Source of the DNA: an archaeon
GTDB taxonomy: Archaea > Aenigmatarchaeota > Aenigmatarchaeia > QMZP01 > JAFGSV01
Length of the DNA: 64,000 bases
Direction: 5' to 3'
NCBI GenBank assembly: GCA_028279705.1
Contig: JANQNF010000016.1
Location: 1-64,000, forward strand
Part shown: positions 1 through 64,000 of the stretch, one piece after another
Layout of the letters: every line of letters starts with the position of its first letter
Position numbering within the stretch: the first letter of the stretch is position 1
Made by a program: the position numbers and the translations under genes
Notes under the pieces: model-generated
What the model was told of the DNA's origin: nothing
Databases searched by the model: none
The model's input: only the letters and a program-made list of their open reading frames with translations

Positions 1-205
1 TCGACGTCGAACAACGAGCCATCTTCCATTTCTAGTGGCGTCACTCGCTCTGCGGTAGCTTCGTAATACCACCGACCAGACTCTAGCTCTTTGAACACAG
101 AGCACGGATTGAACTCACCGCAAGGGCAAGGTTCGTGTGTGCCGTCTTCGCAATCACGGATGCTGCAAAGTTTCACTGTCTGATGCTTCATGTAGTGCCT
201 CGTAC

Positions 206-1054
206 TTAGGACTGTTTGCCTGTTTCTTCCATCTCTAGCTGCTGCTCGTCCTCTTCCAAGTCGATATCGTACCAGTCATCATCGAGCAGACCCATGACAT
301 ACTGGAACGGAGCTAGGTGCTCTTCGATTCTGATTCCACTTCGCAACATGCGCTCGGGATGATACTGAACGCCGCCAACGAGCGTGTTGTTCGGACCATC
401 TTCGTGTGACGGCAACGTGAGCATGATAGCTTCCAGCATCTTTGCTTCTTCGTTGCTGCGTGACCATCCGAGAACCGAATCGTCTTCACGAATCCAGTCA
501 CCCTTACGGGTCTTACCCTTCATCATGAAGCCCTGATGGTGGAAAGAGTTAATGGGAATTACTTTACCCATCAACTGTCTCAGGATGCCACGATTGGTCA
601 TCTTGTGAACCGGGTTGTCGCCGGTAATCTCTTTGCCACCCTGCGAGTGAGCAATGGTAACATCCTTGTACTTATTGATTTCCTGCAACAGCGTGAAACC
701 GTTGAAGATACCAATAAGCTGGAAACCGCGACAGATTCCGAAGATAGGCTTGGCACGACGCAAGAAAGCGTAGTAAAGCTGTTTTTCGAAAACATCGCGT
801 ACAATATTGCAGTTCGTAGCACCTTGATAATCAAGGTCTTCGCCGTACAATAATGGGTTGATATCTTTGCCGCCGCTCAGGAGTAGACCGTCCATGCTAT
901 CCGCGATGGCTTCTACGTCCATTTCTGGGCAAACGATGAATGGGCTTGCGCCCGCTGCGACGACGAAGTTCACGTAGTCCATGTTACACATGGCTCGTGT
1001 CATCTGGGGCTTGCCCATGTACTCCATCTCGCACGTTACTGCGATTCTTTTCAT
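206..1054 (-). CDS. class I glutamine amidotransferase-like protein (peptidase C26 / gamma-glutamyl hydrolase-like)
   Basis: 282 aa ORF; nucleophile elbow GICRGFQL, downstream HHQ and QYHPE motifs typical of type-1 GATase/C26 hydrolases. Confidence 0.65.
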   Translation of the reverse strand: MKRIAVTCEMEYMGKPQMTRAMCNMDYVNFVVAAGASPFIVCPEMDVEAIADSMDGLLLSGGKDINPLLYGEDLDYQGATNCNIVRDVFEKQLYYAFLRRAKPIFGICRGFQLIGIFNGFTLLQEINKYKDVTIAHSQGGKEITGDNPVHKMTNRGILRQLMGKVIPINSFHHQGFMMKGKTRKGDWIREDDSVLGWSRSNEEAKMLEAIMLTLPSHEDGPNNTLVGGVQYHPERMLRSGIRIEEHLAPFQYVMGLLDDDWYDIDLEEDEQQLEMEETGKQS

Positions 1055-1377
1055 TGTTTAGTCGATGGCCTTAAGTGGTGAGAAATTCTCTGTATCATTA
1101 CGTTACCGATGCGGTAACTTAAGCCGCCCTCTTGTGGGGGAACTAGTTTTACTTCGTAACTATTCCAAATTTGACCTTTGGTTATACCAACGATTCGTCC
1201 TATGTCCGCCGATATGCCGCTGAGCGGTCCGCCTGTTTCTATGATAACCATTTCGCCTAAAATTAGTTCGTGTTCAAGCGGAAATGGTTTGGCTACATAG
1301 CTTCTACCGCCAATCCGAATTGTTCCAGTGGCATTGTCGCCTAGGAATTTTTTCAGCGCAAGATTTTTGGTCGACAT
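1051..1377 (-). CDS. hypothetical protein
   Basis: 108 aa ORF, start/stop overlap with neighbours on same strand (operon-like tiling). Confidence 0.45.
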   Translation of the reverse strand: MSTKNLALKKFLGDNATGTIRIGGRSYVAKPFPLEHELILGEMVIIETGGPLSGISADIGRIVGITKGQIWNSYEVKLVPPQEGGLSYRIGNVMIQRISHHLRPSTKQ

Positions 1378-1389
1378 AAAAATAGGGCA

Positions 1390-1761
1390 CTAGGACGTGC
1401 CCTTTGTCTTCGCTTTCTTTACTTTGCGGAAAATACACTGAACCGATGACAGTGGTACGTAAGATGGCTGTCTAGACACAACGCTCTTATTCTGCACCCG
1501 TCCAATGAAAGGCAGAATGTTGATTGTGGTAAAAAACCAATCGTGGAATCCTTGTTCCCAATCGGACTCTGTGATGTATCCGATACGAAACTCGTTCTTG
1601 ATGAAGAATCCGATTACGTCTCCGTCTTCCGGGTCATTCTTCCACTTGTATACAGCCCTATAGACGTTTCCGTCTCCTAGAACTATATACAGCTTTTCTT
1701 TCTTGCAGACCTTGCCTAGAATATTAGCGTAGTGGCCTGCAATTGGGTTTACCTTTGACAT
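1390..1761 (-). CDS. hypothetical protein
   Basis: 123 aa ORF tiled between neighbouring minus-strand genes. Confidence 0.45.
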   Translation of the reverse strand: MSKVNPIAGHYANILGKVCKKEKLYIVLGDGNVYRAVYKWKNDPEDGDVIGFFIKNEFRIGYITESDWEQGFHDWFFTTINILPFIGRVQNKSVVSRQPSYVPLSSVQCIFRKVKKAKTKGTS

Positions 1762-1770
1762 TGTGCTTGT

Positions 1771-3390
1771 TTATACAGCAGCTTCTTCCGCCTGATGCTG
1801 GTCGAGCATGTCTTGCTGGAACTGTCTAAGTTTAGGCGAAAGAACATCAACTTCACCTTTAATTCCATAGCTCGGCTGAACCTTCTGGAAGCTATCGAAT
1901 TCTTCGATGGTTCTCTGAGAGATAGTAGCGAAACTTTCGTTCAGCGGCCTGAAACCTTCGAAGTCAGGGTTGTTGCATCGGCGCAATACGGGGTCAAAGT
2001 ACAACACACGAGCATCTTTGTCATCAGATACTTCCGATGTGTGGAATACCGAAGGACCAGTGAAGCACGCAACACCATCGCGTACTAGAACAGTCTTGCC
2101 CGGCACACTCATCTTTGCCGGAGTGTCGGATAGCTTGCAAACGATTTCATCTTCCGAACCAGCAGCACACAACTTGTATGCGCTTGAGAAGATATCTCGT
2201 GTGGAAGTATTACGCAGCCAGCCACCTACACCAAAGATACCCCAGCCGACGCTGTTGAAACCTTCATCGAATAGACCGCCGAAGACGTCGTCAACCTTGT
2301 GGGGGTTCATCGAGTCGCCCTGAATGAATCGAAGGTTAGTGGCGCTGGCACGCTCTGCTCCATCGTGTAGCCCAGCTTCGTATGCCTGTTGGGCGATAAA
2401 CAAACAGTTCTCGTAGAAGTCTCCGCTGTCGGGCCTAGCTACGATGGTTCCCGCTGCTCGCTGTGCCATGGCTTTCAGATGGTTGCGAACAGCACGGTGG
2501 AAGTTGTAGCAGTCGGCAACATAGCTTGCGATACCGCCATTTGTATCAGCACCAAAGATAGCTTCGTAAGCTTCCTCTTCATTTAGATGGCCCTGAACAA
2601 TACGATGAGCAAGAGCCAAGATGCTAGTTCCTGTCGGACGCTCTGCTCCGCGCTCCATAGCAGCAAAAGCCGCATTGAACGTGTCTGTGCCATGGAACAC
2701 CAGCAGGTGAGCCATGCCGAGCAGCTCAGACTCTTCTGCACAAGAGCTTGCCCGCATACCGAAGTCATGAATGAAGAATCGAGCCATCGCATCGAACTCT
2801 TTGATATCGTCGGTGGTCAACTCATCCATGCCGATGTTGTACTCGTTGTATTTGTTTCTACCAAACTCTTCTCGAATTCGGTTTAACCAATGGCGGCAGA
2901 TGGTGGCACGAGCACTCATGGTGCTAACCATGCCAAGCATGACAGCTTCAATGTGTGCAGCAATTTCGCCAAATCCCTTACCCATTGATTCAACCTGCAC
3001 AACCGGTTCGTACGGGAAGAAAGTCGAACCTTCCGGTAGTGCAGTAATACGAATGGGGAGAAAGCCGTGACATTCATCAACGACTCTTCTCCACGTTTTC
3101 TCAGGGAAATGCAGAGGTCCACCAAAGCTATGGGCTGTCGCCATGAATTCTTTGGCAGCGTCAATGTCTTCGTGAGTAATCCTCTCCCACAGATGACGAC
3201 GAACGAACTCACTCAAGCCGTAGAAGACCATACGACTGTCTTCTGCAACATTAAGCAAATCATCTGAATCTAGAGGAGAAATACGGTTGGTCAGATTGTA
3301 CACTGATTTCTCAACCGCGCGTTCGCCAGCAAACGCTTCACCTGAAATGGTGTAGGCATCTGCCAGCATCGGCAAAGGTACTTTTCTCAT
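1771..3390 (-). CDS. nadV: nicotinamide phosphoribosyltransferase (NAMPT/NadV-like)
   Basis: 539 aa; N-terminal MLADAYTISG-like start, HDFGMR, DSGD and IQGDS motifs as in NAMPT family; SD-like AAGGTAGG upstream. Confidence 0.8.
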   Translation of the reverse strand: MRKVPLPMLADAYTISGEAFAGERAVEKSVYNLTNRISPLDSDDLLNVAEDSRMVFYGLSEFVRRHLWERITHEDIDAAKEFMATAHSFGGPLHFPEKTWRRVVDECHGFLPIRITALPEGSTFFPYEPVVQVESMGKGFGEIAAHIEAVMLGMVSTMSARATICRHWLNRIREEFGRNKYNEYNIGMDELTTDDIKEFDAMARFFIHDFGMRASSCAEESELLGMAHLLVFHGTDTFNAAFAAMERGAERPTGTSILALAHRIVQGHLNEEEAYEAIFGADTNGGIASYVADCYNFHRAVRNHLKAMAQRAAGTIVARPDSGDFYENCLFIAQQAYEAGLHDGAERASATNLRFIQGDSMNPHKVDDVFGGLFDEGFNSVGWGIFGVGGWLRNTSTRDIFSSAYKLCAAGSEDEIVCKLSDTPAKMSVPGKTVLVRDGVACFTGPSVFHTSEVSDDKDARVLYFDPVLRRCNNPDFEGFRPLNESFATISQRTIEEFDSFQKVQPSYGIKGEVDVLSPKLRQFQQDMLDQHQAEEAAV

Positions 3391-3393
3391 AAC

Positions 3394-4488
3394 CTACCTT
3401 TTATCTGTGGACGAGATGCGCTGGAATTTCTCATCCATGGTGGCGAATGAGCACAGCGCACGAAGCGTAGGCTCAATCTTTTCAATGTCAGCTTCGTCAG
3501 TTAGACGATGGAACACCAAGAACTTATTGCCATTTTCTTTCATCGCAGCAATAAAATCTTGATATTCGAAGTTTTCGTAGTACCGTTCCCAGTCTCCGAT
3601 ACGGAGAATAGTATCGAACCCAACTACGATAGTGCTATTGTTTAGCCAGCGAGCTTTGTCGCAGAATCTTGCGTTGTTTGAAACCGCAATCCACTGTACG
3701 GGCTTAAACCCATCAATGGCTCCGACTAACTTTAGATATCTCTCCTGAAATTGAAGAATATCTAGGTCTGCTTTGTCCGCGTTTCGTACGCTCAATTCCA
3801 ACATGACCGACTGGCCGGTAATCTCGTGCGCTTTCTGGGCCATGGCTGCGTGGCCGTCGTGCCACGGATTGAACGACCCCGGGAAAAGAACTACGGGAGC
3901 TAAATCCTTTGGTAGTGCCACGGGTACGAATGAACCGTCGTCAGGTCGTGTGAGATTCATGCGAGAACTGCGTGAATCGAACATTTCCCAAATCAGCGGA
4001 CTAGCTTCGATGTACTGCTTTGTATCGTTGAGCTTATTCATTAGACCCAACACTTCACCTAAAGCTAGGTAGATGTAAGAAGTAACAATCTCTTCTTGCT
4101 CTTCTCTGTAGTAGTCATCGCTGAACTCCCTAGTGTAGTAGAATAGAGAGTTTGTACCGCGAATGGCAATGTGGAAGAAATGGCGGCGACCTTCCCGCTC
4201 GGGACCAGCCTTACGCAGAGTAGCTGTGACACCTACGCCGTAGTCGTTTGAGTCGCAGAGTCGATATGCTTTATCTGCAAGAAGCAAAGCGGCCTCCCGA
4301 GAACAATACTTCTCAGGCTGGCCCGCAAAGCAGTCGAATAGCTCAGAAGCATATGGAACCACAGCGCCATTGAAGACGCTACTAGCGCCACCGGGTGCTA
4401 AAAAGCTATCGATGAACTTAGTGCCGCCTCCTGTAATTGCTACAGAAAACTTCTTACCAGCTTCAATGATTTGTTCGCGCAGATTCAT
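3394..4488 (-). CDS. bifunctional PncC/CinA-C-like domain + NMN adenylyltransferase
   Basis: 364 aa; N-terminal VAITGGG...GASSVFNGAVVPYASE resembles CinA-C/PncC (AESCTGG...GFVTYSNE); C-terminal LFPGSFNPWHDGH is the nucleotidyltransferase (H/T)xGH motif of NMNAT. Confidence 0.75.
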   Translation of the reverse strand: MNLREQIIEAGKKFSVAITGGGTKFIDSFLAPGGASSVFNGAVVPYASELFDCFAGQPEKYCSREAALLLADKAYRLCDSNDYGVGVTATLRKAGPEREGRRHFFHIAIRGTNSLFYYTREFSDDYYREEQEEIVTSYIYLALGEVLGLMNKLNDTKQYIEASPLIWEMFDSRSSRMNLTRPDDGSFVPVALPKDLAPVVLFPGSFNPWHDGHAAMAQKAHEITGQSVMLELSVRNADKADLDILQFQERYLKLVGAIDGFKPVQWIAVSNNARFCDKARWLNNSTIVVGFDTILRIGDWERYYENFEYQDFIAAMKENGNKFLVFHRLTDEADIEKIEPTLRALCSFATMDEKFQRISSTDKR

Positions 4489-4772
4489 TTTTCGTTAATC
4501 CTAACAGCCATCTCTCCTTCCACGTCTTCTAAGATTAGAAAGATGCTGTTTCCGTTTAGAACCGTAATCTTTAGATTGGTGACATGGAGTAAGACAAAGT
4601 CTTTGTTTATCCTAGTCACCGTGAATTTAGATTCAGGTGTTGCTTCGGTGATAGTAGTCCACTCACCGTATTTGGCTTTACTCTCTACAGGCTTGTCTAG
4701 CTTGTAGTCAGTCGGTATATCCATGGTGGCACATCCGACTAGGAGTAGGAGCGCAAGCATTAAAGCTTTCAT
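4485..4772 (-). CDS. putative lipoprotein
   Basis: 95 aa; signal peptide with lipobox LLVGC. Confidence 0.5.
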   Translation of the reverse strand: MKALMLALLLLVGCATMDIPTDYKLDKPVESKAKYGEWTTITEATPESKFTVTRINKDFVLLHVTNLKITVLNGNSIFLILEDVEGEMAVRINEK

Positions 4773-4909
4773 AGTTTAGGACAGGGAAAGGTCAGGTCCG
4801 CTTTTTAACGTACGAAAAGCGGCAAAACGTTTTTCGGGATTCCCTGTATCTCAGTCGGCACTTAGTCCGATACGGCCCTATGTAAGCCGCTCGATATCAT
4901 CCCGAATAA

Positions 4910-4985
4910 TGGTGGCGGGGGTGGGACTCGAACCCACGACCTTCAGCGTATGAGGCTGACGAGCTACCAACTGCTCCACCCCGCG
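4910..4985 (-). tRNA. tRNA-Met (CAT), initiator-like
   Basis: 76 nt cloverleaf on minus strand; anticodon loop CUCAUAC; 5' half CGCGGGGUGGAGCAG identical to E. coli tRNA-fMet; unpaired C1:C72; encoded CCA. Confidence 0.8.
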
Positions 4986-4988
4986 GTC

Positions 4989-5234
4989 TTAATCTTTGAA
5001 GAGGTACGGGTAGTACCACATATAGAGGTATTGTCTGATTTCGTAACCAGAAACTTCCCCGTCATCTATAACAACAATCAATGCGCCTACTACACCAACA
5101 AAAGGTGCAATAGTCCAAGAAATGAGACCGTATTGGAATATAGTTACGATGAATTTGACTAGGAATGTTATAAGTTTTGCGATGAAGTCCATTATCCCGG
5201 AATCTTCTTGTATTTGACGTATTCTGCGTTGCAA
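4989..5234 (-). CDS. small membrane protein
   Basis: 81 aa ORF with hydrophobic segments. Confidence 0.4.
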   Translation of the reverse strand: MQRRIRQIQEDSGIMDFIAKLITFLVKFIVTIFQYGLISWTIAPFVGVVGALIVVIDDGEVSGYEIRQYLYMWYYPYLFKD

Positions 5235-5488
5235 TGTAGCTGCAACTCACCACTAACGGGGTCAACAATCTGACCACGAGAATCCCTACTACGCAGAGCG
5301 GTGAACAGAACATCTCGCTGTGTGACGATGCCGTGCGAGTCGAAATGTTCTAACATTAGTTCGAACGTCTCGGCAGCAGGCCCACCGTGGTCTTTCAACT
5401 TCTTTATGAAAGACATAGCAAGATTGAACTTATCAAACTTTGCGTGTTCTCTGTCGCCCAGACCATTTCTATAGAAAACAATGAACAT
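5192..5488 (-). CDS. hypothetical protein
   Basis: 98 aa ORF between tRNA-Met and tmRNA. Confidence 0.4.
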   Translation of the reverse strand: MFIVFYRNGLGDREHAKFDKFNLAMSFIKKLKDHGGPAAETFELMLEHFDSHGIVTQRDVLFTALRSRDSRGQIVDPVSGELQLHCNAEYVKYKKIPG

Positions 5489-5560
5489 TTGTTATGCCCG
5501 ACGTATTAGGGATATAGTAAAGAAACTCTGTTTTCGCAACCCTATTTCTCGGATTATATT

Positions 5561-5953
5561 TGGTGGAGGTGCCGGGAATCGAACCCGGGTGCTGCATAAG
5601 TGTCGGGGTAGGCTCTACACGTTTATCAGGGTCTTTCACACTAACGCAGTTTGGTATACCCTGCAAACTCACTTCGTCGTCCTTAACGTGGACCCATTCG
5701 CCGGTCTATTTCCCGGTGCCATCTGTCTACTTCCAGCGTCACCCGTATTTCTTTTACCTAGGTGATACAGGATACCTAGCGTCGGAACCTTTAGGCTGCG
5801 ACGAGAGCAGGGGTGCCGAGGAGTGCCTCAGCGTCAGCCATGCTCAAAGAGTTGGGAATGCCAACTATTGGTTTAGTCCGTTTTAAGGTAGCCTCGGACC
5901 AACTACCACGTGCTCCTACTTCGTCTTCTTACCAGTCGATACCTTTCACCCCC
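5561..5953 (-). ncRNA. ssrA: tmRNA (SsrA)
   Basis: minus-strand RNA starting GGGGGUGAAAGGUAUCGAC and ending GGUUCGAUUCCCGGCACCUCCACCA (tRNA-like domain); internal tag reading frame GCU GAC ... GUC GCA GCC UAA giving ADAEALLGTPALVAA. Confidence 0.8.
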
Positions 5954-5959
5954 ATGTAT

Positions 5960-6172
5960 CTATACGTCACTTGTTTCTATCAACCATGGCCATAGTAATG
6001 ACTTGAACATCCTGCGCCATCTGGATTCTTTACATCCAATAGTGCTCACGTAGGAAACCCCAGCAACCACGAAATAAGCACCGATAATTGCACACATGAT
6101 TATCGTAAGCCATTCCTGAACAGACAGGCTGTTGTAATTCATGCTATTATTTATGCCACCCCATACGGGCAA
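5960..6172 (-). CDS. small membrane protein
   Basis: 70 aa ORF, one TM helix; weak. Confidence 0.3.
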   Translation of the reverse strand: MPVWGGINNSMNYNSLSVQEWLTIIMCAIIGAYFVVAGVSYVSTIGCKESRWRRMFKSLLWPWLIETSDV

Positions 6173-6629
6173 CAGTGTTTTCTAGAATCTTGAAAAGCTG
6201 AGCGTCAATACCGAAACGGTCTTTCGCCTTCTTGAGACTCTGCATGATGTTACCGTCGTGCTGACGAGCAGAAGAAGCCTTCCAGTCTACCAGCATCTCG
6301 ATAACATCGAGCAAGTCCATATCGTTTACACCCTCCGGATAATGCTCCGGGTGGTGGGTGTTCTTCGCGTAGTGGTGTTCCAGAGCAGGCTTAAGCAGCT
6401 TAAGCGATTCCTGATACTCTGGACTACCATAGGTCAAGCCAGCCAGTCGGGCGCTGAACTCGTCAAAGAGTTCCTTTTCCGGACTGGATAGCTTTGACTG
6501 GTCGTGTTCCAAAGCCCTCTGCTGAAGGTTCTGAATTACTTCCAGAAGCAGACGTTGGACCATATGAATATGCTCCCACGTTGCAGGACGCGAGTCCTTT
6601 CTGGGCTTCTGTCTGCGTTCTTCGTCCAT
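6147..6629 (-). CDS. hypothetical protein
   Basis: 160 aa ORF, His-rich helical protein. Confidence 0.55.
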   Translation of the reverse strand: MDEERRQKPRKDSRPATWEHIHMVQRLLLEVIQNLQQRALEHDQSKLSSPEKELFDEFSARLAGLTYGSPEYQESLKLLKPALEHHYAKNTHHPEHYPEGVNDMDLLDVIEMLVDWKASSARQHDGNIMQSLKKAKDRFGIDAQLFKILENTVARMGWHK

Positions 6630-6630
6630 G

Positions 6631-6966
6631 TTATTTGATATCGTTGAATTTTGCTCTAGGCATTCTATGCCAGAATCTACCCACTTCCTTAAAAGTCGGT
6701 CTATCTTCTAAGGAAGTAATCATCTCTGTATTGAAACCGCGCTTCTTTCTAAAGCGCATGATGATTTTAACGGGAGTTCTTCTCCCGGGCTCTTTAACCG
6801 AAACTGTTCCTTGTTCAATGCGAACAATTCTATAAAGGGCTCGGAGAGCATGGTTGAATTTGCGGTAATACCGTAGACGCTTGGTTCCATCTTGCTTTAC
6901 TGCATTCATAATGAAGTAAGGCTTGGTAGCGTCTAGGTCCGTCTTTTTTACTGCTCTCGGGTCCAT
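6631..6966 (-). CDS. hypothetical protein
   Basis: 111 aa ORF. Confidence 0.5.
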   Translation of the reverse strand: MDPRAVKKTDLDATKPYFIMNAVKQDGTKRLRYYRKFNHALRALYRIVRIEQGTVSVKEPGRRTPVKIIMRFRKKRGFNTEMITSLEDRPTFKEVGRFWHRMPRAKFNDIK

Positions 6967-7139
6967 CCTTGATTATCCAAATCAATCGGGTTTGGCATTT
7001 TTACGTAAATGTCGGTTGCGACGATTTTACCGTCTTTCTCTAGTCGGGAGACAAGACGACCTGTTTCGTCATAACCGACGAAAAGGACCGCGCTAGGGTT
7101 CTTAGTGTGAACGTATCGTCTTAATTTAGATGGTTTCAT
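6948..7139 (-). CDS. hypothetical protein
   Basis: 63 aa ORF. Confidence 0.35.
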   Translation of the reverse strand: MKPSKLRRYVHTKNPSAVLFVGYDETGRLVSRLEKDGKIVATDIYVKMPNPIDLDNQGWTREQ

Positions 7140-7178
7140 TGATTTGAGCGGTAAGTGTATATTATACCCGAATCTGGA

Positions 7179-7442
7179 TTATATTACACTAACTTTCTCT
7201 TGATTTCTGTGCTGAATCAGCACGCGCTCTACGTCCACCACTCGGCTCCCCCACTGGTTGAATTTGTAGCGGAGTAGATAGATAGAGTCTACGCTCAAAT
7301 CATCTTTGCTGAGTTGGACGTTGAATTTACGTTCTCCCTTCAGTCCAACAACAGACCAGACCTTATAGAGTTCGATTACAACGATTACGTGGAATCCTAA
7401 CTCTTCGGCCTTTTTAACGACGTCTTTAGGGAATAGAGTCAT
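7179..7442 (-). CDS. hypothetical protein
   Basis: 87 aa ORF. Confidence 0.45.
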   Translation of the reverse strand: MTLFPKDVVKKAEELGFHVIVVIELYKVWSVVGLKGERKFNVQLSKDDLSVDSIYLLRYKFNQWGSRVVDVERVLIQHRNQEKVSVI

Positions 7443-7449
7443 GGTTCTC

Positions 7450-7758
7450 CTAGAAACCGCAGAACATCCTCTCTACTTTTCGAATGTCTCGGTTTATTTC
7501 GGTCGAATGCCTACTGAAATACGAAACAGAGCAACGACCGCATTCGCCTTTTCTGGCGTCACTAACCGGTCTTACTTTGCACGAACTGCACATAGGCATG
7601 AGGTCGTCTCCCGGTTTTTCCACTGGTTCCCATTTAGGGCATCCGGGTTTTTGGGGGAGTTTAGTCTTAGCCGCTTTAGCTCTAGCTTTTTCAAGCTGCC
7701 TATCGTAGCGACCTTGTGATGACCGTCTTGGTTTTTTACGCTTGCGTCTTCTGCCCAT
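7450..7758 (-). CDS. basic zinc-ribbon protein
   Basis: internal Met start chosen to avoid overlap with 7736..8122; K/R-rich N-terminus, CSSC...CGRC motif. Confidence 0.4.
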   Translation of the reverse strand: MGRRRKRKKPRRSSQGRYDRQLEKARAKAAKTKLPQKPGCPKWEPVEKPGDDLMPMCSSCKVRPVSDARKGECGRCSVSYFSRHSTEINRDIRKVERMFCGF

Positions 7759-8122
7759 CTTTCTTTCTTTCGCCGCAGGTGGGACACACGGCGTTTCTCT
7801 CGGTGGTAGACTTACTGCCATCCCCATCACTAGACCTAGCAAGAATCTTGAGGTAGCCGTTCCACCGAAGCTGGTTGAGAAATCGTTCAATTTCCCGTGC
7901 TTTCTTTATTTGACGATTCACCCGACGTGTCTGTCGAACACTGGGCGTAATGATGATTTTTCCGTCAGTGGTTTTGTAGACTACGCGCAGTTTGTGCTTC
8001 TTAGCATAGTCTTCAGTTTTATTGACAAGAAAAACCCTACCTTGTTTATTTTTGATGAAGAGATTATCGAACTCTTCTTCGTGAAGACACTCCACACCAT
8101 GTTCATCTTTGAAATAACCCAT
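7736..8122 (-). CDS. hypothetical protein
   Basis: 128 aa ORF with C-terminal CPTCG zinc-ribbon-like motif. Confidence 0.5.
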   Translation of the reverse strand: MGYFKDEHGVECLHEEEFDNLFIKNKQGRVFLVNKTEDYAKKHKLRVVYKTTDGKIIITPSVRQTRRVNRQIKKAREIERFLNQLRWNGYLKILARSSDGDGSKSTTERNAVCPTCGERKKDGQKTQA

Positions 8123-8141
8123 GATACTTCTCCGTGATTGC

Positions 8142-8366
8142 TTAACGCGACCGTTTGTTGGCTCGATTAGCTAGACGCTTAACCTCGTCAGCGTTACGAG
8201 CATCGTTGTTGATGATAGCAATTTCCGGTGCGGTTTTGTGTGAGAAAACCATCATACCGGAATATGCAGTAACGTCGGAGCAATCGACGCAACAACGCGG
8301 AACTTTACCTTCGTCAATGAGTTTGGCTCTGGCTTCTGGAATTTCTCGGCCACATACGCAGTTCAT
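8142..8366 (-). CDS. TraR/DksA-like C4 zinc-finger protein
   Basis: 74 aa; CxxC...CCVDC motif pattern. Confidence 0.5.
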   Translation of the reverse strand: MNCVCGREIPEARAKLIDEGKVPRCCVDCSDVTAYSGMMVFSHKTAPEIAIINNDARNADEVKRLANRANKRSR

Positions 8367-8597
8367 GCATTCTCCTCTACAATTAGATGAACCGTGGAGT
8401 CAAGTTTTTGATGCGCTGGTTTTATACTGTCTGACACACAATTGGTCACAACAGTCCTCGCTTCTCTACTCCTCAACTCCACGGGTTTAGCAGACGCGCT
8501 CACGTTCCTGAAATACAGACAGCTTACGACTATGGTATTTCGTTGGCTTGCCCAAGGCTGTCGCGCGTACTGTCTACTGTGGGCGTTCGGTTTCCAT

Positions 8598-8693
8598 CGG
8601 CAGGGCTCGAACCTGCAATGCAGCACAACGTACTACATCGGTGGCACAGACAGTCCACCTGCGTATACCATAGAGATACACCTTGCTTCCTCA
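8598..8693 (-). other. tRNA-like element (non-canonical)
   Basis: minus-strand T-arm GCAGGUUCGAGCCCUGC followed by acceptor-like CGAUGG; complementary CCAUCG about 120 nt upstream; no canonical D/anticodon arms found. Confidence 0.25.
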
Positions 8694-8720
8694 GTGATAT
8701 CTCAATTCCGCCACGATGGC

Positions 8721-9362
8721 TTAGTAGTGTCTTCCGAGCAAGATATCTTTCAATACCCTCTCCAGTTTTTCAACGCAGATATCGTTCGGCAATGACCGAT
8801 ATTCTACACGACCATCGTGGTGTACGTCGTAGAATCCGGGCCTACGCTTAGCTGCTTTGATTTCGTCTGCGAATGCCTCGTCCATCTTCTTGATGAAAGG
8901 AACAAAATCCCACATACTGTTAAAGGGGACGGTGACTCCGTTTTTCGTGTGGGTCAGCGGAGCGGTGATGTTCACATGAAAAGCCGCGATACCTTCTGTC
9001 ATCCTATTACGATGACACGTGTGTCCGTAAAGGTTACGTTCGGTAACGAGGTCTTTCTTAAAGCGACGTCTGGCTAAGTCGCGCAGCTTGCGAGAGATGG
9101 GCATTACGGGTGCTAGCACCGGCTCCCAAGTGAATGTTCCTTCGGGAGTGACCCTTGAACAATTCTTCAAGATACGTGAAAGCCTGACATCCTCTACGTT
9201 CAGAAGATGAATGGCTTCCAGCACATCGTGAGACGGCCTGCTGCGTACTTCGAACAACCACCCACATTCGTCGTGTGGTGCGTGGCTCGGCACGAGAGTA
9301 ATCTCTCCGTCGCTTCTCCGACAGAAATATTCTCGCTCAAAGCCGAACTTGTATCTACTCAT
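8721..9362 (-). CDS. hypothetical protein (candidate GS-like amidoligase)
   Basis: 213 aa; N-terminal KFGFEREYF resembles the Mg-binding first strand of GCS2/YbdK-type carboxylate-amine ligases; weak. Confidence 0.5.
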   Translation of the reverse strand: MSRYKFGFEREYFCRRSDGEITLVPSHAPHDECGWLFEVRSRPSHDVLEAIHLLNVEDVRLSRILKNCSRVTPEGTFTWEPVLAPVMPISRKLRDLARRRFKKDLVTERNLYGHTCHRNRMTEGIAAFHVNITAPLTHTKNGVTVPFNSMWDFVPFIKKMDEAFADEIKAAKRRPGFYDVHHDGRVEYRSLPNDICVEKLERVLKDILLGRHY

Positions 9363-9621
9363 CGTGAATTTCTCTCGTTCTTTCCAATACTACAGGGATT
9401 TCTTCCGGCAAATTGGAGTCTAGGTCCATGTTGGCGATTATACGCAGTCTACGGTAGAACGTATACTTAGGTTTGGTTGACCTAAGTATAGATTTTACCT
9501 CATTCCACAAAGACTCGGGCTCGTCTTCTTCGAAAGGAATGAAAGATGCTTTGTCATTCAAAGTGTTGCGTACTTCGTAGCAAAGCAACCCATTGACCTT
9601 TAGTTGGCGGACTTGTATCAT
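9355..9621 (-). CDS. hypothetical protein
   Basis: internal Met start (MIQVRQLK) chosen because upstream part of ORF covers terminator hairpins and a small membrane peptide gene in another frame. Confidence 0.4.
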   Translation of the reverse strand: MIQVRQLKVNGLLCYEVRNTLNDKASFIPFEEDEPESLWNEVKSILRSTKPKYTFYRRLRIIANMDLDSNLPEEIPVVLERTREIHDE

Positions 9622-9782
9622 CGCATAAAGAAAGCCCAAGCTAGGAGGAAAGCACCAAAGAATGCTAGTCCACCCAGATGGGGTTCGTTCATGTTTTCGT
9701 AGCTGATGGCTACAGAGATTAATGCAGCGCCAATCCACAGCAATGCATTTAGCAGAAATTTCTTCATAGCATCTCTCTAAAA

Positions 9783-9815
9783 TTAGAAAGGGGGAGCCTT
9801 TCGGCTCCCCCAATA
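9783..9815 (-). terminator. putative intrinsic terminator
   Basis: GC hairpin GGGGGAGCC-UUUC-GGCUCCCCC followed on minus strand by UUUCUAAUUUU. Confidence 0.45.
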
Positions 9816-9912
9816 GGGCGCTTAGCGCCTCCACCACTCGGTTTTAAGTTCCGAGAAACTGGGCCTGCCGAATATCGGCAGGGTCCACCACTGAGTTTAT
9901 AGTTCTCAGAAA

Positions 9913-10905
9913 CTACTTGCCGGTGAGCCCGAGTTCGAGCAGTAGCGGCGAGTTGGAAGGCAGAATACGGATGTTGGCGAAGTTCTGCGCGAGAATCGGC
10001 AGGGCTTCGGCCTTCTTGCGACGTTCGTACAGTTCGACGTCGAACGTCATTGCGTCCTTGGCCTCCTGTAGCTTTCTCGCAGCATCGGCTTTAGACTGGG
10101 CGATGGTGACCTGAAGCTGTGCTTCGGCAGCTTGGTCCTCACGACGCTTGTCGTTCGCCAGCTTCTTGTTGGCCTCGGCAACGATTGCAGCTTCAGAGAC
10201 AACTTGGTCGTCGATAGCCGCCTGAATCTTCGCGTTGTCGTAGGTTAGACCCTCGGACGAGCCGAACTGGGTAATGGTGATACCCATGACTTCGTACTCA
10301 GCGATAAGGGCCGTCTTGGCCGCCTTGAAGATGGTCGTCTTGGACTTCTTGCAGTCTTCCAGATTCAGCTTGCCGAAGGCGTCGGATACGAGAGACAGCG
10401 CCGTGCTGCGAATCGGTCCGTCGATGATATCCTCCAACTGCTGACCACCGAAGTAGTACAGGAAGCGGGCGGTGTCCTTTTCGTCGATGCGCGCCTGAAT
10501 GGTCGCACCAACGCCGAAACCAACCGAGTCGAGAGACTCGACGTGTAGCTTCTGGAAGGCTTCGCTTGTGCCGCTGTCCGAATCGTCGGTCCACTCTCTG
10601 TGGACGGGCGCTCGTGAAATCCTGATGACACGAGCGGTAGGAATCCACTCGTAGCTGAACCATGCGCGGCCAGTGCTACGCTTGCGCTGCGGAAGGATGA
10701 TTCGCTTTGCGCCGACCTTCTTCTCTTCAAGAAACTCGATGCTCTCGAACTTGGCCTGACCGCTCTTCGTGTCACCTTCCAGCTTGATGAGGAAAGCGGT
10801 CTCGTCGGGCTCGACTTCGACGGCCTTCTCCACCTGATAGGCACCACAGCCTACCGAAGTCACCGCAAAGATAGCGATGACGAGTGAAAGTAGAAACTTT
10901 CGCAT
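9913..10905 (-). CDS. SPFH/band-7 domain lipoprotein
   Basis: 330 aa; signal peptide with lipobox VGC; central SPFH-like region and long Ala/Glu/Lys-rich coiled coil; locally high GC; AGGAG SD 12 nt upstream. Confidence 0.7.
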   Translation of the reverse strand: MRKFLLSLVIAIFAVTSVGCGAYQVEKAVEVEPDETAFLIKLEGDTKSGQAKFESIEFLEEKKVGAKRIILPQRKRSTGRAWFSYEWIPTARVIRISRAPVHREWTDDSDSGTSEAFQKLHVESLDSVGFGVGATIQARIDEKDTARFLYYFGGQQLEDIIDGPIRSTALSLVSDAFGKLNLEDCKKSKTTIFKAAKTALIAEYEVMGITITQFGSSEGLTYDNAKIQAAIDDQVVSEAAIVAEANKKLANDKRREDQAAEAQLQVTIAQSKADAARKLQEAKDAMTFDVELYERRKKAEALPILAQNFANIRILPSNSPLLLELGLTGK

Positions 10906-10925
10906 TTTTCTGTCTGCTCCTAAAT

Positions 10926-11189
10926 TTAGGCGTTCTTAACGGGAACGAGCTTCCGGTATACGACCGGAGCCCAGAGGCAAATTAGCCAGAGCGCCATCAG
11001 GGCGAGCACGTAGCCCGAGTAATCCCGTGACGCAACACGAGCGACACCATACTCCAAGTCACCACCGTTAAGCTGGTCAACTGCGAGGTCGGCCTGCTCT
11101 TGCGGCATGAAGTTGTTGTACACGCTCATGAAGAATGCCGTAACCAGAACAATGGCTACGGTCCAGAAGATACGTCTGCGATTTGTCAT
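10926..11189 (-). CDS. small membrane protein
   Basis: internal Met start MTNRRRIFW; two hydrophobic helices. Confidence 0.45.
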   Translation of the reverse strand: MTNRRRIFWTVAIVLVTAFFMSVYNNFMPQEQADLAVDQLNGGDLEYGVARVASRDYSGYVLALMALWLICLWAPVVYRKLVPVKNA

Positions 11190-11193
11190 TGTT

Positions 11194-11586
11194 TTAAAAC
11201 TCAACTGGGTCAAAGATACAGACCACATCTCCTCTAGAGATGGTGAATTCTGCAATAGGTAGTTCGGATAGACTGCGGGTATCATCCTTATGAAGGATAG
11301 GAATAGCCCTGACCTTCGTCACTACTTTTTGTCGATACCGACCTTGGAAGTAGCTACTCGTATTAACGATACGAGTGATGATGAGATTAGGCTCACCGTG
11401 CAACTCCACGATATGACCAATCAACTGACCATTACATAGTTCTGCATCAATGAACTCATATATTGGTTCGTAGACTGTCTCACCGAATGGGAGTTGGACG
11501 CGAAAGTCGTCCTTACAAATTGCTCGGTAGCCTAAAGCTTCTTGAATAGACAAAGGCTGTCCGCTTGATGTAATTCTAGGAAGCAT
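11194..11586 (-). CDS. hypothetical protein
   Basis: 130 aa ORF. Confidence 0.5.
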   Translation of the reverse strand: MLPRITSSGQPLSIQEALGYRAICKDDFRVQLPFGETVYEPIYEFIDAELCNGQLIGHIVELHGEPNLIITRIVNTSSYFQGRYRQKVVTKVRAIPILHKDDTRSLSELPIAEFTISRGDVVCIFDPVEF

Positions 11587-11968
11587 GTCCTAAGACACAC
11601 ATTATCTCTTCACGTTGGATGTTGTCATAGATGATAGTAGGCGTCATTCTACTTTGAGAACGATTAATCCGTTTGACGTTGATATACTCCAACGCTGGAG
11701 TTTGTTGACTGCTTATTTGCCCAATGAGCAGCTTACCCGTACGCTCAGAAATGTAGATGATATGCGCTCCGGGCGTAATCAATCCAAACATTTCGTAATG
11801 CGGACGAAAAGGCTTCATCACACCGTGTGACTTTAAGTAAACGATGAAGCGGCGGCCACGCTCGACGAAGTATTTTAACCCTTCGTCTTCAGCCATACAG
11901 GCGATACAGAGCGGGCTCTTTGGGCTAGATGCGTCTTCAGAACAAAGAGCGCACTTTCTATTAGCCAT
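11576..11968 (-). CDS. zinc-ribbon protein
   Basis: 130 aa; N-terminal CALC...CIAC. Confidence 0.5.
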   Translation of the reverse strand: MANRKCALCSEDASSPKSPLCIACMAEDEGLKYFVERGRRFIVYLKSHGVMKPFRPHYEMFGLITPGAHIIYISERTGKLLIGQISSQQTPALEYINVKRINRSQSRMTPTIIYDNIQREEIMCVLGHAS

Positions 11969-11978
11969 AAGGTAGGAG

Positions 11979-12053
11979 TGGTACCCCGCCTAGGAGTCGA
12001 ACCCAGATTCTCGGTTTAGAAGACCGATGCCTTATCCATTAGACGAACGGGGC
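11979..12053 (-). tRNA. tRNA-Arg (TCT)
   Basis: minus-strand cloverleaf GCCCCGU...CGGUC-UUCUAAA-ACCGA...GGGUUCGACUCC...ACCA; anticodon UCU. Confidence 0.8.
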
Positions 12054-12641
12054 TTATTTGAATGCTGAAGGTAGTTCCTTCTTTAGTCTCGACAATACAG
12101 CAACCATCGAGCCGATGCCATTGCCCTTATCATCAAAGACGTTTCTAACGAGAAGCTTTTTGAAAGCATCGCCGTCAAGTTCTGCTTCCATCAGTGCTTC
12201 TGCGATTTTCCTGTTTTCTCTCTTAGCTACTACTTTATCGAGGGTGTTCCCGTGCTTCAACTTACATCTAATAATAGATAGAATGTAAGTCATTCGCAGG
12301 TACTTGCCAACGAAATGAGACCCAAACTCGATATAGAGCAGATAGCGTTGGCCTTTGACCCTAAAGACCTTGGTTTTCTTTCTTACGTTCTTCTCGATGC
12401 TGCGGAGTCTTGCTCTGATTGCACGCACCGAGTTTTGGTCGATAGGATTGTTACCCGTCTTGATTAGAAGGCCCTTCTGGCCATCTCTAACCCAACCGGC
12501 AGCCAATTCTTTACATGTACTTGTTTCTCCGGTCTGCGGACAACCCCACATGAATGTATTTTCATATGGGTTTTCGGAAAACTTATTTCTGAAGTAGACG
12601 CTGTTCGAGAGGTCTTTCAGAATTTTGATGTTCTGTTTCAT
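12054..12641 (-). CDS. hypothetical protein
   Basis: 195 aa ORF lying exactly between two tRNA-Arg genes. Confidence 0.5.
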   Translation of the reverse strand: MKQNIKILKDLSNSVYFRNKFSENPYENTFMWGCPQTGETSTCKELAAGWVRDGQKGLLIKTGNNPIDQNSVRAIRARLRSIEKNVRKKTKVFRVKGQRYLLYIEFGSHFVGKYLRMTYILSIIRCKLKHGNTLDKVVAKRENRKIAEALMEAELDGDAFKKLLVRNVFDDKGNGIGSMVAVLSRLKKELPSAFK

Positions 12642-12650
12642 TTAACGAAG

Positions 12651-12726
12651 TGGTATCCCTGCGAGGACTCGAACCCCGAACTTGGCTTTAGGAGAGCCAC
12701 GCGATATCCTGTTTCACCACAGGGAC
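12651..12726 (-). tRNA. tRNA-Arg (CCT)
   Basis: minus-strand cloverleaf GUCCCUG...UGGCU-CUCCUAA-AGCCA...GGGGUUCGAGUCC...CCA; anticodon CCU. Confidence 0.8.
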
Positions 12727-12865
12727 AGAGTATCTATTATACCCAAAATTGAGCAGAATTTACAAAACTGCTGCGATAAAAGCCACAATACCTACAATTA
12801 GAAGAAACGGGATTAGGATGGCGTTAAGTCGGTCTAAATCACGTCCCCAACATGGGTTAGTGGCT

Positions 12866-13282
12866 CTAGTCCCAAAACGCTCCGAAGTACGGGTTGTACT
12901 CCTCGTCGTCTTCTTCAAAATATTTCTCCACTAACTTCGGGTTGACTCGCCTAAGTAGGCACGGTATTCTGCTCTTTGGCATACACGCCAGTTTTGCCGG
13001 AGTTCGGCCGTCGTGACATGGCAATTCTTCTACTTCGTAGTGCATGTGACCTTTGGTATCACCCCTACCTTCGTAGATTAGAGATTCGCCAGTGATTTTG
13101 CAAATCGACGCCTGCATCCAACGCTGGTCTCCCCGAATGACTGCACAGAGGTACCCTAGGGCAATCTTCGAACCGTACATTGGTCGGAAGTATCCCTGCT
13201 CCGCTTCAACCCAAATTAAAAAGTCTTCCCCTCTTAGGAGTTTAGCGGCGAGTACCTCTCTATTAGCTTTTTTCTTTTTCAC
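12866..13282 (-). CDS. hypothetical protein
   Basis: 138 aa ORF. Confidence 0.5.
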   Translation of the reverse strand: MKKKKANREVLAAKLLRGEDFLIWVEAEQGYFRPMYGSKIALGYLCAVIRGDQRWMQASICKITGESLIYEGRGDTKGHMHYEVEELPCHDGRTPAKLACMPKSRIPCLLRRVNPKLVEKYFEEDDEEYNPYFGAFWD

Positions 13283-13641
13283 GGGTGGTATGTGAAGAAC
13301 AAACCATCGGTTTGCTCATCCACATCGAGACGGGCGGTAGCAGAGCTTTCCTGCTCCCAGTAGCTCTCGTTGACAACGTACATTTCCGCTTCAACGAGTT
13401 CCTGACCCGTATCTACCTCTACCTTCTCACGTCGATAGAAACTGGGCGCACCCTCAATCATATCGAATCGTGTGATGGTATCATCGTCTACGAAGATAAG
13501 CTCTCCGCAGATGTTGTGTCCTTCGTTTGAAGGAATGGCTGCCGGGAAAGAACCCATGTCGATGAGTCGGAAACCCTTGACAGTGCCTTTCTCGGCGTTT
13601 TCACGGCCTTTCAAAATGCCGTATACAAAGACGGGATTCAT
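13279..13641 (-). CDS. gamma-glutamyl cyclotransferase-like (AIG2/GGCT family) protein
   Basis: 120 aa; N-terminal VFVYGILKG matches the FVYGTL signature of AIG2-like fold. Confidence 0.65.
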   Translation of the reverse strand: MNPVFVYGILKGRENAEKGTVKGFRLIDMGSFPAAIPSNEGHNICGELIFVDDDTITRFDMIEGAPSFYRREKVEVDTGQELVEAEMYVVNESYWEQESSATARLDVDEQTDGLFFTYHP

Positions 13642-13643
13642 GT

Positions 13644-13961
13644 CTAGTTCTTCTTTAGAATTTGCTGTAGTAACTCCCGATTAGGAGTCAGGGAGTCGAT
13701 ATAAGAAGCCGCGGCGAAGCCGAGGCAAATCAGCACGATAATGACCGCAACAATCTTGATGCCGTTGTAGTCGTTATCGTCGGTTTTCTTTACGATGTAG
13801 TTTGAGAACCACCAACCGAAAATCAGCATGAATACTGCAAAAGCTGCAAATGCAATTGCGGTAGCGATATCCGAAAGGTGCTGTTCTTTGGCTAGGACGT
13901 GCCAACCTGATTCGGCTTTTTCACCAACTTGTCTAAGAAACTCAGCTAGTTTTTCATCCAT
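13644..13961 (-). CDS. membrane protein
   Basis: 105 aa with two TM helices. Confidence 0.45.
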   Translation of the reverse strand: MDEKLAEFLRQVGEKAESGWHVLAKEQHLSDIATAIAFAAFAVFMLIFGWWFSNYIVKKTDDNDYNGIKIVAVIIVLICLGFAAASYIDSLTPNRELLQQILKKN

Positions 13962-15030
13962 CTCTCAGTCTCGAACGGACAACCCGAAAAATGTGATGCC
14001 GAATATCGTGTCCGTCTAGCAGCGAGAACATGGCGCTGCGGAAATCCGGCTCGATGTTTTTGTTCACCTCAAATGCGAAATCGCGGCGGGAGCCGCCAGC
14101 CATATGTTTGACGGACTCCCATGCCGCCATTATCTGTCGCTCGATATCCCACAACATTGCACGAAGCTGAGCGTAGATATCGTCGAACTGTACCTGTAGT
14201 TCCTTCGGAAGTGAGAGTAGAACAGACCTATACTCTCCACCTTCCACCATATCCAGAATCTTTTTCTGGCTGCGCATATCGAGCGCCTTATGGATACGGA
14301 GGTACCACGGGTTCTTGATTTTTACTCGGAAGCCGCAGTCCCAGCGGCATACGAAGCCTTCCGTTCCCTCTTCGAAAGGCATCTCTTCGATTTTATCGTA
14401 GCCGTTCGTCTTGAGAATCATAGTGCCGAACTTCTTCTCATTATAGACGCGACGGGGTTCCATCCCCATCTGGTCGGCTAGAATCGGAATGCGACCGGCA
14501 GGCTGCTCTTGGCCCGTGTGCTTGTTACGCACAGCAAGCAGCCTAAGACCTTCGAAGTCACCGTAGTCTACCACAACCCTGTTGGCCGGGTAGATGATTT
14601 CCGTCATGATGGTATCGTTCGGGTCCATCTTGGAGAAATCATATCGCGGCAGTAGAATCTCTCTGGCATAGTTGGCTTGGTCTGATTCCAAACTGCCCTT
14701 TGTTGAGACATTCCACTGACCGTTGTGGAAGAACACCACGCCCAATGAACCGTCGAGCTTTTCTTCGGCTACATACCGGCCTTCCGGTAGATTCTTGGGT
14801 TCGGTCTCCGACCGCTCAAACAAGTTGAAAAACTTGTCAAAGGGCCGCGCAACGATGTTGCCATCTGCATCTAAGATTAGACCACGAGCCATGCGCGTGG
14901 TGGCATTCCAGATACGGTTGACGACAGCGTTCTGTGTGTACACGTAGATGAATAGGTCACCGAACCGACGTTCGTAGACCAAATCATCCTTAGCGGCGCG
15001 TCGGAGTTGATTTTGGAGAGGTGTGCTCAT
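13954..15030 (-). CDS. ATP-dependent RNA ligase (Rnl-like nucleotidyltransferase)
   Basis: 358 aa; motif I VAEEKLDGS (KxDG), motif IV EGFVCR, motif V KIKNPWY; order typical of RNA/DNA ligase nucleotidyltransferase domain. Confidence 0.75.
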   Translation of the reverse strand: MSTPLQNQLRRAAKDDLVYERRFGDLFIYVYTQNAVVNRIWNATTRMARGLILDADGNIVARPFDKFFNLFERSETEPKNLPEGRYVAEEKLDGSLGVVFFHNGQWNVSTKGSLESDQANYAREILLPRYDFSKMDPNDTIMTEIIYPANRVVVDYGDFEGLRLLAVRNKHTGQEQPAGRIPILADQMGMEPRRVYNEKKFGTMILKTNGYDKIEEMPFEEGTEGFVCRWDCGFRVKIKNPWYLRIHKALDMRSQKKILDMVEGGEYRSVLLSLPKELQVQFDDIYAQLRAMLWDIERQIMAAWESVKHMAGGSRRDFAFEVNKNIEPDFRSAMFSLLDGHDIRHHIFRVVRSRLRDG

Positions 15031-15126
15031 TGTCCAGTTTACGCCAGTATGGATGCATACTTTCCACTACTCGGCGCGTTGCTCTTTTCTTTTGTACTTT
15101 CTCGAAGTACAGGTCTCTATATCTTC

Positions 15127-15366
15127 TTACCACCGAATTGTCACCCTGTGAAGTCTTCCTTTGAAGATTTGCTCGGTGACGTCGAATCCGTCTTCTTTCA
15201 GTTGAGACACAGCGCGAGCACCATGTTTGTACTCGTCACCAAGAAAATCGTGCTCGTAAGTATTACTAGCACTACGACCTTTGCGCAGGCGAAGCTGGTC
15301 GTAGACCTTTTTCATGGCGATTTCAAAACTATCGCCACGCATTTCTGCTGCGGTGATGCGACTCAT
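15127..15366 (-). CDS. hypothetical protein
   Basis: 79 aa; start overlaps stop of upstream peptide gene (ATGA). Confidence 0.45.
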   Translation of the reverse strand: MSRITAAEMRGDSFEIAMKKVYDQLRLRKGRSASNTYEHDFLGDEYKHGARAVSQLKEDGFDVTEQIFKGRLHRVTIRW

Positions 15367-15486
15367 TCGTCACCCTTTTTGGAATTACCACCTTTGATGG
15401 CTTGGATTAGATAAGCCAAAGCTGGAATTCCGAAAAGCGCCATAATGACGATGAACTTGATTAAGTCGTTCATATCTTCAAACATT
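15362..15486 (-). CDS. small hydrophobic peptide (about 41 aa)
   Basis: MFEDMNDLIKFIVIMALFGIPALAYLIQAIKGGNSKKGDE; start overlaps stop of HD/kinase gene (TAATG) and stop overlaps next start; coordinates approximate. Confidence 0.3.
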
Positions 15487-16498
15487 ACGCAGTCCTCGTG
15501 ATTTCTACATCGTCGAAACCTTCTGAAGTCAGTTTCTTTGCGACGTGTTCATCATCTGCAATTTTACCAAGCCCAGCTACCAAGTCTCCATGGAACTGGA
15601 CGAGAACTTTATCTGGAATGAGCAGTCGATGCCGGTGAGGCTTCCCGTGCTCATCTCTATTTCTCTGAATGCACACTTCAAGTGGAGCGTACACCAAGTG
15701 AGCTTTGACGGTGATGCCGGGGAACTCTTCCCTCAACCACTCCAGCATGTCCCGTCTACGCCTGACGGTGTTGTGACAGTTGTCAACGACGATGCCTTGT
15801 CCTCGACCCAGTCCCATTCGAATGTGCTGGCGCTGTACTTTAATTGCCGAGTTTTCCTGATGACGCCATTGACCCGGACCAATACCGAGAACTTCTCGGA
15901 TATCATCCCGGCTTGTACGTTCGAAGCCCGGCTTCCACCACTCACCGTAGTCTCGACTGGCGTCAACGATGGCTTTACTCATGGTGGATTTACCAGCCGC
16001 TTGAATGCCAACCATCAGGATGACCTGATTTCTTCTCGGGTCGAGTTCGTCTAGCGTAGCGTAGATTTCGTCCCACGGCATGTGCTTGCCGTCTTCCCTG
16101 CGTCCCGCGTGGTCGTAGTTGTTGAGTCTCATCAACTCGTCAAACCATTCGTGCTGTTCCAAGTCTTTGCGCTTGTGAGCACGCATTTTGCCCGACGTAT
16201 AATCGTAGGGCTTCATGTGGTTCTCAACCAACCACCTAACTTTAGGCGGAACATCATCGGCAATCATCAGCGCACCGCGATAGGCGTGTTGAGCCCACGC
16301 ACGGGCATCGTTTTTATTCTTGCCGATATCGTGCAGTAGGGATGCGAAGATAACATCCCATGTATCACTAGCTTCGATAGCTAGAGTGGTCACCTGACCC
16401 AGATGGTTTTTCACATTGGGCTCAGGGTGAAACTCTTTTTTAATGTCGGCGTAGTTTGCGGTGTTGTCCACCATACGCCGCAGTCTAGCGGAAATCAT
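15485..16498 (-). CDS. HD-domain phosphohydrolase fused to P-loop polynucleotide kinase-like domain
   Basis: 337 aa; N-terminal HD motif LLHDIGK; C-terminal Walker A GIQAAGKST; an end-healing architecture (phosphoesterase + kinase) next to RNA ligase. Confidence 0.7.
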   Translation of the reverse strand: MISARLRRMVDNTANYADIKKEFHPEPNVKNHLGQVTTLAIEASDTWDVIFASLLHDIGKNKNDARAWAQHAYRGALMIADDVPPKVRWLVENHMKPYDYTSGKMRAHKRKDLEQHEWFDELMRLNNYDHAGRREDGKHMPWDEIYATLDELDPRRNQVILMVGIQAAGKSTMSKAIVDASRDYGEWWKPGFERTSRDDIREVLGIGPGQWRHQENSAIKVQRQHIRMGLGRGQGIVVDNCHNTVRRRRDMLEWLREEFPGITVKAHLVYAPLEVCIQRNRDEHGKPHRHRLLIPDKVLVQFHGDLVAGLGKIADDEHVAKKLTSEGFDDVEITRTA

Positions 16499-16888
16499 CT
16501 AGTCTATTCCTAGCGCATCCCTCTCTTCTTCAGAGAGCTTATCTCTTCCTTGTTTGGCCAGCTTTTGCCGATTTGCTTCTTCGGCTTCTTCTCTTTCTCT
16601 CTTCCTATCGGCTTCTTGGTGCTCGTCCCACCAATCAGCTACTTTGCGCATGTTCTTATCCCTGCCGTCATAGATAATGACTTCGGGTGTGCCCTTACAC
16701 AAGCCGCACAAGGCTGCCGTGATTTCGTCAGCGTGTTCTACGTTACCGTAGTTATCTTTGGCTGCTTTAGCGATAAGTTTCGGTACTGTGACACCTATCT
16801 TAGTTGCCAACAAAACGAAGCATTTGGCAGCCCTTTTACTTTCACGCTCCCTAGCGTTGGGCTCCAAGTAGTCAGAACGGCACGGCAT
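16499..16888 (-). CDS. hypothetical protein
   Basis: 129 aa, acidic/charged C-terminus. Confidence 0.5.
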   Translation of the reverse strand: MPCRSDYLEPNARERESKRAAKCFVLLATKIGVTVPKLIAKAAKDNYGNVEHADEITAALCGLCKGTPEVIIYDGRDKNMRKVADWWDEHQEADRKREREEAEEANRQKLAKQGRDKLSEEERDALGID

Positions 16889-16890
16889 GA

Positions 16891-17826
16891 TTACTCCTTC
16901 GGAGCATGGACTTTATCCATACTGTGTCCAATGCTGGGCTTGGCCAAATGCCCATTGCGTCTCATCCAATCTTGGACGAACCAGAGTTGACCACAACCGC
17001 CGCCGATATCGTCCTGACCGGCAGGGTCGAATACGCGCGTGTTGAAACCCAGAGCACGCATCTTTTCTTGAAAGTCAAGAGCCAACTGTCTCTGTCTTTC
17101 GTTGGCGGCTGCGACATTCTCATCACGCTCGCAAATGACAGAGATGGTTGATTCCCAGTGGTCGGGCGTGAACAGTTCAGCGAGACGCTCAGCGTCATCT
17201 TGACTGTTATTACCATCGTGAACGCAGTAGTTGAAGAACGGCTTGCGTCCGGTGGCCATAGCCCAATACATTCCTTCAATAGCCATTTCACCTAAAGTTA
17301 GTTTAGCTTCGAAAGGAATGAGTTTGTTGCGAGCTTCGTTCGTGGATTCGTGGACCGAGAATTGTAGGCCGATGGTGGGGATAGCTGCCGACAGCAGACA
17401 CAGGTCTTCGTAGATGGGTACTCGTGGCCCACTAGTGCTGATGAGCAGCGCCGCGTTCGGCCACAGCGCACTCAAGTAATGAATGGCCTTCTTCAAGTTA
17501 GGCCAATTCAAAAGCGGCTCACCCATGCTCATGAACATGATTTGTAAGCGTTTGATATCCCGCCCGCTCATGCCCGTGGCTTTGATAAGCTCTTTCGGCT
17601 GGTCGGCAATCTCTACTGCTGACAGATTGCGAACGAAGTTATCCCCAGCACCGCAGAAGCGGCACCCAACAGGACAGCCACTCTGCGTCGAACAGCAGAT
17701 TACCGTCCGTTCTTCATAGGTGGGGTATTTATACAGCACAGACTCAGCAACGGCATTCGGTGCTTCGAACACGTACTTTGCTACGTTCTGGTCTGAACTG
17801 TCAATCCGTCTAATATTAGTCCACAT
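16891..17826 (-). CDS. RlmN/Cfr-like radical SAM RNA methyltransferase
   Basis: start set at MWTNIRR; CSTQSGCPVGCRFCGAG matches RlmN CxxxCxxC radical-SAM cluster; C-terminal GGGCGQLW matches conserved RlmN C-terminal Cys motif. Confidence 0.75.
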   Translation of the reverse strand: MWTNIRRIDSSDQNVAKYVFEAPNAVAESVLYKYPTYEERTVICCSTQSGCPVGCRFCGAGDNFVRNLSAVEIADQPKELIKATGMSGRDIKRLQIMFMSMGEPLLNWPNLKKAIHYLSALWPNAALLISTSGPRVPIYEDLCLLSAAIPTIGLQFSVHESTNEARNKLIPFEAKLTLGEMAIEGMYWAMATGRKPFFNYCVHDGNNSQDDAERLAELFTPDHWESTISVICERDENVAAANERQRQLALDFQEKMRALGFNTRVFDPAGQDDIGGGCGQLWFVQDWMRRNGHLAKPSIGHSMDKVHAPKE

Positions 17827-17866
17827 GTTTCTGGTTCTGGCTGGCGGCGGTCGCCGCTGTGTTGAT

Positions 17867-18082
17867 TCAACAACAACAGTAGATACGCTTCTTGTGACAA
17901 AGCATACACTGTCTAAATTGAGATGGGTTGCATTTAGGGCAAGCGTGGTCAAACGGACCACATACAACGGGTCCACCGCACTTGGGACAGGGCTCTAGTT
18001 CCTTACCATATGTATCTTTATGGTGAGGATAATGGCATTTAGCCGAGTTCTTTTCTCCGGATGATGGTGTCGCCTTTGTCAT
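17867..18082 (-). CDS. Cys-rich small protein
   Basis: 71 aa with multiple CxxC pairs. Confidence 0.35.
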   Translation of the reverse strand: MTKATPSSGEKNSAKCHYPHHKDTYGKELEPCPKCGGPVVCGPFDHACPKCNPSQFRQCMLCHKKRIYCCC

Positions 18083-18479
18083 CTACTCCTCCGGTTCCGT
18101 GTGCTCCACGTCTTCCGCTGGGTTTGTCGTCAGGCTCAAACTTGAACTTCTGTTGTCCTACTTGCCTCTTCCATTCTTCACAGAAACCTAGGAGATTACC
18201 GTTGGTGAATGCACCTTGTAGGCAAGTGACTAGGTTGTTGAGCTTGCGGCGTTTGGTCTGTTCGCTTTCGAACTGACCTTTATATCGAGCAGCTTCGGAC
18301 TTCCACAGGTTGGACTGGCTGATTAATGACAGGCTGTTTTCTTGCAACTCATGAACGCGAGCCTGTAGCTTGTCGCGTGCTATGTCACGCCAGACCGACA
18401 TGACAATCCACCAGCAAATGATGCCGATTACAAAGCCTCCGGCTGCCCAAAGCATTTCAGGATTGGTCGTCATTAGCAA
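18039..18479 (-). CDS. membrane-anchored coiled-coil protein
   Basis: 146 aa; N-terminal TM helix then predicted coiled coil. Confidence 0.45.
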   Translation of the reverse strand: MLMTTNPEMLWAAGGFVIGIICWWIVMSVWRDIARDKLQARVHELQENSLSLISQSNLWKSEAARYKGQFESEQTKRRKLNNLVTCLQGAFTNGNLLGFCEEWKRQVGQQKFKFEPDDKPSGRRGAHGTGGVDDKGDTIIRRKELG

Positions 18480-19018
18480 GCTCCTTCATCTAGGTGCTTT
18501 TTGATTAATGCAAATAAAGTTAGAAGAAGCCGTATTGCAGGGTCTCCATTTTTCAAGTCAAGACCCTTTATCCTGATTTCTGCCATCTCGGCTAGTGCCG
18601 AGCTATGGTCGAGTCTACGGGCGCGCGGGGTGCGTTGTCCGGGACCACGACGTAGATTGGCGATACGGTCCGCTAACTTACAGCACAGGGCTATATAGCT
18701 CTTGTGCCTCATGCTGGAGATTTGCTGCTTTAGCTGCTCATTACGAGGGAGGCGTGGGTCATCTGTCAATTCTGACACATAGCCAGCCACGTCAGTTCCA
18801 AAGTCTCTAGCGATATCGTCATACGTTAGACCGCTATCTTCAATGGAATCGTGTAGCGCACCCGTGCAGAGAGCATCTTCTTCGACGACGCCATGCTCAA
18901 CGAGCACAAACATCACTTCGAAGGTATGAATGAAGTAAACGACCGAGCCGTGCTTTTGCTTCCGGTGTACCCGGGCGCTCAGGTCCATTGCTTCCTTGAT
19001 TCTTGGAGTGATAATCAT
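18473..19018 (-). CDS. HD-domain hydrolase, (p)ppGpp hydrolase-like (SpoT/Mesh1-type)
   Basis: 181 aa; ALHDSIEDSG...FG..VAGYVSELT parallels RelA/SpoT HD domain LLHDVIEDT...FG..VA.LV.GVT. Confidence 0.6.
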   Translation of the reverse strand: MIITPRIKEAMDLSARVHRKQKHGSVVYFIHTFEVMFVLVEHGVVEEDALCTGALHDSIEDSGLTYDDIARDFGTDVAGYVSELTDDPRLPRNEQLKQQISSMRHKSYIALCCKLADRIANLRRGPGQRTPRARRLDHSSALAEMAEIRIKGLDLKNGDPAIRLLLTLFALIKKHLDEGAC

Positions 19019-19533
19019 TCGTAGATGCTGGCTTTCTTCTTGCGAGGGAAGAGAGGCTTACCGGCTTTTGTGAATGTGTTGTAGTTCACACACCACACAT
19101 ACAGCATACTTCCACGCTGCTGATATCTACGGTTGGGCATCCTGTGGACTAATTTCCACCTATGCCTTTTCATAGCAGGGAAGAGCCAAGTTAATTCTGT
19201 GCCTACAAATTGTACACCTGTAGCACAGACACGCCCAGCCATGGCTTTCACTACCTGTAGGTAGAGGTCTCCCCTTTGCTTACCTTTCACCCAATCATCG
19301 ACTAGGTTACTACAGTTAGGAAGCTTGATGTTTGCGTAACCGCAACATCCCTGTTGCTCAAACATCTTTATGGCCATCGACCCTCTTAGGCCACTTTCTG
19401 CTTTTGCGGCAATCCGTACGGTAAAAATGTCGGAGCCGCGTGTGATAGTGACTGTGAATTTATCTTCGTTGAGCCACGGAATGTCTTGTACTAGAAATTC
19501 CGTTTGCAGCTCATTGTTCATCCAGTAAGCCAT
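19015..19533 (-). CDS. hypothetical protein
   Basis: 172 aa ORF. Confidence 0.5.
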   Translation of the reverse strand: MAYWMNNELQTEFLVQDIPWLNEDKFTVTITRGSDIFTVRIAAKAESGLRGSMAIKMFEQQGCCGYANIKLPNCSNLVDDWVKGKQRGDLYLQVVKAMAGRVCATGVQFVGTELTWLFPAMKRHRWKLVHRMPNRRYQQRGSMLYVWCVNYNTFTKAGKPLFPRKKKASIYE

Positions 19534-20270
19534 TAAATATCCTGCACCGAGAAACTTCCGTCAGCTTCGAACGTGTAAAGTTTGTCGGGCTCTACGTTTT
19601 CTACGTCACCGAATCCCAGCTTACGCAGTAGCGTATCTGAATATGAATCACGAATCATGCCGAATCGTGAAATCAAGGTGGCGGTGTTGAATACCCTACT
19701 ACGAATGATGTGGTATGGTGAGCAACGTCTAGATTTAGACGCGAAGTAAATCTTGCCCGGCGTTCTCTCATCGTAGATGGCCGTGCCGATTGTCCAGTCA
19801 TCTAGAACTTTGAAAGCGTGACGTACGCCTTCGAGTACGGTGGGTTGAGAGTCAACCAACCACATCAACAGTTCGGAGTCAGTGTTGGTATCTAGTTCAA
19901 CGCCGAGTCTTTCGGCTAGTGGGAACCAGTTCTCGTGAGCGTAGCCTTCATGCATAAGCATGACGTGCTTGCCGTGGAACGGGTGGTGATGCTTGTCGTA
20001 TGCTCGGTCGTCGGGGTAGTTTGCTCCGGACCTAGCGTGAACACCAAGCAAATGCGGTACTCTGCCTTTGATGAGCGTGTCTTCTAAGAACTGACCGCAA
20101 GGTACCGGCCGCTTCTTCCACGCTACATACTCTGTATCGAATTCACCCATGAGTCCGGCAGCGCCGTGGCCTTGTGACTCGGCTGCTGTTCCGGCTTCAA
20201 TCATGAATCGACGCCAGGGTTCGGTATGTTCGTGCGGGACTCGACCCGCAGAGATAATTATCGTACACAT
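19533..20270 (-). CDS. class II (Ntn) glutamine amidotransferase-like protein
   Basis: start set at MCTIIISAG (Met-Cys N-terminus = Ntn nucleophile); about 245 aa YafJ-like. Confidence 0.6.
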   Translation of the reverse strand: MCTIIISAGRVPHEHTEPWRRFMIEAGTAAESQGHGAAGLMGEFDTEYVAWKKRPVPCGQFLEDTLIKGRVPHLLGVHARSGANYPDDRAYDKHHHPFHGKHVMLMHEGYAHENWFPLAERLGVELDTNTDSELLMWLVDSQPTVLEGVRHAFKVLDDWTIGTAIYDERTPGKIYFASKSRRCSPYHIIRSRVFNTATLISRFGMIRDSYSDTLLRKLGFGDVENVEPDKLYTFEADGSFSVQDI

Positions 20271-20381
20271 AGTTGTTCTCAATTTAGATGGAGGGGAGTG
20301 CAGGGCTTGCACCTGCAACCAGAATGCGATTGCGCCCTCGTAGACTGGTCAATCCCAGCTTAGGGATAATCTCCCCATCAT

Positions 20382-20459
20382 TGGTACCCCATAGGGGAAT
20401 CGAACCCCTCTCTTCAGATTGAAAGTCTGATATCCTAAACCGATAGACGAATGGGGCTT
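20382..20459 (-). tRNA. tRNA-Glu (TTC)
   Basis: minus-strand cloverleaf; anticodon arm UCAGA-CUUUCAA-UCUGA; T-arm AGGGGUUCGAUUCCCCU; encoded CCA. Confidence 0.8.
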
Positions 20460-20461
20460 AT

Positions 20462-20537
20462 TGGTAGGCGATGACGGATTTGAACCGCCGACTTCTTCCT
20501 TGTAAGGGAAGCACTCTAGCCGCTGAGTTAATCGCCC
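20462..20537 (-). tRNA. tRNA-Val (TAC)
   Basis: GGGCGAUUAACUCAGCGGCUAGAGU...CUUCC-CUUACAA-GGAAG...GGCGGUUCAAAUCC...CCUACCA. Confidence 0.8.
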
Positions 20538-20847
20538 GTGGGGGTGCCGTATTTTTCAATGTTACGGCGTTCTTCTTCTGTGTATTGCCCGTAGAAGTGT
20601 CGCCAGTCCTTTTCGGTAAATCTTTCTACCGGAACACGAACTTTCTTCTTGATTCGAATTTTCTTTTTTTCCATCTCGTCCCCACAGTTCTTGGAGGAAC
20701 TTTCTGGTCTCTCGCCTTATCGGCTTACGCTTCACACTTGTCATGCGTGTGGTAGCTCCTGCTGCTGGTTGGGCCAGCCGAAGTCTGCTGTGTCATCGTG
20801 GAGTTCCTTTTCCTGTAGGAACTCCTCGTAACGCTCGTCTTTGTCGC

Positions 20848-21102
20848 TCATTTCTTCTCTTGGTTCTGTTCGATTTTCAGGATGCGACCGTGACTATCAA
20901 AGCACATGCGCCACCCCTTTTTGACGATTACTTTCAATCGTCCAGTGCGGATACTGCCATCATCCATTGCAACAGTGTAATGCCACAATGAAGAGCGCAG
21001 TAGTCTTTTGTCTTTGTCTACTTCGGTCACCGTACCCCAATACTCTTTGGGCTCGGAGCAAGCAACTAAAGTTAGAGCAAGTAGAATTACTAGTTTTTTC
21101 AT
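20848..21102 (-). CDS. putative lipoprotein
   Basis: 84 aa; signal peptide with lipobox LVAC. Confidence 0.5.
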   Translation of the reverse strand: MKKLVILLALTLVACSEPKEYWGTVTEVDKDKRLLRSSLWHYTVAMDDGSIRTGRLKVIVKKGWRMCFDSHGRILKIEQNQEKK

Positions 21103-21222
21103 GATAATCGAGGGAATCTGCGGCCACCAACCTGCCCAGAATCCAGCCGCGACACATCCAAGGGGATAAAACGCAGCTTGCCACCTGCCGCTCTCGCGGC
21201 GGAGAAAGGAGGAGTCCTACTT

Positions 21223-21714
21223 CTAGTGAAGTTTGAACGGCGAGACGATGATTTGCGGCTCGACGTAGACCGGGCGAGCATCGCCGGACTTCGGGTCCAC
21301 CATCATCAGCCACGTAGCCGAGAGACCCTGCGGCATGAACAGACCGTTCGGGTCCGCCTGCGGCATCTTGAGATAGCCTCGGTTGGTCTTCCACGTCGCG
21401 CGCTCGGGGTTCGTGTACTGAACGCTGTACGGCAGACCGAAGCCGATGCACTGGCCGATGAAGACCAGTTCGCCGGTCATGTGGTTGACGATGTAGGCGT
21501 AGGTCGTCAGGTTCTCTTGGTCACGAAGCTCGAAGATGGTCTTGGCAAGACGTCTCTCCTGATAGTTCGTGATACCCGGCATACCAATCTGTCGATTGGC
21601 CTCCATCATGGACTTGGCCGTGGCCTCCGCCTGCTGGGCGTCTGCATCGGAAACACCGCTGCCGCAACCTACGATGGCGACGGCCAGCACGATAAGGGTG
21701 ATGAAGCGTTTCAT
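21223..21714 (-). CDS. putative lipoprotein
   Basis: 163 aa; lipobox IVGC; high-GC segment, opposite-strand and alternate-frame ORFs judged spurious. Confidence 0.55.
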   Translation of the reverse strand: MKRFITLIVLAVAIVGCGSGVSDADAQQAEATAKSMMEANRQIGMPGITNYQERRLAKTIFELRDQENLTTYAYIVNHMTGELVFIGQCIGFGLPYSVQYTNPERATWKTNRGYLKMPQADPNGLFMPQGLSATWLMMVDPKSGDARPVYVEPQIIVSPFKLH

Positions 21715-22046
21715 CGGTTTCTACACTCCTGAAGAAAGGCCCGAAGCTCGGGCGAAGAAAGACGGTTGATGGGATACTCTGCGAACATGGTTCGCACAGT
21801 GGAACGAATCGCGGCTTTCTCGGTCTCGTCTGTCGAGCGCATGTACTCAAGACGGAACCGAGTCAACTGTTGAACCATGCCCTTGTCGTACGAATCCGTG
21901 TTGCGGAAAACGTCACGCTCGACGTTGGCACGTTCCTTGTCGAAGAAGCCCTTGATGTGGATTCCGGCAAACTCGATGCCGAAAGACAGGGCGAGCACGA
22001 CGGCGATAATGACAATCGCCAAGAAGAATGTGAAAACTTTTCTCAT
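21711..22046 (-). CDS. membrane protein
   Basis: 111 aa; N-terminal TM helix. Confidence 0.5.
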   Translation of the reverse strand: MRKVFTFFLAIVIIAVVLALSFGIEFAGIHIKGFFDKERANVERDVFRNTDSYDKGMVQQLTRFRLEYMRSTDETEKAAIRSTVRTMFAEYPINRLSSPELRAFLQECRNR

Positions 22047-22069
22047 GGTTTCCTCTAGGGTTAGAAAGT

Positions 22070-22145
22070 TGGTACCCCCGGTAGGGTTCGAACCTACGAC
22101 CTTGGGATTAAAAGTCCCCTACTCTACCAACTGAGTTACGGAGGC
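22070..22145 (-). tRNA. tRNA-Lys (TTT)
   Basis: GCCUCCGUAACUCAGUUGGUAGAGU-AGGGGA-CUUUUAA-UCCCA...GGUUCGAACCC...GGUACCA. Confidence 0.8.
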
Positions 22146-22301
22146 GTTATGATGTCTGGCGTTGTTTCTTTATGAAGACCTGTCTAATTCTAAATGCTCT
22201 TTGTACAATCAGTTCTCGTTGCCTGATGTTGTAGGATGATTTGGGCTCAATAGAAAGATATTCTTTCTCTAAAGCTTTAATCCAAGCCAGAATTATAGGT
22301 A

Positions 22302-22508
22302 TCATACTTTGATATATTCTTCGAACGTACCAAGTCGTTGTTCCGACTCAAGCCACCAGAAAGACTTCATCTGACGAGCACCACCACTTGCTTCTTGAGT
22401 GTGGAAGACAATCTCGTCGTCGTTTTCCATACACCCTAAGCAGACTAGGTTGTGCTGTTGTTCTGTCTTTCGGACAGCCCTTTGTAGGGCGGGGTTGTTT
22501 TCAAACAT
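22302..22508 (-). CDS. hypothetical protein
   Basis: 68 aa ORF. Confidence 0.35.
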   Translation of the reverse strand: MFENNPALQRAVRKTEQQHNLVCLGCMENDDEIVFHTQEASGGARQMKSFWWLESEQRLGTFEEYIKV

Positions 22509-22518
22509 GATTATAAAC

Positions 22519-23034
22519 TAAAGATAGACGATAAGCCGGGTTCTGTCGTGGACAGTCATTAATCTAGGACGCACGTTGCCGTACGCCTCAAGCGGCCTCG
22601 CCTTGCACCTACTAGAAGTTTACCTAGCTGCCTGTGTCACCACAAGCACTGGTGGTCTCTTACACCACCCTTTCACCCTTACCTGAGCCAGTTCACTAAA
22701 CGTCGCCATCTTCTCGACCACTTGAATCGAATGGCTCGTCCAACAATCTGTTCTCCACGTCCTGTAAAAAGGCTCATAGGCGGTCTACTCTCTGTTGCAC
22801 TTGTCCTATCCTCACGGACGGTGGCCGTTAACCACTAGCTTTTCTGTCGTCTCAATTGCAACATCACAATCCAGAAACATACGGCGAGTATGTGGTGATT
22901 TCCCACATGGCCTTCTCCGAAGAAAAGAATTGCAAAGCCAACTAGCCAAAAGATTGTGTCTCGCATAAAAGACGACTCCGGTGCCCGGACTTTCCTCTTG
23001 GGTGTGTCTCCCAAGCGACTGTCTATCTATCTTT
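22519..23034 (-). ncRNA. rnpB: RNase P RNA (bacterial type A, rnpB-like)
   Basis: minus-strand RNA contains GAGGAAAGUCCGGGCACC, GUGCAACAGAGAGUAGACCGCCUAUGAGC, CAGGUAAGGGUGAAAGGGUGGUGUAAGAGACCACC and GACUGUCCACGACAGAACCCGGCUUAUCG, near-identical to E. coli M1 RNA conserved regions; 5' AGAUAGAUAGAC pairs with 3' GUCUAUCU (P1); about 500-nt ORF-free stretch. Confidence 0.8.
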
Positions 23035-23041
23035 AGAAGTT

Positions 23042-23428
23042 TTACCTATAATCGGTGCCGAACTGTTGCAGGTGGTATGCAGCGCCACGACCGAACAAGC
23101 AATCCATGACGTACGCTTCACCACCGATGTTATCGACGTACTCGCTGGCTCTCAGCAGCCTGTGCCTATAGCGATTGCGCCATGCAAAAATCGCAGACAT
23201 AGACTTGAGCTTTCTCTTGATGGTGAATGCCAGAGGCAGTCGCATCGGACGAGACTCCATCCCGTTCAGAGCAAGCGCAATCTTGAATTGCTGAATCTTC
23301 CATTGACCAGCCGGACTGTCCGCACCATCCGGAAATACCTCTTCCGGTCGGTATTCCAGCTTCCCTGTAACCAGACCATAAATGGTGATGACTAGAATGG
23401 GTCCGAAGATAATCCAAAGGATTGTCAT
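23042..23428 (-). CDS. membrane protein
   Basis: 128 aa; N-terminal TM. Confidence 0.45.
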   Translation of the reverse strand: MTILWIIFGPILVITIYGLVTGKLEYRPEEVFPDGADSPAGQWKIQQFKIALALNGMESRPMRLPLAFTIKRKLKSMSAIFAWRNRYRHRLLRASEYVDNIGGEAYVMDCLFGRGAAYHLQQFGTDYR

Positions 23429-23781
23429 TTCTTGTGCCTCATTTCCTCATTCTCACGCGCTAGAGCTGAGTAGTCTTTGTCGTACTCTTCCATCAACATC
23501 CTCTGGACCAAAAGCTCGTGTTCAGCTTTAGCCTGCCCGCGTAGGGCGACTTTCATCATTACTCGCTGTTGGACTTCACATCTCTTCCAGAGAGCAATGA
23601 CACGCAACACGTCAGGCCACACATCTCTGATGCCTTCAATGTTGCCATCTTCCACCAACTGACCGAATGCTTTCAACAGCGGTAGTCTGGAAAGACGCTT
23701 TGTATCTAAGATTAGGCGATGCTCGTGCTGCGCCATTTCTTCAGCGGATTGCTCACGAAGAGCTTTGCCTCTGTCTCTCAT
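23425..23781 (-). CDS. hypothetical protein
   Basis: 118 aa. Confidence 0.5.
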   Translation of the reverse strand: MRDRGKALREQSAEEMAQHEHRLILDTKRLSRLPLLKAFGQLVEDGNIEGIRDVWPDVLRVIALWKRCEVQQRVMMKVALRGQAKAEHELLVQRMLMEEYDKDYSALARENEEMRHKK

Positions 23782-24248
23782 TTTATTTTTACAAGACTAT
23801 ATCTAACTGGTGCGTCTGCTTTCTTTGCTCGACGCATCAGTCCTTGTTGCATTTCAACTAGTTTTTCCAAGTTCGTGTCTACGATAATTTCCGTAGTTTT
23901 CTCTGAACCCCTATATGTTGTGTGCATACAGAGTCGCCACACGCCTTGTTGTTGTTTGATGAGAACTGCTCGGACGCGGCTGTAGGGTACGATGAAAGAA
24001 CACTGACTATCACCGCCGCCGTGTTTGGTGGCTGTGATATCAACTGTGTCTTGCAGCATCCTGTGTACACGCCCGATGCTTGCTTGCTTGTCCGGCTCGG
24101 ATGAGACAAAACAAACGTATAGGTCTGTCTCTAAACCTGTGTTGTAGGAAACTTTGAATAGTTCGTCGCCAACTTTGACGTAGAACTGCTCACAGTTTAT
24201 TAGACTCTGATAGAGTGTTTCCCTACTTGTTTGCTGTCTTGCGCTCAC
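23778..24248 (-). CDS. hypothetical protein
   Basis: 156 aa. Confidence 0.5.
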   Translation of the reverse strand: MSARQQTSRETLYQSLINCEQFYVKVGDELFKVSYNTGLETDLYVCFVSSEPDKQASIGRVHRMLQDTVDITATKHGGGDSQCSFIVPYSRVRAVLIKQQQGVWRLCMHTTYRGSEKTTEIIVDTNLEKLVEMQQGLMRRAKKADAPVRYSLVKIK

Positions 24249-24450
24249 GCTTCTTCTTCGGCTTCTTGGCGGGCGCGTCGATTAGACGCTGCAAGCGGGC
24301 ACGCTCTTTCTTTGCGCCGATGCCTTTACCCAACCGCTCGTCGAGCAGAGCCAACTGTTGCTGGGGTGTGCGCTGGGCTCTGTCCTCGTCCCGCTGCTTC
24401 GCACCTTTGCGTCGGTATTCCCGAGCCAGTCGTCCGTTGTTACGCGGCAT
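24223..24450 (-). CDS. small highly basic protein
   Basis: 75 aa K/R-rich; TCTAA-TTTTAGG palindrome plus GGAG upstream. Confidence 0.45.
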   Translation of the reverse strand: MPRNNGRLAREYRRKGAKQRDEDRAQRTPQQQLALLDERLGKGIGAKKERARLQRLIDAPAKKPKKKRERKTANK

Positions 24451-24469
24451 TGTGGTGTCTCTCCTAAAA

Positions 24470-24787
24470 TTAGGTCAACCAGTAAAAACCAATGTTGTAT
24501 GCGTGCCACACGACTACGCCGACGTGTGCTACTAGCAACACCCAGAAGCAGACTTTCCCTGTCTGGTTCCTGTTGCGTGTGTAGAGAATAAATGGAAGAA
24601 ACACGGCTGGAATGAGTAGTCGTACTAGATACGCCGCATCCATCCCATGCTCATCCATTACCCACCGCATGAGCGGGTTTAACTCTAGACTAGTGTCTCC
24701 GCCTACTTTCTGTATTTCGTAGTCGGTAGCGAAGATATCAATAAATGCTAGAATCAGGAATACGAAGTACCAAGATGTACTACTCAC
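24470..24787 (-). CDS. membrane protein
   Basis: 105 aa, three hydrophobic helices. Confidence 0.45.
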   Translation of the reverse strand: MSSTSWYFVFLILAFIDIFATDYEIQKVGGDTSLELNPLMRWVMDEHGMDAAYLVRLLIPAVFLPFILYTRNRNQTGKVCFWVLLVAHVGVVVWHAYNIGFYWLT

Positions 24788-25136
24788 TCATGAGTTCCTG
24801 TAGTCTCTTCGCAGCTAGCTCCATCTGGCGAGCGGCTGCGGGATTCGCTGTGTGGATGTAGATATTGGGCATCGGTATCGCTTTGCGAATAACCAACTGT
24901 TCGACGTACTTGAACACGTCGTAGCCCTGCTCCGTAGACATAAGGCCCAAGTCGTTGTCAAACGAGATGGAGATAATCTCGTCACCGTCGAGCATCCACT
25001 GAAAGATTAACTCTTTTGCTTCTTGCGAAGTCTTAGCTTGAGTCCACTCCCCGCAAGTGAGATGGGAGAACCCTTGGACTCGCTTGAAGACGTCGAGGTC
25101 TCTTTCGTCGTCGATGAAGAGATTTCTTTTAGCCAC
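24780..25136 (-). CDS. hypothetical protein
   Basis: 118 aa; overlaps 3' end of SWIM ORF in another frame. Confidence 0.5.
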   Translation of the reverse strand: MAKRNLFIDDERDLDVFKRVQGFSHLTCGEWTQAKTSQEAKELIFQWMLDGDEIISISFDNDLGLMSTEQGYDVFKYVEQLVIRKAIPMPNIYIHTANPAAARQMELAAKRLQELMSE

Positions 25137-25693
25137 TGTCTAATCCTGTGCTCGTCAACAATTCGTTGTAGTTCAAACCGATGCTTGTGGGCAAACTCGA
25201 TTTGTTCTAGCGTCATGTCTCTGAGTCTTAGCTTGCCGCCCTTTCTTCTAACTTTAGGCGGGTTGATTTTCTCGTAAGTCTCTTTACCCCGTCTGGTCTT
25301 AATCCATTCAGCAATGTGCTTGCAATGTTGGCCGGACTTTCTTTTCCTGAAGACAAAGTCTGGGCACGAACAAGTGAGTCTTTTACCCAGAACTTTGATT
25401 TCGTATTGTTTGCCTGTAGACCTACTGGTCACTCGGATTTTCTTTACTATAGCACCAGCTTTAACAAGCGCCCGCTTAAGCTCGGCCTCTTCTCTCTTCT
25501 GACGGCCGATGGCTGCTCGTCTCTTTAGCTGGAAACGGGGGAAGGCAATCTCTGCTACTTCTAGCAGATGGTCACTGTCGGTTGGCCAGAGATGCGTGGG
25601 GAGTATGACTGTCTTGTCTTTCTCAACCCATGTCATCTTCAACCCAATGTCTTTCCCTTCTAGAAAAAACTTAAGGCTGAATGTGTCGCTCAT
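25007..25693 (-). CDS. SWIM zinc-finger protein
   Basis: 228 aa; CSCPDF...CKHI matches SWIM CxCxnCxH; low-complexity C-terminal tail overlaps next gene. Confidence 0.5.
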   Translation of the reverse strand: MSDTFSLKFFLEGKDIGLKMTWVEKDKTVILPTHLWPTDSDHLLEVAEIAFPRFQLKRRAAIGRQKREEAELKRALVKAGAIVKKIRVTSRSTGKQYEIKVLGKRLTCSCPDFVFRKRKSGQHCKHIAEWIKTRRGKETYEKINPPKVRRKGGKLRLRDMTLEQIEFAHKHRFELQRIVDEHRIRQWLKEISSSTTKETSTSSSESKGSPISLAGSGLKLRLRKKQKS

Positions 25694-26067
25694 TACTTAA
25701 ACCAACTGGCAATTTCACCGAGTCCGCCAACAAGTAGAGCGAATAAGAATCCGAGAACCACGATGGCAACAATCCACGTGAAAGCTCGTTCGGCCGCATC
25801 TCCAAGCCATGCCTTAAAGGCTGTCCAATGCAACGACCAAGGAAGACCGCGTTTCTTTTCCATGCGGTCCATCGATTGAGCCACTTCGCAAGAGTGGCAT
25901 TTATCTATACTTAGGTCATATAGATTTCCACAGTCCTTACACTTCCATACTTTGCGGACAGGGCGGTTTGTCCTGTCTTTGCGCATATGGATGTTCATAT
26001 CAGTTTCATTGATGATGCGTTGCGCATCAGCCTGACTGATACCTGAAGGATAGTGGTAGTTTTCCAT
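25693..26067 (-). CDS. zinc-ribbon membrane protein
   Basis: 124 aa; CKDCG...CHSC then C-terminal TM helix. Confidence 0.5.
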   Translation of the reverse strand: MENYHYPSGISQADAQRIINETDMNIHMRKDRTNRPVRKVWKCKDCGNLYDLSIDKCHSCEVAQSMDRMEKKRGLPWSLHWTAFKAWLGDAAERAFTWIVAIVVLGFLFALLVGGLGEIASWFK

Positions 26068-26207
26068 TTATTCCCCAGAGCCCCACGGGGGTCCGTACAA
26101 GTGCGGATTAGACCCCCGAGGGATGTACTGTAGACGGCGTGCCGCACGCACTTAAACCGTGGGGGTGATTACCCAAACGTATATATTACACGTCTCTCAA
26201 TAGATAG

Positions 26208-26246
26208 AAAAAAAGGGCGGACTCTATAACCTGTAGAGCCCGCCCG
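26208..26246 (-). terminator. rho-independent terminator
   Basis: minus-strand hairpin GGGCGGGCUCUACAGGUUAUAGAGUCCGCCC followed by UUUUUUU. Confidence 0.6.
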
Positions 26247-26457
26247 AAGCATTGTCAATAATGTCTAATTTTCATTAGAGATGTTTGAGAATGGTGTTAC
26301 GACTTTACCCATCTCACAACGGTTGAGTGGTTGCTTAGTCTGAACACAGGCGTCTTTCCACTAGACGACTCGCGCGTAATGGCCGCCCACCCTAATTAGC
26401 TTTCGCGTAGCGGGCGGCAAGTCTCCATTTCTCTAACTATAGAGTAAATAGAATTGT

Positions 26458-26540
26458 TATGGTGCGCGAGACCGGATTCGAACCGGCGTTTCCTGTGGCT
26501 AATTTCACTACCACAGTCGAGAGAGACGGCGCAACAATGC
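26458..26540 (-). other. tRNA-like element (3' half canonical, 5' half aberrant)
   Basis: minus-strand ...CCGGUUCGAAUCCGG-UCUCGCGC-ACCA; no matching 5' acceptor strand. Confidence 0.3.
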
Positions 26541-26689
26541 TGATGCTGCAAGGATAGTCTGAAGCTTAATGCTGTTGGTTTCTCATGAACGGGTTAATAT
26601 ACGTCCATGGGGTGTGCCAGTTTCCCTACTCCCTGTTAAATGCCCAACGCCTGTCGGGGTCGACCAAGTTTTCTGCGCGCTGGTCGTCT

Positions 26690-26800
26690 TCAACATTCCC
26701 CCAGTTGGGCAATGGTCAGGGAGGCAGGATTCGAACCTGCAAGAAACACTGTTGCGATTTAGACTTAGGTTAAGACTAACATTGCCTTGCGATTTGTTTT
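26690..26800 (-). other. tRNA-like element (3' half canonical, 5' half aberrant)
   Basis: minus-strand ...GCAGGUUCGAAUCCUGC-CUCCCUG-ACCA; T-arm near-identical to element at 8598..8693. Confidence 0.3.
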
Positions 26801-26814
26801 CGCTCCGCCTAACG

Positions 26815-27540
26815 TTAGGCGAAGATGAAGTTCAGGATGGCCGACGTGTCGAACTTCGGCGCTTCGCTGGCGTTGGCGCGCGCACGGGCGGCCTTGACAG
26901 CGTCGAGCATCTGTTCGATGCGACCCACGATGACCGCCTTTCGGACGGACTGCATCGCGCCGGAGTGCTGGACGGTGTTCCAGTAACCGGCGAGTTCGTC
27001 CACCGTGATGAGGTCAGTCTGCGCCGGATGGTGCTCCGTGGCATCGTACTTGACGATGGCCTTGGTCGCTTTCTTGTTCCGGTGCGTCTGGACGACGGGT
27101 GTCTTGAAGAGGCCGTCGTTTTCGTCACGGACCCACTCGAAGTCCGGACTCAGCGTCGGAATCGCCTCCGCTGTGGTGCGCAGGTCGGTGAGCTGTGTCT
27201 CCAAGAACAGCAGCGTGGTGACCGGGACGTCGCTGAGAATGGTCTCGCCGTTCACAACGATATCGCCGCGGGCATCACAGTTGCCGCGCTCGACGGAAGC
27301 GACCGTGCCCCACAACGTACCGAGAGACTCCTTAACGGTCTTCAGGTCGTCTTCGACGTTGCGCTGGACGCGCTTGCTCTCGCCGGGGAGAATCTCTCCG
27401 TCTTCCACGAGATTGTCGTAGGTCTTGACGAAACCTGCGAAGATGGCAGGCTTCTTGAAGCCCTTCAGGACTTCTGTCAGACGCGCCTTGTTGCGCCCGA
27501 CTTCGCCCTTACGGAGGGCGATTGCTTCGTGCAGTTTCAT
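26815..27540 (-). CDS. hypothetical protein (high-GC island)
   Basis: 241 aa with balanced composition; antisense 338-aa ORF is R/L/V/G-rich and judged spurious. Confidence 0.55.
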   Translation of the reverse strand: MKLHEAIALRKGEVGRNKARLTEVLKGFKKPAIFAGFVKTYDNLVEDGEILPGESKRVQRNVEDDLKTVKESLGTLWGTVASVERGNCDARGDIVVNGETILSDVPVTTLLFLETQLTDLRTTAEAIPTLSPDFEWVRDENDGLFKTPVVQTHRNKKATKAIVKYDATEHHPAQTDLITVDELAGYWNTVQHSGAMQSVRKAVIVGRIEQMLDAVKAARARANASEAPKFDTSAILNFIFA

Positions 27541-27559
27541 GTTCAGTTTTACTCCCGAG

Positions 27560-28141
27560 CTACCTTAGCTCTAAGATTAGGTTGATGGCTTTATCTAGTG
27601 CTTCGTTGTCGAAGCCTCTTTTATAACTAGTGACGATTTGGTTGCTTCTTACCAAACCCATGTCGTGAACATCGTCATCAAGAACGATAAACCTATGTTC
27701 TTCGTCTACTCCATAAAGATAGCTTTTGATTTGCCTACCTCGTGGATGTGTGCTGATTTCCGTCCTGTCTTCCACCACGAAATCGAAGCCCGCTACACCA
27801 ATGAGTTCGGTAAACCTCTTCGGGTCGAAGTATCGACGCCAAGTGCTAGATAGCACAATCTTAACGTCTTCGTAAACTCTCTCACTATAGGCGAAGTGAA
27901 CCAGTTGGTTTAGTCTATCAACACACCTAGGGCACAGAAGGCTAAAACCACCTAGCGGCATATCGCCAGCAAATTTACGAAGAGCGTCACCACAATCTTC
28001 TGTCTCAGGCTCGTGGTTAAGCACTCCATCTACATCTAGAAAGATGAATAGCTTCACTTGTTTCGTTTTTCTCTGCCAATCACGTATGACAGGCACACAA
28101 AAGCAACTACGTCGGAGACATACCCAAAGTGGAGCATCCAA
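27560..28141 (-). CDS. HAD-superfamily phosphatase-like protein
   Basis: 193 aa; motif I FLDVDGVLN (DxDG[TV]); true start may be a downstream GTG. Confidence 0.55.
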   Translation of the reverse strand: MDAPLWVCLRRSCFCVPVIRDWQRKTKQVKLFIFLDVDGVLNHEPETEDCGDALRKFAGDMPLGGFSLLCPRCVDRLNQLVHFAYSERVYEDVKIVLSSTWRRYFDPKRFTELIGVAGFDFVVEDRTEISTHPRGRQIKSYLYGVDEEHRFIVLDDDVHDMGLVRSNQIVTSYKRGFDNEALDKAINLILELR

Positions 28142-28281
28142 ACGGGTACCTCTTTGGTGTTGGGCACGAACTGAATTATACCCAAAGCCATCGTATAGAT
28201 TGCAAAGATTCCTAGGACTGCCACGCTAATACGCCAAGACAGCCACCAGAAACCATACAGGAAGTCTCTAACGATGTTCAT
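28054..28281 (-). CDS. small membrane protein
   Basis: 75 aa, two TM helices; overlaps annotated 5' end of HAD ORF. Confidence 0.35.
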   Translation of the reverse strand: MNIVRDFLYGFWWLSWRISVAVLGIFAIYTMALGIIQFVPNTKEVPVWMLHFGYVSDVVAFVCLSYVIGREKRNK

Positions 28282-28493
28282 ATGTCGCTGTTCAACTCAA
28301 CACAGGCTACGACGCAGTTATCTCCGTACTCTTCGTAGTCTATGAAAGGATGGGTTCCACCATCCATTAACTCAATGTGTTGTGTCTGTGCTAGCTCTTG
28401 TGCTCTTTCCAGAGTCTCCGCATTCACGATGACGATTGTTACGCCGTCTGGCCCGTGACGGTAGTCTCTGTACTTTAGTACAAATGTGCTCAC
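28278..28493 (-). CDS. hypothetical protein
   Basis: 71 aa. Confidence 0.45.
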   Translation of the reverse strand: MSTFVLKYRDYRHGPDGVTIVIVNAETLERAQELAQTQHIELMDGGTHPFIDYEEYGDNCVVACVELNSDI

Positions 28494-29080
28494 TTGAAGT
28501 GCTTTTTAAAGTGAAGCTCCCACAGTGCAGCAGCACAACCGATAATCATCGGCTTGTAATCCCACCATTCACAACTCATGTTGAGTGACATGATGGGACG
28601 AGCTTCGTCTCCTTTATCCCGAACCCATTTAATGAATTCGGGCATGTTGTTGTGCTCGTGACCGCAGAGTCTAATGCGTGTGTCGCCTTCTTCCCACGTG
28701 GGAATGTCTCGCGGTCTGTGTGCGACTACGTACTTAATACCTTCGTGTTCGAACTCGTAGGTTTCGTTCCGTCTAGTCGTCAAGCACTCAAAACCCAAGC
28801 GACTCATTCTCTCTGACCCCCAATCGTGGTTGCCGAGAATCAGTTGCTTGCGGCCATTCAGGCGCTCCATCACTTCGAACATGCGTCCGTAGTTGAAGCA
28901 TACATCACCTAAATGTAGAACAACGTCATCAGGACCAACGGCTTCATTCCAATTGGCAACTAGTGCCTCTGTCATTTCGTTGATATCAGCAAAAGGCCGC
29001 TGACAATAACGAATGATGTTCTTATGGAAGAAATGCGTGTCGCTGACTACAAAGAGCTTCATTACCAGTTGGCGTACCAC
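28490..29080 (-). CDS. calcineurin-like metallophosphoesterase
   Basis: 196 aa; VVSDTHF, LHLGD and GNHDW motifs of the metallophosphatase fold. Confidence 0.7.
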   Translation of the reverse strand: MVRQLVMKLFVVSDTHFFHKNIIRYCQRPFADINEMTEALVANWNEAVGPDDVVLHLGDVCFNYGRMFEVMERLNGRKQLILGNHDWGSERMSRLGFECLTTRRNETYEFEHEGIKYVVAHRPRDIPTWEEGDTRIRLCGHEHNNMPEFIKWVRDKGDEARPIMSLNMSCEWWDYKPMIIGCAAALWELHFKKHFK

Positions 29081-29274
29081 TCACCCGCTTTATGTCCGGG
29101 TGTGCGGTATACAGTATTGGTCACTTTCCCTGTTAGGTGGTAGGGGAGAATGACTGTCCCTGTGTAAAGAACACCGTGGGGATGGCCCTGTGTTCTCTTA
29201 ATGTTTCGTACCGTGCGTGTGTACCAACGGTTGTTGTATTTCACACGCTGTGAGCTTCTGTCGGGTAGTTCCAT
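29062..29274 (-). CDS. hypothetical protein
   Basis: 70 aa. Confidence 0.35.
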   Translation of the reverse strand: MELPDRSSQRVKYNNRWYTRTVRNIKRTQGHPHGVLYTGTVILPYHLTGKVTNTVYRTPGHKAGEWYANW

Positions 29275-29370
29275 CTAAATAGAGATGAAAGGGGAGCCGT
29301 GGCATCCGACGCTAATGTCAGTTCTTGTGTGGGTGGAGCGGTGTCCGTGGCTCCCACAACTCATCCGATG

Positions 29371-29634
29371 TTATTTGAGCGGAACCTCTAGGCGGAAACC
29401 GCCGCCCAGAGCCGTGCCCTCTCCACGAGTGGAAGGCTGGATGACGCCGAAGATATCGGCTCTGATGCCGCTATCTCCGATTTCACCACCAACGCCCACC
29501 TCTTGGTAGAGCGTGTTGCCTTCGTCGTAGGTGCTGGTCTCGGTATATATCGTATCCGGCCGCCAGAACGGCTTCGTGGGCGCGCAAGCACCTAACGTTA
29601 GAAGAAGCAGAATCAGACTCAATGCTTTACGCAT
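29371..29634 (-). CDS. putative lipoprotein
   Basis: 87 aa; lipobox LGAC. Confidence 0.5.
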   Translation of the reverse strand: MRKALSLILLLLTLGACAPTKPFWRPDTIYTETSTYDEGNTLYQEVGVGGEIGDSGIRADIFGVIQPSTRGEGTALGGGFRLEVPLK

Positions 29635-29903
29635 TACTGGTCTCCTGTGGTCTGCTGTGTCTTGGGCTCGGGCGCGGGCTGGTCGTCGCTAGACGTGTTA
29701 AACGTCATGGACATTCCAAATATCGTTAGGAATGCTAGCACCAGCCCACAAATGCCGTATCCCATCTTCTCGTCTTGGTCCTCACTCTTGAACGAGAGAA
29801 CGAAGAGAAAAACGGATACAGCTAGCCCACCGAACAGCAGGCAAAGAAAAATGATGAATTCTTGATTGTCAGGCATGACGGCCTCAGTCTTAATGGCGGG
29901 CAC
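29634..29903 (-). CDS. membrane protein
   Basis: 89 aa, two TM helices. Confidence 0.45.
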   Translation of the reverse strand: MPAIKTEAVMPDNQEFIIFLCLLFGGLAVSVFLFVLSFKSEDQDEKMGYGICGLVLAFLTIFGMSMTFNTSSDDQPAPEPKTQQTTGDQ

Positions 29904-29999
29904 GACGGGATTCGAACCCGCAAAAGACTAAAACGTTCCCCATCGGAGTGCCGAGAGTAAACATTCTAGCTGCAATCCCAAAGCTCTGCCACGTGCCCG
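29894..29999 (-). tRNA. non-canonical tRNA-like gene (about 106 nt)
   Basis: 8-bp acceptor CGGGCACG/CGUGCCCG, T-arm GCGGGUUCGAAUCCCGU and CCA end; D/anticodon/variable regions could not be folded canonically by eye. Confidence 0.4.
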
Positions 30000-30002
30000 T
30001 GA

Positions 30003-30101
30003 TGGAGGTGCGCCGGGGAGTCGAACCCCGATTTTACGTTGCCCACCTTTCCCATGAGGTTAACATGTGGGTCGGTACTGGTCCGCAGTACAGCGCGCAC
30101 C
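30003..30101 (-). tRNA. non-canonical tRNA-like gene (about 99 nt, long variable region)
   Basis: acceptor GGUGCGC/GCGCACC, T-arm CGGGGUUCGACUCCCCG, CCA end; isotype not assignable by eye. Confidence 0.4.
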
Positions 30102-30332
30102 GTCTAAATTAAGAGGCGCCAAAAAGAAAGGGTCAGCCGCTTGCGGGCGGCTGACCCAATCAGTTCTTAAGTGTCTACAAATGTGTTCTTAGAGAGGTTC
30201 TGTGGTTAGTTTACTTCATTGGTCCTACCTAGGTCTATGTGTGTTTAGACTACAAACTTTCCGAGCCAACAGGCCCATTCTCTCATTGCGGAGTAGCTAA
30301 CTCCATGCGATATCGCTTCCTCCTATAGACAA

Positions 30333-30362
30333 AAAGAAACCCCGGCCGAAGCCGGGGCTCCT
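30333..30362 (-). terminator. rho-independent terminator
   Basis: minus-strand CCCCGGCUUCGGCCGGGG then UUUCUUUUUG. Confidence 0.6.
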
Positions 30363-30372
30363 CAGGAGGGAA

Positions 30373-30618
30373 TCAGCGGGTGATACACCCGCGGTTTACT
30401 GCTTGTTTTTCCAGAAGGTTCTGCATCTTGTTGCCGAACTTGTACGCAGGAACCACGAGAACGATTATGTCCTTGAAAAGGCTTGTTCGTTCCGCAAAGC
30501 CCCAAGCACTCTCATGCTTGTCGCCGGGGAATTCGAACGATTGAGGATACACTTCGTTCTTGCTGCGCAGGAACGCAACATACGTTCCCGGGTTCTTGTG
30601 TGATTTGGGTACGCGCAT
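30373..30618 (-). CDS. hypothetical protein
   Basis: 81 aa. Confidence 0.45.
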   Translation of the reverse strand: MRVPKSHKNPGTYVAFLRSKNEVYPQSFEFPGDKHESAWGFAERTSLFKDIIVLVVPAYKFGNKMQNLLEKQAVNRGCITR

Positions 30619-30987
30619 CTACTTTTCCCGCTTGATGACGAAGAGGGTGTTGGTCTCTTCATCCGTGGTCCATCCGGCACTGAACTTGATGCCCGGGAAC
30701 TGAGCCTTCAGCTCCCCGATGACCGTATGAACCTGCGGGAATCGGTAGAGGGAAATCTCCACACGCTTCGCACCGCTAGCGATGGTGTGGAAGGCACGGC
30801 GCAACTTGCGCCGCAACGCGCCCATGTCGTAGGCGTACGGAGTATGCAGCGAGAATCGTTCGGTGAGAACGAACTCCTCCGTCTTGCCGGTCTTGCGATT
30901 CTTCTTCTGCTTGCGACCGGTCTCGACCTCGTACTTGGTGGGCTTGAGCTTGACTTCTCCGAATGTCACGTTTCTCAGTCTCCTCAT
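30619..30987 (-). CDS. hypothetical protein
   Basis: internal Met start (MRRLRNV) abutting upstream gene. Confidence 0.5.
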   Translation of the reverse strand: MRRLRNVTFGEVKLKPTKYEVETGRKQKKNRKTGKTEEFVLTERFSLHTPYAYDMGALRRKLRRAFHTIASGAKRVEISLYRFPQVHTVIGELKAQFPGIKFSAGWTTDEETNTLFVIKREK

Positions 30988-30988
30988 T

Positions 30989-31279
30989 CTAACTAATGTT
31001 AGAGCAATAGTCTGTCGTCGGGCAATCTTCGCACTTCTTGATTTTATGTCCGGACCCACACGGGCACGGGTCATTGCGACCGAACACCCTCTTCCCGCGC
31101 ACGCGGTTCGGGTTGTTTAGTGAGCGATGTACCGGAGGCAAGATACCCACCGGGCCATCATCGACCTCAGGTGTTTCCGCCTCTTCACTGTCGGCTGCTT
31201 CTAGAACATCAGGATTCCCAGCGGTGATGGGCTGATTGTCCTCTTTCTCAGCGAGTTCTTTGAATCGTTCTTCGTTCAT
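30989..31279 (-). CDS. SEC-C metal-binding motif protein
   Basis: 96 aa; C-terminal NDPCPCGSGHKIKKC is the SEC-C motif. Confidence 0.55.
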   Translation of the reverse strand: MNEERFKELAEKEDNQPITAGNPDVLEAADSEEAETPEVDDGPVGILPPVHRSLNNPNRVRGKRVFGRNDPCPCGSGHKIKKCEDCPTTDYCSNIS

Positions 31280-31746
31280 GGTATTTGTGGGCGACCTGTG
31301 CCGCCTAAGTCACCGAGGTGCGGATAGCCTCCGTTGTCCCCAGAATTCTCATCTATCCACTCTTGAATCTCTTCGTCGAGTGTCGGTGGAAAAAAGAGAA
31401 TCTCTACTACATCCGGCTCCCACTTGGCCGGTAGGTTTTCTTGTATGTGCTCGGCATACTTAGCGCCGTGCTCTTTTGTTTTGTGGTAGTTGAAAGTAAC
31501 TGACCACTCTGGTCCGTACTCCCCGTCCCGTCTAACTTTAGAGAAGTGGCCGTACTCTTTGAAGTCTGAGAAGACTTTTGTTAGGAGTTGCACCCATCTC
31601 TCTAGGTGCTGTTGGATTCTATCTTCATAGCGAGCAAAACCCGGACAGGGAGATTGCTCACCCGAAGGTGCTGGACCTAAGTCAACACCGATGTAGTCGT
31701 CTGGATTTGGGAGAAAGTTCACCCCAAACATGTGGCTATCCGTCAA
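31276..31746 (-). CDS. hypothetical protein (paralogous to 33307..34014)
   Basis: 156 aa; PCPGFARYEDRIQQHLERW..GPEWSVTF parallels PCVGLPRYIEKTEALVERW..GPEIVLTF. Confidence 0.5.
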   Translation of the reverse strand: MTDSHMFGVNFLPNPDDYIGVDLGPAPSGEQSPCPGFARYEDRIQQHLERWVQLLTKVFSDFKEYGHFSKVRRDGEYGPEWSVTFNYHKTKEHGAKYAEHIQENLPAKWEPDVVEILFFPPTLDEEIQEWIDENSGDNGGYPHLGDLGGTGRPQIP

Positions 31747-31975
31747 ATAGCCAAGCGAAAAAGAACGTCAACGCAGCCAAGCCTACGACAGACACCATCA
31801 TCACAGACATGACGCCGAAGTTGACGAATACATTGACGATGACAAGAACAGCTAGGAGTCCCGCTAGGCTTACTCCGTAGATTTCTGTCTTTTCCATTAC
31901 TTCCTCTATACTTAGAAAAATAGCCCGCCGGATTTCTCCGGCGAGCTTTGAAGGAACGGGTGCATAAAGCACCAC
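31736..31975 (-). CDS. small membrane protein
   Basis: likely true start MEKTEIYG; two TM helices. Confidence 0.45.
   Translation of the reverse strand: MVLYAPVPSKLAGEIRRAIFLSIEEVMEKTEIYGVSLAGLLAVLVIVNVFVNFGVMSVMMVSVVGLAALTFFFAWLFDG
31911..31946 (-). terminator. putative terminator
   Basis: hairpin GCUCGCCGGAGAAAUCCGGCGGGC followed on minus strand by UAUUUUUCUAA. Confidence 0.4.
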
Positions 31976-32023
31976 AAATGACCGTGCCCAGTAATCTGGC
32001 TGGGCGCACGAATCACACCCGTA

Positions 32024-32302
32024 TTATACGTAAGTGTCTGAAACCTCTGCGGGCTGCGCGTTGATGATGCAGTCCACGTCCCAGTGACCTTCTTCGGACC
32101 ACTGGCAGCGATAGACCCCGAACAAAGTTGTGACCAGATGGGTCTTCTTCTCGGGATACATCGCAATCAGTGAGCGTAGACCACCGCTCAATTGGTTTGT
32201 CTGCTGCGGGTCTCGCACGTCCAGACCTTCACGACAGTTGAACCTGATGTGCTTGAAGTCGTACTGCTTCATTACAGAACCGCCTTTAGAAGACTCAGCC
32301 AA
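32024..32302 (-). CDS. hypothetical protein
   Basis: 92 aa. Confidence 0.45.
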   Translation of the reverse strand: MAESSKGGSVMKQYDFKHIRFNCREGLDVRDPQQTNQLSGGLRSLIAMYPEKKTHLVTTLFGVYRCQWSEEGHWDVDCIINAQPAEVSDTYV

Positions 32303-32365
32303 AAGAGAAGAGTCAGCGCCACCACGATTACAGGAGGCCAGTTGATGTCTCTGAGCCTCAACTGT

Positions 32366-32686
32366 CTACTCCATGTCCTCGTCGGTCAGGTTCGCCAACT
32401 CAGCGAACGCCTTCCCCCGGCCCGTCTTGAACTTGGCGGCCTGCCTCTTGGTGGGCGGAATGCCGGCCTTCAGGCAGCACACCTGAAAGGTCTTGTCGCC
32501 CGCCGCGAACTTCTTGTGGATGAGAGTCTCCTCCTCGTTGCGCTTGGCGGCCTCGGCAGCGGTGGAGCGGCGGTTCTTCTTGGTCTTCACGGGATGTTTC
32601 TCCTCAGACAGGTAGAGCCCTCGCTTTGCAGCGAGAGACGGAACGTAAACGCGACCAGAGTAAGAGAGTCCGGGTAGCGTCTTCAT
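32366..32686 (-). CDS. basic hypothetical protein
   Basis: 106 aa K-rich. Confidence 0.45.
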   Translation of the reverse strand: MKTLPGLSYSGRVYVPSLAAKRGLYLSEEKHPVKTKKNRRSTAAEAAKRNEEETLIHKKFAAGDKTFQVCCLKAGIPPTKRQAAKFKTGRGKAFAELANLTDEDME

Positions 32687-32884
32687 CTAATCTAAGATGG
32701 ACTCGATATACAAATCCATCTTCTCCAACACTTCCTCTAGAGTGAAGCTATTGACACTCCAAGTGCCAAACAACACTCCGTTGTGAATCAGTCTATACTG
32801 TGTGCTCTTAGGCCACGAGTCACCTTGTGCAAGCAGAACGACCCCGTGCTCTTCATGGGTCCAAATTCTGTGGAATGTGGCCAT
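32687..32884 (-). CDS. hypothetical protein
   Basis: internal Met start (MATFHRIW) because upstream ORF part covers a terminator. Confidence 0.4.
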   Translation of the reverse strand: MATFHRIWTHEEHGVVLLAQGDSWPKSTQYRLIHNGVLFGTWSVNSFTLEEVLEKMDLYIESILD

Positions 32885-32895
32885 AGCTACTCTAT

Positions 32896-32928
32896 ACAAA
32901 AAAAACACCCCGGAGAAAACTCCGGGGT
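32896..32928 (-). terminator. rho-independent terminator
   Basis: CACCCCGGAG-UUUU-CUCCGGGGUG followed by UUUUUUUUGUAUA on minus strand. Confidence 0.6.
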
Positions 32929-33208
32929 GCTGCAACGTCTGCCACATCATCTCCGAGTGACGGCTTGCGGGCCGTTCACTCATCACGTTGTCCGGCTAAC
33001 CAGACAACAAACCAACCAAACGCTGCGGTCGCCCTACCGGACTCAGCACCATTGTTCAGTTATCCTGATGTTGGCCAACAGGACAGCGGGTTCCATAAAC
33101 ATTTTTAGTTTAGAAAAATTTATTAGCGCGGTTTAACCGCCGCGTCGGTTTGCCGGACTCATCTCGGCATTTCCACGATTAGGTGCTTTTCGCTTCGAGT
33201 CTATCTAT

Positions 33209-33238
33209 ACAAAAAAGAGCCCGGCTTTGCAGCCGGGC
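33209..33238 (-). terminator. rho-independent terminator
   Basis: GCCCGGC-UGCAAA-GCCGGGC then UCUUUUUUGUAUA on minus strand. Confidence 0.6.
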
Positions 33239-33306
33239 GTGGGGACTCTTCGGGCGTAGGTCGAAGACCGTTGACGTGGTCGGCCGTCGAGCGCGGTCAG
33301 AGTCCT

Positions 33307-34014
33307 CTAAATGTAGTTGGGGTCGTTGAGATGCGGAGCGATTTGATTAATAGGTACGTGTTTGCGCTGAGCTGTCTTGCTCAGATGATTGTGCAACTCA
33401 CCATCTCGAATTTGGATACGGCCTTCTTTCTCTTTCATCTCAAACATCGCATCCATCTCTGCCCTTTTCTTGGCCGCCTGTGATTCGCAGCCTATCTCGG
33501 CCTCTCTCCATGTTTTCGGGAGGTTCTTGACCAAGTAATCTCCGTACCACCCGTGAGGATAGGACAAGTGCAACTCAGTGCTATCCCAAGCAGGCATGAA
33601 AGTCAGGACAATCTCGGGTCCGTAATCTGTCGGCCTTCTATCCAACAAGAGATAACCACGAGTGAGCATCTCCGGGAAATAGGCGACGAGAGCCTCTCGC
33701 CATCTCTCCACCAGCGCCTCGGTCTTCTCGATATATCTCGGAAGACCAACGCACGGATGCTGTTCTTCTGTCGGACAGACACCCAAGTCGAACTTGGGCA
33801 ACTTGCTGTTCGGCTCGGGTGTATCGTCGAACGAGACTAGAGTCTCGGGCGGTACCGTCCAGTCGTACCGTTCCACCCTTCCCGGGTAAGAGTAGTCGAT
33901 ATACACCTGACCGCTGGTGAGGTAAATATCGTTGGCAACCACTCGGGCACCGCCAAGATAAAATATGTCACCAGCTTTCAGATGCCTAGCTTCAATGTGT
34001 TTCATCTTCTCCAC
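33307..34014 (-). CDS. hypothetical protein (paralog family with 31276..31746)
   Basis: 235 aa. Confidence 0.55.
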   Translation of the reverse strand: MEKMKHIEARHLKAGDIFYLGGARVVANDIYLTSGQVYIDYSYPGRVERYDWTVPPETLVSFDDTPEPNSKLPKFDLGVCPTEEQHPCVGLPRYIEKTEALVERWREALVAYFPEMLTRGYLLLDRRPTDYGPEIVLTFMPAWDSTELHLSYPHGWYGDYLVKNLPKTWREAEIGCESQAAKKRAEMDAMFEMKEKEGRIQIRDGELHNHLSKTAQRKHVPINQIAPHLNDPNYI

Positions 34015-34020
34015 CTAATT

Positions 34021-34296
34021 TTAGTCTGAACTCTCTTCCCAGTCTTCGGGCTTGGGATAAATCCAAGCACCAGCCACACCAAAGATGACTACGAACACGA
34101 CGAGCATAGTCAGAACAGCTTTGTCTTGCCCAAACAACCTGTCAACCTCATGCAGAGTATGCACGAAAGAGAACAGAATGAAGAGCATGGCTATCAGTGT
34201 GCCAACGCCAATGGCCGCGCCCTTGATGTAGTGCATCATTCCTTCACCTTTTCGTAGATGCGGCCCATACCCCACCCTTTGGACCTGTAAACACAC
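34021..34296 (-). CDS. membrane protein
   Basis: 91 aa, two TM helices. Confidence 0.45.
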   Translation of the reverse strand: MCLQVQRVGYGPHLRKGEGMMHYIKGAAIGVGTLIAMLFILFSFVHTLHEVDRLFGQDKAVLTMLVVFVVIFGVAGAWIYPKPEDWEESSD

Positions 34297-34847
34297 CTGA
34301 CCCGTCTATCTTTAGGCCATATGTGCTCACACCACCAAGGTAGGATGATGAGCGCTTCGAGCTTTGCTTCTTCTATCAGACGTCGCTGGAGGGCTTCCCA
34401 GAGTTCCGGGTCAGCCATCGGCCGCCAGCTATATAGAATGTCGTAGTCGCCGTACTTTCTGTACGTTAAGGCGTTCGCCTTGAAAAGGTGGGCGTTGTGG
34501 GTCGTGACGAACTTGCGCCCGTGTTTGAGCATCACTTCGTCTAAGTCTAGACCGTTGGCGTGCATTCCGACTGCATTTGCCAGTAAGCAGATGTTGCCAG
34601 CACCACAGCCAATGTCGAGAAAACTGGGCCTGCCGTGATACATGCGACTGTAGGGCCGGTACCCAAACAGCATAGCGGCTTTCTCAAGCAGATTGATTGC
34701 TTCTTCGCACCGGTAAGGTATGAAGGGGTACGAGCCTTCGGCGGGCGCTCTCTGTCTCGGTCTGGTGTTGTGGCTGGTGGCCTGAAACATGGAGTTCATA
34801 GCCGACGTGAGGGCTTTAACCCTATCAGAATTCTTGGGTTTGTGCAT
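34236..34847 (-). CDS. class I SAM-dependent methyltransferase
   Basis: 203 aa; motif I FLDIGCGAGN and motif II-like LDLDEV. Confidence 0.65.
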   Translation of the reverse strand: MHKPKNSDRVKALTSAMNSMFQATSHNTRPRQRAPAEGSYPFIPYRCEEAINLLEKAAMLFGYRPYSRMYHGRPSFLDIGCGAGNICLLANAVGMHANGLDLDEVMLKHGRKFVTTHNAHLFKANALTYRKYGDYDILYSWRPMADPELWEALQRRLIEEAKLEALIILPWWCEHIWPKDRRVRCVYRSKGWGMGRIYEKVKE

Positions 34848-34852
34848 GGTCC

Positions 34853-35200
34853 CTACCTTTTATAACCGAACGAAGCTAGCTGTTCGTCGGTCATCAGGTC
34901 CACTTGGAACCAACCCGCAGGCGTTCTCACCTCTTCATACCGGTCCTCAGCCATCCCACGTCCGCAGTACCGGCATTTACCACTATCGAAGCACTCGTCA
35001 CACCCACAAGAATGGCACGTCGCACAGAGCGTTCTACGGCCGCTCTCGGGAAAGGTGTGGCCTTCTCTCGGCCGTCTATCGCCAACGACCGGGCCGTCCC
35101 CGCTACGTTCGCAGCGGCATTTTCTGGCAACGCGAGTTTCTTGTCCCGTGTGCGGTACACGCCGGAACAACTCTTCGCCACATATTGTGCAGCAAGTCAC
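34853..35200 (-). CDS. Cys-rich metal-binding protein
   Basis: 115 aa with about 14 Cys in CxxC pairs. Confidence 0.45.
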   Translation of the reverse strand: MTCCTICGEELFRRVPHTGQETRVARKCRCERSGDGPVVGDRRPREGHTFPESGRRTLCATCHSCGCDECFDSGKCRYCGRGMAEDRYEEVRTPAGWFQVDLMTDEQLASFGYKR

Positions 35201-35228
35201 TGTTGATTCCCTCTTCTTTTAGAATTAT

Positions 35229-35543
35229 CTATCTGCGGTACTCGATGTTCCCCGGATTCTTACGGTGGAAGACCCAAGCCTTGAAGTTCATTGTCTGCAT
35301 GAGATGCCAGTCGTTGTCGTGTCCGTCTTCCAGCCTCTCACCGTTATGAAATGCCTGTGCCATGCTCTTGTTATCTAAACCTAGAGCAACAGCAGCATCT
35401 CCAACTACTACGGCGTGGATACCGTCCTCTTTATAATTTCCACCCGAATGGCCGCACTTGCAGTAACGGCGCTCATAATCGAGCTTGATTACGTCAGAAC
35501 AGTCTCTACACAGTACCAGTTTCATCCCTGTCTCTCGGGCCAC
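35229..35543 (-). CDS. zinc-ribbon protein
   Basis: 104 aa; CRDCS...CKCGH. Confidence 0.45.
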   Translation of the reverse strand: MARETGMKLVLCRDCSDVIKLDYERRYCKCGHSGGNYKEDGIHAVVVGDAAVALGLDNKSMAQAFHNGERLEDGHDNDWHLMQTMNFKAWVFHRKNPGNIEYRR

Positions 35544-35727
35544 TGATGAGATACACTACGGAAGGCCAGATGAACAGCCAACCAACCAGCGACACCAGTC
35601 CCGACAGGGAACCATGCAGTAGCCAGTAGTAGGCTGTCGTGAACACCATGAAACCGAACATGGCGATGTGGCCCTTGACGGTGTGGTGTACCCAGTAGTG
35701 TTTATAAATGGCGAAAATGTGTTTCAT
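35506..35727 (-). CDS. membrane protein
   Basis: 73 aa, two TM helices. Confidence 0.45.
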   Translation of the reverse strand: MKHIFAIYKHYWVHHTVKGHIAMFGFMVFTTAYYWLLHGSLSGLVSLVGWLFIWPSVVYLISGPRDRDETGTV

Positions 35728-35729
35728 CT

Positions 35730-35957
35730 CTATTTAGAACAACGGCAATCAGGGCCGTCTACCCCATCAGGTTTATAGAACGAATCACACTGGACACACT
35801 TGACAGGTCCGGTGCTGAAGATAGTCTCGCTAGTCACCTGAGCCATCGCGCCTTCTTTCGGCATGACACTCCTACGAAGCTCGCAGGCGCTCTTAAACGA
35901 CAGGTGAGACATAGTTCCAGTCTCTCCCCCGTGTTTATGGTAGGTGAAATACCACAT
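35730..35957 (-). CDS. small zinc-ribbon protein
   Basis: 75 aa; CVQCD...CRC. Confidence 0.45.
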   Translation of the reverse strand: MWYFTYHKHGGETGTMSHLSFKSACELRRSVMPKEGAMAQVTSETIFSTGPVKCVQCDSFYKPDGVDGPDCRCSK

Positions 35958-37060
35958 TGTATTTAGATTGGGCTGGTGTCACAACTTGTGTGCTGTCTAC
36001 CCAACTTTATCTATAGTGGGCTGGGGAGCCAGTCGGCCGAAAATAACTGGTCTTCTTTATCTAATTCTAGATGGAAGTGCCGCGTCTTACCCTTATTGAC
36101 CTCATCTTCCCGACCAAACAAATTAGGTCGGTACTGAGCGCCTCAGGAGCGAAACAACAACCCAAATAGCCTTAAACACAGGGTGTCCAGCCATCTCCTT
36201 AGATGACTCCCCAGTTTTGGGACAACTTACCTCTACGCGCTCCGCAATGCACGTTTTAGCTCGAAATCCCGGCGCAAAGCTGCAATCTGCAAGGAACCTT
36301 TGTCTTAGTGACCCAAACACATAGGACTAACAACCCTCGGGTACGCCACAATCATAACGTCCACCGCTCAGTGTCTTCCGTGGTACTCTGTCTAGCCACC
36401 CATCTGTGGTCTCAAACAGCCTATGTACTAACAACAAGAAGAATGGTGCGGCATCGGATTATGAAAGGTGAGAGGGACGCGGGACTAGGGCCTCCTATTT
36501 ATATTTACAACTTCACTTATATAATGCGACTTGTAGCTTTATTGACGCCGGAGCGTGTTTCCCGTCGCATATATCTATTTTTAGAACATAGCCAGCAGGA
36601 TACTGGCCGAAACAACCCCAAATACCAGAGAAATGAACAGTCCCCGCTCCAAATCAGAGAAAATACTGCCGTTTCTACTCATATCCGGGTGTTTGTGTAG
36701 GTTATCTGTCTATATTTAGAAAAAAAGGGCCGCAATCGTGGCTTCTATGCATCTTTTGTGCATTTTAGCGACGTATTGGCCCTAGCTTGGTGTCTTTTAT
36801 ATATATCTGTCTATTTTTAGATGAAGAGCTTGGTGTGTAGCTTGTTAGCGTGTCGGCGTGGCCGTTGAGGCACGCATTACACAGAGGCTACACGCCTACC
36901 CAGAGCATCGCAAGAAGGATAGCTCCGAAGAAGAGGAGACCTACTATGGCTAGAACAACCTCTCCACCTTCCTCATATAGCGTAACTATAATGAGAAGGA
37001 GAATGAAGAAGAAGAGACCGGGAAGGCCACCAACCATATGAAGTGCCTCTAATTATAGAT

Positions 37061-37098
37061 ATAAAAAAACCCCGGCCTCAGTGACGAAACCGGGGTCG
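37061..37098 (-). terminator. rho-independent terminator
   Basis: CCCCGG...CCGGGG hairpin followed by UUUUUUUAUAUC on minus strand. Confidence 0.55.
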
Positions 37099-37138
37099 AG
37101 CCATCCCGTGAGGGAGGCTCAGGTGGGGAAGAGGGAGA

Positions 37139-37747
37139 CTATCGCCTTGGGGATTTCACCCAAGGATGGAACTTGCTGATGTACCTCGGAGTGACCCAGC
37201 CCTCGCCCAGAGAGCTGTCCTTGAACTCAGGCGGGAACCAGAAGGTCTGTGTGACACCCCGCGCGAACTCGAAGACAACCTTGTACTGTCGGTGCTCCTC
37301 CACCCATTCTATTTTTAGAGGCATCACCTCGTAGATACTGGTGTGCTTCCAAGGGTTTGTCTTGCTGCGAGCACCTCTAGGCCACTCACGCATACCGCGC
37401 GTAGCCTTGTAATTCTTGGAGAAGGCCGTAGTCCATTCGGCTTCGTACCTCTCCCTACTAAAGAAGACGAAGGTCTCGAACTGGTGCAAGGCACACAGGC
37501 GGAACCAGCCGTCGTCTAGTTGGAGGCCGAACTCTAGCTCCATCTCATCGTAGAAGGCGTCCAATTCCTCGAACGGCTTATACTTGAGAAGCTTGTCCTT
37601 CGGAGGCTCCGGTCTATTGGCCTTCCGGGCGCGCTTGCGTCTGATGGCCTCTAGGCGCAACTCCCGTTCCTCTAAGCTTAGGTCTTCCCAGAGGTAGGCA
37701 ACGAACTTGGGAGCTTCCTTGCCGCTTGCTTTTACCTCGTGTTCCAT
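37139..37747 (-). CDS. hypothetical protein
   Basis: 202 aa; TATAAATAGAGG upstream. Confidence 0.55.
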   Translation of the reverse strand: MEHEVKASGKEAPKFVAYLWEDLSLEERELRLEAIRRKRARKANRPEPPKDKLLKYKPFEELDAFYDEMELEFGLQLDDGWFRLCALHQFETFVFFSRERYEAEWTTAFSKNYKATRGMREWPRGARSKTNPWKHTSIYEVMPLKIEWVEEHRQYKVVFEFARGVTQTFWFPPEFKDSSLGEGWVTPRYISKFHPWVKSPRR

Positions 37748-37784
37748 AGTCGCCTCTATTTATACCCCTTGAGGTCTAGTAGAC

Positions 37785-37822
37785 AAAAAAAGGGGAACCC
37801 GCCTTGCGGCGGGCTCCCTGAG
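37785..37822 (-). terminator. rho-independent terminator
   Basis: GAGCCCGCC-GCAA-GGCGGGUUCC then CCUUUUUUUGUCUACUAGAC on minus strand. Confidence 0.6.
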
Positions 37823-37839
37823 AAGGTTGTGGTCTGAGG

Positions 37840-38772
37840 CTAGCTCTCGACCGTCTCCTCCTCGACCTCGGCCTCGTCGGCCTCGGACGGGTCGGGCTCG
37901 CGGGAGAGCACCTCGCCGCCGCGCTGGTCCTGCTCCTCGATGTTCGAGGTGCCGCGGTCCTTCGCGCGGTCCAGCCGGGCCTGCTCGGCCTCCAGCTTGC
38001 GGGCCTCCGCCGCTTCGACCTCGCACTCCGCGAGCGTGACGGCCATGTCGCCTCGGAGGTCCGAGATGACGCCGTCGAGGTTGTCGCAGAAGTCCGCGAT
38101 GACCTCGCTCTTGAGGTGCTCGTTGTCCGTGCGGAGCTTGGCGACCACCTTGGCCAGCTCACCCGGCCTCTTTTCGAGGTTCTCGGGGTTGCCGAGCACG
38201 CGCATGAGGGACGCACCCACCTTGGGGTTCACGTCGCCGCGCTGGTTGAGCGCCTTGATTTCCGCGATGGAGAGCGTGGCCCAGTGCCTCTCGTTGCCCT
38301 CCTTGTCGACGGCGATGATACCGTCCATGTCCGCGCGGAAGGGCGTGTCCTCCGTGCGAACGAGACGACCCCAGCCCGCGTTGAGGCGGCCCGGCGTGTA
38401 GAGGGGACCCTTGGTCTGGGCACCCTCGTGCTCCTCGCCCGTGACGAGGAAGTCGTCCCAGATGGCGAGGATGACCGGGGAGGCCTTCCCGCCGTGCAGG
38501 GTCGAGGCGAACGTGAACGCCGGGTTGAGGTAGCTCTTGGCGAGCGTGCCCTTCTCCCCGAAGCCCGCGATGATGAGGCCGTTCTTCATGGCCGCCATCA
38601 GGCCTCGCGGTGCCTGCTTGTCCCCGTCCCGATGAGCCTCCAGCTCGTCGTAGACGTACGAGATGAGGTCACGGAAAGCGACCTGCGCCTCGTTCTCGCC
38701 CTTGGCGAACCCGTCACGGATGAGGGTGACGCGCTCCTCGTTGGGGGACCAGTTGGTGAAATCCTTCATGGA
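37840..38772 (-). CDS. hypothetical protein (very high-GC island, acidic C-terminal tail)
   Basis: start set at MKDFTNWSP; GC far above flanks; antisense ORFs judged spurious. Confidence 0.6.
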   Translation of the reverse strand, partial: SMKDFTNWSPNEERVTLIRDGFAKGENEAQVAFRDLISYVYDELEAHRDGDKQAPRGLMAAMKNGLIIAGFGEKGTLAKSYLNPAFTFASTLHGGKASPVILAIWDDFLVTGEEHEGAQTKGPLYTPGRLNAGWGRLVRTEDTPFRADMDGIIAVDKEGNERHWATLSIAEIKALNQRGDVNPKVGASLMRVLGNPENLEKRPGELAKVVAKLRTDNEHLKSEVIADFCDNLDGVISDLRGDMAVTLAECEVEAAEARKLEAEQARLDRAKDRGTSNIEEQDQRGGEVLSREPDPSEADEAEVEEETVES

Positions 38773-38925
38773 ATTTCCTCTATGCTTAGACCAACTGATG
38801 AGGTTTCTGACCGTTCGTACGCGCGGAAGGAGTCGAACGCTCCTCGATTGCCGCACACACGCAACGCGCCTCTAGCTCAGTCGGCTGTCGGCAAGTTTCG
38901 TCTAAATTTAGATGGAGTGACGTCT

Positions 38926-39079
38926 CCTTGAGGTGGGCCGCAACCTTCAGGTGGGCTCTCACCTTGAGGTTCCCCGGTACCTTCAGGTGGACTGCTACCT
39001 TGAGGTGGCGTCCTACCTTCACAAAGCCCGAACCTCGCGTCCGGGTTGACCTTCGAGTGGTGACCTTCAGAGTAGGGAA
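38926..39079. repeat. tandem array of about 8 imperfect 18-bp repeats (CCTTSAGGTGG core)
   Basis: units CCTTGAGGTGGGCCGCAA / CCTTCAGGTGGGCTCTCA / CCTTGAGGTTCCCCGGTA / CCTTCAGGTGGACTGCTA / CCTTGAGGTGGCGTCCTA then degenerate units; ORFs across it translate to HLKV or TFRW repeats and are artefacts. Confidence 0.8.
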
Positions 39080-39357
39080 CATTTCCGTTGGAAGTATAGC
39101 AAGCGCCGTGCCAACTATATATTGCGCTTTGAGGTAGCAATAACCACAATATCTTGTATGCCTAGCGTCGTACAGTATGTCATGGCGGCAAACGGTCTAT
39201 GTCATTTCAGCAGAGCGGTCATAAGTCTATATCTGACAAGCACTTACGTCGGTGTGAGGTGTTTGTCATTTCGGCATGGTCCTCGGTCATTCCACCTAGA
39301 GGTCGTATGCAGCCTCAAGGTCCGGCAATCGGTGTGCCAATTGCTCATTCACAAAGT

Positions 39358-39395
39358 ATGCCATATGGTTTTTTTGTAGCCTCATGAGACAGTGA
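39358..39395 (+). repeat. conserved intergenic element (short variant)
   Basis: AGTATGCCATATGG...CATGAGACAG. Confidence 0.4.
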
Positions 39396-39484
39396 CCTCA
39401 TACAGCCTTGGAAGGTGAAACTTTGACCGGAAGGTGGGACTTTGGGAAGGCCTATCATAAATTCTCGAAAAGTCAAATTATAAA

Positions 39485-39530
39485 AGTATGCCAATGGGAG
39501 CAAATGACTCAAGATGAGACGTGCCAATAT
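39485..39530 (+). repeat. conserved intergenic element copy A
   Basis: AGTATGCCAATGGG...GATGAGACGTGCC followed by CCTCAAGGT motifs. Confidence 0.45.
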
Positions 39531-39766
39531 GACACGCCTCAAGGTCGGGCTTGGTGTGTATGTGGTATGTGTCCTCAAGGTGCGGCGGGCGGTGGCCTCG
39601 TTGAACAAAGCCACCTCTACCCTACGTGTGATTGTCCTTGATGCGGTCAAGTTCCTCGATAAGGTCTTGTAGCTCGAACTGGTAGCCACCTCTGATATAG
39701 ATGGCGCAATCTTCTAGGGCTTCCTTGGCTTTTTGGAAGGCCCGTTCCTTAGCTCTTTCTTCCATG

Positions 39767-39979
39767 TTATTTTACCTCAATGACGTCGTCGCGCCAAGTG
39801 ATGAAGTAGATTTCCCCTGTTTCCTTGTCGAACATATCTAGGTTGCGGGTTAGCTTCTCCTCTCCGCGAGCTGCCCGCACCCTATTAAGTGCGAAGGTAC
39901 CTATGACTTCGTTCTCAAACCAGAATTTCTGGAGAGGCGGGCGCACGTGCCAAACGAAGGGTAGGCTTAGCATTGTCAT
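39767..39979 (-). CDS. hypothetical protein
   Basis: 70 aa. Confidence 0.45.
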   Translation of the reverse strand: MTMLSLPFVWHVRPPLQKFWFENEVIGTFALNRVRAARGEEKLTRNLDMFDKETGEIYFITWRDDVIEVK

Positions 39980-40278
39980 GCGGCCTCTCCTGCCTCGAAC
40001 GTGACCGCCTGTACGTCCACAACGATATCCTCAGTCTCGTCGGGAAACTCGCTGATGTGGAGGTAGTGGAAACCATCCTCGTCGTCGCGTGTGTGACTCA
40101 CCGGAAGGGTCATCCACCCTTGGAACTTGCGAATGATGAAGGAGTCGGGCTTGCCCTTGGTAAGCCACTGGAGAACGACTAGGTACCTCAGCAGGCGCTT
40201 CTCGGCTGCCCTCTTATCCTTCAGGAGACCTTCGCGGGCCTCGTTGATTTTCTTCAGTAGAGCGGGTCGAATCTTCAT
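39976..40278 (-). CDS. hypothetical protein
   Basis: 100 aa. Confidence 0.5.
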   Translation of the reverse strand: MKIRPALLKKINEAREGLLKDKRAAEKRLLRYLVVLQWLTKGKPDSFIIRKFQGWMTLPVSHTRDDEDGFHYLHISEFPDETEDIVVDVQAVTFEAGEAA

Positions 40279-40511
40279 ATCTGCACCTTCGCCAGCTCCA
40301 TAAGCTGACCCGTGTGTGTGACCTTGGAAACAAAGAGGACGGCCAAGGGCTCACGTCCTCCAAGCAACATCTTGACGTGTACCTCAATGGACCAGCCTAG
40401 GTAGCTGAAGCCAAACGGGTGATGCGGTCTGTCTGAGGTGAAGAACCGTTCCTTGGCTATTTCAGCACAAGCCATTCTAGCCTCGTGGAGAGGGTCCCTA
40501 GGTATCGGCAT
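40275..40511 (-). CDS. hypothetical protein
   Basis: 78 aa. Confidence 0.45.
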   Translation of the reverse strand: MPIPRDPLHEARMACAEIAKERFFTSDRPHHPFGFSYLGWSIEVHVKMLLGGREPLAVLFVSKVTHTGQLMELAKVQI

Positions 40512-40851
40512 CGGTCTGCTCCTTCGGAATCTCCACCTGAAACGAGCGTGTCACTTCGAGGTTACGCTTGGGCAGCATCAAACGGCGTGCCCTCTTCTCA
40601 CCCGGTAGCTTGGGGTTCAGCGTCACCTTCTCCTTGGTGTGCTCGTCTAGGCGGTAGACGTTCAGTATGAGTTCGGCCTCGTAGTGTTCGAGCTTGTCGG
40701 TCACCTTGCCGCGGATAAGCTCAGCCACGAATACGCCTTCGTGGTGTCTAAATCCGCAAGCTGTCTGTTCCTTGAGGACCTGTAGGTTAAACCTACTAAT
40801 GGCCTTCTCGACCAGCTCTTGATTGAGGTCGGCTGTTACTTCGTATGACAT
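40498..40851 (-). CDS. hypothetical protein
   Basis: 117 aa. Confidence 0.5.
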   Translation of the reverse strand: MSYEVTADLNQELVEKAISRFNLQVLKEQTACGFRHHEGVFVAELIRGKVTDKLEHYEAELILNVYRLDEHTKEKVTLNPKLPGEKRARRLMLPKRNLEVTRSFQVEIPKEQTDADT

Positions 40852-40947
40852 AAGTTCACCTATATAGAGGATATCACGACTTGAGCCGAAAGCAAGTTGT
40901 ATTTTTTAGACATCTCATAATGAGCCATGCCAAACTTGAAATAAATA

Positions 40948-41000
40948 AGTATGCCAAAGAGGGCGTTTGGCTCAACTTGGTACGTATTATTATGAGACCC
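40948..41000 (+). repeat. conserved intergenic element copy B
   Basis: AGTATGCCAAAGAGG...TACGTATTATTATGAGACCC followed by CCTCAAGGT x2 and CCTTGAGG. Confidence 0.45.
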
Positions 41001-41150
41001 CTCAAGGTGCTTGGTGTGTTGGTCTTATGGGCCTCAAGGTCAGGCGGGCGCTCGCCTCATTGAACGGTACACCCTTGAGGATGCGCAAGGCGCACGAAAA
41101 AAGGGGAGGCTACGCGCCTCCCCGAGCAACAAAGGAGTCAGCACCTAGGT

Positions 41151-41432
41151 CTAGAGGTCGCGGACCATATGGCCTTGCCAATCGCCAGCGACGTAGACAA
41201 AGAAGTTGAGGCGGTCGTCGATGAGTCGTACCTCCACCTGAACCTCCTCGTCGTCGTCGAACAGCGGGAACGTCGTGTCCTCCGCGTAGCCGTTCGGGCA
41301 CCTCTCCTTGTAGCGCCTCCACAGGCACACCTCTAGTAGCTTCTGCTTGAGCCTGTCGCCATCGGCAAAAGCCTCACGGATGCGGTCGATAGCCTCTCTG
41401 CTCAGAGGCGGCGTGTCATTCTCAATTCCCAT
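41151..41432 (-). CDS. hypothetical protein
   Basis: 93 aa, GC-rich. Confidence 0.5.
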   Translation of the reverse strand: MGIENDTPPLSREAIDRIREAFADGDRLKQKLLEVCLWRRYKERCPNGYAEDTTFPLFDDDEEVQVEVRLIDDRLNFFVYVAGDWQGHMVRDL

Positions 41433-41709
41433 AGCTCAACTCCTCCGCAGCCTGACGCCGCGCCTTCTCGTAATACATAGCTTCCGCCATGTACCTCATA
41501 ATGAGCATGGCAGCGTGGTCTCGGATATCCTCGCACGGGTCATCGATGAAGGTCTCAGCCTGCCTCATCATATATTCGGCCCGTAGTTTTGCATGGTAGG
41601 ACAGGGAGGCCCGCCGAATGGCGAGCTTCCTCCAGTCTACGCCTCTATCGAAGTTAACCCGTCGCATTAGCTGTGCTCCGGGCAAGTGAGGGAGAGGCCA
41701 CACATGCAT
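41422..41709 (-). CDS. hypothetical protein
   Basis: 95 aa. Confidence 0.45.
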   Translation of the reverse strand: MHVWPLPHLPGAQLMRRVNFDRGVDWRKLAIRRASLSYHAKLRAEYMMRQAETFIDDPCEDIRDHAAMLIMRYMAEAMYYEKARRQAAEELSYGN

Positions 41710-41934
41710 CTCGATTCGGGAAGGTTCTCACGCGGGAGGGAGAATACCGCTCCCACATTGAAGCCTTCGACTTGCGTGTGAGGCACGGCGATGATGTATC
41801 GCGCGAAGTCCTCAAGGTGCGGCCATTCCTGAATCGCACCCTTGATAGCCTCTTCCGGGGTTTCTGCGCTAACGTCTGTTTGGTAGAGTAGCTCCCGGTC
41901 GGAGGTGATGCGGTAGATGCTGAAACGTACCACC
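41667..41934 (-). CDS. hypothetical protein (GTG start)
   Basis: GTG preceded by AAGGAGGTG SD at 5-nt spacing. Confidence 0.45.
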
Positions 41935-42132
41935 CTACACCTCCTTGTCCGCGAACGGGTACTTGTGCGCCACCTTGAAGTAGGCGTCCATGAGCTTGGC
42001 AGGCTGGAACCCGAGGGTACGGTTGAGGTCCCGCACGTATTCGACCAGCTTAAGCTCAGTCGCCTCAGAGGCGGTACCGGCAAGTATCTGCCGCCGCCAG
42101 TTGAGCAAGGTTGATTCGGAAGGCTGTGACAT
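41935..42132 (-). CDS. hypothetical protein
   Basis: 65 aa. Confidence 0.5.
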   Translation of the reverse strand: MSQPSESTLLNWRRQILAGTASEATELKLVEYVRDLNRTLGFQPAKLMDAYFKVAHKYPFADKEV

Positions 42133-42221
42133 TTTGACTCCTATTCGTTGCTACTAAGAGTATAGCCGGGATTGAGCGGGAAGCCACCCAATCCCGGTTT
42201 TCGTGGTCTCAGTATGAGACG

Positions 42222-42485
42222 CTAGCTCTTGGCGACCTTCCCGCGCTTGACTTCGACGGTCAGCGGGAGGTGGATGGTCTCCGTGTAGAGGCCAATCTTG
42301 TCCTTGAACGCCTTGCCCAAGTACACCTTGCCCGTCTCCTCCTCGCGCACGACGACCAGCTTGGAGAAGTAAGACTTCCCCGCCGCCTTGCTCTCTTCGA
42401 GGACGTCGGCCACCAGCGTCAGAACCTCCTCGGGCTTCGTACCCTTCTTCACCGTGAGCGCCTTGCCGTTAGTCTGCGTAGCCAT
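42222..42485 (-). CDS. small conserved protein, copy 1 of a duplicated gene
   Basis: 87 aa, about 80% identical to product of 44168..44422. Confidence 0.55.
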   Translation of the reverse strand: MATQTNGKALTVKKGTKPEEVLTLVADVLEESKAAGKSYFSKLVVVREEETGKVYLGKAFKDKIGLYTETIHLPLTVEVKRGKVAKS

Positions 42486-42696
42486 TTCTGACTCCTGTTG
42501 TTCGCTAGGCCCTATTGCCTATTCACTACAAGGATACCAGCTTGGGGTAAGAAAGCAAAAACATTCTGAGGCTTGGTGTGTATCGGTGTATCGTTTCGGG
42601 ACGGGCCGAAGGCACATAGATTAAACCTAGAGGTTGCATTCGGCTGAGCCGTCTTCCTCAAGGCAAGGTGGGCCTCAGCGCATACCATATGGCTGT

Positions 42697-42750
42697 GCGT
42701 TGTCAAGTTTCTAATAGTATGCCAATGGACCAGAATGGCGCAAAATGATA
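42697..42750 (+). repeat. conserved intergenic element copy C
   Basis: AGTATGCCAATGGACC...GATACGTCTCATTATGAGACAG. Confidence 0.45.
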
Positions 42751-43112
42751 CGTCTCATTATGAGACAGCAAGGGCAAAAAAAAGTGGAGGCGACTGCGTT
42801 TCTGGGAGGTCGCTAGCGCGTGTGATTCCTCTGCGCCAACAGGCTGCCTCGTCTCTGCGTTCCGAGGTTCGACAAGCCTTTTCTCTAATCGCCTAGGTAC
42901 CTTCAGCGATTCTTGAGGATGCCGATTCGTGTTGAGAAACGGAGCGAGGGAGCCGTAGGCCGTTGCGCCTTGACGTCCGCTGTGTCCGTCGCCTCCGTTT
43001 GTCTCCCGGAGACACTAGTAGAATACCATGATTCCCCTGATATGCAAGCAAAAAGCAAAAAATATTTCAGCCTTGGGCATACCACACAGTAGCCGGGTAG
43101 TCAAAATATAAT

Positions 43113-43165
43113 ACTATGCCAAACGGGCCGTTTGCACCAAAATAGTACGTATCAAAATGAGACAC
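43113..43165 (+). repeat. conserved intergenic element copy D
   Basis: ACTATGCCAAACGGG...AGTACGTATCAAAATGAGACAC, preceded by GCATACCACACAGT. Confidence 0.45.
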
Positions 43166-43363
43166 TGAGGCGGCGGCGTATCATTTAGATACACACTACC
43201 TCTTGGCCTTCTCGCGCGTGATAGCCCAGTATGCCTCGTTAAGATAGCCTACGCCTAGACGTTTGTTATCGGCCATCCACTTGGCTAGAGCCTTGCGCTG
43301 ATTCTTTTGACCCTTGATTTTCATTGTATTAAAGTAGGCCGGGAGGCGAGTCCCACGTTGGGA

Positions 43364-43702
43364 CTACCTTGTATTCCTCCCGGAGCCTACCGAAGAGTTC
43401 AAAGAAGTGGGGGAGGCGGGAGCCTCCCCCGTGCGTACGTTCTCAACACAGCGGGAAGAATCGGAATTGGAAAGGGAATCGGAACAACGACCTTCTTGCG
43501 CAGCCTCGTATTCGTCGTACGCGGTACGAATCGGGCGCGCACCTCCAGCTTTGCCGCATCTGCGGCAGAAAGACAACACCTCGGTCGGAAAGCCCAAGGC
43601 GTCGGCAAGCAGCACAACCCAACGCCTTCTGACGTTGACCTTGCACTGACAGCCGTCGCACCTTGTGTGCGTCCGCGTCCGAATGAATGTTGTGTAGTCC
43701 AT
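43364..43702 (-). CDS. hypothetical zinc-ribbon protein
   Basis: 112 aa; CDGCQC...CRRCG; GC-rich region with many overlapping frames. Confidence 0.35.
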   Translation of the reverse strand: MDYTTFIRTRTHTRCDGCQCKVNVRRRWVVLLADALGFPTEVLSFCRRCGKAGGARPIRTAYDEYEAAQEGRCSDSLSNSDSSRCVENVRTGEAPASPTSLNSSVGSGRNTR

Positions 43703-43706
43703 TTCT

Positions 43707-44006
43707 CTAGTCCACCCGTAGTCTACCCGTCATTGTCCGCGTGGGCAAGCCTGCCGGATAATCTTTTGCGTCCGTCCGTCTCATCATGATACAGGTCCCG
43801 TCCAGCAAGGTGTACTCTGCCTTGATTACGAAGGGTACCTCGATGGGCTTGCCAGCCTCTCGGGTCGGCCTTCGCTTCTGTCGGCATACGCTCCGGTATT
43901 TCATGGGTAAGCCTTTCGTGCTTACCCCCCTAAACCTCACACCTATACTATCATCTAAAGTTAAATCCGCAAGCCTAGTTTGATATAGTATCCCATAGTG
44001 GGACAT
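43707..44006 (-). CDS. hypothetical protein
   Basis: 99 aa; start immediately downstream (minus sense) of element copy E. Confidence 0.45.
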   Translation of the reverse strand: MSHYGILYQTRLADLTLDDSIGVRFRGVSTKGLPMKYRSVCRQKRRPTREAGKPIEVPFVIKAEYTLLDGTCIMMRRTDAKDYPAGLPTRTMTGRLRVD

Positions 44007-44024
44007 GCCATGCTTGAATTATAT

Positions 44025-44105
44025 TACTGTGCCAATTGGCCCGAATGCCCCAAAATAGAACGTCTCAATATGGTACACCGGCCGGGCGTCTCAGTATGAG
44101 ACACA
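44025..44105 (+). repeat. conserved intergenic element copy E
   Basis: ACTGTGCCAATTGGC...GAACGTCTCAATATGG...CAGTATGAGACAC. Confidence 0.45.
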
Positions 44106-44110
44106 CACGA

Positions 44111-44147
44111 TAAAAGAAAAGGGCCGGGTACTCTTGACCCGGCCCGA
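44111..44147 (-). terminator. rho-independent terminator
   Basis: GGGCCGGGUCAAGAGUACCCGGCCC followed by UUUUCUUUU on minus strand, just downstream of 44168..44422. Confidence 0.55.
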
Positions 44148-44167
44148 TTCTGTGGTAGGCGCGTGGG

Positions 44168-44422
44168 CTAGGACTTGGCAATCTTGCCCCGCTTGACCTC
44201 GACCTGCAACGGCAGGTGCATGGCCTCGACGTACAGCCCGATGCGGTCCTTGAACGCCTTCCCGAGGTAGACCTTGCCGGTCTCCTCTTCGCGGACGACG
44301 ACCTGCTTCGAGTAGTAGGACTTGCCCTCCGCTTTGGACTTTTCGAGTTCGTCCGCAACCAGAGTGAGAACCGCTTCCGGCTTGGTTCCCTTTTTGACAG
44401 TGAGTGCTTTTCCGTTGGCCAT
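44168..44422 (-). CDS. small conserved protein, copy 2 of a duplicated gene
   Basis: start set at MANGKALTVKK with TTAGGAG SD; paralog of 42222..42485. Confidence 0.55.
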   Translation of the reverse strand: MANGKALTVKKGTKPEAVLTLVADELEKSKAEGKSYYSKQVVVREEETGKVYLGKAFKDRIGLYVEAMHLPLQVEVKRGKIAKS

Positions 44423-44548
44423 TGTGCTAACTCCTAAGTTTGGGTTACTTGCTTCACCTACATAGTATCCCGTAGTGCTAGGCAAGCAATTGGTTTTTTT
44501 GGTTTGTTTGTGAGGCGTATCAAGGTGAGACTGGGCGTGCATACCACA

Positions 44549-44627
44549 CAGTGTGCCAATAGCCAATTATATTAGTGTGCCAATCAACCCTTTTGTATCA
44601 AGAATATACGTATCAATATGAGACACC
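44549..44627 (+). repeat. conserved intergenic element copy F
   Basis: GCATACCACACAGTGTGCCAATAGCC...AGTGTGCCAATCAACC...ATACGTATCAATATGAGACAC. Confidence 0.45.
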
Positions 44628-44765
44628 CGCGCGGCGGGCGAAGTGTCCAATAAACAGGACACCTCCCGCACTAGTATAGCCAAGCGTAGACAGTGTGTGC
44701 ATAGTAGCATACCGCACACAAGGCTACGATAGTCCAGAAGTTTTTGAAGATAAAGCGTAGCATTG

Positions 44766-45047
44766 TTAGACAATCCCTAGTGTGATGAGGTGCATGGTAG
44801 CAATGACAGTGTAGATACCCACTAGTGCGAGTGACCCATATCGAGCCATCTGCTTATGGCGATAGGCATACAGGAGAGTGATGCAGAATGAGACAAGGGC
44901 GATTTTGAGCCAAAAGAGATTCATAGGATTGCTATGCGCCATGTCTCGAAGGAGAACGTTCCCCTCTGAGACAATGCCTAGGTAGAGGCCGATGGCGGTA
45001 GCGTAGCCGTCCCACGCATTGAGAAGAAGAAGAATCAAGTGTCTCAT
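44766..45047 (-). CDS. membrane protein
   Basis: internal Met start MRHLILLLL; three TM helices. Confidence 0.45.
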   Translation of the reverse strand: MRHLILLLLNAWDGYATAIGLYLGIVSEGNVLLRDMAHSNPMNLFWLKIALVSFCITLLYAYRHKQMARYGSLALVGIYTVIATMHLITLGIV

Positions 45048-45048
45048 T

Positions 45049-45195
45049 TTAAGCCTCGCTCTGGTAGTAGTCCCAATCCGAGTCAGTCTGTTTCCGCTCG
45101 GGTTCGTCCGCGTGGCATTCGTGGCAGATGCCCGAAGCCTTCTCATCCTGATACAGTTCGCAGCCGCAAACGTCGCATTCGTAGTTTTCCACCAT
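45049..45195 (-). CDS. small zinc-ribbon protein (48 aa)
   Basis: MVENYECDVCGCELYQDEKASGICHECHADEPE...; not in the 60-aa-cutoff ORF track; coordinates approximate. Confidence 0.35.
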   Translation of the reverse strand: MVENYECDVCGCELYQDEKASGICHECHADEPERKQTDSDWDYYQSEA

Positions 45196-45204
45196 TGTCT
45201 CCTT

Positions 45205-45561
45205 CTAAGACACCTGCTCGTTAGTGCGAATGTCCATAATGTAGTGATAGGTGCGGTTTTCGTGGTACTCCGCGCCTCCGCGACCCGTCGCAACCTCCGT
45301 GCCGATGCCGGTCCGATGGTCGCGCTTGCTGCGCTCGACCGTCTCAAGGCGGGACAGTTTCTCTCGCGCCTCTTCGATGGTCCGCGCCCAGCCTACGGTA
45401 CGCTTGCTTGTCCCATATCGAGAATCGACTGCCACGATATGATAGGGTGAAGACAGTTTGCCCGTACCTCGGCCCGTTGCGAAGTTTGCACGTTCCGTCT
45501 TATTGTGAGACAGCACGATTCCCTGCGAGGCAAGAAATTCTTTTGCAATCCGACTAGCCAT
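45205..45561 (-). CDS. hypothetical protein
   Basis: internal Met start MASRIAKEF; last minus-strand gene before strand switch. Confidence 0.5.
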   Translation of the reverse strand: MASRIAKEFLASQGIVLSHNKTERANFATGRGTGKLSSPYHIVAVDSRYGTSKRTVGWARTIEEAREKLSRLETVERSKRDHRTGIGTEVATGRGGAEYHENRTYHYIMDIRTNEQVS

Positions 45562-45702
45562 TAGCCAATCCCCCACGCGATAGCGACAGACAGCGCGAAA
45601 CCGAAAGTTGCGGCGAGCGCAACCAAGTAGGACAAGCGGTTGATTCTCATTGCACCTATATAGTACCTCATGGGCGCAAGTAGGCAAGCGGGGAAATTAT
45701 TT

Positions 45703-45770
45703 TTGTATGCCATTCGCGCGTTTTGTTTCAAAATGAGCATAATGCTTTTTTCTCATAACGAGACACACCG
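45703..45770 (+). repeat. conserved intergenic element copy G in the divergent region
   Basis: TGTATGCCATTCGCGCG...TTTCAAAATGAGCAT...ATAACGAGACACACC upstream of the plus-strand late genes. Confidence 0.4.
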
Positions 45771-45942
45771 GGGGGAGTTTTTTGAGATTTTTCTTGATTT
45801 TGTGGGAATGACCGGGACGGAGGTCCCACGCAATAAAATCCTCGGGCCTCAAGAAGTGTGTATCCAGCACACCAACGGCACCGCCATCCGTGAAACCTCC
45901 GGTGCCCCTTGCAATTCTCTAAGGAACTATCTATATATATGC

Positions 45943-46428
45943 ATGAACGAAAATGAACCAACACCAAGCGGCATTGACACCGTAGAAATCTCGGAAGAGC
46001 TTGCGCGCATGAAAGCGCAGAAGCACAAGTTCAGCTATTATGACGCAGACGATATAGCACAGGAAATCTGGCTGTCTGTTAATAAGGCCGCTAAGAAATT
46101 CGACGGTGACCGCGTGAAAAAGGGTAAGCGCCCGCTATCATTCTTCAATGTCGCTTCAGAGAATGCGCTAAAGAATCTAAAGCGCGACAATAAGATTGCA
46201 GACAACGTGAATCTCGGTGACACGCCGGTACAGGAGGTTGACCATACCATAGCTGGGGAAATGCGTGCCCGCGAGTTGCGCCAGTTCATTCTAGACAAGC
46301 TGCCAGATAAGTTGAAAGAGCCATTTATAAGGCTGGTAGACTATGGTGGCGAAGGCGTCTCGCAGTATATTAAGACCAAGATTCGTCATGCAGTCGCAGA
46401 GATTTTAGAGGAATTCAATGGCGAATGA
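45943..46428 (+). CDS. sigma-70 family-like transcription factor (regions 2 and 4)
   Basis: start set at MNENEPT; DDIAQEIWLSVNKAAKKFD resembles sigma region 2; C-terminal LDKLPDKLKEPFIRLVDYGGEGVSQYIKTKIRHAV resembles region 4 HTH; first gene of plus-strand module. Confidence 0.5.
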   Translation: MNENEPTPSGIDTVEISEELARMKAQKHKFSYYDADDIAQEIWLSVNKAAKKFDGDRVKKGKRPLSFFNVASENALKNLKRDNKIADNVNLGDTPVQEVDHTIAGEMRARELRQFILDKLPDKLKEPFIRLVDYGGEGVSQYIKTKIRHAVAEILEEFNGE

Positions 46429-46731
46429 GATTGTGAGCGTCTCGATTCCACAGATGGATGATGACATTGATATTATTATGGATATCGAGGCTGTTTTAAG
46501 AGTTCGCGGCTTTCATGTTATCGACCCAGAAATTAATCGGGCCACTAATGAAATCGTATATCGCTTTCAAAAGGTGAACGATGGAGAATCTTAAACTCCG
46601 TCTTCCCGTGCTTTGGGTTGAGACGAAACTGAAAGATGGCGTACATCCCCGCTATATCTTCAAGATTCTTGGCTACGAGATGATTGGCGATGAACGCTGG
46701 GACGATGACCCAGACTACATCTATTTTATCT

Positions 46732-46992
46732 ATGAGAAACGTGATTAGAATTATAAAAGACTTTCGCTACTACGTAGTAGAGGACAACGAGCTTTACACG
46801 GTGGCTCGTCCGGTGGAAGTCGGCACAGAAGAAGACACGTTCTATGCTAGTCTAGGCTATAAGGTGGAGCGTCACTTTAGAAAAGGGGACCTGCTAGAAG
46901 CTCGCCTAGCACCCGATTCTAAATTAGCCTTTGTACAATTCGGCACTGAATGGATTGGTCTACTTCCGCGGTTCTGGGAGATGGCCACTTAA
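46732..46992 (+). CDS. hypothetical protein
   Basis: internal Met start MRNVIRI. Confidence 0.45.
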   Translation: MRNVIRIIKDFRYYVVEDNELYTVARPVEVGTEEDTFYASLGYKVERHFRKGDLLEARLAPDSKLAFVQFGTEWIGLLPRFWEMAT

Positions 46993-47005
46993 ACTCTAGC
47001 CGGGA

Positions 47006-47371
47006 ATGAGAGCGAAGCGAACAATGAAGCTTGTAGCTAAATCTTGGGGGATGGAGGTGTGGTTTGTTAACCGCGAATACTGTGGCAAGCGCCTGATTTT
47101 TGCGGAAGACCACCGATGCTCTATCCATTATCATAAAGAGAAACACGAGACCTTTTTGGTTACGCATGGGCGTATCCTACTAGAATATCTCGCGCCGTAT
47201 TCATCGGCTTGGGAATATAGAATTCTAGAAGTGGGTGATACCGCCGAAATAGAAGTGGCCGCCGCTCACAGGATGACCGCGATTGGTGGCAACGCCGCCA
47301 TGATTGAATTTTCAACGCATCACGAAGATGCCGACTCTTACAGATTAGAAAGTGGACAAGTATGGACTTGA
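47006..47371 (+). CDS. cupin-fold protein (WbuC-like)
   Basis: 121 aa; KSWGMEVWFVN...CSIHYHKEKHETFLV pattern of small cupins. Confidence 0.55.
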   Translation: MRAKRTMKLVAKSWGMEVWFVNREYCGKRLIFAEDHRCSIHYHKEKHETFLVTHGRILLEYLAPYSSAWEYRILEVGDTAEIEVAAAHRMTAIGGNAAMIEFSTHHEDADSYRLESGQVWT

Positions 47372-47643
47372 TTTGGACCGCGTTTATCGCGTTTACTGTG
47401 GGTCACATCTTTGGTGACCTCAAGGTATTTGAGAAGTGCTGGCGCGTCTTTGAGCGCGGCTGGTACAGTGTTATGTATCCAGACTACTTCTACGGGCGAT
47501 ACGCAAAAGAGATTCTAGATGCAGCAGAGAAGTATAAGTGTATGCCGCATCAGATTATGTGGAATGGGGAAGAGTTAGTGCCTAATTATAATATTCCAAA
47601 GTGGAGGCAGCCTAAGAGCTACGCTGACATTCATAATGACTAG
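47362..47643 (+). CDS. hypothetical protein
   Basis: 93 aa. Confidence 0.45.
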   Translation: MDLIWTAFIAFTVGHIFGDLKVFEKCWRVFERGWYSVMYPDYFYGRYAKEILDAAEKYKCMPHQIMWNGEELVPNYNIPKWRQPKSYADIHND

Positions 47644-47962
47644 TGCAATCGCTTTAGCTATCTTCGTATCAATCTTTTTCGCCATCACTAAATTTTGGGC
47701 GGCTTGGTATGCCCTAGATAGCGATAAAGATAACCGGCTCGCCAATCGTATCTCGATAATTATGGCTGGGCCGCGATTTCTTGTGATGATTGGGGCGTTG
47801 ATGTTTGGGATGATGGTGCTTGATTGGGATAGCTCTGCTCAGGGCTGGTTCGTTGGAATTGCCTTTGCAGCGTGGATTATATTCACAACGTTAGAAGTTA
47901 TGTACGTCCAAACGAAGCTAAAACAGAAGAAAGAGAACGCCAAAGCTGCTATAGATAATTGA
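47636..47962 (+). CDS. membrane protein
   Basis: 108 aa, three TM helices. Confidence 0.5.
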   Translation: MTSAIALAIFVSIFFAITKFWAAWYALDSDKDNRLANRISIIMAGPRFLVMIGALMFGMMVLDWDSSAQGWFVGIAFAAWIIFTTLEVMYVQTKLKQKKENAKAAIDN

Positions 47963-48180
47963 TTTATAATCGAAAACACAACTTTTGGTGTAGTATATCT
48001 ATGCACCTCAATCACGAAGAGTATTTTGATTGTACCGAATGCGGAACTAGAATATTCATTAGCAAAGCTAATGGAGAATTGGAGCCGCACGACAAGAAGT
48101 GGATTGAAGAGCATGATTGTTGTAAGAGAGCATATTACATTTGGTTAAACCCATCAGCTTGGAAAGATTATGGTAGATAA
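47959..48180 (+). CDS. small zinc-ribbon protein
   Basis: 73 aa; CTECG...CCKRAYY. Confidence 0.45.
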   Translation: MIYNRKHNFWCSISMHLNHEEYFDCTECGTRIFISKANGELEPHDKKWIEEHDCCKRAYYIWLNPSAWKDYGR

Positions 48181-48437
48181 TGAAGTATACGTGGGAAACC
48201 CAAAGAGAATTTTGGAACTTACCGCTAGAAGAACAACAGAGGATATTTAGTACACCTCGTGGAGATGGTTACACTTGTCCTACATGTGGCAAGTTTTTTG
48301 CATACCATTCTGGCCCACCAACTAGTGGAGGTATGTGGTCTTGCTTTGTTCCAGAAGCGGCTGATTATATTTTCCACAATGAGGGTTGTTGTAGCTCTGG
48401 GTGGAGAGAGTTTTGTTGGGGACCGTATATCAAATGA
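48180..48437 (+). CDS. small zinc-ribbon protein
   Basis: 85 aa; CPTCG...GCCSSGW. Confidence 0.45.
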   Translation: MKYTWETQREFWNLPLEEQQRIFSTPRGDGYTCPTCGKFFAYHSGPPTSGGMWSCFVPEAADYIFHNEGCCSSGWREFCWGPYIK

Positions 48438-48593
48438 AGTACCGCAAGTACAAGTGCTCACGTCATAAGTATAAGACTGTACGTGAAGCGGTTGCATATC
48501 TAGAAGGCACACGTCGTGGTCGTGGCAAGGGCATCAGTAAGATGCAGACCCGTCACACCAATTACGAGTGGGTTTTTGTGGAGCGTATTGATG

Positions 48594-49352
48594 CCTAAGA
48601 AGGGCAAATGGGAAGACTGGGAAGTAGACTACTTATATAAACACTACTCCCATAAAACCGATGCAGAGATGGCCGCGGACCTCGACCGCACAAAGACAGC
48701 AGTCGTGGAGCGCCGCCGTCTTCTCAATCTGAAGAAGAACAAGAAATCCATCAAGCCTGAAGACATTCAGCATGTGATGGCTGAGCATACGAAGCTACGT
48801 GAGTCCACTAATGTAGCTGACCTAGACGATGCTCAGCAGCGCCGATTCTGGATTAACGATTTAAAGAACGCGCCTATCTGGGCTGAGTGTATCCAGATGT
48901 TTGATGATGATGAGTTAGAACTGTATAAAGAGAAGTGGATTGATTTCATGATGACACTCGATACCGTTAATGAAATCGAAAAAGGTTCTATCCATATTAT
49001 GATTTCTAGCCTCATTCGTATCAACCGTTACCAGAAGCTCGAAAAAGAGTATCGAGACATTTCTAAAGGTAACGAAGATAGCGAGCTTGCCGCCAAGTCT
49101 ATTTCTTTGCATAAAGAGATGAAAGACATGGCCGAGATGTATCTCAAGGCCCAGCAGGACTTGGACGCTTCTCGCGCACAGCGTATTAAGAAAGAAGGCG
49201 AACAGAAGATTAATCTAATCGAACTTCTCAAGGAACTTGAGAAGAAAGAAGCACGCGAAAAACTCGGACGTGAGGCAGATGCTTTTGAACAAATCAAGCA
49301 ATTAGAAAATGCTAGATTACGTCGTGGCAACTTCATCCGAGGTTCGGAGTAA
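48594..49352 (+). CDS. DNA-binding coiled-coil protein (possible small terminase subunit)
   Basis: start set at MPKKGKWEDW; N-terminal HTH-like KTDAEMAADLDRTKTAVVERRRLL; long K/E-rich coiled coil; placement upstream of TerL but not adjacent. Confidence 0.45.
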   Translation, partial: PKKGKWEDWEVDYLYKHYSHKTDAEMAADLDRTKTAVVERRRLLNLKKNKKSIKPEDIQHVMAEHTKLRESTNVADLDDAQQRRFWINDLKNAPIWAECIQMFDDDELELYKEKWIDFMMTLDTVNEIEKGSIHIMISSLIRINRYQKLEKEYRDISKGNEDSELAAKSISLHKEMKDMAEMYLKAQQDLDASRAQRIKKEGEQKINLIELLKELEKKEAREKLGREADAFEQIKQLENARLRRGNFIRGSE

Positions 49353-49627
49353 TGGTAAAAGACAATGAAGATATGTCTAGGGATTTTCCGCACATCCAAG
49401 ACATTTTTGATGCTATGGAGATTAACCAACGCGGAGATAAGGTAGTAGATTTAATTAACACTTTCGCCAATCTGCTAGGTTCGGCTGCTATGGCGATGGA
49501 CGCGCTCGAAGATGATGGAGCACGTTTTCTCGACAAGCAGAAATTGCAAATGGTCATCAACATAATTATTCATAAGCTTGATGACACGATGAGTGATATT
49601 ATCACGGAGGCCAATAATGGGTCATAA
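49352..49627 (+). CDS. hypothetical protein
   Basis: 91 aa. Confidence 0.45.
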   Translation: MVKDNEDMSRDFPHIQDIFDAMEINQRGDKVVDLINTFANLLGSAAMAMDALEDDGARFLDKQKLQMVINIIIHKLDDTMSDIITEANNGS

Positions 49628-50300
49628 GAAAGACGCAGGGAAGAGCAACATTAAAATCAATCACATCTTCTTTCTACTAGATGATAGTGGTTCAATGAAT
49701 CATTTGCGAAAGCCAACAGTTGACAATTTCAATGAAACTGTTCAAGCACTTAAGGCAGACGCAACTGGCGACCAAGCTAATATGGTTTCACTAGTCAAGT
49801 TTGGCAAAGGTGTAACTACAGTTCGTGAACCTACTGCACTTAGTGAATTTGAAGAGATTAGTATTGAGGAGTACAATCCAAACGCTTGGACACCTCTATA
49901 CGATGGTCTAGGATATGTGATTGGTCAGGCGAAAGCAGCATTTGAAAAGTATAAGAACTTTGACAATGCAGCACTCATCTATGTTCTAACTGACGGACAG
50001 GAGAATGCCTCTAAAGAGTTTAATCGTGAACAGATTAGCTCAATGATTAAGGAGCTACAGGAAGAGGGAAGGTTTACCTTCACATTTATGGGTTGTTCCG
50101 ACGACCTAATTCATGAAGCACGCGCACTGGGTATTTATGATGGCAACACTGTCAAGTGGGACTTCAACCCAGAGGGGCTTGGACAGGTAACTGTTCTTAA
50201 CAACGTTGCAACAAAGAGCTTCTTTGGCGCACGTTCTGCCGGTATGACTGCGTGCTCAGGTTTTTACAGCCATGATGGTTATATGACCGCAGAAGGCTAA
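49617..50300 (+). CDS. von Willebrand factor A domain protein
   Basis: start set at MGHKKDAG; MIDAS motif FFLLDDSGSM plus downstream T and D residues. Confidence 0.6.
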   Translation: MGHKKDAGKSNIKINHIFFLLDDSGSMNHLRKPTVDNFNETVQALKADATGDQANMVSLVKFGKGVTTVREPTALSEFEEISIEEYNPNAWTPLYDGLGYVIGQAKAAFEKYKNFDNAALIYVLTDGQENASKEFNREQISSMIKELQEEGRFTFTFMGCSDDLIHEARALGIYDGNTVKWDFNPEGLGQVTVLNNVATKSFFGARSAGMTACSGFYSHDGYMTAEG

Positions 50301-50301
50301 A

Positions 50302-50760
50302 ATGAGCAAAAAGAAGACTTTCACTATTATCCAAGATACCCGAGAAAAAAAGCCGTGGACTTTTGAGGCTACTGGGTCTGTCGAGGATGTGAGGGTCACT
50401 AAACTCGACACTGGTGATTACTCCATTGAAGGAATGGAAGAAATCTTTATGCTTGAAAGGAAGGCATCAGTTGATGAGTTGTTCGTTAACTTGGGGGTTC
50501 AATGGGCTCGCTTCGAACGAGAGATGGAAAGGGCCAAACCCTATAAATATAAGTACCTCGTCATCGAGGCGACCCTCCCCCAACTTTACAAAGGTTCAAA
50601 GTATTCCAAGATGAGCGGTAAGTTCATCATGGGTAGACTATTGTACATCCAACACAAATATGGAGTAGTGCCTTTGATTGTTGGTAAAAGCCCCTATACT
50701 ACAATGCTGATTGTTCAATTGATGAAGTCAGCAGTCTCAGCCGAAAATGCCGATAGTTAA
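50302..50760 (+). CDS. ERCC4-type (XPF/Mus81/Hef-like) nuclease domain protein
   Basis: 152 aa; IIQDTREKKPW and GDYSIEGMEEIFMLERKASVDEL match the ERCC4 GDx(n)ERKxxxD catalytic signature. Confidence 0.6.
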   Translation: MSKKKTFTIIQDTREKKPWTFEATGSVEDVRVTKLDTGDYSIEGMEEIFMLERKASVDELFVNLGVQWARFEREMERAKPYKYKYLVIEATLPQLYKGSKYSKMSGKFIMGRLLYIQHKYGVVPLIVGKSPYTTMLIVQLMKSAVSAENADS

Positions 50761-52615
50761 TCCCGACTTTCTAGGTTACGAAGCGATGCTAAGCGAGCTT
50801 TACGGAGCACGCTTGGATGATGCGCCACGTACTTCTTACATTGGTTCTGATGCAGTAAGCTTAGGAACCATGACACGCAAAGAAGCACTAGCGCGTGATT
50901 TTCGTACGAACCTAGCACTAACAGCAAAGTACATTCTTAACATCACTTTGTTGCCATTCCAGCTAAGCGTTTTGGAAATGCTTTGGAATAAGCGATTCCC
51001 GTATATGGTAATGACTCGTGGTGGTGGTAAGACTTTCATTCTAGCGGTATACTCCTGCCTACGTGCTTTGCTAACACCGGGTTCTAAGATTGTTCTTGTT
51101 GGTGCGAACTTCCGTCAGTCTCAATTGATTTTCGAATACATCGAGACCATTTACAATAGCGCACCTATGTTCCGCCAGTGCTGCGTTGGTCGTGGTCCAT
51201 CCAAGCAGCCAGCAAAGTGGATTCTCAAAGTTGGCACTTCAACTATCACCGCTGTACCCCTAGGTCACGATGGTAGTACAATTCGTGGTCTTCGTGCAAC
51301 ATGCATCATCGCTGATGAGTTCGCATCTATCCCTGAAGAAATCTTTCAGGTTGTTGTTCGTGGTTTCGCAGCCGTATCTAAAGACCCAGCCAAGAATGTA
51401 ATCGATAAGTGGAAGCACAGGCACCTGAAAGACAAAGGTATCGACACAGAAGAAATTGACACCCAAGGTAACCAAATTATTCTAAGTGGTACCGCATACT
51501 ACACTTTCAATCATTTCTACAAGACCAAAGAACGATACGAAGAGATTATTGGTAACAAGGTTCAAAGTGATGTAGAAAACGAAAATGGAGTTTTAGAAAG
51601 AGTCGATTACAGGGACTATGGAATTATTGAAATTCCATACCAAGCAATGCCGCCCGGCTTTATGGATGTAACCCAGATTGGTCAGGCTAAGGCTACTATG
51701 CATCCTATCTTCTTTGGGATGGAGTATGAAGCTAAGTTCGCCGGTACTACTGGTGGTTTCTTCCCAATGATTGACATTGAGAATGCAACTGCTGGTTCTA
51801 CTCTAAAAGACGACACTGGCGCGGCTAAGCTCGTGAACGGCGAAGCTATCACTAACCCCTATCATGCTATTGAACTAGAAGCTCAGGCTGACGGTATCTA
51901 TGTTATGGGTGCAGACCCAGCGCGTGATACAGATAACTTCGCGGTTTGCGTCATCAAGATTACTAAAGACGGTCACTACAACGTGGTCTATGCTGACGCA
52001 TGGAACCGCAAAGAGTGGGGATACTCCGTTCGTCGTATTAGGGAGCTAATCAAGCGTTTCAACATTCAGCGCATCAGTATTGACCGTGGTGGTGGTGGTA
52101 CAACCATCGAAGACCTACTAAAAGACAAGAGGTATATGGAGCCGGGCGAACTGCCCATCTTCAATATTGAAAAGCAGGACGAAGAGGGAGACTGGTTTGT
52201 TGGTCAAGAGATTTTACAGGTTCAAGACTTCTCAGAATATACTTGGTATCGTAGCGCCAATTATTCTCTCCAAGGAGAAATTCACCACAGGAAAATTATG
52301 TTCCCAGCCAATTATATCGACGAAGCAGTTTATCATAAATTCACTTTCAGGGAAGACGAGATTAATCGCTGTTTTGAGAACGTTCAGGCGATGAGGCTGG
52401 AACTAGCTCAAATTGAGCGCACCGTAAAGGGCTCGAATCGTGAGCACTTCGATTTGCCTGAAGACCAGATTAAACAGGCTAAAGAAAAAGGCGTTATTCA
52501 CCGTAAAGACCGCTACTCGGCACTCCTACTGGCTGCCCATGCCGCCCGAGACTTCCACGGATACGGTGAATGGAAAGACAAGGTGGAATACATCCCCGGA
52601 TTCTGGTTGCAGTAA
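50747..52615 (+). CDS. terL: terminase large subunit
   Basis: 622 aa; Walker A MVMTRGGGKTF, Walker B-like IIADEF, C-terminal nuclease-size domain; precedes portal. Confidence 0.8.
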   Translation: MPIVNPDFLGYEAMLSELYGARLDDAPRTSYIGSDAVSLGTMTRKEALARDFRTNLALTAKYILNITLLPFQLSVLEMLWNKRFPYMVMTRGGGKTFILAVYSCLRALLTPGSKIVLVGANFRQSQLIFEYIETIYNSAPMFRQCCVGRGPSKQPAKWILKVGTSTITAVPLGHDGSTIRGLRATCIIADEFASIPEEIFQVVVRGFAAVSKDPAKNVIDKWKHRHLKDKGIDTEEIDTQGNQIILSGTAYYTFNHFYKTKERYEEIIGNKVQSDVENENGVLERVDYRDYGIIEIPYQAMPPGFMDVTQIGQAKATMHPIFFGMEYEAKFAGTTGGFFPMIDIENATAGSTLKDDTGAAKLVNGEAITNPYHAIELEAQADGIYVMGADPARDTDNFAVCVIKITKDGHYNVVYADAWNRKEWGYSVRRIRELIKRFNIQRISIDRGGGGTTIEDLLKDKRYMEPGELPIFNIEKQDEEGDWFVGQEILQVQDFSEYTWYRSANYSLQGEIHHRKIMFPANYIDEAVYHKFTFREDEINRCFENVQAMRLELAQIERTVKGSNREHFDLPEDQIKQAKEKGVIHRKDRYSALLLAAHAARDFHGYGEWKDKVEYIPGFWLQ

Positions 52616-52650
52616 GCTCCAATCTTTACTATAAATATGTGTATAATTGA

Positions 52651-54804
52651 TTGATTATCTATCATCAATTGATTGGAGATACAATGGCTAAAGATAATAA
52701 GGTCAATCCGCTAACCCCCGAAGAGCAGGCAGAGCTGAATCAGGCTATTGCCAAAGCTAACGAAGAGGTGCTAGCTGCCGGAAATCGTGGTTTTACTGGT
52801 ACAGGCTTTGAACGTGGTGCATTTGCACCGTCAGCTACCACAGTCCACGGTGGATTTCAGGACCACAATCACGCGCAACAGATTAAGAATATGCGCGAAG
52901 CCGATAAGGCTTATAGAGAAGTCGGAATCGTACGCAATGTAATCGATATTATGACCGACTTCGCTTCAGAGGGTCTATCTATAGACCACCCTGTAGAAGC
53001 CCAGCAAAGATTCTATGAAGCATGGGCTAAGAAAGTCAACGTTCAGGAGTTGACACGCCAAATCCTACAGGGTATGTATAAATGGGGCAACGTAGGCGTA
53101 TTTAGATTCTGGGGCAAGATTCGCCCTAGAACTCGCCGTGAAATGATGGCAAAGGCTCGTGAGCTATTTGCACAGGGTAAGGATAGAGAAGCCACTAAGG
53201 CTTTCTTCAGGGACAATAAGAAGTTCCAGAAGTCTCGCATCCCAGTACGCTATACATGCATTCCCCCATTTAGAATTCGAATCTTCGGCACCATCCTATT
53301 TGACGATAGGCGTCATTTCTATAATCTGTCTAATCTAGATAGGCTCAAGCTGGAAAATCCAGAAGAGAATGCTACGCCTATGGAAAGGACTCTAATTGAC
53401 CAGATGCCCGAAGCAACTCGTTTGCAACTACATGCAGACGGTTTCATCGAGATGCCGAAGGAAAACTTCGATATGTTCCACTACAAGCGTGACTGTTCTC
53501 GCTTGTGGGCAGACCCCCTAGTGCTTCCTATTATGGACGACTTGCGCTACAAGAAGTTGCTACGTCGTTTAGATATGAGCGTTGCCGAGTCTATTATTAA
53601 CCCAATTACCGTGTTCAAGCTCGGTAAGACTGTTGAAGGTTTCGCTCCCACTAAGGAGATGTTCCAGAACCTAGCAACTCTACTTAAGACTCCCGTTCAA
53701 ACCAAAACCCTAGTATGGTCGGACCTTATTGAAGTAGAGCAACACCACGTCGATGCTAAAGACGTGTTGACAATGGATAAGTACCTAGAAGTCAACGATG
53801 CTATCTTGGCTGGTTTAGGTATTTCTTCTGTTCTAATCAATGGCGGTCAAATGAGTGGCGGTCGTGCTTCTGGTGGTTTCGCTGGTGCATTCCTATCTGT
53901 ACGTACACTACTTGAGCGCCTAGAAGATGCGCGCACTGTCGTACTACGTTTCCTAAACAAGGAAGTGGAAACTATCCGTAGAGCTATGGGTTGGAGCACC
54001 AAGCCTGTTATCCATTGGAGCCAGATGAGCCTCAAGGATGAAGCTGCGGAGAAGCGCATTGTTATGGACCTACTTGACCGTAAGGTTATCTCTGCTGAGA
54101 GTGCTCTTAGCTTCCTTGGTTTCGATAAGGACATTGAAATGCGTCGTAAGCAGCGCGAAGACAAGGTTAGTGATAGAACTGGCGTTGTACATAGTGTGGG
54201 ACCATTCGAGCAGGGCGTTCAGGTTCAGCAGGGTGAAGACCCGGGTACTCGTAGCGCAGACCTTGGTGAAAAGGACCTTGACCTTCGTAAAGAAGACCTT
54301 GCCGAGAAGCGCAAGATTATGGAACAGAAGCAGAAAGAACAGGGTCAAACAGGCCCAAGCCGTGGCCCCGGTCGTCCGGTCAACCAAGGTGATGAAGAGA
54401 GTCGTCGCCAAAAGACCGAGCGTAAGCCGCGCGTAACCGCCACTATGGTTGAGCACGGTATGCGTAACAGGAAGCTAGTGGAGAACTGGTGGAAACCTCG
54501 TTACCTAGAAGCACTCGGTAAAGACAATCTCCGCCAGCTAACCGCTGACGAGAGGGCAGCCTACGATGACTGCATTAGGGCTATTTACTCACGAGTACCG
54601 ATGTATTCAAATCTTACTGAGGAGTCCGTAGAACGCGCTGCTACTGAGATTATGGAAGGTGGCGTATACGTAAATTCTCAGTTTGCTGAAATTAGACAAG
54701 AGCTTATTGAATCTTTCCGTCGTGAAAATGGTCGTAAGCCTGTTACTTCTGAAATGAAGAGATTAGACAGTGAAGCGTATGCTGCATACAGACAGACGTT
54801 ATAA
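52651..54804 (+). CDS. portal protein (putative)
   Basis: 717 aa directly downstream of TerL; likely true start MAKDNKVNP at about 52684; assignment by synteny and size only. Confidence 0.6.
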   Translation: MIIYHQLIGDTMAKDNKVNPLTPEEQAELNQAIAKANEEVLAAGNRGFTGTGFERGAFAPSATTVHGGFQDHNHAQQIKNMREADKAYREVGIVRNVIDIMTDFASEGLSIDHPVEAQQRFYEAWAKKVNVQELTRQILQGMYKWGNVGVFRFWGKIRPRTRREMMAKARELFAQGKDREATKAFFRDNKKFQKSRIPVRYTCIPPFRIRIFGTILFDDRRHFYNLSNLDRLKLENPEENATPMERTLIDQMPEATRLQLHADGFIEMPKENFDMFHYKRDCSRLWADPLVLPIMDDLRYKKLLRRLDMSVAESIINPITVFKLGKTVEGFAPTKEMFQNLATLLKTPVQTKTLVWSDLIEVEQHHVDAKDVLTMDKYLEVNDAILAGLGISSVLINGGQMSGGRASGGFAGAFLSVRTLLERLEDARTVVLRFLNKEVETIRRAMGWSTKPVIHWSQMSLKDEAAEKRIVMDLLDRKVISAESALSFLGFDKDIEMRRKQREDKVSDRTGVVHSVGPFEQGVQVQQGEDPGTRSADLGEKDLDLRKEDLAEKRKIMEQKQKEQGQTGPSRGPGRPVNQGDEESRRQKTERKPRVTATMVEHGMRNRKLVENWWKPRYLEALGKDNLRQLTADERAAYDDCIRAIYSRVPMYSNLTEESVERAATEIMEGGVYVNSQFAEIRQELIESFRRENGRKPVTSEMKRLDSEAYAAYRQTL

Positions 54805-55244
54805 TGGTAAATAGGAGACGCCGTCGCCGTGGAAATCAGTTCGATTCGCTCGAACCCGATTTGCAAACACCGCGAAGGGTACATTACGTTGGATTTGAAG
54901 ATAACCCGTGGAGTCTAGTATGTAGTCAGTCTGGTATTGTCGATTCAATGCGAATTGGTGATATGCATGTAACAGGAAGTATGAGTGGTGTATCAGTTGA
55001 CGGTTATGACGACGCTGTACATCAGGCTTCCAGTGGGGAAGTTACACTAATAGACAATCCGCCCCGTGCTATAATTAATCACAATCTGGGTACTGCGATT
55101 GTAGATGTTACAACATATGACGGCGTGACATCTGGTATTTTTATCCCTGATTGTGTGCGTCCGATAGATGAAAATAATGTAGAGATAACATTGGTAGAAC
55201 CTCAACCAATGATTGTTCTAATCCAACGAGGTAAGGTAGTGTAA
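54804..55244 (+). CDS. structural protein sharing C-terminal domain with next gene
   Basis: 146 aa; C-terminus AIINHNLGTAIVDVTTYDG... parallels AILTHNYGERPLVQIYDG... of 55244..55906. Confidence 0.45.
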   Translation: MVNRRRRRRGNQFDSLEPDLQTPRRVHYVGFEDNPWSLVCSQSGIVDSMRIGDMHVTGSMSGVSVDGYDDAVHQASSGEVTLIDNPPRAIINHNLGTAIVDVTTYDGVTSGIFIPDCVRPIDENNVEITLVEPQPMIVLIQRGKVV

Positions 55245-55906
55245 TGTCTTTAGGATTTAACGCACATATTGTCGCAAGCGGCGACATTGAGACCAAGAGG
55301 GTTTTCATTGGTGACGCATCTGGTCTCACTAACATTCCGGCCGACCAACTTTCTGGTACTGTGCCAAGTGGTAATCTACCTTCTGATGTGGTTTTTGAGC
55401 TAGACCTTGTTAATGCAAGTGGCGAGATTGTTGGACAGATTGTTTCTGCTAGCGGTGAACTGAGCACAAGGCTTGAAGCTTCGGGTCTAACGCTCAACAC
55501 CGACTTAGTTGCATCAGGTCTAACATTAGACACTAAGATTAATGTTGCTAGCGGTGACCTACAGGCTCAGATTAACTCACTAAGTGCTGGTAGCGTAATG
55601 TCTGTCAGCGGCGCAGACGGTGGTGCTGGATTTACCGGTGATGTAGTTGTTTCAGGTCTAGGAGCGCAGGTATATGGCAGCGGCGCTGCTCTAGTTATCG
55701 AGCCCGATGTACGTAGAGCAGAACTGGTATTCACTTCTGGCGTCAATCAGGCCATTCTTACCCACAACTACGGCGAGAGGCCTTTGGTTCAGATTTATGA
55801 CGGCAGCGACCAAATAGTTTTTGCCTGTGTAACTCATAACTCTGTAAATGAAGTACAAGTAGATTTCCTAGAACCACAAATCGGCAGACTAGTAGTAGTA
55901 GGCTAA
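55244..55906 (+). CDS. fibre-like structural protein with ASGL-type repeats
   Basis: 220 aa; repeated ASGxLxT segments. Confidence 0.5.
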   Translation: MSLGFNAHIVASGDIETKRVFIGDASGLTNIPADQLSGTVPSGNLPSDVVFELDLVNASGEIVGQIVSASGELSTRLEASGLTLNTDLVASGLTLDTKINVASGDLQAQINSLSAGSVMSVSGADGGAGFTGDVVVSGLGAQVYGSGAALVIEPDVRRAELVFTSGVNQAILTHNYGERPLVQIYDGSDQIVFACVTHNSVNEVQVDFLEPQIGRLVVVG

Positions 55907-55924
55907 TGACCAGCGGGGTGTTCC

Positions 55925-56413
55925 ATGAGCGTTGTATGGAATACTGATATCGATGAATATAGCTTTTTCACAATTGATTCCGTAGATGCGCCAAATAAAG
56001 GCACAACTGCGGGTATTCGTAGGTCTAATTTTCCTGATGCTACTAATTCGGAAGCTAGATTTATACATCCCGTCAGGGCTGGCGGCGTAGGGCCGGTTCA
56101 TGTGGGTGTGTCTTGGTTTCCCAATAATAATGCTACAGGCGATATTAGATGGAGACTTCGCTATTCGTTTATTCCGTTCGGCTCTGGGGTTGTCAGTCCT
56201 TCTAATAATGTAGTAGAGATTCAACCGTCGCCCGGAGTTCAGAATCAGCTTACTCTGCAACTGTTTGAGATTCCCGAATCGGCCATTCCGGGGTCGGGCC
56301 AGTTAAGCATCCATGTACAAAGGCGCGGGTCAGCGGGAAGTGACACTTACACTGGAACTGCTAGGGTGGTTGGTTTCTGTTATAGAAGGAATCGCATACC
56401 CAAAAAGCAATAA
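55925..56413 (+). CDS. hypothetical structural protein
   Basis: 162 aa. Confidence 0.45.
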   Translation: MSVVWNTDIDEYSFFTIDSVDAPNKGTTAGIRRSNFPDATNSEARFIHPVRAGGVGPVHVGVSWFPNNNATGDIRWRLRYSFIPFGSGVVSPSNNVVEIQPSPGVQNQLTLQLFEIPESAIPGSGQLSIHVQRRGSAGSDTYTGTARVVGFCYRRNRIPKKQ

Positions 56414-56481
56414 AAACTTTCATAATTTTTGACTTTTTTGGTTATTATTATTGAATAAACCATGCATTCTGAGGGCGTTTA

Positions 56482-58182
56482 ATGGTTGATAAGTACCGTA
56501 CTCTGATACGTGCAAAGTTAGAGTTGGCTGATGTAACCCCATCTGATGAACAGCTTCGCGCTGTTGCTCAGAAACTAGAAGAACGCGGGAAGTTCCCATT
56601 GGGAATCATTGCTCAGCCGGATGTTCTAGCTCTACGTTCAGTTATTCTAACTACTGGCCGTCCGGGCAATCTCAACGACGACGTAATGTTGAACGAAGAG
56701 ATTCTGCCTGTACTACATACGGCCGCTTTAAAGCCGTTTAATGTAGAGCACACTAAGCTAATCATCGGTACCATTTTTGACGCCTTCGCTATTGACAGAG
56801 ATACTGGCAAAGTAGTGAAGGCTGTTGAAGTTTTTGACGAAGACGCAACCGACGAAGAGCGTGAAGAAGAGATTGAAGCGGTTCTTTCAAAAGTCGATAA
56901 TCTTCCCGAGAATCTAGACATTATTACTAATCAGGTTCTATGGGCACTACATTTCCCACAGATTGTGGCTGAGATTAAGCGCAAGGCCATTCAAGGCGAG
57001 ATGTTTGTGTCTATGGAACTTTGGTTCACCGAATTTGACTTTTTGGTGGGTAACCGAATCGTCAAGCGAATTCCTGAGACTGCTGCGATTCTCGATGAAA
57101 AGTTGAGAGTCAACGGTGGCTCAGGATTTCTTGGTTTAGAGAAGGTGAAGAGAATCCCCCGCAACATTACTTTCGCGGGTAACGCTGCTGTAGAAACACC
57201 AGCGAACCCCGATAGTTTCATTCTAGATGTAATGGATAGAAGTGACTTGATGGACCAGCGCGAGTTGGTCCGTGAAGATGAAGAAGCTGAGAGTGTTTCT
57301 GCGAGCGTTTTGGATGCGCTAAAGGCGAACACTATTTCAGTTTTACCAAGTCTCAGAGATGGCAGCGAAGCAGACGAGCAGGATGTTGTTGGTGATGCGG
57401 GGAGGTCCCGCACGCCTCTGGGTAGCAATGCTTCTGTAAGTTCTGCGGACGCTGAAGTCGATGAGGTTGTTAACCAAAGCGAGGTTAATCAAATGAACGA
57501 AGGTAACGAGAAGAAGGTCGTTGAGCTAATTGAGAAGAACGCAGTTCTTACCAAGACCGCAGACGACGCAACTCGTGAACTCGCTGAGGCCAGCAAGGCA
57601 AATGACGAGCTTCAGACACAGAACGCAGAACTTGAAGCAAAGCTCGAAGAGCATGTTGCTACTATCAAGGAGCGTGAGGAAGAGCTAGCTGCCAAGGCTG
57701 AGGCTGCCGAAAAGCTAGAGGCTGAGAAGGCCGAGCTAGAGCAGAAGCTTGAAGAGACTAACGCTAAGCTAGCGGAAATCGAAGAAGCTCGTAAGCTTGA
57801 AGCTCGCACCGCAGAGTTGTCAGACCTAGGTCTTTCAGAAGAGCGTGTCGCACGCACTATTGCTAAGACCGCAGAGCTTGATGACGAGGCATTTGCAGTA
57901 GAGGTCGCAGACCTCAAGGCCTTCATTGGTGAGTTCGCAAAGGAAGAGGTTGCAGAAGAGACTGACGAAGTTGAGACTGAAGAGGCACCCGCCGCTGAGG
58001 TCGAGACAGCCGAAGCTAACGAAGAAGAGCTTGTAGAAGTTCTTGATGAGTTGGAAGAGGAAGAAGAGCCAGTAGCTAACGCAATCGCAAGCGTCCCAGT
58101 ATCCGACGAAGAGGACGAGGCTGATGACGCACTAAAGGGTATTTTTGCTAAGGCAATGGGCGTACGCCTAAATGCTAAGTAA
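56482..58182 (+). CDS. scaffolding protein (putative)
   Basis: 566 aa; long A/E/K-rich coiled coil and extremely acidic C-terminal region; between portal and capsid genes. Confidence 0.55.
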   Translation: MVDKYRTLIRAKLELADVTPSDEQLRAVAQKLEERGKFPLGIIAQPDVLALRSVILTTGRPGNLNDDVMLNEEILPVLHTAALKPFNVEHTKLIIGTIFDAFAIDRDTGKVVKAVEVFDEDATDEEREEEIEAVLSKVDNLPENLDIITNQVLWALHFPQIVAEIKRKAIQGEMFVSMELWFTEFDFLVGNRIVKRIPETAAILDEKLRVNGGSGFLGLEKVKRIPRNITFAGNAAVETPANPDSFILDVMDRSDLMDQRELVREDEEAESVSASVLDALKANTISVLPSLRDGSEADEQDVVGDAGRSRTPLGSNASVSSADAEVDEVVNQSEVNQMNEGNEKKVVELIEKNAVLTKTADDATRELAEASKANDELQTQNAELEAKLEEHVATIKEREEELAAKAEAAEKLEAEKAELEQKLEETNAKLAEIEEARKLEARTAELSDLGLSEERVARTIAKTAELDDEAFAVEVADLKAFIGEFAKEEVAEETDEVETEEAPAAEVETAEANEEELVEVLDELEEEEEPVANAIASVPVSDEEDEADDALKGIFAKAMGVRLNAK

Positions 58183-58208
58183 TCTTTTATTGTAAAGGAT
58201 AAGACACA

Positions 58209-58715
58209 ATGGCTATTCGTGGTCTAAGAAAGATTGAAGCCGACGTTATCCGTCACAAGGCAGGTCAGGCTATGGAAGCTGGCATCGTTGTTCGTCACTC
58301 TGACACAGTTGACAGCGACACCGGACTTCCGAAGGTCAGCCCTGCTGAAAGCGGTAACGCAAAGGTAATCGGTGTTCTTCTAGACAAGGTAATCGCCCGC
58401 CCAGCCGAGGCAGAGGATAGCAGCGACACACAGCTCGCAGGCATCAAGTCTGACTATGTGTTCGTATCTGCTCAGCCTCTCTTCAGGGAAGAGGGTCTAC
58501 GTTTTGTCGATGAAGAGGTTGGAATCATGCGTAAGGGCCTAATCAGCACTAACGAGATTGCAGCCGGAGCAGTTCCTTCTGGTGGTCTGCTTGCTTACGC
58601 AAGCACCAGCGGTAAGGTTGGTACTACAGCAAGTGGTACACCAATCGGTGTATGGCAGTCAGCAACCGGCACTGACGGTTACGCTCAGCTTTACGTTGAC
58701 GTAAAGATTGCCTAA
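58209..58715 (+). CDS. head-associated protein (possible decoration or capsid auxiliary)
   Basis: 168 aa just upstream of putative MCP. Confidence 0.45.
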   Translation: MAIRGLRKIEADVIRHKAGQAMEAGIVVRHSDTVDSDTGLPKVSPAESGNAKVIGVLLDKVIARPAEAEDSSDTQLAGIKSDYVFVSAQPLFREEGLRFVDEEVGIMRKGLISTNEIAAGAVPSGGLLAYASTSGKVGTTASGTPIGVWQSATGTDGYAQLYVDVKIA

Positions 58716-58736
58716 TTTAAGTAGGAGAAAAGAATA

Positions 58737-59795
58737 ATGCAGTACGCATGGGATAATGGTCTTCAGCTATCTGGGGACGAACTAACCCTCGTCAAGGCTC
58801 TCCTACGTGAGACTGCCAACCCAAACGCAGAGATTGCATCTGCTGCTATGATGAAGCTAGCAAAGGCTGTGGAACTTCCACTCCGTAAGGGCTTCTTCAT
58901 TGGCGACACAGTTGGCAACATTTATCTCCGTGAGGACCTTGAACCGGGCACCTCAGCGAAGTACCCATTGGACTTCGTTGGCCCATCTGGCGAGCGTGAC
59001 TTCGCCGCGTTCTTGATTGCTGACGAGGGTGGAATCCCCGACCGTCTAATCAAGGGCTCAGAGGTCGCTGTGGACACCTTCGAGCTAGGTAACGCTATCT
59101 CTTGGAAGCTACAGTATGCTCGTGACGCTCGCTGGCCTATGGTCGAGCGCGCACTAAAGGTATTCCGCGATGGTTTCGTTCACACCGTGAACAACGAAGG
59201 TTGGAAGGTTCTTCTTTCAGCAATCGGTAACCGCGTGGACACTCAGTTCAGCACTGTAACCGGTGGTGCATTCACCCTCGGTCTACTTTCTGATATGCAG
59301 CTAAAGATGAAGCGTGGTATTGAGTTCGCTCGTAACGAGCTAACCGACCTATACGTTTCTTCTGAGGTTATGAAGGACATTCGTGATTTCGCAACCGAGA
59401 CCACAATTGACTTCCTAACCCGTCGTGAGATTTTCCAGGCTGTTCCACGTCCAGACGGCAACGGTGGCGAGATTATCGTTCCTACCGTCTACGGTGTAAG
59501 TATTCATGAGCTTAAGCAGCTCGGTATCGACCAAGAGTACAACACCACATTCGACAGCTTGAAGGGCTCACACCTATCTGGCTTCGACGTAAGTGCCGAC
59601 GAAATTGTTGTTGGTCTTGACCTCACACCTGAAGGTCGCCAGCAGTTCGTCATGCCTGTACGTCGTGACCTTGAAATGTTCGAGGACCCAACCCTACATC
59701 GTCAGCAGAAGGCTGGTGTTTATGGTTGGATGGAGCTAGCATTCGCGCTTCTTGATGACCGTCGAGCACTCGCCGGTTGGATTGACGCAAGCTAA
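58737..59795 (+). CDS. major capsid protein (putative)
   Basis: 352 aa after scaffold; followed by the strongest intrinsic terminator in the window. Confidence 0.6.
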   Translation: MQYAWDNGLQLSGDELTLVKALLRETANPNAEIASAAMMKLAKAVELPLRKGFFIGDTVGNIYLREDLEPGTSAKYPLDFVGPSGERDFAAFLIADEGGIPDRLIKGSEVAVDTFELGNAISWKLQYARDARWPMVERALKVFRDGFVHTVNNEGWKVLLSAIGNRVDTQFSTVTGGAFTLGLLSDMQLKMKRGIEFARNELTDLYVSSEVMKDIRDFATETTIDFLTRREIFQAVPRPDGNGGEIIVPTVYGVSIHELKQLGIDQEYNTTFDSLKGSHLSGFDVSADEIVVGLDLTPEGRQQFVMPVRRDLEMFEDPTLHRQQKAGVYGWMELAFALLDDRRALAGWIDAS

Positions 59796-59810
59796 TTCTA
59801 ACCCAAATAA

Positions 59811-59837
59811 AAAGGGGGACTTCGGTCCCCCTTTCTT
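59811..59837 (+). terminator. rho-independent terminator
   Basis: AGGGGGAC-UUCG-GUCCCCCU followed by UUCUUUU. Confidence 0.7.
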
Positions 59838-59848
59838 TTGATTCAATT

Positions 59849-60175
59849 ATGGAAATGAGCATTTTGTCCAAAAAGCGCAGTTATACGCGAGTCACAGTCA
59901 GACAAGTCATGCGACTGTATAATCAAGGCATGAACTTTAGTCAGATAGCGGAACATCTCGGGTGTGCGCGAAATACAGTACGAGCCAAAGTTCGAGAATA
60001 TATTGAAACGACTGGTAAGCCCGTACCGACGAGAACCAAACCCGGATTAGGATTCCGAGATATCACAAAAGTTCTTCGATGGTACAAAGCGGGGAAGAAA
60101 GTTTCTGATATAGCGGAACACTTTAATGTAACTGCGAGTTGCATATATAAGATTCTTCAGAAGTACGGGGATTAA
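59849..60175 (+). CDS. tandem helix-turn-helix DNA-binding protein
   Basis: 108 aa; two repeats of GMNFSQIAEHLGCARNTVRAKV / KVSDIAEHFNVTASCIYKIL. Confidence 0.5.
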   Translation: MEMSILSKKRSYTRVTVRQVMRLYNQGMNFSQIAEHLGCARNTVRAKVREYIETTGKPVPTRTKPGLGFRDITKVLRWYKAGKKVSDIAEHFNVTASCIYKILQKYGD

Positions 60176-60176
60176 C

Positions 60177-60872
60177 ATGGCAGCCGGAAACGATATCACT
60201 AACATGATTCGCTTTATCCGCATGGATATTGGCGACGATGGCTCGACTCAAACATATTCAGATACACAGTTGATGACCATGGTGCAAAAGACCACTATGC
60301 GTGTGGATGCAGCGATTGCTGGTTGTTTAACAGCTAAAGGTGGCACGGCCGTCTCAGGTGGCTTCGTGCAGTTTGAACAGGCATCATCTGGCTCTACATT
60401 TTTACCTAGCGGTTCGTTTATCCTCCCCTCAGGTGCAGGTGTCTCGGGTCTTCCTGACCCACTATTCAACCTAGTTTTGCTTAAGACAGAATGCATGTTG
60501 GCAAAACGAGCACACTTCGACGCTGCTGGTAAAGGTATTCGAGTACGAGATGGGGATACTGAAATTGATACCAGCGTTTCTTTTGCTGGTCTAGCTTCTC
60601 TTGTCAACGACAAGGGCGGCCCGTGCGCCGAATTTGATAGATTCTTAGAAGCATATTGTAGTTGGGTACATCGCACCACAGAAGGTGATGTTACCAAGTA
60701 CGGAACCATTATTTGGGCTGGTACAACTAGAAAGGTTGTTACACACGCTGAAGCGGGTCCAGATGGTTTGATTAATACTGAATATCTTGGTACATTCCAA
60801 GACTATCTACGAAGTGATGGTTTCGGTCAAACTAACAACATTGTACCGAACAACACTGACAGGAGTTCATAA
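60177..60872 (+). CDS. structural protein
   Basis: 231 aa. Confidence 0.5.
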   Translation: MAAGNDITNMIRFIRMDIGDDGSTQTYSDTQLMTMVQKTTMRVDAAIAGCLTAKGGTAVSGGFVQFEQASSGSTFLPSGSFILPSGAGVSGLPDPLFNLVLLKTECMLAKRAHFDAAGKGIRVRDGDTEIDTSVSFAGLASLVNDKGGPCAEFDRFLEAYCSWVHRTTEGDVTKYGTIIWAGTTRKVVTHAEAGPDGLINTEYLGTFQDYLRSDGFGQTNNIVPNNTDRSS

Positions 60873-61246
60873 TGGTTAGAGGTAGAGTAGGCGCAAGCCG
60901 TGCGGTTCTTACCAAAGATTTGGATGGAAACGACCTACACGCAAATGCTGACTTTGTGGCGAACCCACAAGACGTAGGTAGTCTTGGTCAAGGTATTGCT
61001 ACTTCTGGTTACGCTAGCGTAGGCACATCTGAAACAGAATTAACCGCTGGTTTAGACCGTCGCGTCATTGCAATTAATAACAATGGCTCACAAGTTCTTT
61101 TTGTTGGTCCGTCTGGTATTCCAGTCGCCAATATGTATCCCGTTCCCACTGGCCAGCAAATTTCATTTAACGCTACTAGTGGAATCAAAATTTATGGCAA
61201 GACTTCAACTGGCACTACAGATGCCCGTGTTGTAGAGCTAGCATAA
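60872..61246 (+). CDS. structural protein
   Basis: 124 aa. Confidence 0.5.
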   Translation: MVRGRVGASRAVLTKDLDGNDLHANADFVANPQDVGSLGQGIATSGYASVGTSETELTAGLDRRVIAINNNGSQVLFVGPSGIPVANMYPVPTGQQISFNATSGIKIYGKTSTGTTDARVVELA

Positions 61247-61260
61247 GGCGAGGTTAAGTA

Positions 61261-62298
61261 ATGAGTAAAATTGGCTTTCCCGGCGGTGGCGGCGGCGGTG
61301 GCGGTGGCAGCGGTAGTCCCGTAGACTCGCGCGCAGTAACCGGCGTTATTATCCCTGATACCAGTGGAGCGTATTCTATTGGTCAGAATGGCACACCCTT
61401 TGGTAGTGGTTTCTATCAGGGAGTAGCTGTTGGTGGCCAAGATGCTTTTGATACTGTAGCACCTTTTGCCGTAGCTTCTGGTGGGGTTAGTGGTACACGC
61501 GCTGGTGGTTTCACTGGCGAGTTCACACCCAAAGAAGGAACAGTATATATAGCTGATGGGAACATTTATGTTCCTAATGACCGCGGTGTATATATGGGTA
61601 ACACCGCAAATACCACATTCCAGCTAGCACTCTATCGTGACGAATTCAACCGCTTCATCATTAATGGTGGTAACGGCTCTGGTATTGCTCAGTTCGATAC
61701 CGGTGGTAGAATGGGTTGGGGTCTTGGTATTGGTGAATCTGGTCTAGGAAACATGGACGGTGGTAACGTTGGTAGCCTTATCTATCACAACCGACGTCAC
61801 AATGCTTTCAGCTTGTTCCAAGTACAGGCTAACCCAAACCAAGGTGCTAACAACCTAATCCGCACAGTAGATACTGACAACAATGTCGGTATGCGAATTC
61901 TTCAGAGCGGTACTATTCTTCCCGGCTCTGATGATAATGGCGGCGAAGTAGGTAACGCAAGTGCTCGATGGAGTAGCATTCATGGTGTTAGCGTATCTGG
62001 CACCAACGTTGGCGCTGGCACACAAATGTACATCAGCGGTATTGCTGTTGGTGACTTCCTAGGTGGTGGCGGTGGTGGTAACCCTGTAGACTCTAGGGCT
62101 GCAACCGGTGATATTCTAGTGGATGCAGATAGCAGCTACACACTAGGTAATTCACCTTCAAGTGGTTGGCAGGACGTATTCGCCACATCTGGTCATTTCG
62201 CATCAGGTATTGTAATCACTGCACCTAACGGTTCAGGTTGGTTGCTTGATTTAGACAACGCAGGTATTCTAAGCACTAACGGTCCATTTGCACTATAA
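61261..62298 (+). CDS. tail fibre-like protein with poly-Gly linkers and internal duplication
   Basis: 345 aa; GGGGGGGGSGSPVDSRAVTGVI near N-terminus repeated as GGGGGNPVDSRAATGDIL near residue 265. Confidence 0.5.
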   Translation: MSKIGFPGGGGGGGGGSGSPVDSRAVTGVIIPDTSGAYSIGQNGTPFGSGFYQGVAVGGQDAFDTVAPFAVASGGVSGTRAGGFTGEFTPKEGTVYIADGNIYVPNDRGVYMGNTANTTFQLALYRDEFNRFIINGGNGSGIAQFDTGGRMGWGLGIGESGLGNMDGGNVGSLIYHNRRHNAFSLFQVQANPNQGANNLIRTVDTDNNVGMRILQSGTILPGSDDNGGEVGNASARWSSIHGVSVSGTNVGAGTQMYISGIAVGDFLGGGGGGNPVDSRAATGDILVDADSSYTLGNSPSSGWQDVFATSGHFASGIVITAPNGSGWLLDLDNAGILSTNGPFAL

Positions 62299-62309
62299 AG
62301 GGGATAGCC

Positions 62310-62543
62310 ATGCCTAGGCATCTAAATGAAGGTAGTGAGTTTATCCCTATGAGTGGCGCCACATTAGATATGTCTAATGGTAACCTCGCTCTGCCTAGTG
62401 GGACCGCTCCGCCTGCTGTAGAGTCGCGTCTTATTAGCGATGCTTTAACCACACTAGAATCTGAAGTAAAGTTTCTACCATCTTCAGGTATTTTAATTGT
62501 GGCTTCAGGAACACAATGGATGGGTATAGAATTCAATGCCTAA
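62310..62543 (+). CDS. hypothetical protein
   Basis: 77 aa. Confidence 0.4.
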   Translation: MPRHLNEGSEFIPMSGATLDMSNGNLALPSGTAPPAVESRLISDALTTLESEVKFLPSSGILIVASGTQWMGIEFNA

Positions 62544-64000
62544 ACATCTAGCAGATTCAACTAGCGGAAATATGCTAGGAATGCTTCAGGTTACTGATGG
62601 CAGACTCTTTCTACCACAAGTTTCCAATCTAGATTCCATTACTAATCCGGCCAGTGGCGAAATTTATTTTGTCAAGCCGAGTGGTCGTATTGTTATCTGG
62701 GGCGGAGAGTCACGCGGTTGGGACTTATATTCACTTACAGAAAATTACTCTGTTAGCAGAGACGTTCTGCTTCTAGGTGTTGGTGGAGTAACTGAAAATA
62801 GTGCTATTTATAAAGCTCGTAGTAACCTCCAGAACACCACAGCGAAGATGAGATATAGTGTTAATCCCGACCTAAGTGGATTTACAGATTCTCCCGGTCA
62901 GGTAGTTTCTAGCGAAAGTGGTAACACTGTCGAAGAACTAGTAACAGGACTAGAAACAGACACTAAATATTACTACGATATCTTAATTGATGATGCTCCG
63001 GTTTTTGGCGCACCGTATCCAGAATTTGTAACCGCTCCGTCTGGTGGTGTTGATACTCCATTTGTATTTGGTTGGGCGGGAGACCAATCTGGTTCTATGG
63101 CCGATATCTTCAATACGGTTAGCGGTCACGGTATGAGCTTCTTGGGATATTTGGGTGACTTTGGATATAATGATGCTGAAGGCGACATTACCATCTATCG
63201 CACATTCTACGAAAGTCTTTATGGTGTCAACACACAATATGTAAGCGGTGTTGTACGTCAAATGTCAACAAACCACGGTTGGGACGACCACGACTACGGT
63301 GCCAACAACAGTGGTATCACCATGACCGGCAAAGAGAGCGGTCGCCAAGCATTTCTTGAGTATTGTCCGCATTATCCTCTAGAAGTAACCGAAGTAGTTA
63401 GCGGCATTAACTACAAGCATACTTGGGGTAATGCAGAGTTTTTCTATCTAGATACTAGGTACTTGAGAATTGAAAATACAGATACTAGCCGCAGGCTTCC
63501 ATCTTCAGATACTAATGATGCTGATACAGGAAGCAGCACCACAACTGTAGTAATTCAAAGTACCGATTCACCAAGCTCTGAAGATAATTTCTACAACGGA
63601 TGGTATATCAAGAGTAGCGGCCGCGTAAGCCTTATTACTGCCTATGATGGCGGAACTAGAACCGCCACATTCCAGCCTGCAATTCCGGGATTTGGTATTA
63701 GCGGTGCGTACTTCTTAAGTGGAAAATCTATGCTCAATGGAGCGGGCGACCCAAGCGGACAAACACAATGGTTGGTAGATGGAATTAATCACTCTACTAA
63801 GAGGTGGAAGTTCGTTATGGTTTCAACGCCGTTTGCCAGTGGTTTTGACACTTCTAACAACGACCATTTTGGAGGATATGATAGTCCTGACTTTGTAGAG
63901 AGAGATTATCTCAATCAGCAAATCAGCGGATACAATGTTATTTGGCTATGCACAGATAAACACTTTGCTGCTGTAGATGACAGCACTAACGCTGGCAAGT
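62536..64000 (+). CDS. PhoD-like metallophosphatase domain protein, putative virion/tail enzyme (partial, runs off window)
   Basis: open frame from ATG at 62536 to window end, not in ORF track because it has no stop in window; FN3-like TDTKYYYDI; GDQSGS, GDFGYND and NHGWDDHDYGANN resemble PhoD-type phosphodiesterase signatures. Confidence 0.55.
   Translation, partial: MPKHLADSTSGNMLGMLQVTDGRLFLPQVSNLDSITNPASGEIYFVKPSGRIVIWGGESRGWDLYSLTENYSVSRDVLLLGVGGVTENSAIYKARSNLQNTTAKMRYSVNPDLSGFTDSPGQVVSSESGNTVEELVTGLETDTKYYYDILIDDAPVFGAPYPEFVTAPSGGVDTPFVFGWAGDQSGSMADIFNTVSGHGMSFLGYLGDFGYNDAEGDITIYRTFYESLYGVNTQYVSGVVRQMSTNHGWDDHDYGANNSGITMTGKESGRQAFLEYCPHYPLEVTEVVSGINYKHTWGNAEFFYLDTRYLRIENTDTSRRLPSSDTNDADTGSSTTTVVIQSTDSPSSEDNFYNGWYIKSSGRVSLITAYDGGTRTATFQPAIPGFGISGAYFLSGKSMLNGAGDPSGQTQWLVDGINHSTKRWKFVMVSTPFASGFDTSNNDHFGGYDSPDFVERDYLNQQISGYNVIWLCTDKHFAAVDDSTNAGK

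What the first reader, a model, noticed from the sequence alone, without database searches (positions are those of the whole stretch)
38926..41080. Iteron-like 18-bp tandem array and dispersed CCTYRAGG motif cluster
Five to eight head-to-tail 18-bp units (CCTTGAGGTGGnnnnnnn alternating with CCTTCAGGTGG) lie just downstream (minus sense upstream) of the high-GC gene 37840..38772. The same 8-mer or its reverse complement (CCTCAAGGT) recurs at about 39537, 39566, 41001, 41036 and 41074. Arrays of short direct repeats with half-site symmetry (CCT..AGG) are typical of replication-origin iterons, partition (parS-like) sites or operators for a phage DNA-binding protein.
Basis: seen in the sequence. 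Interest (0 to 1): 0.65.

Follow-up and report, generated by a model that had tools for sequence, protein, structure and literature searches.

The report
Phage operator array in control region
The 18-bp repeats are real and most likely form a cluster of docking sites for a gene-regulating protein, placed in a conserved control region of a very unusual large phage, rather than a replication origin.

Summary
Five canonical 18-bp units lie at 38926-39015, with a sixth in register and two remnants, and CCTYRAGG recurs at 39537, 39573, 41000, 41032 and 41073. The motif gives 16 matches in 64 kb against 3.9 expected, and 13 of them fall within 5 kb.

The window is a phage with no close relative among deposited phage genomes. 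Seven related metagenomic lineages keep the same layout in a 0.85-1.1 kb gene-free gap. In gene direction this is a sigma54-type -24/-12 element, then 2-8 ACCT-YR-AGGT units, a TCTAAATTTAGA palindrome, a covarying structured RNA leader, and a conserved 309-aa gene.

The motif is non-coding (29 of 32 sites in relatives). Array cores are 87% identical against 37% for spacers. The motif also sits at fixed distances from three promoter-like elements: 50 bp, 21 bp, and across a start site. It flips orientation between duplicated modules and occurs in terminator-to-promoter spacers.

This points to a dyad operator for a DNA-binding transcription regulator, with the array gating transcription into the 309-aa gene. 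Origin hallmarks are absent: no AT-rich block, no DnaA boxes, no skew inflection and no initiator gene. The binding protein is unidentified and nothing has been tested experimentally.

The parts
38926..39015 (.). Five canonical 18-bp units. The core is A-CCTT-S-AGGT-GG on the + strand, which reads CC-ACCT-S-AAGG-T in gene direction, and the centre alternates G and C.
   Evidence: Core identity is 0.87 against 0.37 for the spacers.
39016..39033 (.). Sixth unit in the same 18-bp register, half degenerate (CCTTCACA; TGTGAAGG in gene direction).
39050..39071 (.). Two degenerate remnants, CCTTCGAG (39050-39057) and CCTTCAGA (39064-39071), out of register with the main array.
38901..38912 (.). Perfect palindrome TCTAAATTTAGA. 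The last array unit starts 21 bp upstream of it.
   Evidence: TCTA-W4-TAGA: 8 matches against 0.04 expected. (21-bp distance in 5 of 6 genomes).
39099..39113 (-). Sigma54-type -24/-12 element P1 (TGGCACGGCGCTTGC), 13 bp or more upstream of the array in gene direction.
   Evidence: 2 exact matches against 0.09 expected. Conserved in 6 genomes with a variable spacer sequence of fixed length.
39325..39339 (-). Sigma54-type -24/-12 element P2 (TGGCACACCGATTGC).
   Evidence: Present in 4 of 6 genomes and duplicated in L002.
39295..39320 (.). Pair of sites 18 bp apart directly after P2: CCTTGAGG (39313-39320 in gene direction) and CCTCTAGG (39295-39302). They would span about -7 to +19 of a P2 start site.
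39485..39494 (-). TTGGCATACT promoter-like core of module A (reads as an extended -10, TGnCAYAST).
   Evidence: 9 matches against 0.47 expected, all on the minus strand.
39537..39580 (.). Two CCTTGAGG sites (39537-39544 and 39573-39580) starting 50 and 86 bp upstream of the module A core.
40948..40957 (-). TTGGCATACT promoter-like core of module B, upstream of the operon 40851 to 39622.
41000..41080 (.). Three sites: 41000-41007 and 41032-41039 start 50 and 82 bp upstream of the module B core. 41073-41080 lies 16 nt after the T-run of the terminator at 41103-41123.
38790..38885 (-). Conserved structured RNA in the 5' leader of the 309-aa gene, a long hairpin of three stacked helices.
   Evidence: Of 36 pairs, 13 show compensatory changes. 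97.6% of cells are paired against about 40% in slid controls, and 0 of 500 shuffles reach the observed values. No Rfam match.
37840..38769 (-). Conserved 309-aa gene of unknown function, 67% GC, the gene that follows the control region.
37767..37774 (.). Single CCTCAAGG site (gene direction) between the terminator of the 309-aa gene (37793-37818) and the start of the 202-aa gene (37747).

Best explanation
The array is a cluster of operator sites for a sequence-specific double-stranded-DNA-binding transcription regulator. That regulator recognises the short dyad ACCT-YR-AGGT (core CCT-N2-AGG).

Such sites occur singly or as pairs 18 bp apart. They sit at three fixed positions relative to three promoter-like elements inside a conserved 0.85-1.1 kb control region, which separates an early operon from a conserved 309-aa gene:
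1. 50 bp upstream of TTGGCAYACT early-type promoter cores.
2. Across the presumptive start site of a sigma54-type -24/-12 element (P2).
3. As a tandem array that begins about 100 bp downstream of a second sigma54-type element (P1). Its last unit starts 21 bp upstream of the palindrome TCTAAATTTAGA, which precedes the gene's structured RNA leader.

In this phage the proximal cluster has expanded to six in-register units plus two remnants. I propose that cooperative occupancy coats roughly 110-150 bp and gates transcription into the 309-aa gene. The most likely mode is repression or a roadblock to RNA polymerase coming from P1, P2 and the early promoters. The less likely mode is control of initiation at the palindrome.

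Shown here: the motif, its spacing, its conservation, its non-coding location, selection on the cores, the fixed positions, the orientation flips, and sites in terminator-to-promoter spacers.

Inferred: that a protein binds, which protein it is, and whether the effect is positive or negative.
For: - Enrichment and clustering.
- Seven related lineages carry 2-8 units at the same place upstream of the homologous gene, with variable copy number and spacing of 16, 17, 18 or 30 bp. This rules out coding.
- Array cores are 87% identical against 37% for spacers, so the cores are under selection and the array is not a recent duplication.
- 29 of 32 sites in relatives are non-coding (P about 2e-8).
- Information content sits in CCT/AGG with an A preference at position -1. 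The centre is mostly a pyrimidine-purine step (TG 19, CA 18, CG 6).
- Fixed positions: the site starts 50-51 bp before TTGGCAYACT in 7 modules from 5 genomes, 21 bp before the palindrome in 5 of 6, and 18-21 bp after the start of P2 in 5 copies. At P2 a second unit follows 18 bp later in all 5 genomes. Naive chance probabilities are 1e-9 to 1e-12.
- The site is inverted at the equivalent position in L252, and between the two near-identical P2 modules of L002.
- Four sites lie 9-16 nt after the T-run of an intrinsic terminator and before the next promoter-like element or gene, where RNA should be scarce.
- The array as RNA folds no better than shuffled sequence (z = -0.42).
Against: - No binding protein was identified. 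None of the small early proteins matches a DNA-binding family. The only clear helix-turn-helix protein in the window (59849-60175) lies 20 kb away among structural genes.
- The half-site centres are only 6 bp apart, which is unusual for helix-turn-helix dimers.
- The 18-bp spacing is not in helical phase.
- In all seven lineages the array units read CCTCAAGG in gene direction, whereas the upstream sites mostly read CCTTGAGG. That position-specific orientation would also fit an RNA-level signal.
- The array probably lies in transcribed DNA, because the leader just downstream has a strand-specific conserved RNA structure.
- The spacing statistics treat related genomes as independent.
- The host is unknown and there are no expression or binding data.
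Confidence: 0.55

Rival explanations
1. The array is an RNA-level element. It is transcribed from P1 or upstream promoters as part of a 5' leader of about 300 nt. The repeated CCUCAAGG units then bind an RNA-binding protein, acting as a translational operator or a protein sponge. Alternatively they pair with GAGG-type ribosome-binding sequences to control translation or stability of the 309-aa mRNA.
For: - The leader immediately downstream is a conserved, strand-specific structured RNA, so this DNA is transcribed in gene direction.
- Array units have the same orientation in all seven lineages.
- Each unit contains CCUC (like the anti-Shine-Dalgarno sequence) and AAGG(A/U).
- The proximal unit keeps a fixed distance to the palindrome.
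Against: - The same motif occurs upstream of promoter-like cores and just after intrinsic terminators, where little RNA is expected.
- It flips orientation at equivalent positions.
- The array RNA is no more stable than shuffled sequence.
- No Rfam family matches.
- Dyad symmetry has no obvious use in single-stranded RNA, because a 2-nt loop cannot form.
Confidence: 0.15
2. The array is a set of replication-origin iterons. An initiator protein binds the 18-bp dyad repeats, as the lambda O protein does at ori-lambda. Together with transcription from the nearby promoters, this opens the DNA for replication.
For: - 18-bp tandem repeats with internal dyad symmetry resemble the four dyad-symmetric O-binding iterons of lambda (established knowledge).
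- The array sits in the largest gene-free gap of this part of the genome, which is rich in promoter-like elements.
Against: - No 40-bp block of at least 80% AT lies nearby; the maximum in 38.7-39.7 kb is 75%, and that is 400 bp away.
- No DnaA box within one mismatch occurs in 38-41 kb.
- Cumulative GC skew is flat from 36 to 45 kb. Its minimum lies at the divergent transcription point at 44-45.5 kb.
- The neighbouring protein has no initiator-like fold or family.
- Copy number falls to two in some lineages.
- The same motif is tied to promoter-like elements elsewhere, which origins do not explain.
Confidence: 0.1
3. The array is a downstream enhancer, or anti-enhancer, for a sigma54-dependent promoter. 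Host sigma54 RNA polymerase sits at P1 and P2, and an AAA+ activator or its antagonist assembles on the CCT-YR-AGG sites.
For: - TGGCAC-N5-TTGC occurs exactly twice in 64 kb against 0.09 expected. Both copies are in this gap and on the gene strand.
- P1 is conserved in 6 genomes as two blocks, with a spacer of fixed length and variable sequence.
- Motif sites flank both elements.
Against: - No sigma54 or AAA+ activator gene was found among the window ORFs scanned.
- The host is unknown.
- The phage tmRNA tag ends in ALVAA. From memory this resembles cyanobacterial tags, and cyanobacteria lack sigma54.
- Known activator sites are longer inverted repeats and usually lie upstream.
- No literature precedent was found.
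Confidence: 0.1
4. The array is a partition (centromere) site or a packaging (pac) recognition site, bound by a ParR/ParB-like protein or by the small terminase.
For: - Tandem short repeats with variable copy number are typical of plasmid and phage centromeres and of some pac sites (established knowledge).
- A tandem helix-turn-helix protein with a weak small-terminase-like hit is present at 59849-60175.
Against: - No partition ATPase or GTPase and no ParB was found in the window.
- The array is 12 kb from the large terminase gene, in a different transcription unit.
- The promoter-locked copies and the conserved link to the 309-aa gene's leader are not explained by either function.
Confidence: 0.05

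Closest known systems
Stoperators of Cluster A mycobacteriophages (L5, Bxb1 and relatives; PMC9283540, PMC6550527)
   Same: Many copies of one short repressor site are spread through short intergenic regions. Some lie downstream of promoters, where the bound protein blocks elongating RNA polymerase.
   Different: Stoperators are asymmetric 13-14 bp sites bound by a monomer, used in one orientation, and mostly occur singly. Here the site is a 10-bp dyad, occurs in both orientations, and forms pairs 18 bp apart and a tandem array. Those phages are temperate, and nothing here shows lysogeny.
Tandem operator or centromere arrays bound by ribbon-helix-helix proteins (omega repressor heptads of pSM19035, ParR-parC of R1 and pSK41, MetJ metboxes). 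Recalled from established knowledge and not tested here.
   Same: Short sites of about 7-10 bp are repeated head to tail in variable number and orientation near promoters, and are read cooperatively by small dimers. The close half-site spacing suits insertion of a beta-sheet into one major groove.
   Different: Those repeats are contiguous (7-11 bp period), whereas these cores are separated by non-conserved spacers (18-bp period). No ribbon-helix-helix protein was identified here.
Lambda origin iterons bound by the O protein (established knowledge)
   Same: About 18-19 bp tandem repeats, each with internal dyad symmetry.
   Different: Ori-lambda lies inside the initiator gene next to an AT-rich unwinding region. 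Here there is no AT-rich block and no initiator, and the same motif is tied to promoter-like elements at other places.
T4 middle promoters with a MotA box replacing the -35 element (established knowledge)
   Same: If TCTAAATTTAGA contains a -10-like TAAATT, the proximal CCTCAAGG would span about -35 to -28. That is an activator box in place of a -35 element.
   Different: The MotA box is a single asymmetric 9-bp site. No MotA or AsiA homologue was detected. The palindrome-like element also occurs directly before start codons, so it may not be a promoter.
Sigma54 (-24/-12) promoters with enhancer-binding proteins
   Same: P1 and P2 match TGGCAC-N5-TTGC exactly, on the coding strand upstream of a gene, and are conserved as two blocks.
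   Different: No activator or rpoN evidence exists and the host is unknown. The repeated sites lie downstream of, or over, the start site rather than 80-150 bp upstream, and they are shorter than known activator sites.

Membership tests
Replication-origin iterons | Tandem direct repeats of about 17-22 bp | tested here: met
   Period of 18 bp, with 5-6 units in register.
Replication-origin iterons | Adjacent AT-rich DNA-unwinding element | tested here: not met
   No 40-bp window of at least 80% AT lies within 38.7-39.7 kb. The three such blocks in the window are at 46.7, 52.6 and 56.4 kb.
Replication-origin iterons | Initiator (Rep or O-like) gene in cis, or host DnaA boxes | tested here: not met
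Replication-origin iterons | Strand-composition switch or replication initiation at the site | tested here: inconclusive
   Cumulative GC skew is flat at 36-45 kb, with its minimum at 44-45.5 kb, where gene orientation also switches. Marker frequency cannot be tested with these tools.
Partition centromere (parS, parC, tubC) | Repeat array next to genes for a partition NTPase and a centromere-binding protein | tested here: not met
   No ParA, ParM, TubZ or ParB family hit among the window ORFs scanned. Only 64 of about 176 kb were available.
Transcription-factor operator cluster | Short site with dyad symmetry, conserved half-sites and a tolerant centre | tested here: met
   CCT/AGG is fixed by the search pattern. 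There is an A preference at position -1, and the centre is mainly TG, CA or CG. The perfect palindrome CCTCGAGG occurs in relatives.
Transcription-factor operator cluster | Fixed position relative to promoter elements, conserved across genomes | tested here: met
   Offsets of 50-51 bp, 21 bp and 18-21 bp. That the anchor elements are promoters is itself inferred.
Transcription-factor operator cluster | Non-coding location with selection on the site rather than the spacer | tested here: met
   29 of 32 sites are non-coding. Core identity is 0.87 against 0.37 for spacers.
Transcription-factor operator cluster | A cognate DNA-binding protein | not testable with these tools
   No candidate was identified by family searches. 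Binding assays are needed.
Sigma54-dependent promoter | GG and GC doublets exactly 10 bp apart within TGGCAC-N5-TTGC | tested here: met
   39099-39113 and 39325-39339 on the minus strand are the only exact matches in 64 kb, against 0.09 expected. P1 is conserved in 6 genomes.
Sigma54-dependent promoter | Host encodes sigma54, and an AAA+ enhancer-binding activator is available | not testable with these tools
   The host is unknown. No activator or sigma54 was found among window ORFs.
Mycobacteriophage-type stoperators | Asymmetric 13-14 bp site used in a single orientation relative to transcription | tested here: not met
   The site is a dyad and occurs in both orientations at equivalent positions.
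Known RNA families (Rfam) | Match of the array or leader to a curated covariance model | tested here: not met
   Only a chance-level snoRNA hit (E = 0.64) in 38600-39750.

The most novel reading that the evidence does not exclude
The conserved gap is a sigma54-dependent switch in a lytic phage. Host sigma54 RNA polymerase is parked at the conserved -24/-12 elements P1 and P2. The CCT-YR-AGG sites, including the downstream 18-bp array, are where a phage-encoded activator or anti-activator assembles to time expression of the 309-aa gene. As far as my literature search shows, phage gene expression driven by sigma54 promoters has not been described.
Probability: 0.1. Interest if true: 0.8.

Novelty: new variant of a known kind. 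Interest (0 to 1): 0.45.

Why it matters
If the reading is right, this region is the main timing switch of a phage lineage with no characterised relatives. Its portal protein matches nothing among 50,697 phage records.

It gives a compact, testable regulatory code:
- one 10-bp dyad used at three fixed positions
- two other over-represented palindromes
- a sigma54-type promoter pair
- a new covarying RNA leader

Identifying the protein that reads the dyad would give a handle on early-to-middle gene control in such phages. It would also settle whether a phage can use sigma54-type promoters. By itself, an operator array is an ordinary kind of element.

Tried and rejected
1. An exact-pattern scan of viral contigs with two array units found one locus (L001). 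This is a chance match inside an unrelated proline-rich coding region.
2. Scans of viral, genome and metagenome collections with ATCTAAAWTTAGACGRAA returned hundreds of loci. Local tblastn showed none encodes the neighbouring protein, so the pattern was too AT-rich to be specific.
3. Protein-based and alignment-based searches of IMG/VR found no relatives. blastn against deposited phages found nothing.
5. Pfam and PHROG scans of about 25 small early proteins gave no DNA-binding candidate.
6. Structured RNA in the array was rejected: z = -0.42, and z = -1.09 for the whole leader.
7. Structured RNA between P2 and P1 was rejected for lack of net covariation.
8. Coding potential of the three ORFs overlapping the array was rejected. 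Relatives have 2-3 units with 16, 17 or 30-bp spacing, and no gene is called there.
9. Host identification failed using the terminase, portal and NAMPT proteins and using literature searches.
10. The single ACCTGAAGGT at 59627, upstream of the tandem helix-turn-helix gene, lies inside a coding region and was treated as chance.
Full report
**Observation**

The array exists as described. Tandem Repeats Finder reports period 18 (and 36) at 38926-39021. In 18-bp register there are five canonical units, a sixth half-degenerate unit at 39016, and two out-of-register remnants at 39050 and 39064. CCTYRAGG occurs 16 times in the window against 3.85 expected, with no shuffle reaching 16. CCTTSAGGT occurs 10 times against 0.91 expected.

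**Context**

The window is phage DNA. It carries a large terminase (50747-52615), NAMPT and NMNAT-like genes, an RNA ligase and a sigma-like gene. Genes run on the minus strand below about 45.65 kb and on the plus strand above about 45.9 kb. It has no DNA relative among 50,697 deposited phage records. Its terminase is only 25% identical to the nearest ones, and its portal protein matches nothing.

The array lies in an 850-bp gene-free gap. On one side is a small-gene operon (40851 to 39622). On the other is a 309-aa gene (37840..38769, minus strand) with no family or fold assignment.

**Relatives**

The 309-aa protein has an identical copy on a 175,863-bp NCBI contig and seven homologues at 54-63% identity. 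Their contigs (L002, L004, L007, L252, L253, L254, L255 and shorter copies) are syntenic on both sides. Where the sequence extends far enough, all have a gap of 0.9-1.1 kb upstream of the gene.

Read in gene direction, every genome shows the same order:
1. A two-block element TTGGCACGG-N4-TGCT.
2. About 100 bp further on, 2-8 units of ACCT-S/Y-R-AGGT.
3. The palindrome TCTAAATTTAGA.
4. A leader of about 120 nt.
5. The start codon.

Copy number and spacing differ between genomes: six units at 18 bp here, three at 18 bp in L002, two at 18 bp in L007, three at 16 and 17 bp in L252, and two at 30 bp in L004 and L253. Together with the absence of called genes there, this excludes a coding explanation for the three ORFs that overlap the array in the window.

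**Evidence that the units are functional sites**

Within the window's array the 11-bp cores are 87% identical, while the 6-bp spacers are 37% identical, close to random. The cores are therefore maintained by selection and are not left over from a recent duplication. In the relatives, 29 of 32 CCTYRAGG sites are non-coding although only 43% of that DNA is non-coding. A profile of 67 CCT-N2-AGG sites shows an A preference at position -1 and a centre that is mostly a pyrimidine-purine step (TG 19, CA 18, CG 6), with little else conserved. This describes a short dyad site.

**Fixed positions**

The motif is locked to three other conserved elements:
- It starts 50-51 bp upstream of TTGGCAYACT in seven modules from five genomes, including both window modules (cores at 39494 and 40957).
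- It starts 21 bp upstream of the palindrome in five of six genomes (17 bp in the L252/L254 lineage).
- It starts 18-21 bp after the start of a second TGGCAC-N5-TTGC element (P2) in five copies, and a second unit follows exactly 18 bp later in all five genomes.

So 18 bp is the basic spacing of a two-site unit, and the window's array is an expansion of it. Naive chance probabilities for these offsets are 1e-9 to 1e-12. These overstate significance because the genomes are related, but the surrounding intergenic DNA is otherwise poorly alignable.

**DNA or RNA?**

Several facts favour recognition of double-stranded DNA:
- The site is inverted at the equivalent -51 position in L252.
- The two nearly identical P2 modules of L002 carry CCTCAAGG and CCTTGAGG respectively at the same place.
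- Four sites lie 9-16 nt after the T-run of an intrinsic terminator and before the next promoter-like element or gene.
- The array folded as RNA is no more stable than shuffles (z = -0.42).

Against this, the array units read CCTCAAGG in gene direction in every lineage. In addition, the DNA just downstream is certainly transcribed. The leader (38790-38885, minus strand) forms a long hairpin with 36 pairs, 13 of them showing compensatory changes. 97.6% of cells are paired against about 40% when partners are slid, and no shuffle reaches the observed values. Its many G-U pairs tie the structure to the gene strand. I therefore keep an RNA-level role as the main rival.

**The promoter-like elements**

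TGGCAC-N5-TTGC, the textbook sigma54 -24/-12 consensus (established knowledge), occurs exactly twice in 64 kb against 0.09 expected. Both copies are in this gap and on the gene strand. P1 is conserved in six genomes as two invariant blocks separated by a spacer of fixed length and variable sequence. That is how a bipartite promoter should evolve.

Its dependence on sigma54 is untested. No activator or sigma54 gene is present among the window ORFs scanned, and the host is unknown. The phage tmRNA tag ends in ALVAA, which from memory resembles cyanobacterial tags; cyanobacteria lack sigma54.

TTGGCAYAST (9 matches against 0.47 expected, all on the minus strand) reads well as an extended -10 element (TG-n-CAYAST, with the key A and T invariant), preceded by a conserved TTTTG. 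I take these to be early promoters. TCTA-W4-TAGA (8 matches against 0.04 expected) recurs after terminators and 0-17 nt before start codons in the window and relatives. Variants carry an AAGGA centre. It may be a -10-like promoter element or a start-associated signal, and I could not decide between these.

**Origin and partition readings**

No block of at least 80% AT lies near the array, and no DnaA box within one mismatch occurs in 38-41 kb. Cumulative GC skew is flat from 36 to 45 kb, with its minimum at the divergent transcription point. No initiator, partition NTPase or ParB was detected. Phage origins need not have these hallmarks, so the reading is disfavoured rather than excluded. The promoter-locked copies elsewhere are not what an origin predicts.

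**Mechanism proposed**

A dimeric regulator reads ACCT-YR-AGGT. Pairs of sites 18 bp apart bind cooperatively.
- At P2 the pair covers the start site, which is a repressor position.
- At the early modules it sits at about -62 and -95 to -98 relative to the inferred start.
- In front of the 309-aa gene, the expanded array coats the 110-150 bp between P1 and the palindrome and leader.

The array would thereby gate entry of RNA polymerase into the gene. This works like mycobacteriophage stoperators (PMC9283540, PMC6550527) or the cooperative arrays read by ribbon-helix-helix proteins (established knowledge). Protein binding, the identity of the binder and the sign of regulation are all inferred.

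**Verdict**

The finding is a real, conserved, selected repeat array. It is best read as an operator cluster within a dense phage control region. The origin and partition readings are not supported. It is a new variant of a known kind. The most novel element is the conserved sigma54-type promoter pair, whose function remains to be tested.

Noticed in passing
window 22520-22891 (-), 5561-5953 (-), and tRNAs at 4910, 11979, 12651, 20382, 20462, 22070 (-): The phage carries a full-length bacterial class A RNase P RNA (171 bits, model positions 1-367). It also carries a tmRNA (88 bits; tag reads GIPNSLSMADAEALLGTPALVAA) and six tRNAs. tmRNAs are known in large phages (PMC7162821), but I found no report of a phage-encoded RNase P RNA.
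   Followed up: partly
window 38790-38885 (-); L002 4075-4171 and equivalents: A conserved structured RNA lies in the 5' leader of the 309-aa gene. It is a long hairpin of 36 pairs, 13 with compensatory changes, and 97.6% of cells are paired against about 40% in slid controls. It matches no Rfam family.
   Followed up: yes
window 36574, 36709, 36810, 37048, 37308, 38901 (+ coordinates); relatives L002 5842, 6016, 6096 and others: The palindrome TCTA-W4-TAGA gives 8 matches against 0.04 expected. It recurs just after terminators and 0-17 nt before start codons, sometimes containing the upstream gene's stop codon. Variants such as TCTAAGGATAGA hold a Shine-Dalgarno-like centre directly before the ATG, including at 38779-38790. 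It may be a promoter or a start-associated signal; this is unresolved.
   Followed up: partly
window 39506-45764, e.g. 42206, 42752, 44088 (exact copies): The 15-bp palindrome GTCTCA-N3-TGAGAC gives 21 matches within two mismatches against 3.1 expected, and 18 of them lie in 39.5-45.8 kb. It sits at a fixed place about 28-42 bp upstream of the TTGGCAYACT cores, so it is probably the operator of a second regulator.
   Followed up: partly
window 39416-39444; L002 about 3365-3395; L004 2415-2445 and 3075-3105; L253 255-285: A direct repeat of CAAAGTYSCAC occurs twice, 19-20 bp apart (40 bp in L007). It is conserved in five of the six control regions, between module A and the P2 module; L252 has only a diverged GATAGTCSCA pair there.
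   Followed up: no
window 37840-38769 and homologues in L002, L004, L007, L252, L253: The 309-aa gene is 66-68% GC in every lineage, while the surrounding phage DNA is 48-53% GC. The high GC is therefore a conserved property of this gene and not a sign of recent transfer.
   Followed up: partly
window 39591-39616, 44640-44665; L002 3045-3075; L007 1300-1325; L253 95-120: A hairpin with covarying stems and a TTCAA or TTTAT loop follows upstream genes. It is followed by CCGCCCRCC and then CCTTGAGG, and has no T-run. It may be an unusual terminator or a processing or antitermination signal.
   Followed up: no
window 42222-42485 (-) and 44168-44422 (-): Two paralogous genes of 84-87 aa each follow a promoter module. 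They have no family match.
   Followed up: no
window 45946-46428 (+): A sigma-like protein matching only sigma-70 region 2 is the first gene of the rightward structural arm. A TTGCAA-17-TATATA motif ends a few bases before its ATG, which suggests a near-leaderless mRNA.
   Followed up: no
L004 2660-3049: The control region of one relative carries an AT-rich insert. It encodes a frameshifted protein that looks like an HNH homing endonuclease, with CxxC motifs and a HHEDY motif in another frame.
   Followed up: partly
It sits among structural genes and has a weak small-terminase-like hit. Nothing links it to the motif.
   Followed up: partly

What the first reader, a model, noticed from the sequence alone, without database searches (positions are those of the whole stretch)
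39358..45770. Family of about 8 conserved 50-60-bp intergenic elements (TATGCCAA ... TACGTATCAAnATGAGACAC)
Copies at about 39358, 39485, 40948, 42697, 43113, 44025, 44549 and 45703 share a TGCCAA box, a 30-37-nt spacer ending in TACGT(A/C)TCA(A/T)(A/T)ATGAGACAC, and often an upstream GCATACCACACAGT box. All are in the same orientation. Most lie upstream (minus sense) of small minus-strand genes, including both copies of the duplicated gene; one lies in the divergent region ahead of the plus-strand late module. In minus orientation they read TTGGCA(C/T)AC followed by TAATATAAT-like A/T tracts. This looks like a phage-specific promoter class (possibly for the sigma-like factor at 45943..46428) or a set of transcript start/processing sites. 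The elements do not fit a sigma70 -35/-10 spacing.
Basis: seen in the sequence. Interest (0 to 1): 0.65.

Follow-up and report, generated by a model that had tools for sequence, protein, structure and literature searches.

The report
Repeated phage early-promoter cassette upstream module
The repeats are real: six full and one partial copy of a rigid 62-bp DNA module mark the start of each small early-gene unit in an uncultured ~176-kb phage. They most likely form the regulatory upstream half of ordinary bacterial-type promoters rather than a new kind of promoter.

Summary
A model built only from related phages finds six full copies and one partial copy in the window.

Read on the minus strand, the module is gapless: two abutting 15-bp dyads (GTCTCA-N3-TGAnAC, GTnnnA-N3-TGAnnC), an 11-nt linker, an invariant TTGGCA and an A/T tract (CTAtTaTATT). 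Conservation stops there.

It survives in phages whose neighbouring sigma-like protein is only 48% identical. It is not coding, since stops occur in every frame. It is not a hairpin, since the dyads show no covariation.

In about half of 31 copies a -35 (TTGAC/TTGCC) starts 18-19 nt after the start of TTGGCA. Another GTCTCA dyad then sits at the predicted start site. A second promoter, TTGCTT-N16-TAsTAT-TAGGTG, precedes each first gene.

I read the module as the upstream regulatory part of a repeated early-promoter cassette. The dyads look like operators for an unidentified dimeric regulator. A self-contained promoter for the phage's ECF-like sigma is not excluded, at about 0.2. No transcript or binding data exist.

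The parts
44565..44626 (-). Full module: dyad 1 (44624-44610), dyad 2, linker, TTGGCA (44583-44578), A/T tract
   Evidence: Weight matrix 68.8 bits; Infernal 58.1 bits, E 1e-16; row 1 of alignment A3
44017..44078 (-). Full module; TTGGCA at 44035-44030
   Evidence: 71.3 bits; 61.2 bits, E 1e-17
43104..43165 (-). Full module, best copy; TTGGCA at 43122-43117
   Evidence: 79.0 bits; 66.9 bits, E 1.7e-19
42707..42768 (-). Full module with a perfect dyad (42766-42752); TTGGCA at 42725-42720
   Evidence: 61.5 bits; 58.2 bits; dyad with 0 mismatches
40939..41000 (-). Full module; TTGGCA at 40957-40952
   Evidence: 61.9 bits; 54.3 bits
39476..39537 (-). Full module; TTGGCA at 39494-39489
   Evidence: 59.0 bits; 55.2 bits
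45694..45756 (-). Truncated module in the divergent region, facing the first minus-strand gene: one dyad-like unit plus ATGGCATAC
   Evidence: 17.3 bits; 25.8 bits, E 1e-6, model positions 22-65; orthologous in 5 genomes
39330..39395 (-). Variant, not a module: half dyad GTCTCATGAGGC, A7, ATGGCATACT, then TTGGCACACC.
   Evidence: No model hit at E<=1; same arrangement in L002 at 3363-3401
44538..44566 (-). Promoter-like pair directly after a module: -35 TTGGCT (44566-44561), 17 nt, TGTGG-TATGCA (-10 at 44543-44538).
   Evidence: Read; fixed offsets in 31 modules
43076..43104 (-). -35 TTGACT (43104-43099), 17 nt, TGTGG-TATGCC (-10 at 43081-43076)
42679..42706 (-). -35 TTGACA (42706-42701), 16 nt, TATGG-TATGCG (-10 at 42684-42679)
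39449..39476 (-). -35 TTGACT (39476-39471), 16 nt, TATGA-TAGGCC (-10 at 39454-39449)
44517..44531 (-). Dyad GTCTCACCTTGATAC. It starts at the predicted +1 of the upstream promoter, 42 nt before the -35 of the gene-proximal promoter.
44088..44102 (.). Perfect dyad GTCTCAGTATGAGAC after the terminator of the duplicated gene and just before the next module
42206..42220 (.). Identical perfect dyad immediately after the stop codon of the other copy of the duplicated gene
40912..40926 (-). Dyad GGCTCATTATGAGAT fused to a second TTGGCA box, 31 nt before the -35 of the gene-proximal promoter. The same arrangement occurs in L001, L002 and L003.
45653..45687 (-). Gene-proximal promoter: TTGCCT-16-TACTAT-a-TAGGTG, then ATG at 45650
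44455..44489 (-). Gene-proximal promoter: TTGCTT-16-TACTAT-g-TAGGTG, ahead of the 84-aa gene (ATG at 44431)
43940..43972 (-). Gene-proximal promoter: TTGCGG-16-TAGTAT-AGGTG
43014..43047 (-). Gene-proximal-type promoter: TTGCAT-16-TATTCT-actagt, ahead of an ORF-less stretch that starts with GTCTCCGGGAGAC
42531..42558 (-). Gene-proximal promoter: TTGCTT-16-TATCCT, ahead of the 87-aa gene (ATG at 42485)
40857..40895 (-). Gene-proximal promoter: TTGCTT-16-TATCCT-ctata-TAGGTG, then ATG at 40851
44121..44145 (-). Intrinsic terminator (9-bp stem, T tail) closing the unit upstream of module 44078
41103..41123 (-). Intrinsic terminator closing the unit upstream of module 41000
43409..43430 (-). Intrinsic terminator-like hairpin

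Best explanation
The element is the upstream regulatory half of a repeated early-promoter cassette that acts as double-stranded DNA and is read on the minus strand.

One full cassette runs in this order:
1. A terminator or gene end.
2. Two abutting 15-bp dyads, GTCTCA-N3-TGAnAC and GTnnnA-N3-TGAnnC.
3. An 11-nt linker beginning CA.
4. The invariant TTGGCA.
5. An A/T tract.
6. A -35 (TTGACT or TTGCCT).
7. A 16-17 nt spacer.
8. A TG-extended -10 (TGTGG-TATgc).
9. A third GTCTCA dyad at the predicted start site.
10. A second promoter, TTGCTT-16-TAsTAT-TAGGTG.
11. The gene or genes, then a terminator.

Inferred mechanism. Host RNA polymerase with its primary sigma starts transcription at these -35/-10 pairs soon after infection. 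Counted from the predicted start, TTGGCA plus the A/T tract cover about -53 to -36, the place of an UP element. The dyads are centred near -72 and -87, at about +8 of the upstream promoter, and near -61 of the gene-proximal promoter. I read them as operators for a conserved dimeric DNA-binding regulator, probably phage-encoded, that sets the level or timing of all early units together. That could be shut-off, or a switch from the upstream promoter to the gene-proximal one.

Shown: the anatomy, the fixed spacings, the strand and location bias, conservation in relatives, and the absence of coding or hairpin signal.

Inferred: which polymerase and sigma are used, where transcripts start, that a protein binds the dyads and TTGGCA, and whether it activates or represses.
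For: - Gapless alignment of 28 copies from 5 genomes. Invariant columns are G20, G30, C34, G48, G49, C50, A51 and T55; conservation ends right after TATATT.
- The first dyad starts exactly 41 nt before TTGGCA in 20 boxes, and a second unit starts 26 nt before it in 10.
- All copies share the strand of the early genes and lie in intergenic gaps of the small-gene cluster next to the sigma-like gene. This holds in the window and in every relative.
- The module persists in L008 and L009, where the sigma homologue is 48% identical, together with TTGAC(T/A) and TGTGGTAT at the same offsets.
- In 31 modules, TTG[AC]C occurs at +18/19 in 16 and at most once at any other offset. TG[GA]TA[TG] occurs at +37/38 in 10. 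A further dyad starts at +52-55 in 9.
- In the orthologous first unit of 5 genomes, the dyad, the ATGGCATAC box, the -35 TTGC, the -10 and TAGGTG are the conserved blocks.
- Of 16 gene-proximal promoters, 8 have a dyad starting 31-34 nt before the -35.
- Minus-strand intrinsic terminators bound several units.
- The sigma gene's own promoter, TTGCWW-17-TATATATA, shows that this phage uses ordinary -35/-10 promoters of the same TTGC type.
- Dyads show no covariation: 74.1% of cells paired against 75.6% in shuffles, and the central pair is unpaired in 19/28. This fits a protein-binding dyad.
- No reading frame is open through all copies.
Against: - No transcript 5' ends and no binding data exist.
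- About half of the modules have no recognisable -35 at +18/19, yet they are as well conserved as the others: 44035 scores 71 bits and 40957 scores 62 bits. So the module has a function that does not depend on that -35.
- Conservation ends at a TAnnnT hexamer, present in 19/28 copies. That is what a self-contained promoter would look like.
- The -10 hexamers after the module (TATGCC, TATGCG, TAGGCC) lack the usual final T.
- The simple sigma-70 scan found no more sites than in shuffles, 6 against 5.4, because these hexamers fall below its threshold.
- TTGGCA is not A/T-rich and so is not a typical UP element.
- No binder is identified. The early proteins have no family hits, and the model of the duplicated 87-aa protein is poor.
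- The host is unknown.
Confidence: 0.6

Rival explanations
1. The 62-bp module is itself a complete promoter of a phage-specific class. Its -10-like TAtTaT sits at the 3' edge, with the start about 7 nt further on. TTGGCA acts as an extended upstream contact, and the two dyads, which would then be centred near -40 and -55, bind an activator. It would be used by polymerase carrying the phage ECF-like sigma (45943-46428), or by another phage-directed polymerase, as a middle promoter placed ahead of host-type early promoters.
For: Conservation stops exactly after the TAnnnT/A-T tract, and TAnnnT is present in 19/28 copies. Modules without a downstream -35 are equally conserved. The dyads would then sit at activator-like positions that replace a missing -35. 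The sigma-like protein is conserved next to the cluster, and its model matches only sigma factors, mostly ECF. Module and sigma clade co-occur: present at 48% or more identity, absent in L013 and L014 at 26-29%. The genome is about 176 kb and two thirds of it was not seen.
Against: No -35 partner lies at 16-18 nt. TTGGCA is only 3 nt from the hexamer, so it fits no two-element sigma-70-family layout. ECF signatures are absent: AAC in 8/28, CGT in 0/28. The sigma gene's own promoter carries no module. A -35 at exactly +18/19 in half of the copies is unexplained if transcription starts at about +21. No phage RNA polymerase family appeared among the 25 (of 38) Pfam families listed for 60 window ORFs or in the per-protein scans.
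Confidence: 0.2
2. The dyads act as hairpins. Either they are RNA stem-loops at transcript ends that affect stability or processing, or they are single-stranded DNA hairpin promoters of the kind N4 virion RNA polymerase uses.
For: The 6-bp arms with a 3-nt centre resemble the N4 early-promoter hairpin geometry (from memory). Several dyads start at a predicted +1. One was flagged as a weak terminator-like hairpin.
Against: There is no compensatory change: pairing is no better than in shuffles (464 of 500 shuffles at least as high), and the central pair is broken in 19/28 copies on both strands. The same holds for the weak third dyad. Rfam gives no match. No ORF in the window exceeds 717 aa.
Confidence: 0.05
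3. The module is a DNA site for a process other than transcription, such as replication initiation, DNA ejection control, packaging, or a decoy or recognition site for a restriction-type enzyme. CGTCTC is the BsmBI site (from memory).
For: The sites are many, clustered and protein-site-like. GTCTC/GAGAC is 2.3 times denser in the early region than elsewhere. Tandem CCACCTSAAGGT repeats lie nearby.
Against: There is one copy per transcription unit, always on the gene strand. Copies sit between terminator and gene start, at fixed distance from -35/-10 elements. That pattern is the signature of transcription control.
Confidence: 0.08
4. The repeats are parts of a small plus-strand protein family (the 77-80-aa ORFs sharing TPQGAWCV).
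For: Two plus-strand ORFs (39408-39641, 40967-41209) overlap two copies and share a short peptide.
Against: Each of the six frames has a stop in at least 10 of 28 copies, and the best plus-sense frame in 11 of 28. The shared peptide comes from a separate DNA box, CCTCAAGG..GCTTGGTGTGT, which adjoins only some copies. No family hits were found.
Confidence: 0.01

Closest known systems
Clustered early promoters of large lytic phages, such as the T4 early promoters with extended upstream consensus and the SPO1 host-takeover module with many early promoter/terminator units (from memory)
   Same: Many strong promoters are packed into a few kb of small ORFan genes. Each unit is often closed by a terminator. 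The consensus extends well upstream of -35. Host polymerase is the presumed reader.
   Different: Here the upstream part is a rigid 62-bp block with two dyads and an invariant TTGGCA, not just A-tracts. Two promoters stand in tandem per unit. No experimental data exist.
Phage phi29 p4-controlled promoter region (A2c/A2b/A3 switch) and lambda OR (PR/PRM) (from memory)
   Same: Repeated dyad or inverted-repeat sites stand at fixed positions. One bound protein can block one promoter and help a neighbouring one. Here a single dyad lies at about +8 of the upstream promoter and about -61 of the downstream one.
   Different: The site sequences are unrelated. The arrangement is copied 6-10 times per genome rather than once. 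Both promoters face the same way. The binder is unknown.
Class I activator-dependent promoters (sites near -61.5, -71.5 or -92.5) and UP elements contacted by the alpha C-terminal domain (from memory)
   Same: Dyad centres fall near -61 and -72, and the A/T tract lies at about -44 to -36.
   Different: The first dyad, near -87, is out of phase. TTGGCA is G/C-containing and more conserved than any UP element. Dyads also occur at +1.
Sigma-54 promoters (TGGCAC-N5-TTGCW)
   Same: TGGCA(C/T) matches the -24 element in 27/28 copies, with dyads upstream.
   Different: The obligatory GC at -12 is absent in all 28. The dyads abut the box instead of lying 80-150 bp away.
Mycobacteriophage stoperators and start-associated sequences (from memory)
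   Same: Short conserved motifs recur in many intergenic gaps in one orientation relative to transcription and serve one phage-encoded regulator.
   Different: Those are 13-17-bp single sites spread over the whole genome of temperate phages. Here there is a 62-bp composite confined to the early cluster.

Membership tests
Sigma-70/sigma-A type promoter (whole cassette) | -35 hexamer like TTGACA and -10 hexamer like TATAAT, separated by 16-18 nt | tested here: inconclusive
   TTG[AC]C lies at +18/19 in 16/31 modules, and a TG-extended TA(T/G) -10 follows 16-17 nt later in 10/31. The hexamers after the module often lack the final T, and the generic scan is not enriched. Gene-proximal promoters TTGCTT-16-TAsTAT fit better.
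Sigma-70/sigma-A type promoter (module alone) | A -35/-10 pair inside the 62 bp | tested here: not met
   TAnnnT is present in 19/28, but the nearest TTG lies 21 nt upstream and TTGGCA is only 3 nt away.
UP element | A/T-rich tract between about -59 and -38 | tested here: inconclusive
   CTAtTaTATT falls at about -44 to -35. The -53 to -48 part is the invariant TTGGCA, which is not A/T-rich.
Sigma-54 promoter | GG at -24 and GC at -12, spaced as TGGCAC-N5-TTGC | tested here: not met
   TGGCAY in 27/28; GC at the -12 position in 0/28.
ECF sigma promoter | -35 containing AAC and -10 containing CGT, 16-17 nt apart (the common ECF pattern, from memory) | tested here: not met
   AAC at the end of dyad 2 in 8/28; CGT in the TTGGCA region in 0/28. 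Phage sigmas can have private specificities, so this does not exclude the phage factor.
N4-type hairpin promoter | Hairpin with a 5-7-bp stem and 3-nt loop, maintained by selection | tested here: not met
   Pairing is 74.1% against 75.6% in shuffles; the central pair is unpaired in 19/28.
N4-type hairpin promoter | A giant virion RNA polymerase gene | not testable with these tools
   No ORF above 717 aa in the 64-kb window. The rest of the 175,863-bp contig could not be fetched.
T7-like single-subunit polymerase promoter | A roughly 20-bp conserved block ending in an A/T-rich start region, plus a T7-like polymerase gene | tested here: inconclusive
   GGCACACTA resembles the K11/SP6 promoter core (from memory). 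No RNA polymerase family appeared among the 25 (of 38) Pfam families listed for 60 window ORFs or in the per-protein scans. About 112 kb of the genome was not seen.
Operator array of a dimeric DNA-binding regulator | Dyad symmetry, several copies, fixed positions relative to promoters | tested here: met
   6-3-6 dyads: 9 in the window against 0.22 expected. They stand at -41/-26 from TTGGCA, at the predicted +1, and 31-34 nt before -35 elements.
Operator array of a dimeric DNA-binding regulator | A cognate binding protein | not testable with these tools
   The only candidate is a 108-aa protein with two HTH motifs at 59849-60172. Early proteins have no family hits.
Known RNA family | Match to an Rfam model | tested here: not met
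   No hit at E<=1 in 38500-46500.

The most novel reading that the evidence does not exclude
The 62-bp module is a self-contained promoter of a new class. It would have a long single-block element (TTGGCA-N3-TAtTaT) flanked by two activator dyads. It would be read by host core polymerase carrying the phage's divergent ECF-like sigma, or by an unseen phage polymerase in the remaining ~112 kb of the genome. That would give these ~170-kb uncultured phages a private transcription programme for their host-takeover genes.
Probability: 0.2. Interest if true: 0.7.

Novelty: new variant of a known kind. Interest (0 to 1): 0.42.

Why it matters
Clusters of early promoters are a known feature of large lytic phages. 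This group of uncultured ~170-kb phages has no cultured relative, so the cassette supplies two things. First, it gives a ready map of their early transcription units. Second, it gives a precise, testable regulatory code: two dyads, TTGGCA and tandem promoters, copied 6-10 times per genome and kept across phages whose neighbouring sigma-like protein is only 48% identical. The rigidity points to one or more unknown DNA-binding factors acting on all early genes at once. Finding that factor would explain how these phages time host takeover. The cassettes may also be useful as strong, co-regulated promoter parts. They appear to be the units in which early genes are duplicated and shuffled, as with the 84/87-aa gene pair.

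Tried and rejected
- Cultured relatives: none by DNA in INPHARED, and none for the sigma or portal proteins. The large terminase is only 25% identical to Bacillus phage terminases.
- IMG/VR: the sigma protein scan and two module patterns found nothing.
- GTDB genomes: no relative, so no host clue.
- Rfam: nothing. Six tRNAs were found, none in the region.
- Literature: searches for TTGGCA with phage early promoters, and for GTCTCA/TGAGAC, found nothing relevant.
- PDB sequence search with the sigma profile: nothing.
- Early proteins against Pfam and PHROGs: no significant hit. The 84-aa protein has only a weak B3-like hint, E 0.06.
- AlphaFold model of the duplicated 87-aa protein: pLDDT 59, with no meaningful fold match.
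- TTGGCA as a -35 element: no conserved -10 lies 16-18 nt downstream.
- A plus-strand promoter inside the module: only a poor -35 and a 15-nt spacer, judged by eye.
- A Bacteroidetes-type -33/-7 reading: spacing is wrong.
- A third dyad, CAWWCG-N3-CGWWTG, ending in the TTG of TTGGCA: weak symmetry and no covariation.
- Repeats upstream of the distant sigma homologues in L013 and L014: none comparable.
- A distinct late-promoter motif for the sigma-like factor: the plus-strand module is almost gap-free, and no repeated motif was seen.

Full report
**1. What is there**

The window is part of an uncultured phage. The minus-strand arm (1-45.7 kb) carries tRNAs, NAD-salvage genes and RNA-repair genes. 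The plus-strand arm starts at a sigma-like gene (45943-46428) and runs into the terminase and structural genes. No cultured phage matches the region by DNA. The sigma-like and portal proteins have no match among cultured phages either, and the large terminase is only 25% identical to Bacillus phage terminases. An exact protein match places the phage on a 175,863-bp NCBI contig.

**2. Checking the observation**

- The repeat finder returned a six-copy, 73-nt family at 39476, 40939, 42707, 43104, 44017 and 44565, with weaker TGCCA-box copies at 39345 and 45694.
- The core GTCTCA-N3-TGAGAC has 9 matches with at most one mismatch against 0.22 expected, all between 39.5 and 45.5 kb.
- A weight matrix built only from relatives scored six window copies at 59-79 bits and one (45756-45695) at 17 bits. 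All are on the minus strand, and shuffles never exceeded 5 bits.
- A sequence-only Infernal model gave six full hits (E 1e-15 to 1e-19) and a partial hit at 45694-45737 (E 1e-6).
- That first copy (39330-39395) is a different arrangement: half dyad, A7, ATGGCATACT, TTGGCACACC. L002 has the same arrangement.

**3. Relatives**

Homologues of the sigma-like protein led to syntenic contigs L001, L002, L003 (duplicated as L004 and L005) and L006. More distant ones, L008 and L009 at 48% identity and L013 and L014 at 26-29%, came. In every close relative a cluster of small minus-strand genes with large intergenic gaps lies divergent from the sigma gene.

**4. Anatomy**

Read on the minus strand, 28 copies from five genomes align without a single gap:

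nGGT [GTCTCAtanTGAtAC] [GTnccATTTTGAnnC] AttCGGnnCGA [TTGGCA] taCTAtTaTATT

- Invariant columns are G20, G30, C34, G48, G49, C50, A51 and T55.
- Conservation ends abruptly after TATATT.
- The first dyad starts exactly 41 nt before TTGGCA in 20 boxes. A second dyad-like unit starts 26 nt before it in 10.
- The module is still present in L008 and L009 and is absent from L013 and L014.

**5. What it is not**

- Not coding. Each of the six frames has stops in 10-28 of the 28 copies.
- Not a selected hairpin. The dyads pair in 74.1% of cells against 75.6% in shuffles, and the central pair is broken in 19 of 28. A weak third dyad ending in the TTG of TTGGCA shows no covariation either. Rfam has no match.
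- Not a sigma-54 promoter. TGGCAY is present in 27/28 but GC at -12 in 0/28.
- Not a typical ECF promoter. AAC occurs in 8/28 and CGT in 0/28.

**6. What surrounds it**

- In 31 full modules, TTG[AC]C occurs 18 or 19 nt after the start of TTGGCA in 16 copies and at most once at any other offset.
- TG[GA]TA[TG] occurs at +37/38 in 10 copies, and a further GTCTCA-type dyad starts at +52-55 in 9.
- This amounts to a -35 (TTGACT), a 16-17-nt spacer and a TG-extended -10 (TGTGG-TATGC), with a dyad beginning at the expected start site.
- L009, at 48% sigma identity, keeps the whole arrangement.
- Each first gene is also preceded by a second promoter-like element, TTGC(T/C)T-16-TA(C/G/T)nnT-(0-5)-TAGGTG.
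- Eight of 16 such elements across genomes have a dyad starting 31-34 nt before the -35.
- In the orthologous first unit of five genomes, the conserved blocks are the dyad, ATGGCATAC, the -35 TTGC, the -10 and TAGGTG. The -35 starts 18 nt after the box in three genomes.
- Canonical minus-strand terminators lie at 44145-44121, 43430-43409 and 41123-41103.
- The sigma gene's own promoter is conserved as TTGCWW-17-TATATATA, followed 5 nt later by ATG, with no module. So this phage does use ordinary -35/-10 promoters of the TTGC type.

**7. Best explanation (confidence 0.6)**

The module is the upstream regulatory half of a repeated early-promoter cassette. Counted from the predicted start:

- TTGGCA and the A/T tract occupy about -53 to -36.
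- The two dyads are centred near -72 and -87.
- A third dyad covers +1 to +15 of the upstream promoter. The same dyad lies near -61 of the gene-proximal promoter.

That geometry suggests a dimeric regulator that acts on all early units together. It might shut them off, or switch initiation from the upstream promoter to the downstream one. The dyad is kept in phages that have diverged to 48% identity in a neighbouring protein, so I think a phage-encoded binder more likely than a host one. This is inference. The only clear DNA-binding candidate in the window is a 108-aa protein with two helix-turn-helix motifs at 59849-60172. The early proteins have no family hits.

**8. Main rival (0.2)**

The module may be a complete promoter in its own right.

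- For: conservation ends at a TAnnnT hexamer (19/28). Modules without a downstream -35 are equally conserved. The sigma-like protein's model matches only sigma factors, mostly ECF-type, though weakly at E 0.03-0.2.
- Against: TTGGCA lies 3 nt from the hexamer, and no partner element sits at 16-18 nt. The fixed -35 at +18/19 would be unexplained. The sigma gene is not preceded by a module.

Hairpin, non-transcriptional and coding readings are minor (about 0.05, 0.08 and 0.01).

**9. Comparison and novelty**

Dense early promoter/terminator units with extended upstream consensus are known from T4 and SPO1. Dyad-controlled promoter switches are known from phi29 and lambda. Both comparisons are from memory. 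The new feature is the specific rigid composite and its 6-10-fold repetition in an uncharacterised phage group. I found no matching description in the searchable literature and no copy in IMG/VR. I rate it a new variant of a known kind, of moderate interest.

**10. Limits**

- There are no expression or binding data.
- The host is unknown; the GTDB scan was empty.
- Two thirds of the genome was not seen.
- The -10 hexamers after the module are weak, and the generic promoter scan was not enriched.

Noticed in passing
window 42776-43013 (minus strand): An ORF-less stretch of about 240 nt lies between a promoter-like element (TTGCAT-16-TATTCT) and a T8 run. It starts with GTCTCCGGGAGAC. A 9-bp stem (GGAGGCGAC/GTCGCCTCC) joins its two ends just before the U-run. 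It folds better than all 200 shuffles (z = -2.99). It is a candidate small RNA; Rfam has no match.
   Followed up: partly
window 45909-45945 (plus strand); the same position in L001, L002 and L006: The sigma-like gene has a conserved promoter, TTGCWW-17-TATATATA, with the ATG only 5 nt after the -10. Its mRNA is therefore probably leaderless.
   Followed up: partly
window 45770-45786: GGGGGGAGTTTTTTGAG (minus sense CTCAAAAAACTCCCCCC) is conserved in the divergent region of four genomes, directly upstream of the first dyad of the early arm. Its function is unknown.
   Followed up: no
window 38857-39621, especially 38923-39012: A 770-nt ORF-poor region lies ahead of the 338-aa gene. It holds 18-nt tandem repeats (CCACCTSAAGGT-type) and several CCTTGAGG and ACACACCAAGC boxes. 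Similar CCTnnAGGT repeats occur in L006.
   Followed up: partly
window 42222-42485 and 44168-44431 (minus strand): A duplicated 84/87-aa lysine-rich gene (77% DNA identity). Each copy has its own module and gene-proximal promoter, and each is followed by the identical perfect dyad GTCTCAGTATGAGAC. It is conserved in relatives. The model has low confidence (pLDDT 59) and no fold match.
   Followed up: partly
window 59849-60172 (plus strand): A 108-aa protein with two tandem helix-turn-helix motifs (HTH_7/HTH_23, E 9e-15) sits alone after a terminator inside the structural module. It is a candidate regulator.
   Followed up: partly
window 44640-44663 (minus strand); also L001, L002 and L003: A GTGTCC-N8-GGACAC hairpin followed by TTCGCCgCCCGC precedes the first dyad in about 8 modules across four genomes. 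It has no T-run, so it is not an obvious terminator.
   Followed up: no
whole window: The phage sits on a 175,863-bp NCBI contig. It carries NAMPT, an NMN adenylyltransferase-like protein, a T4-type RNA ligase, an HD-kinase, an RNA-repair HAD domain, a radical SAM protein, two DUF5658 proteins and six tRNAs.
   Followed up: partly
window 39300-45800 compared with the rest: GTCTC/GAGAC, the core of the BsmBI/BsmAI recognition sites (from memory), occurs 4.9 times per kb in the early region against 2.1 per kb elsewhere, because of the dyads.
   Followed up: no
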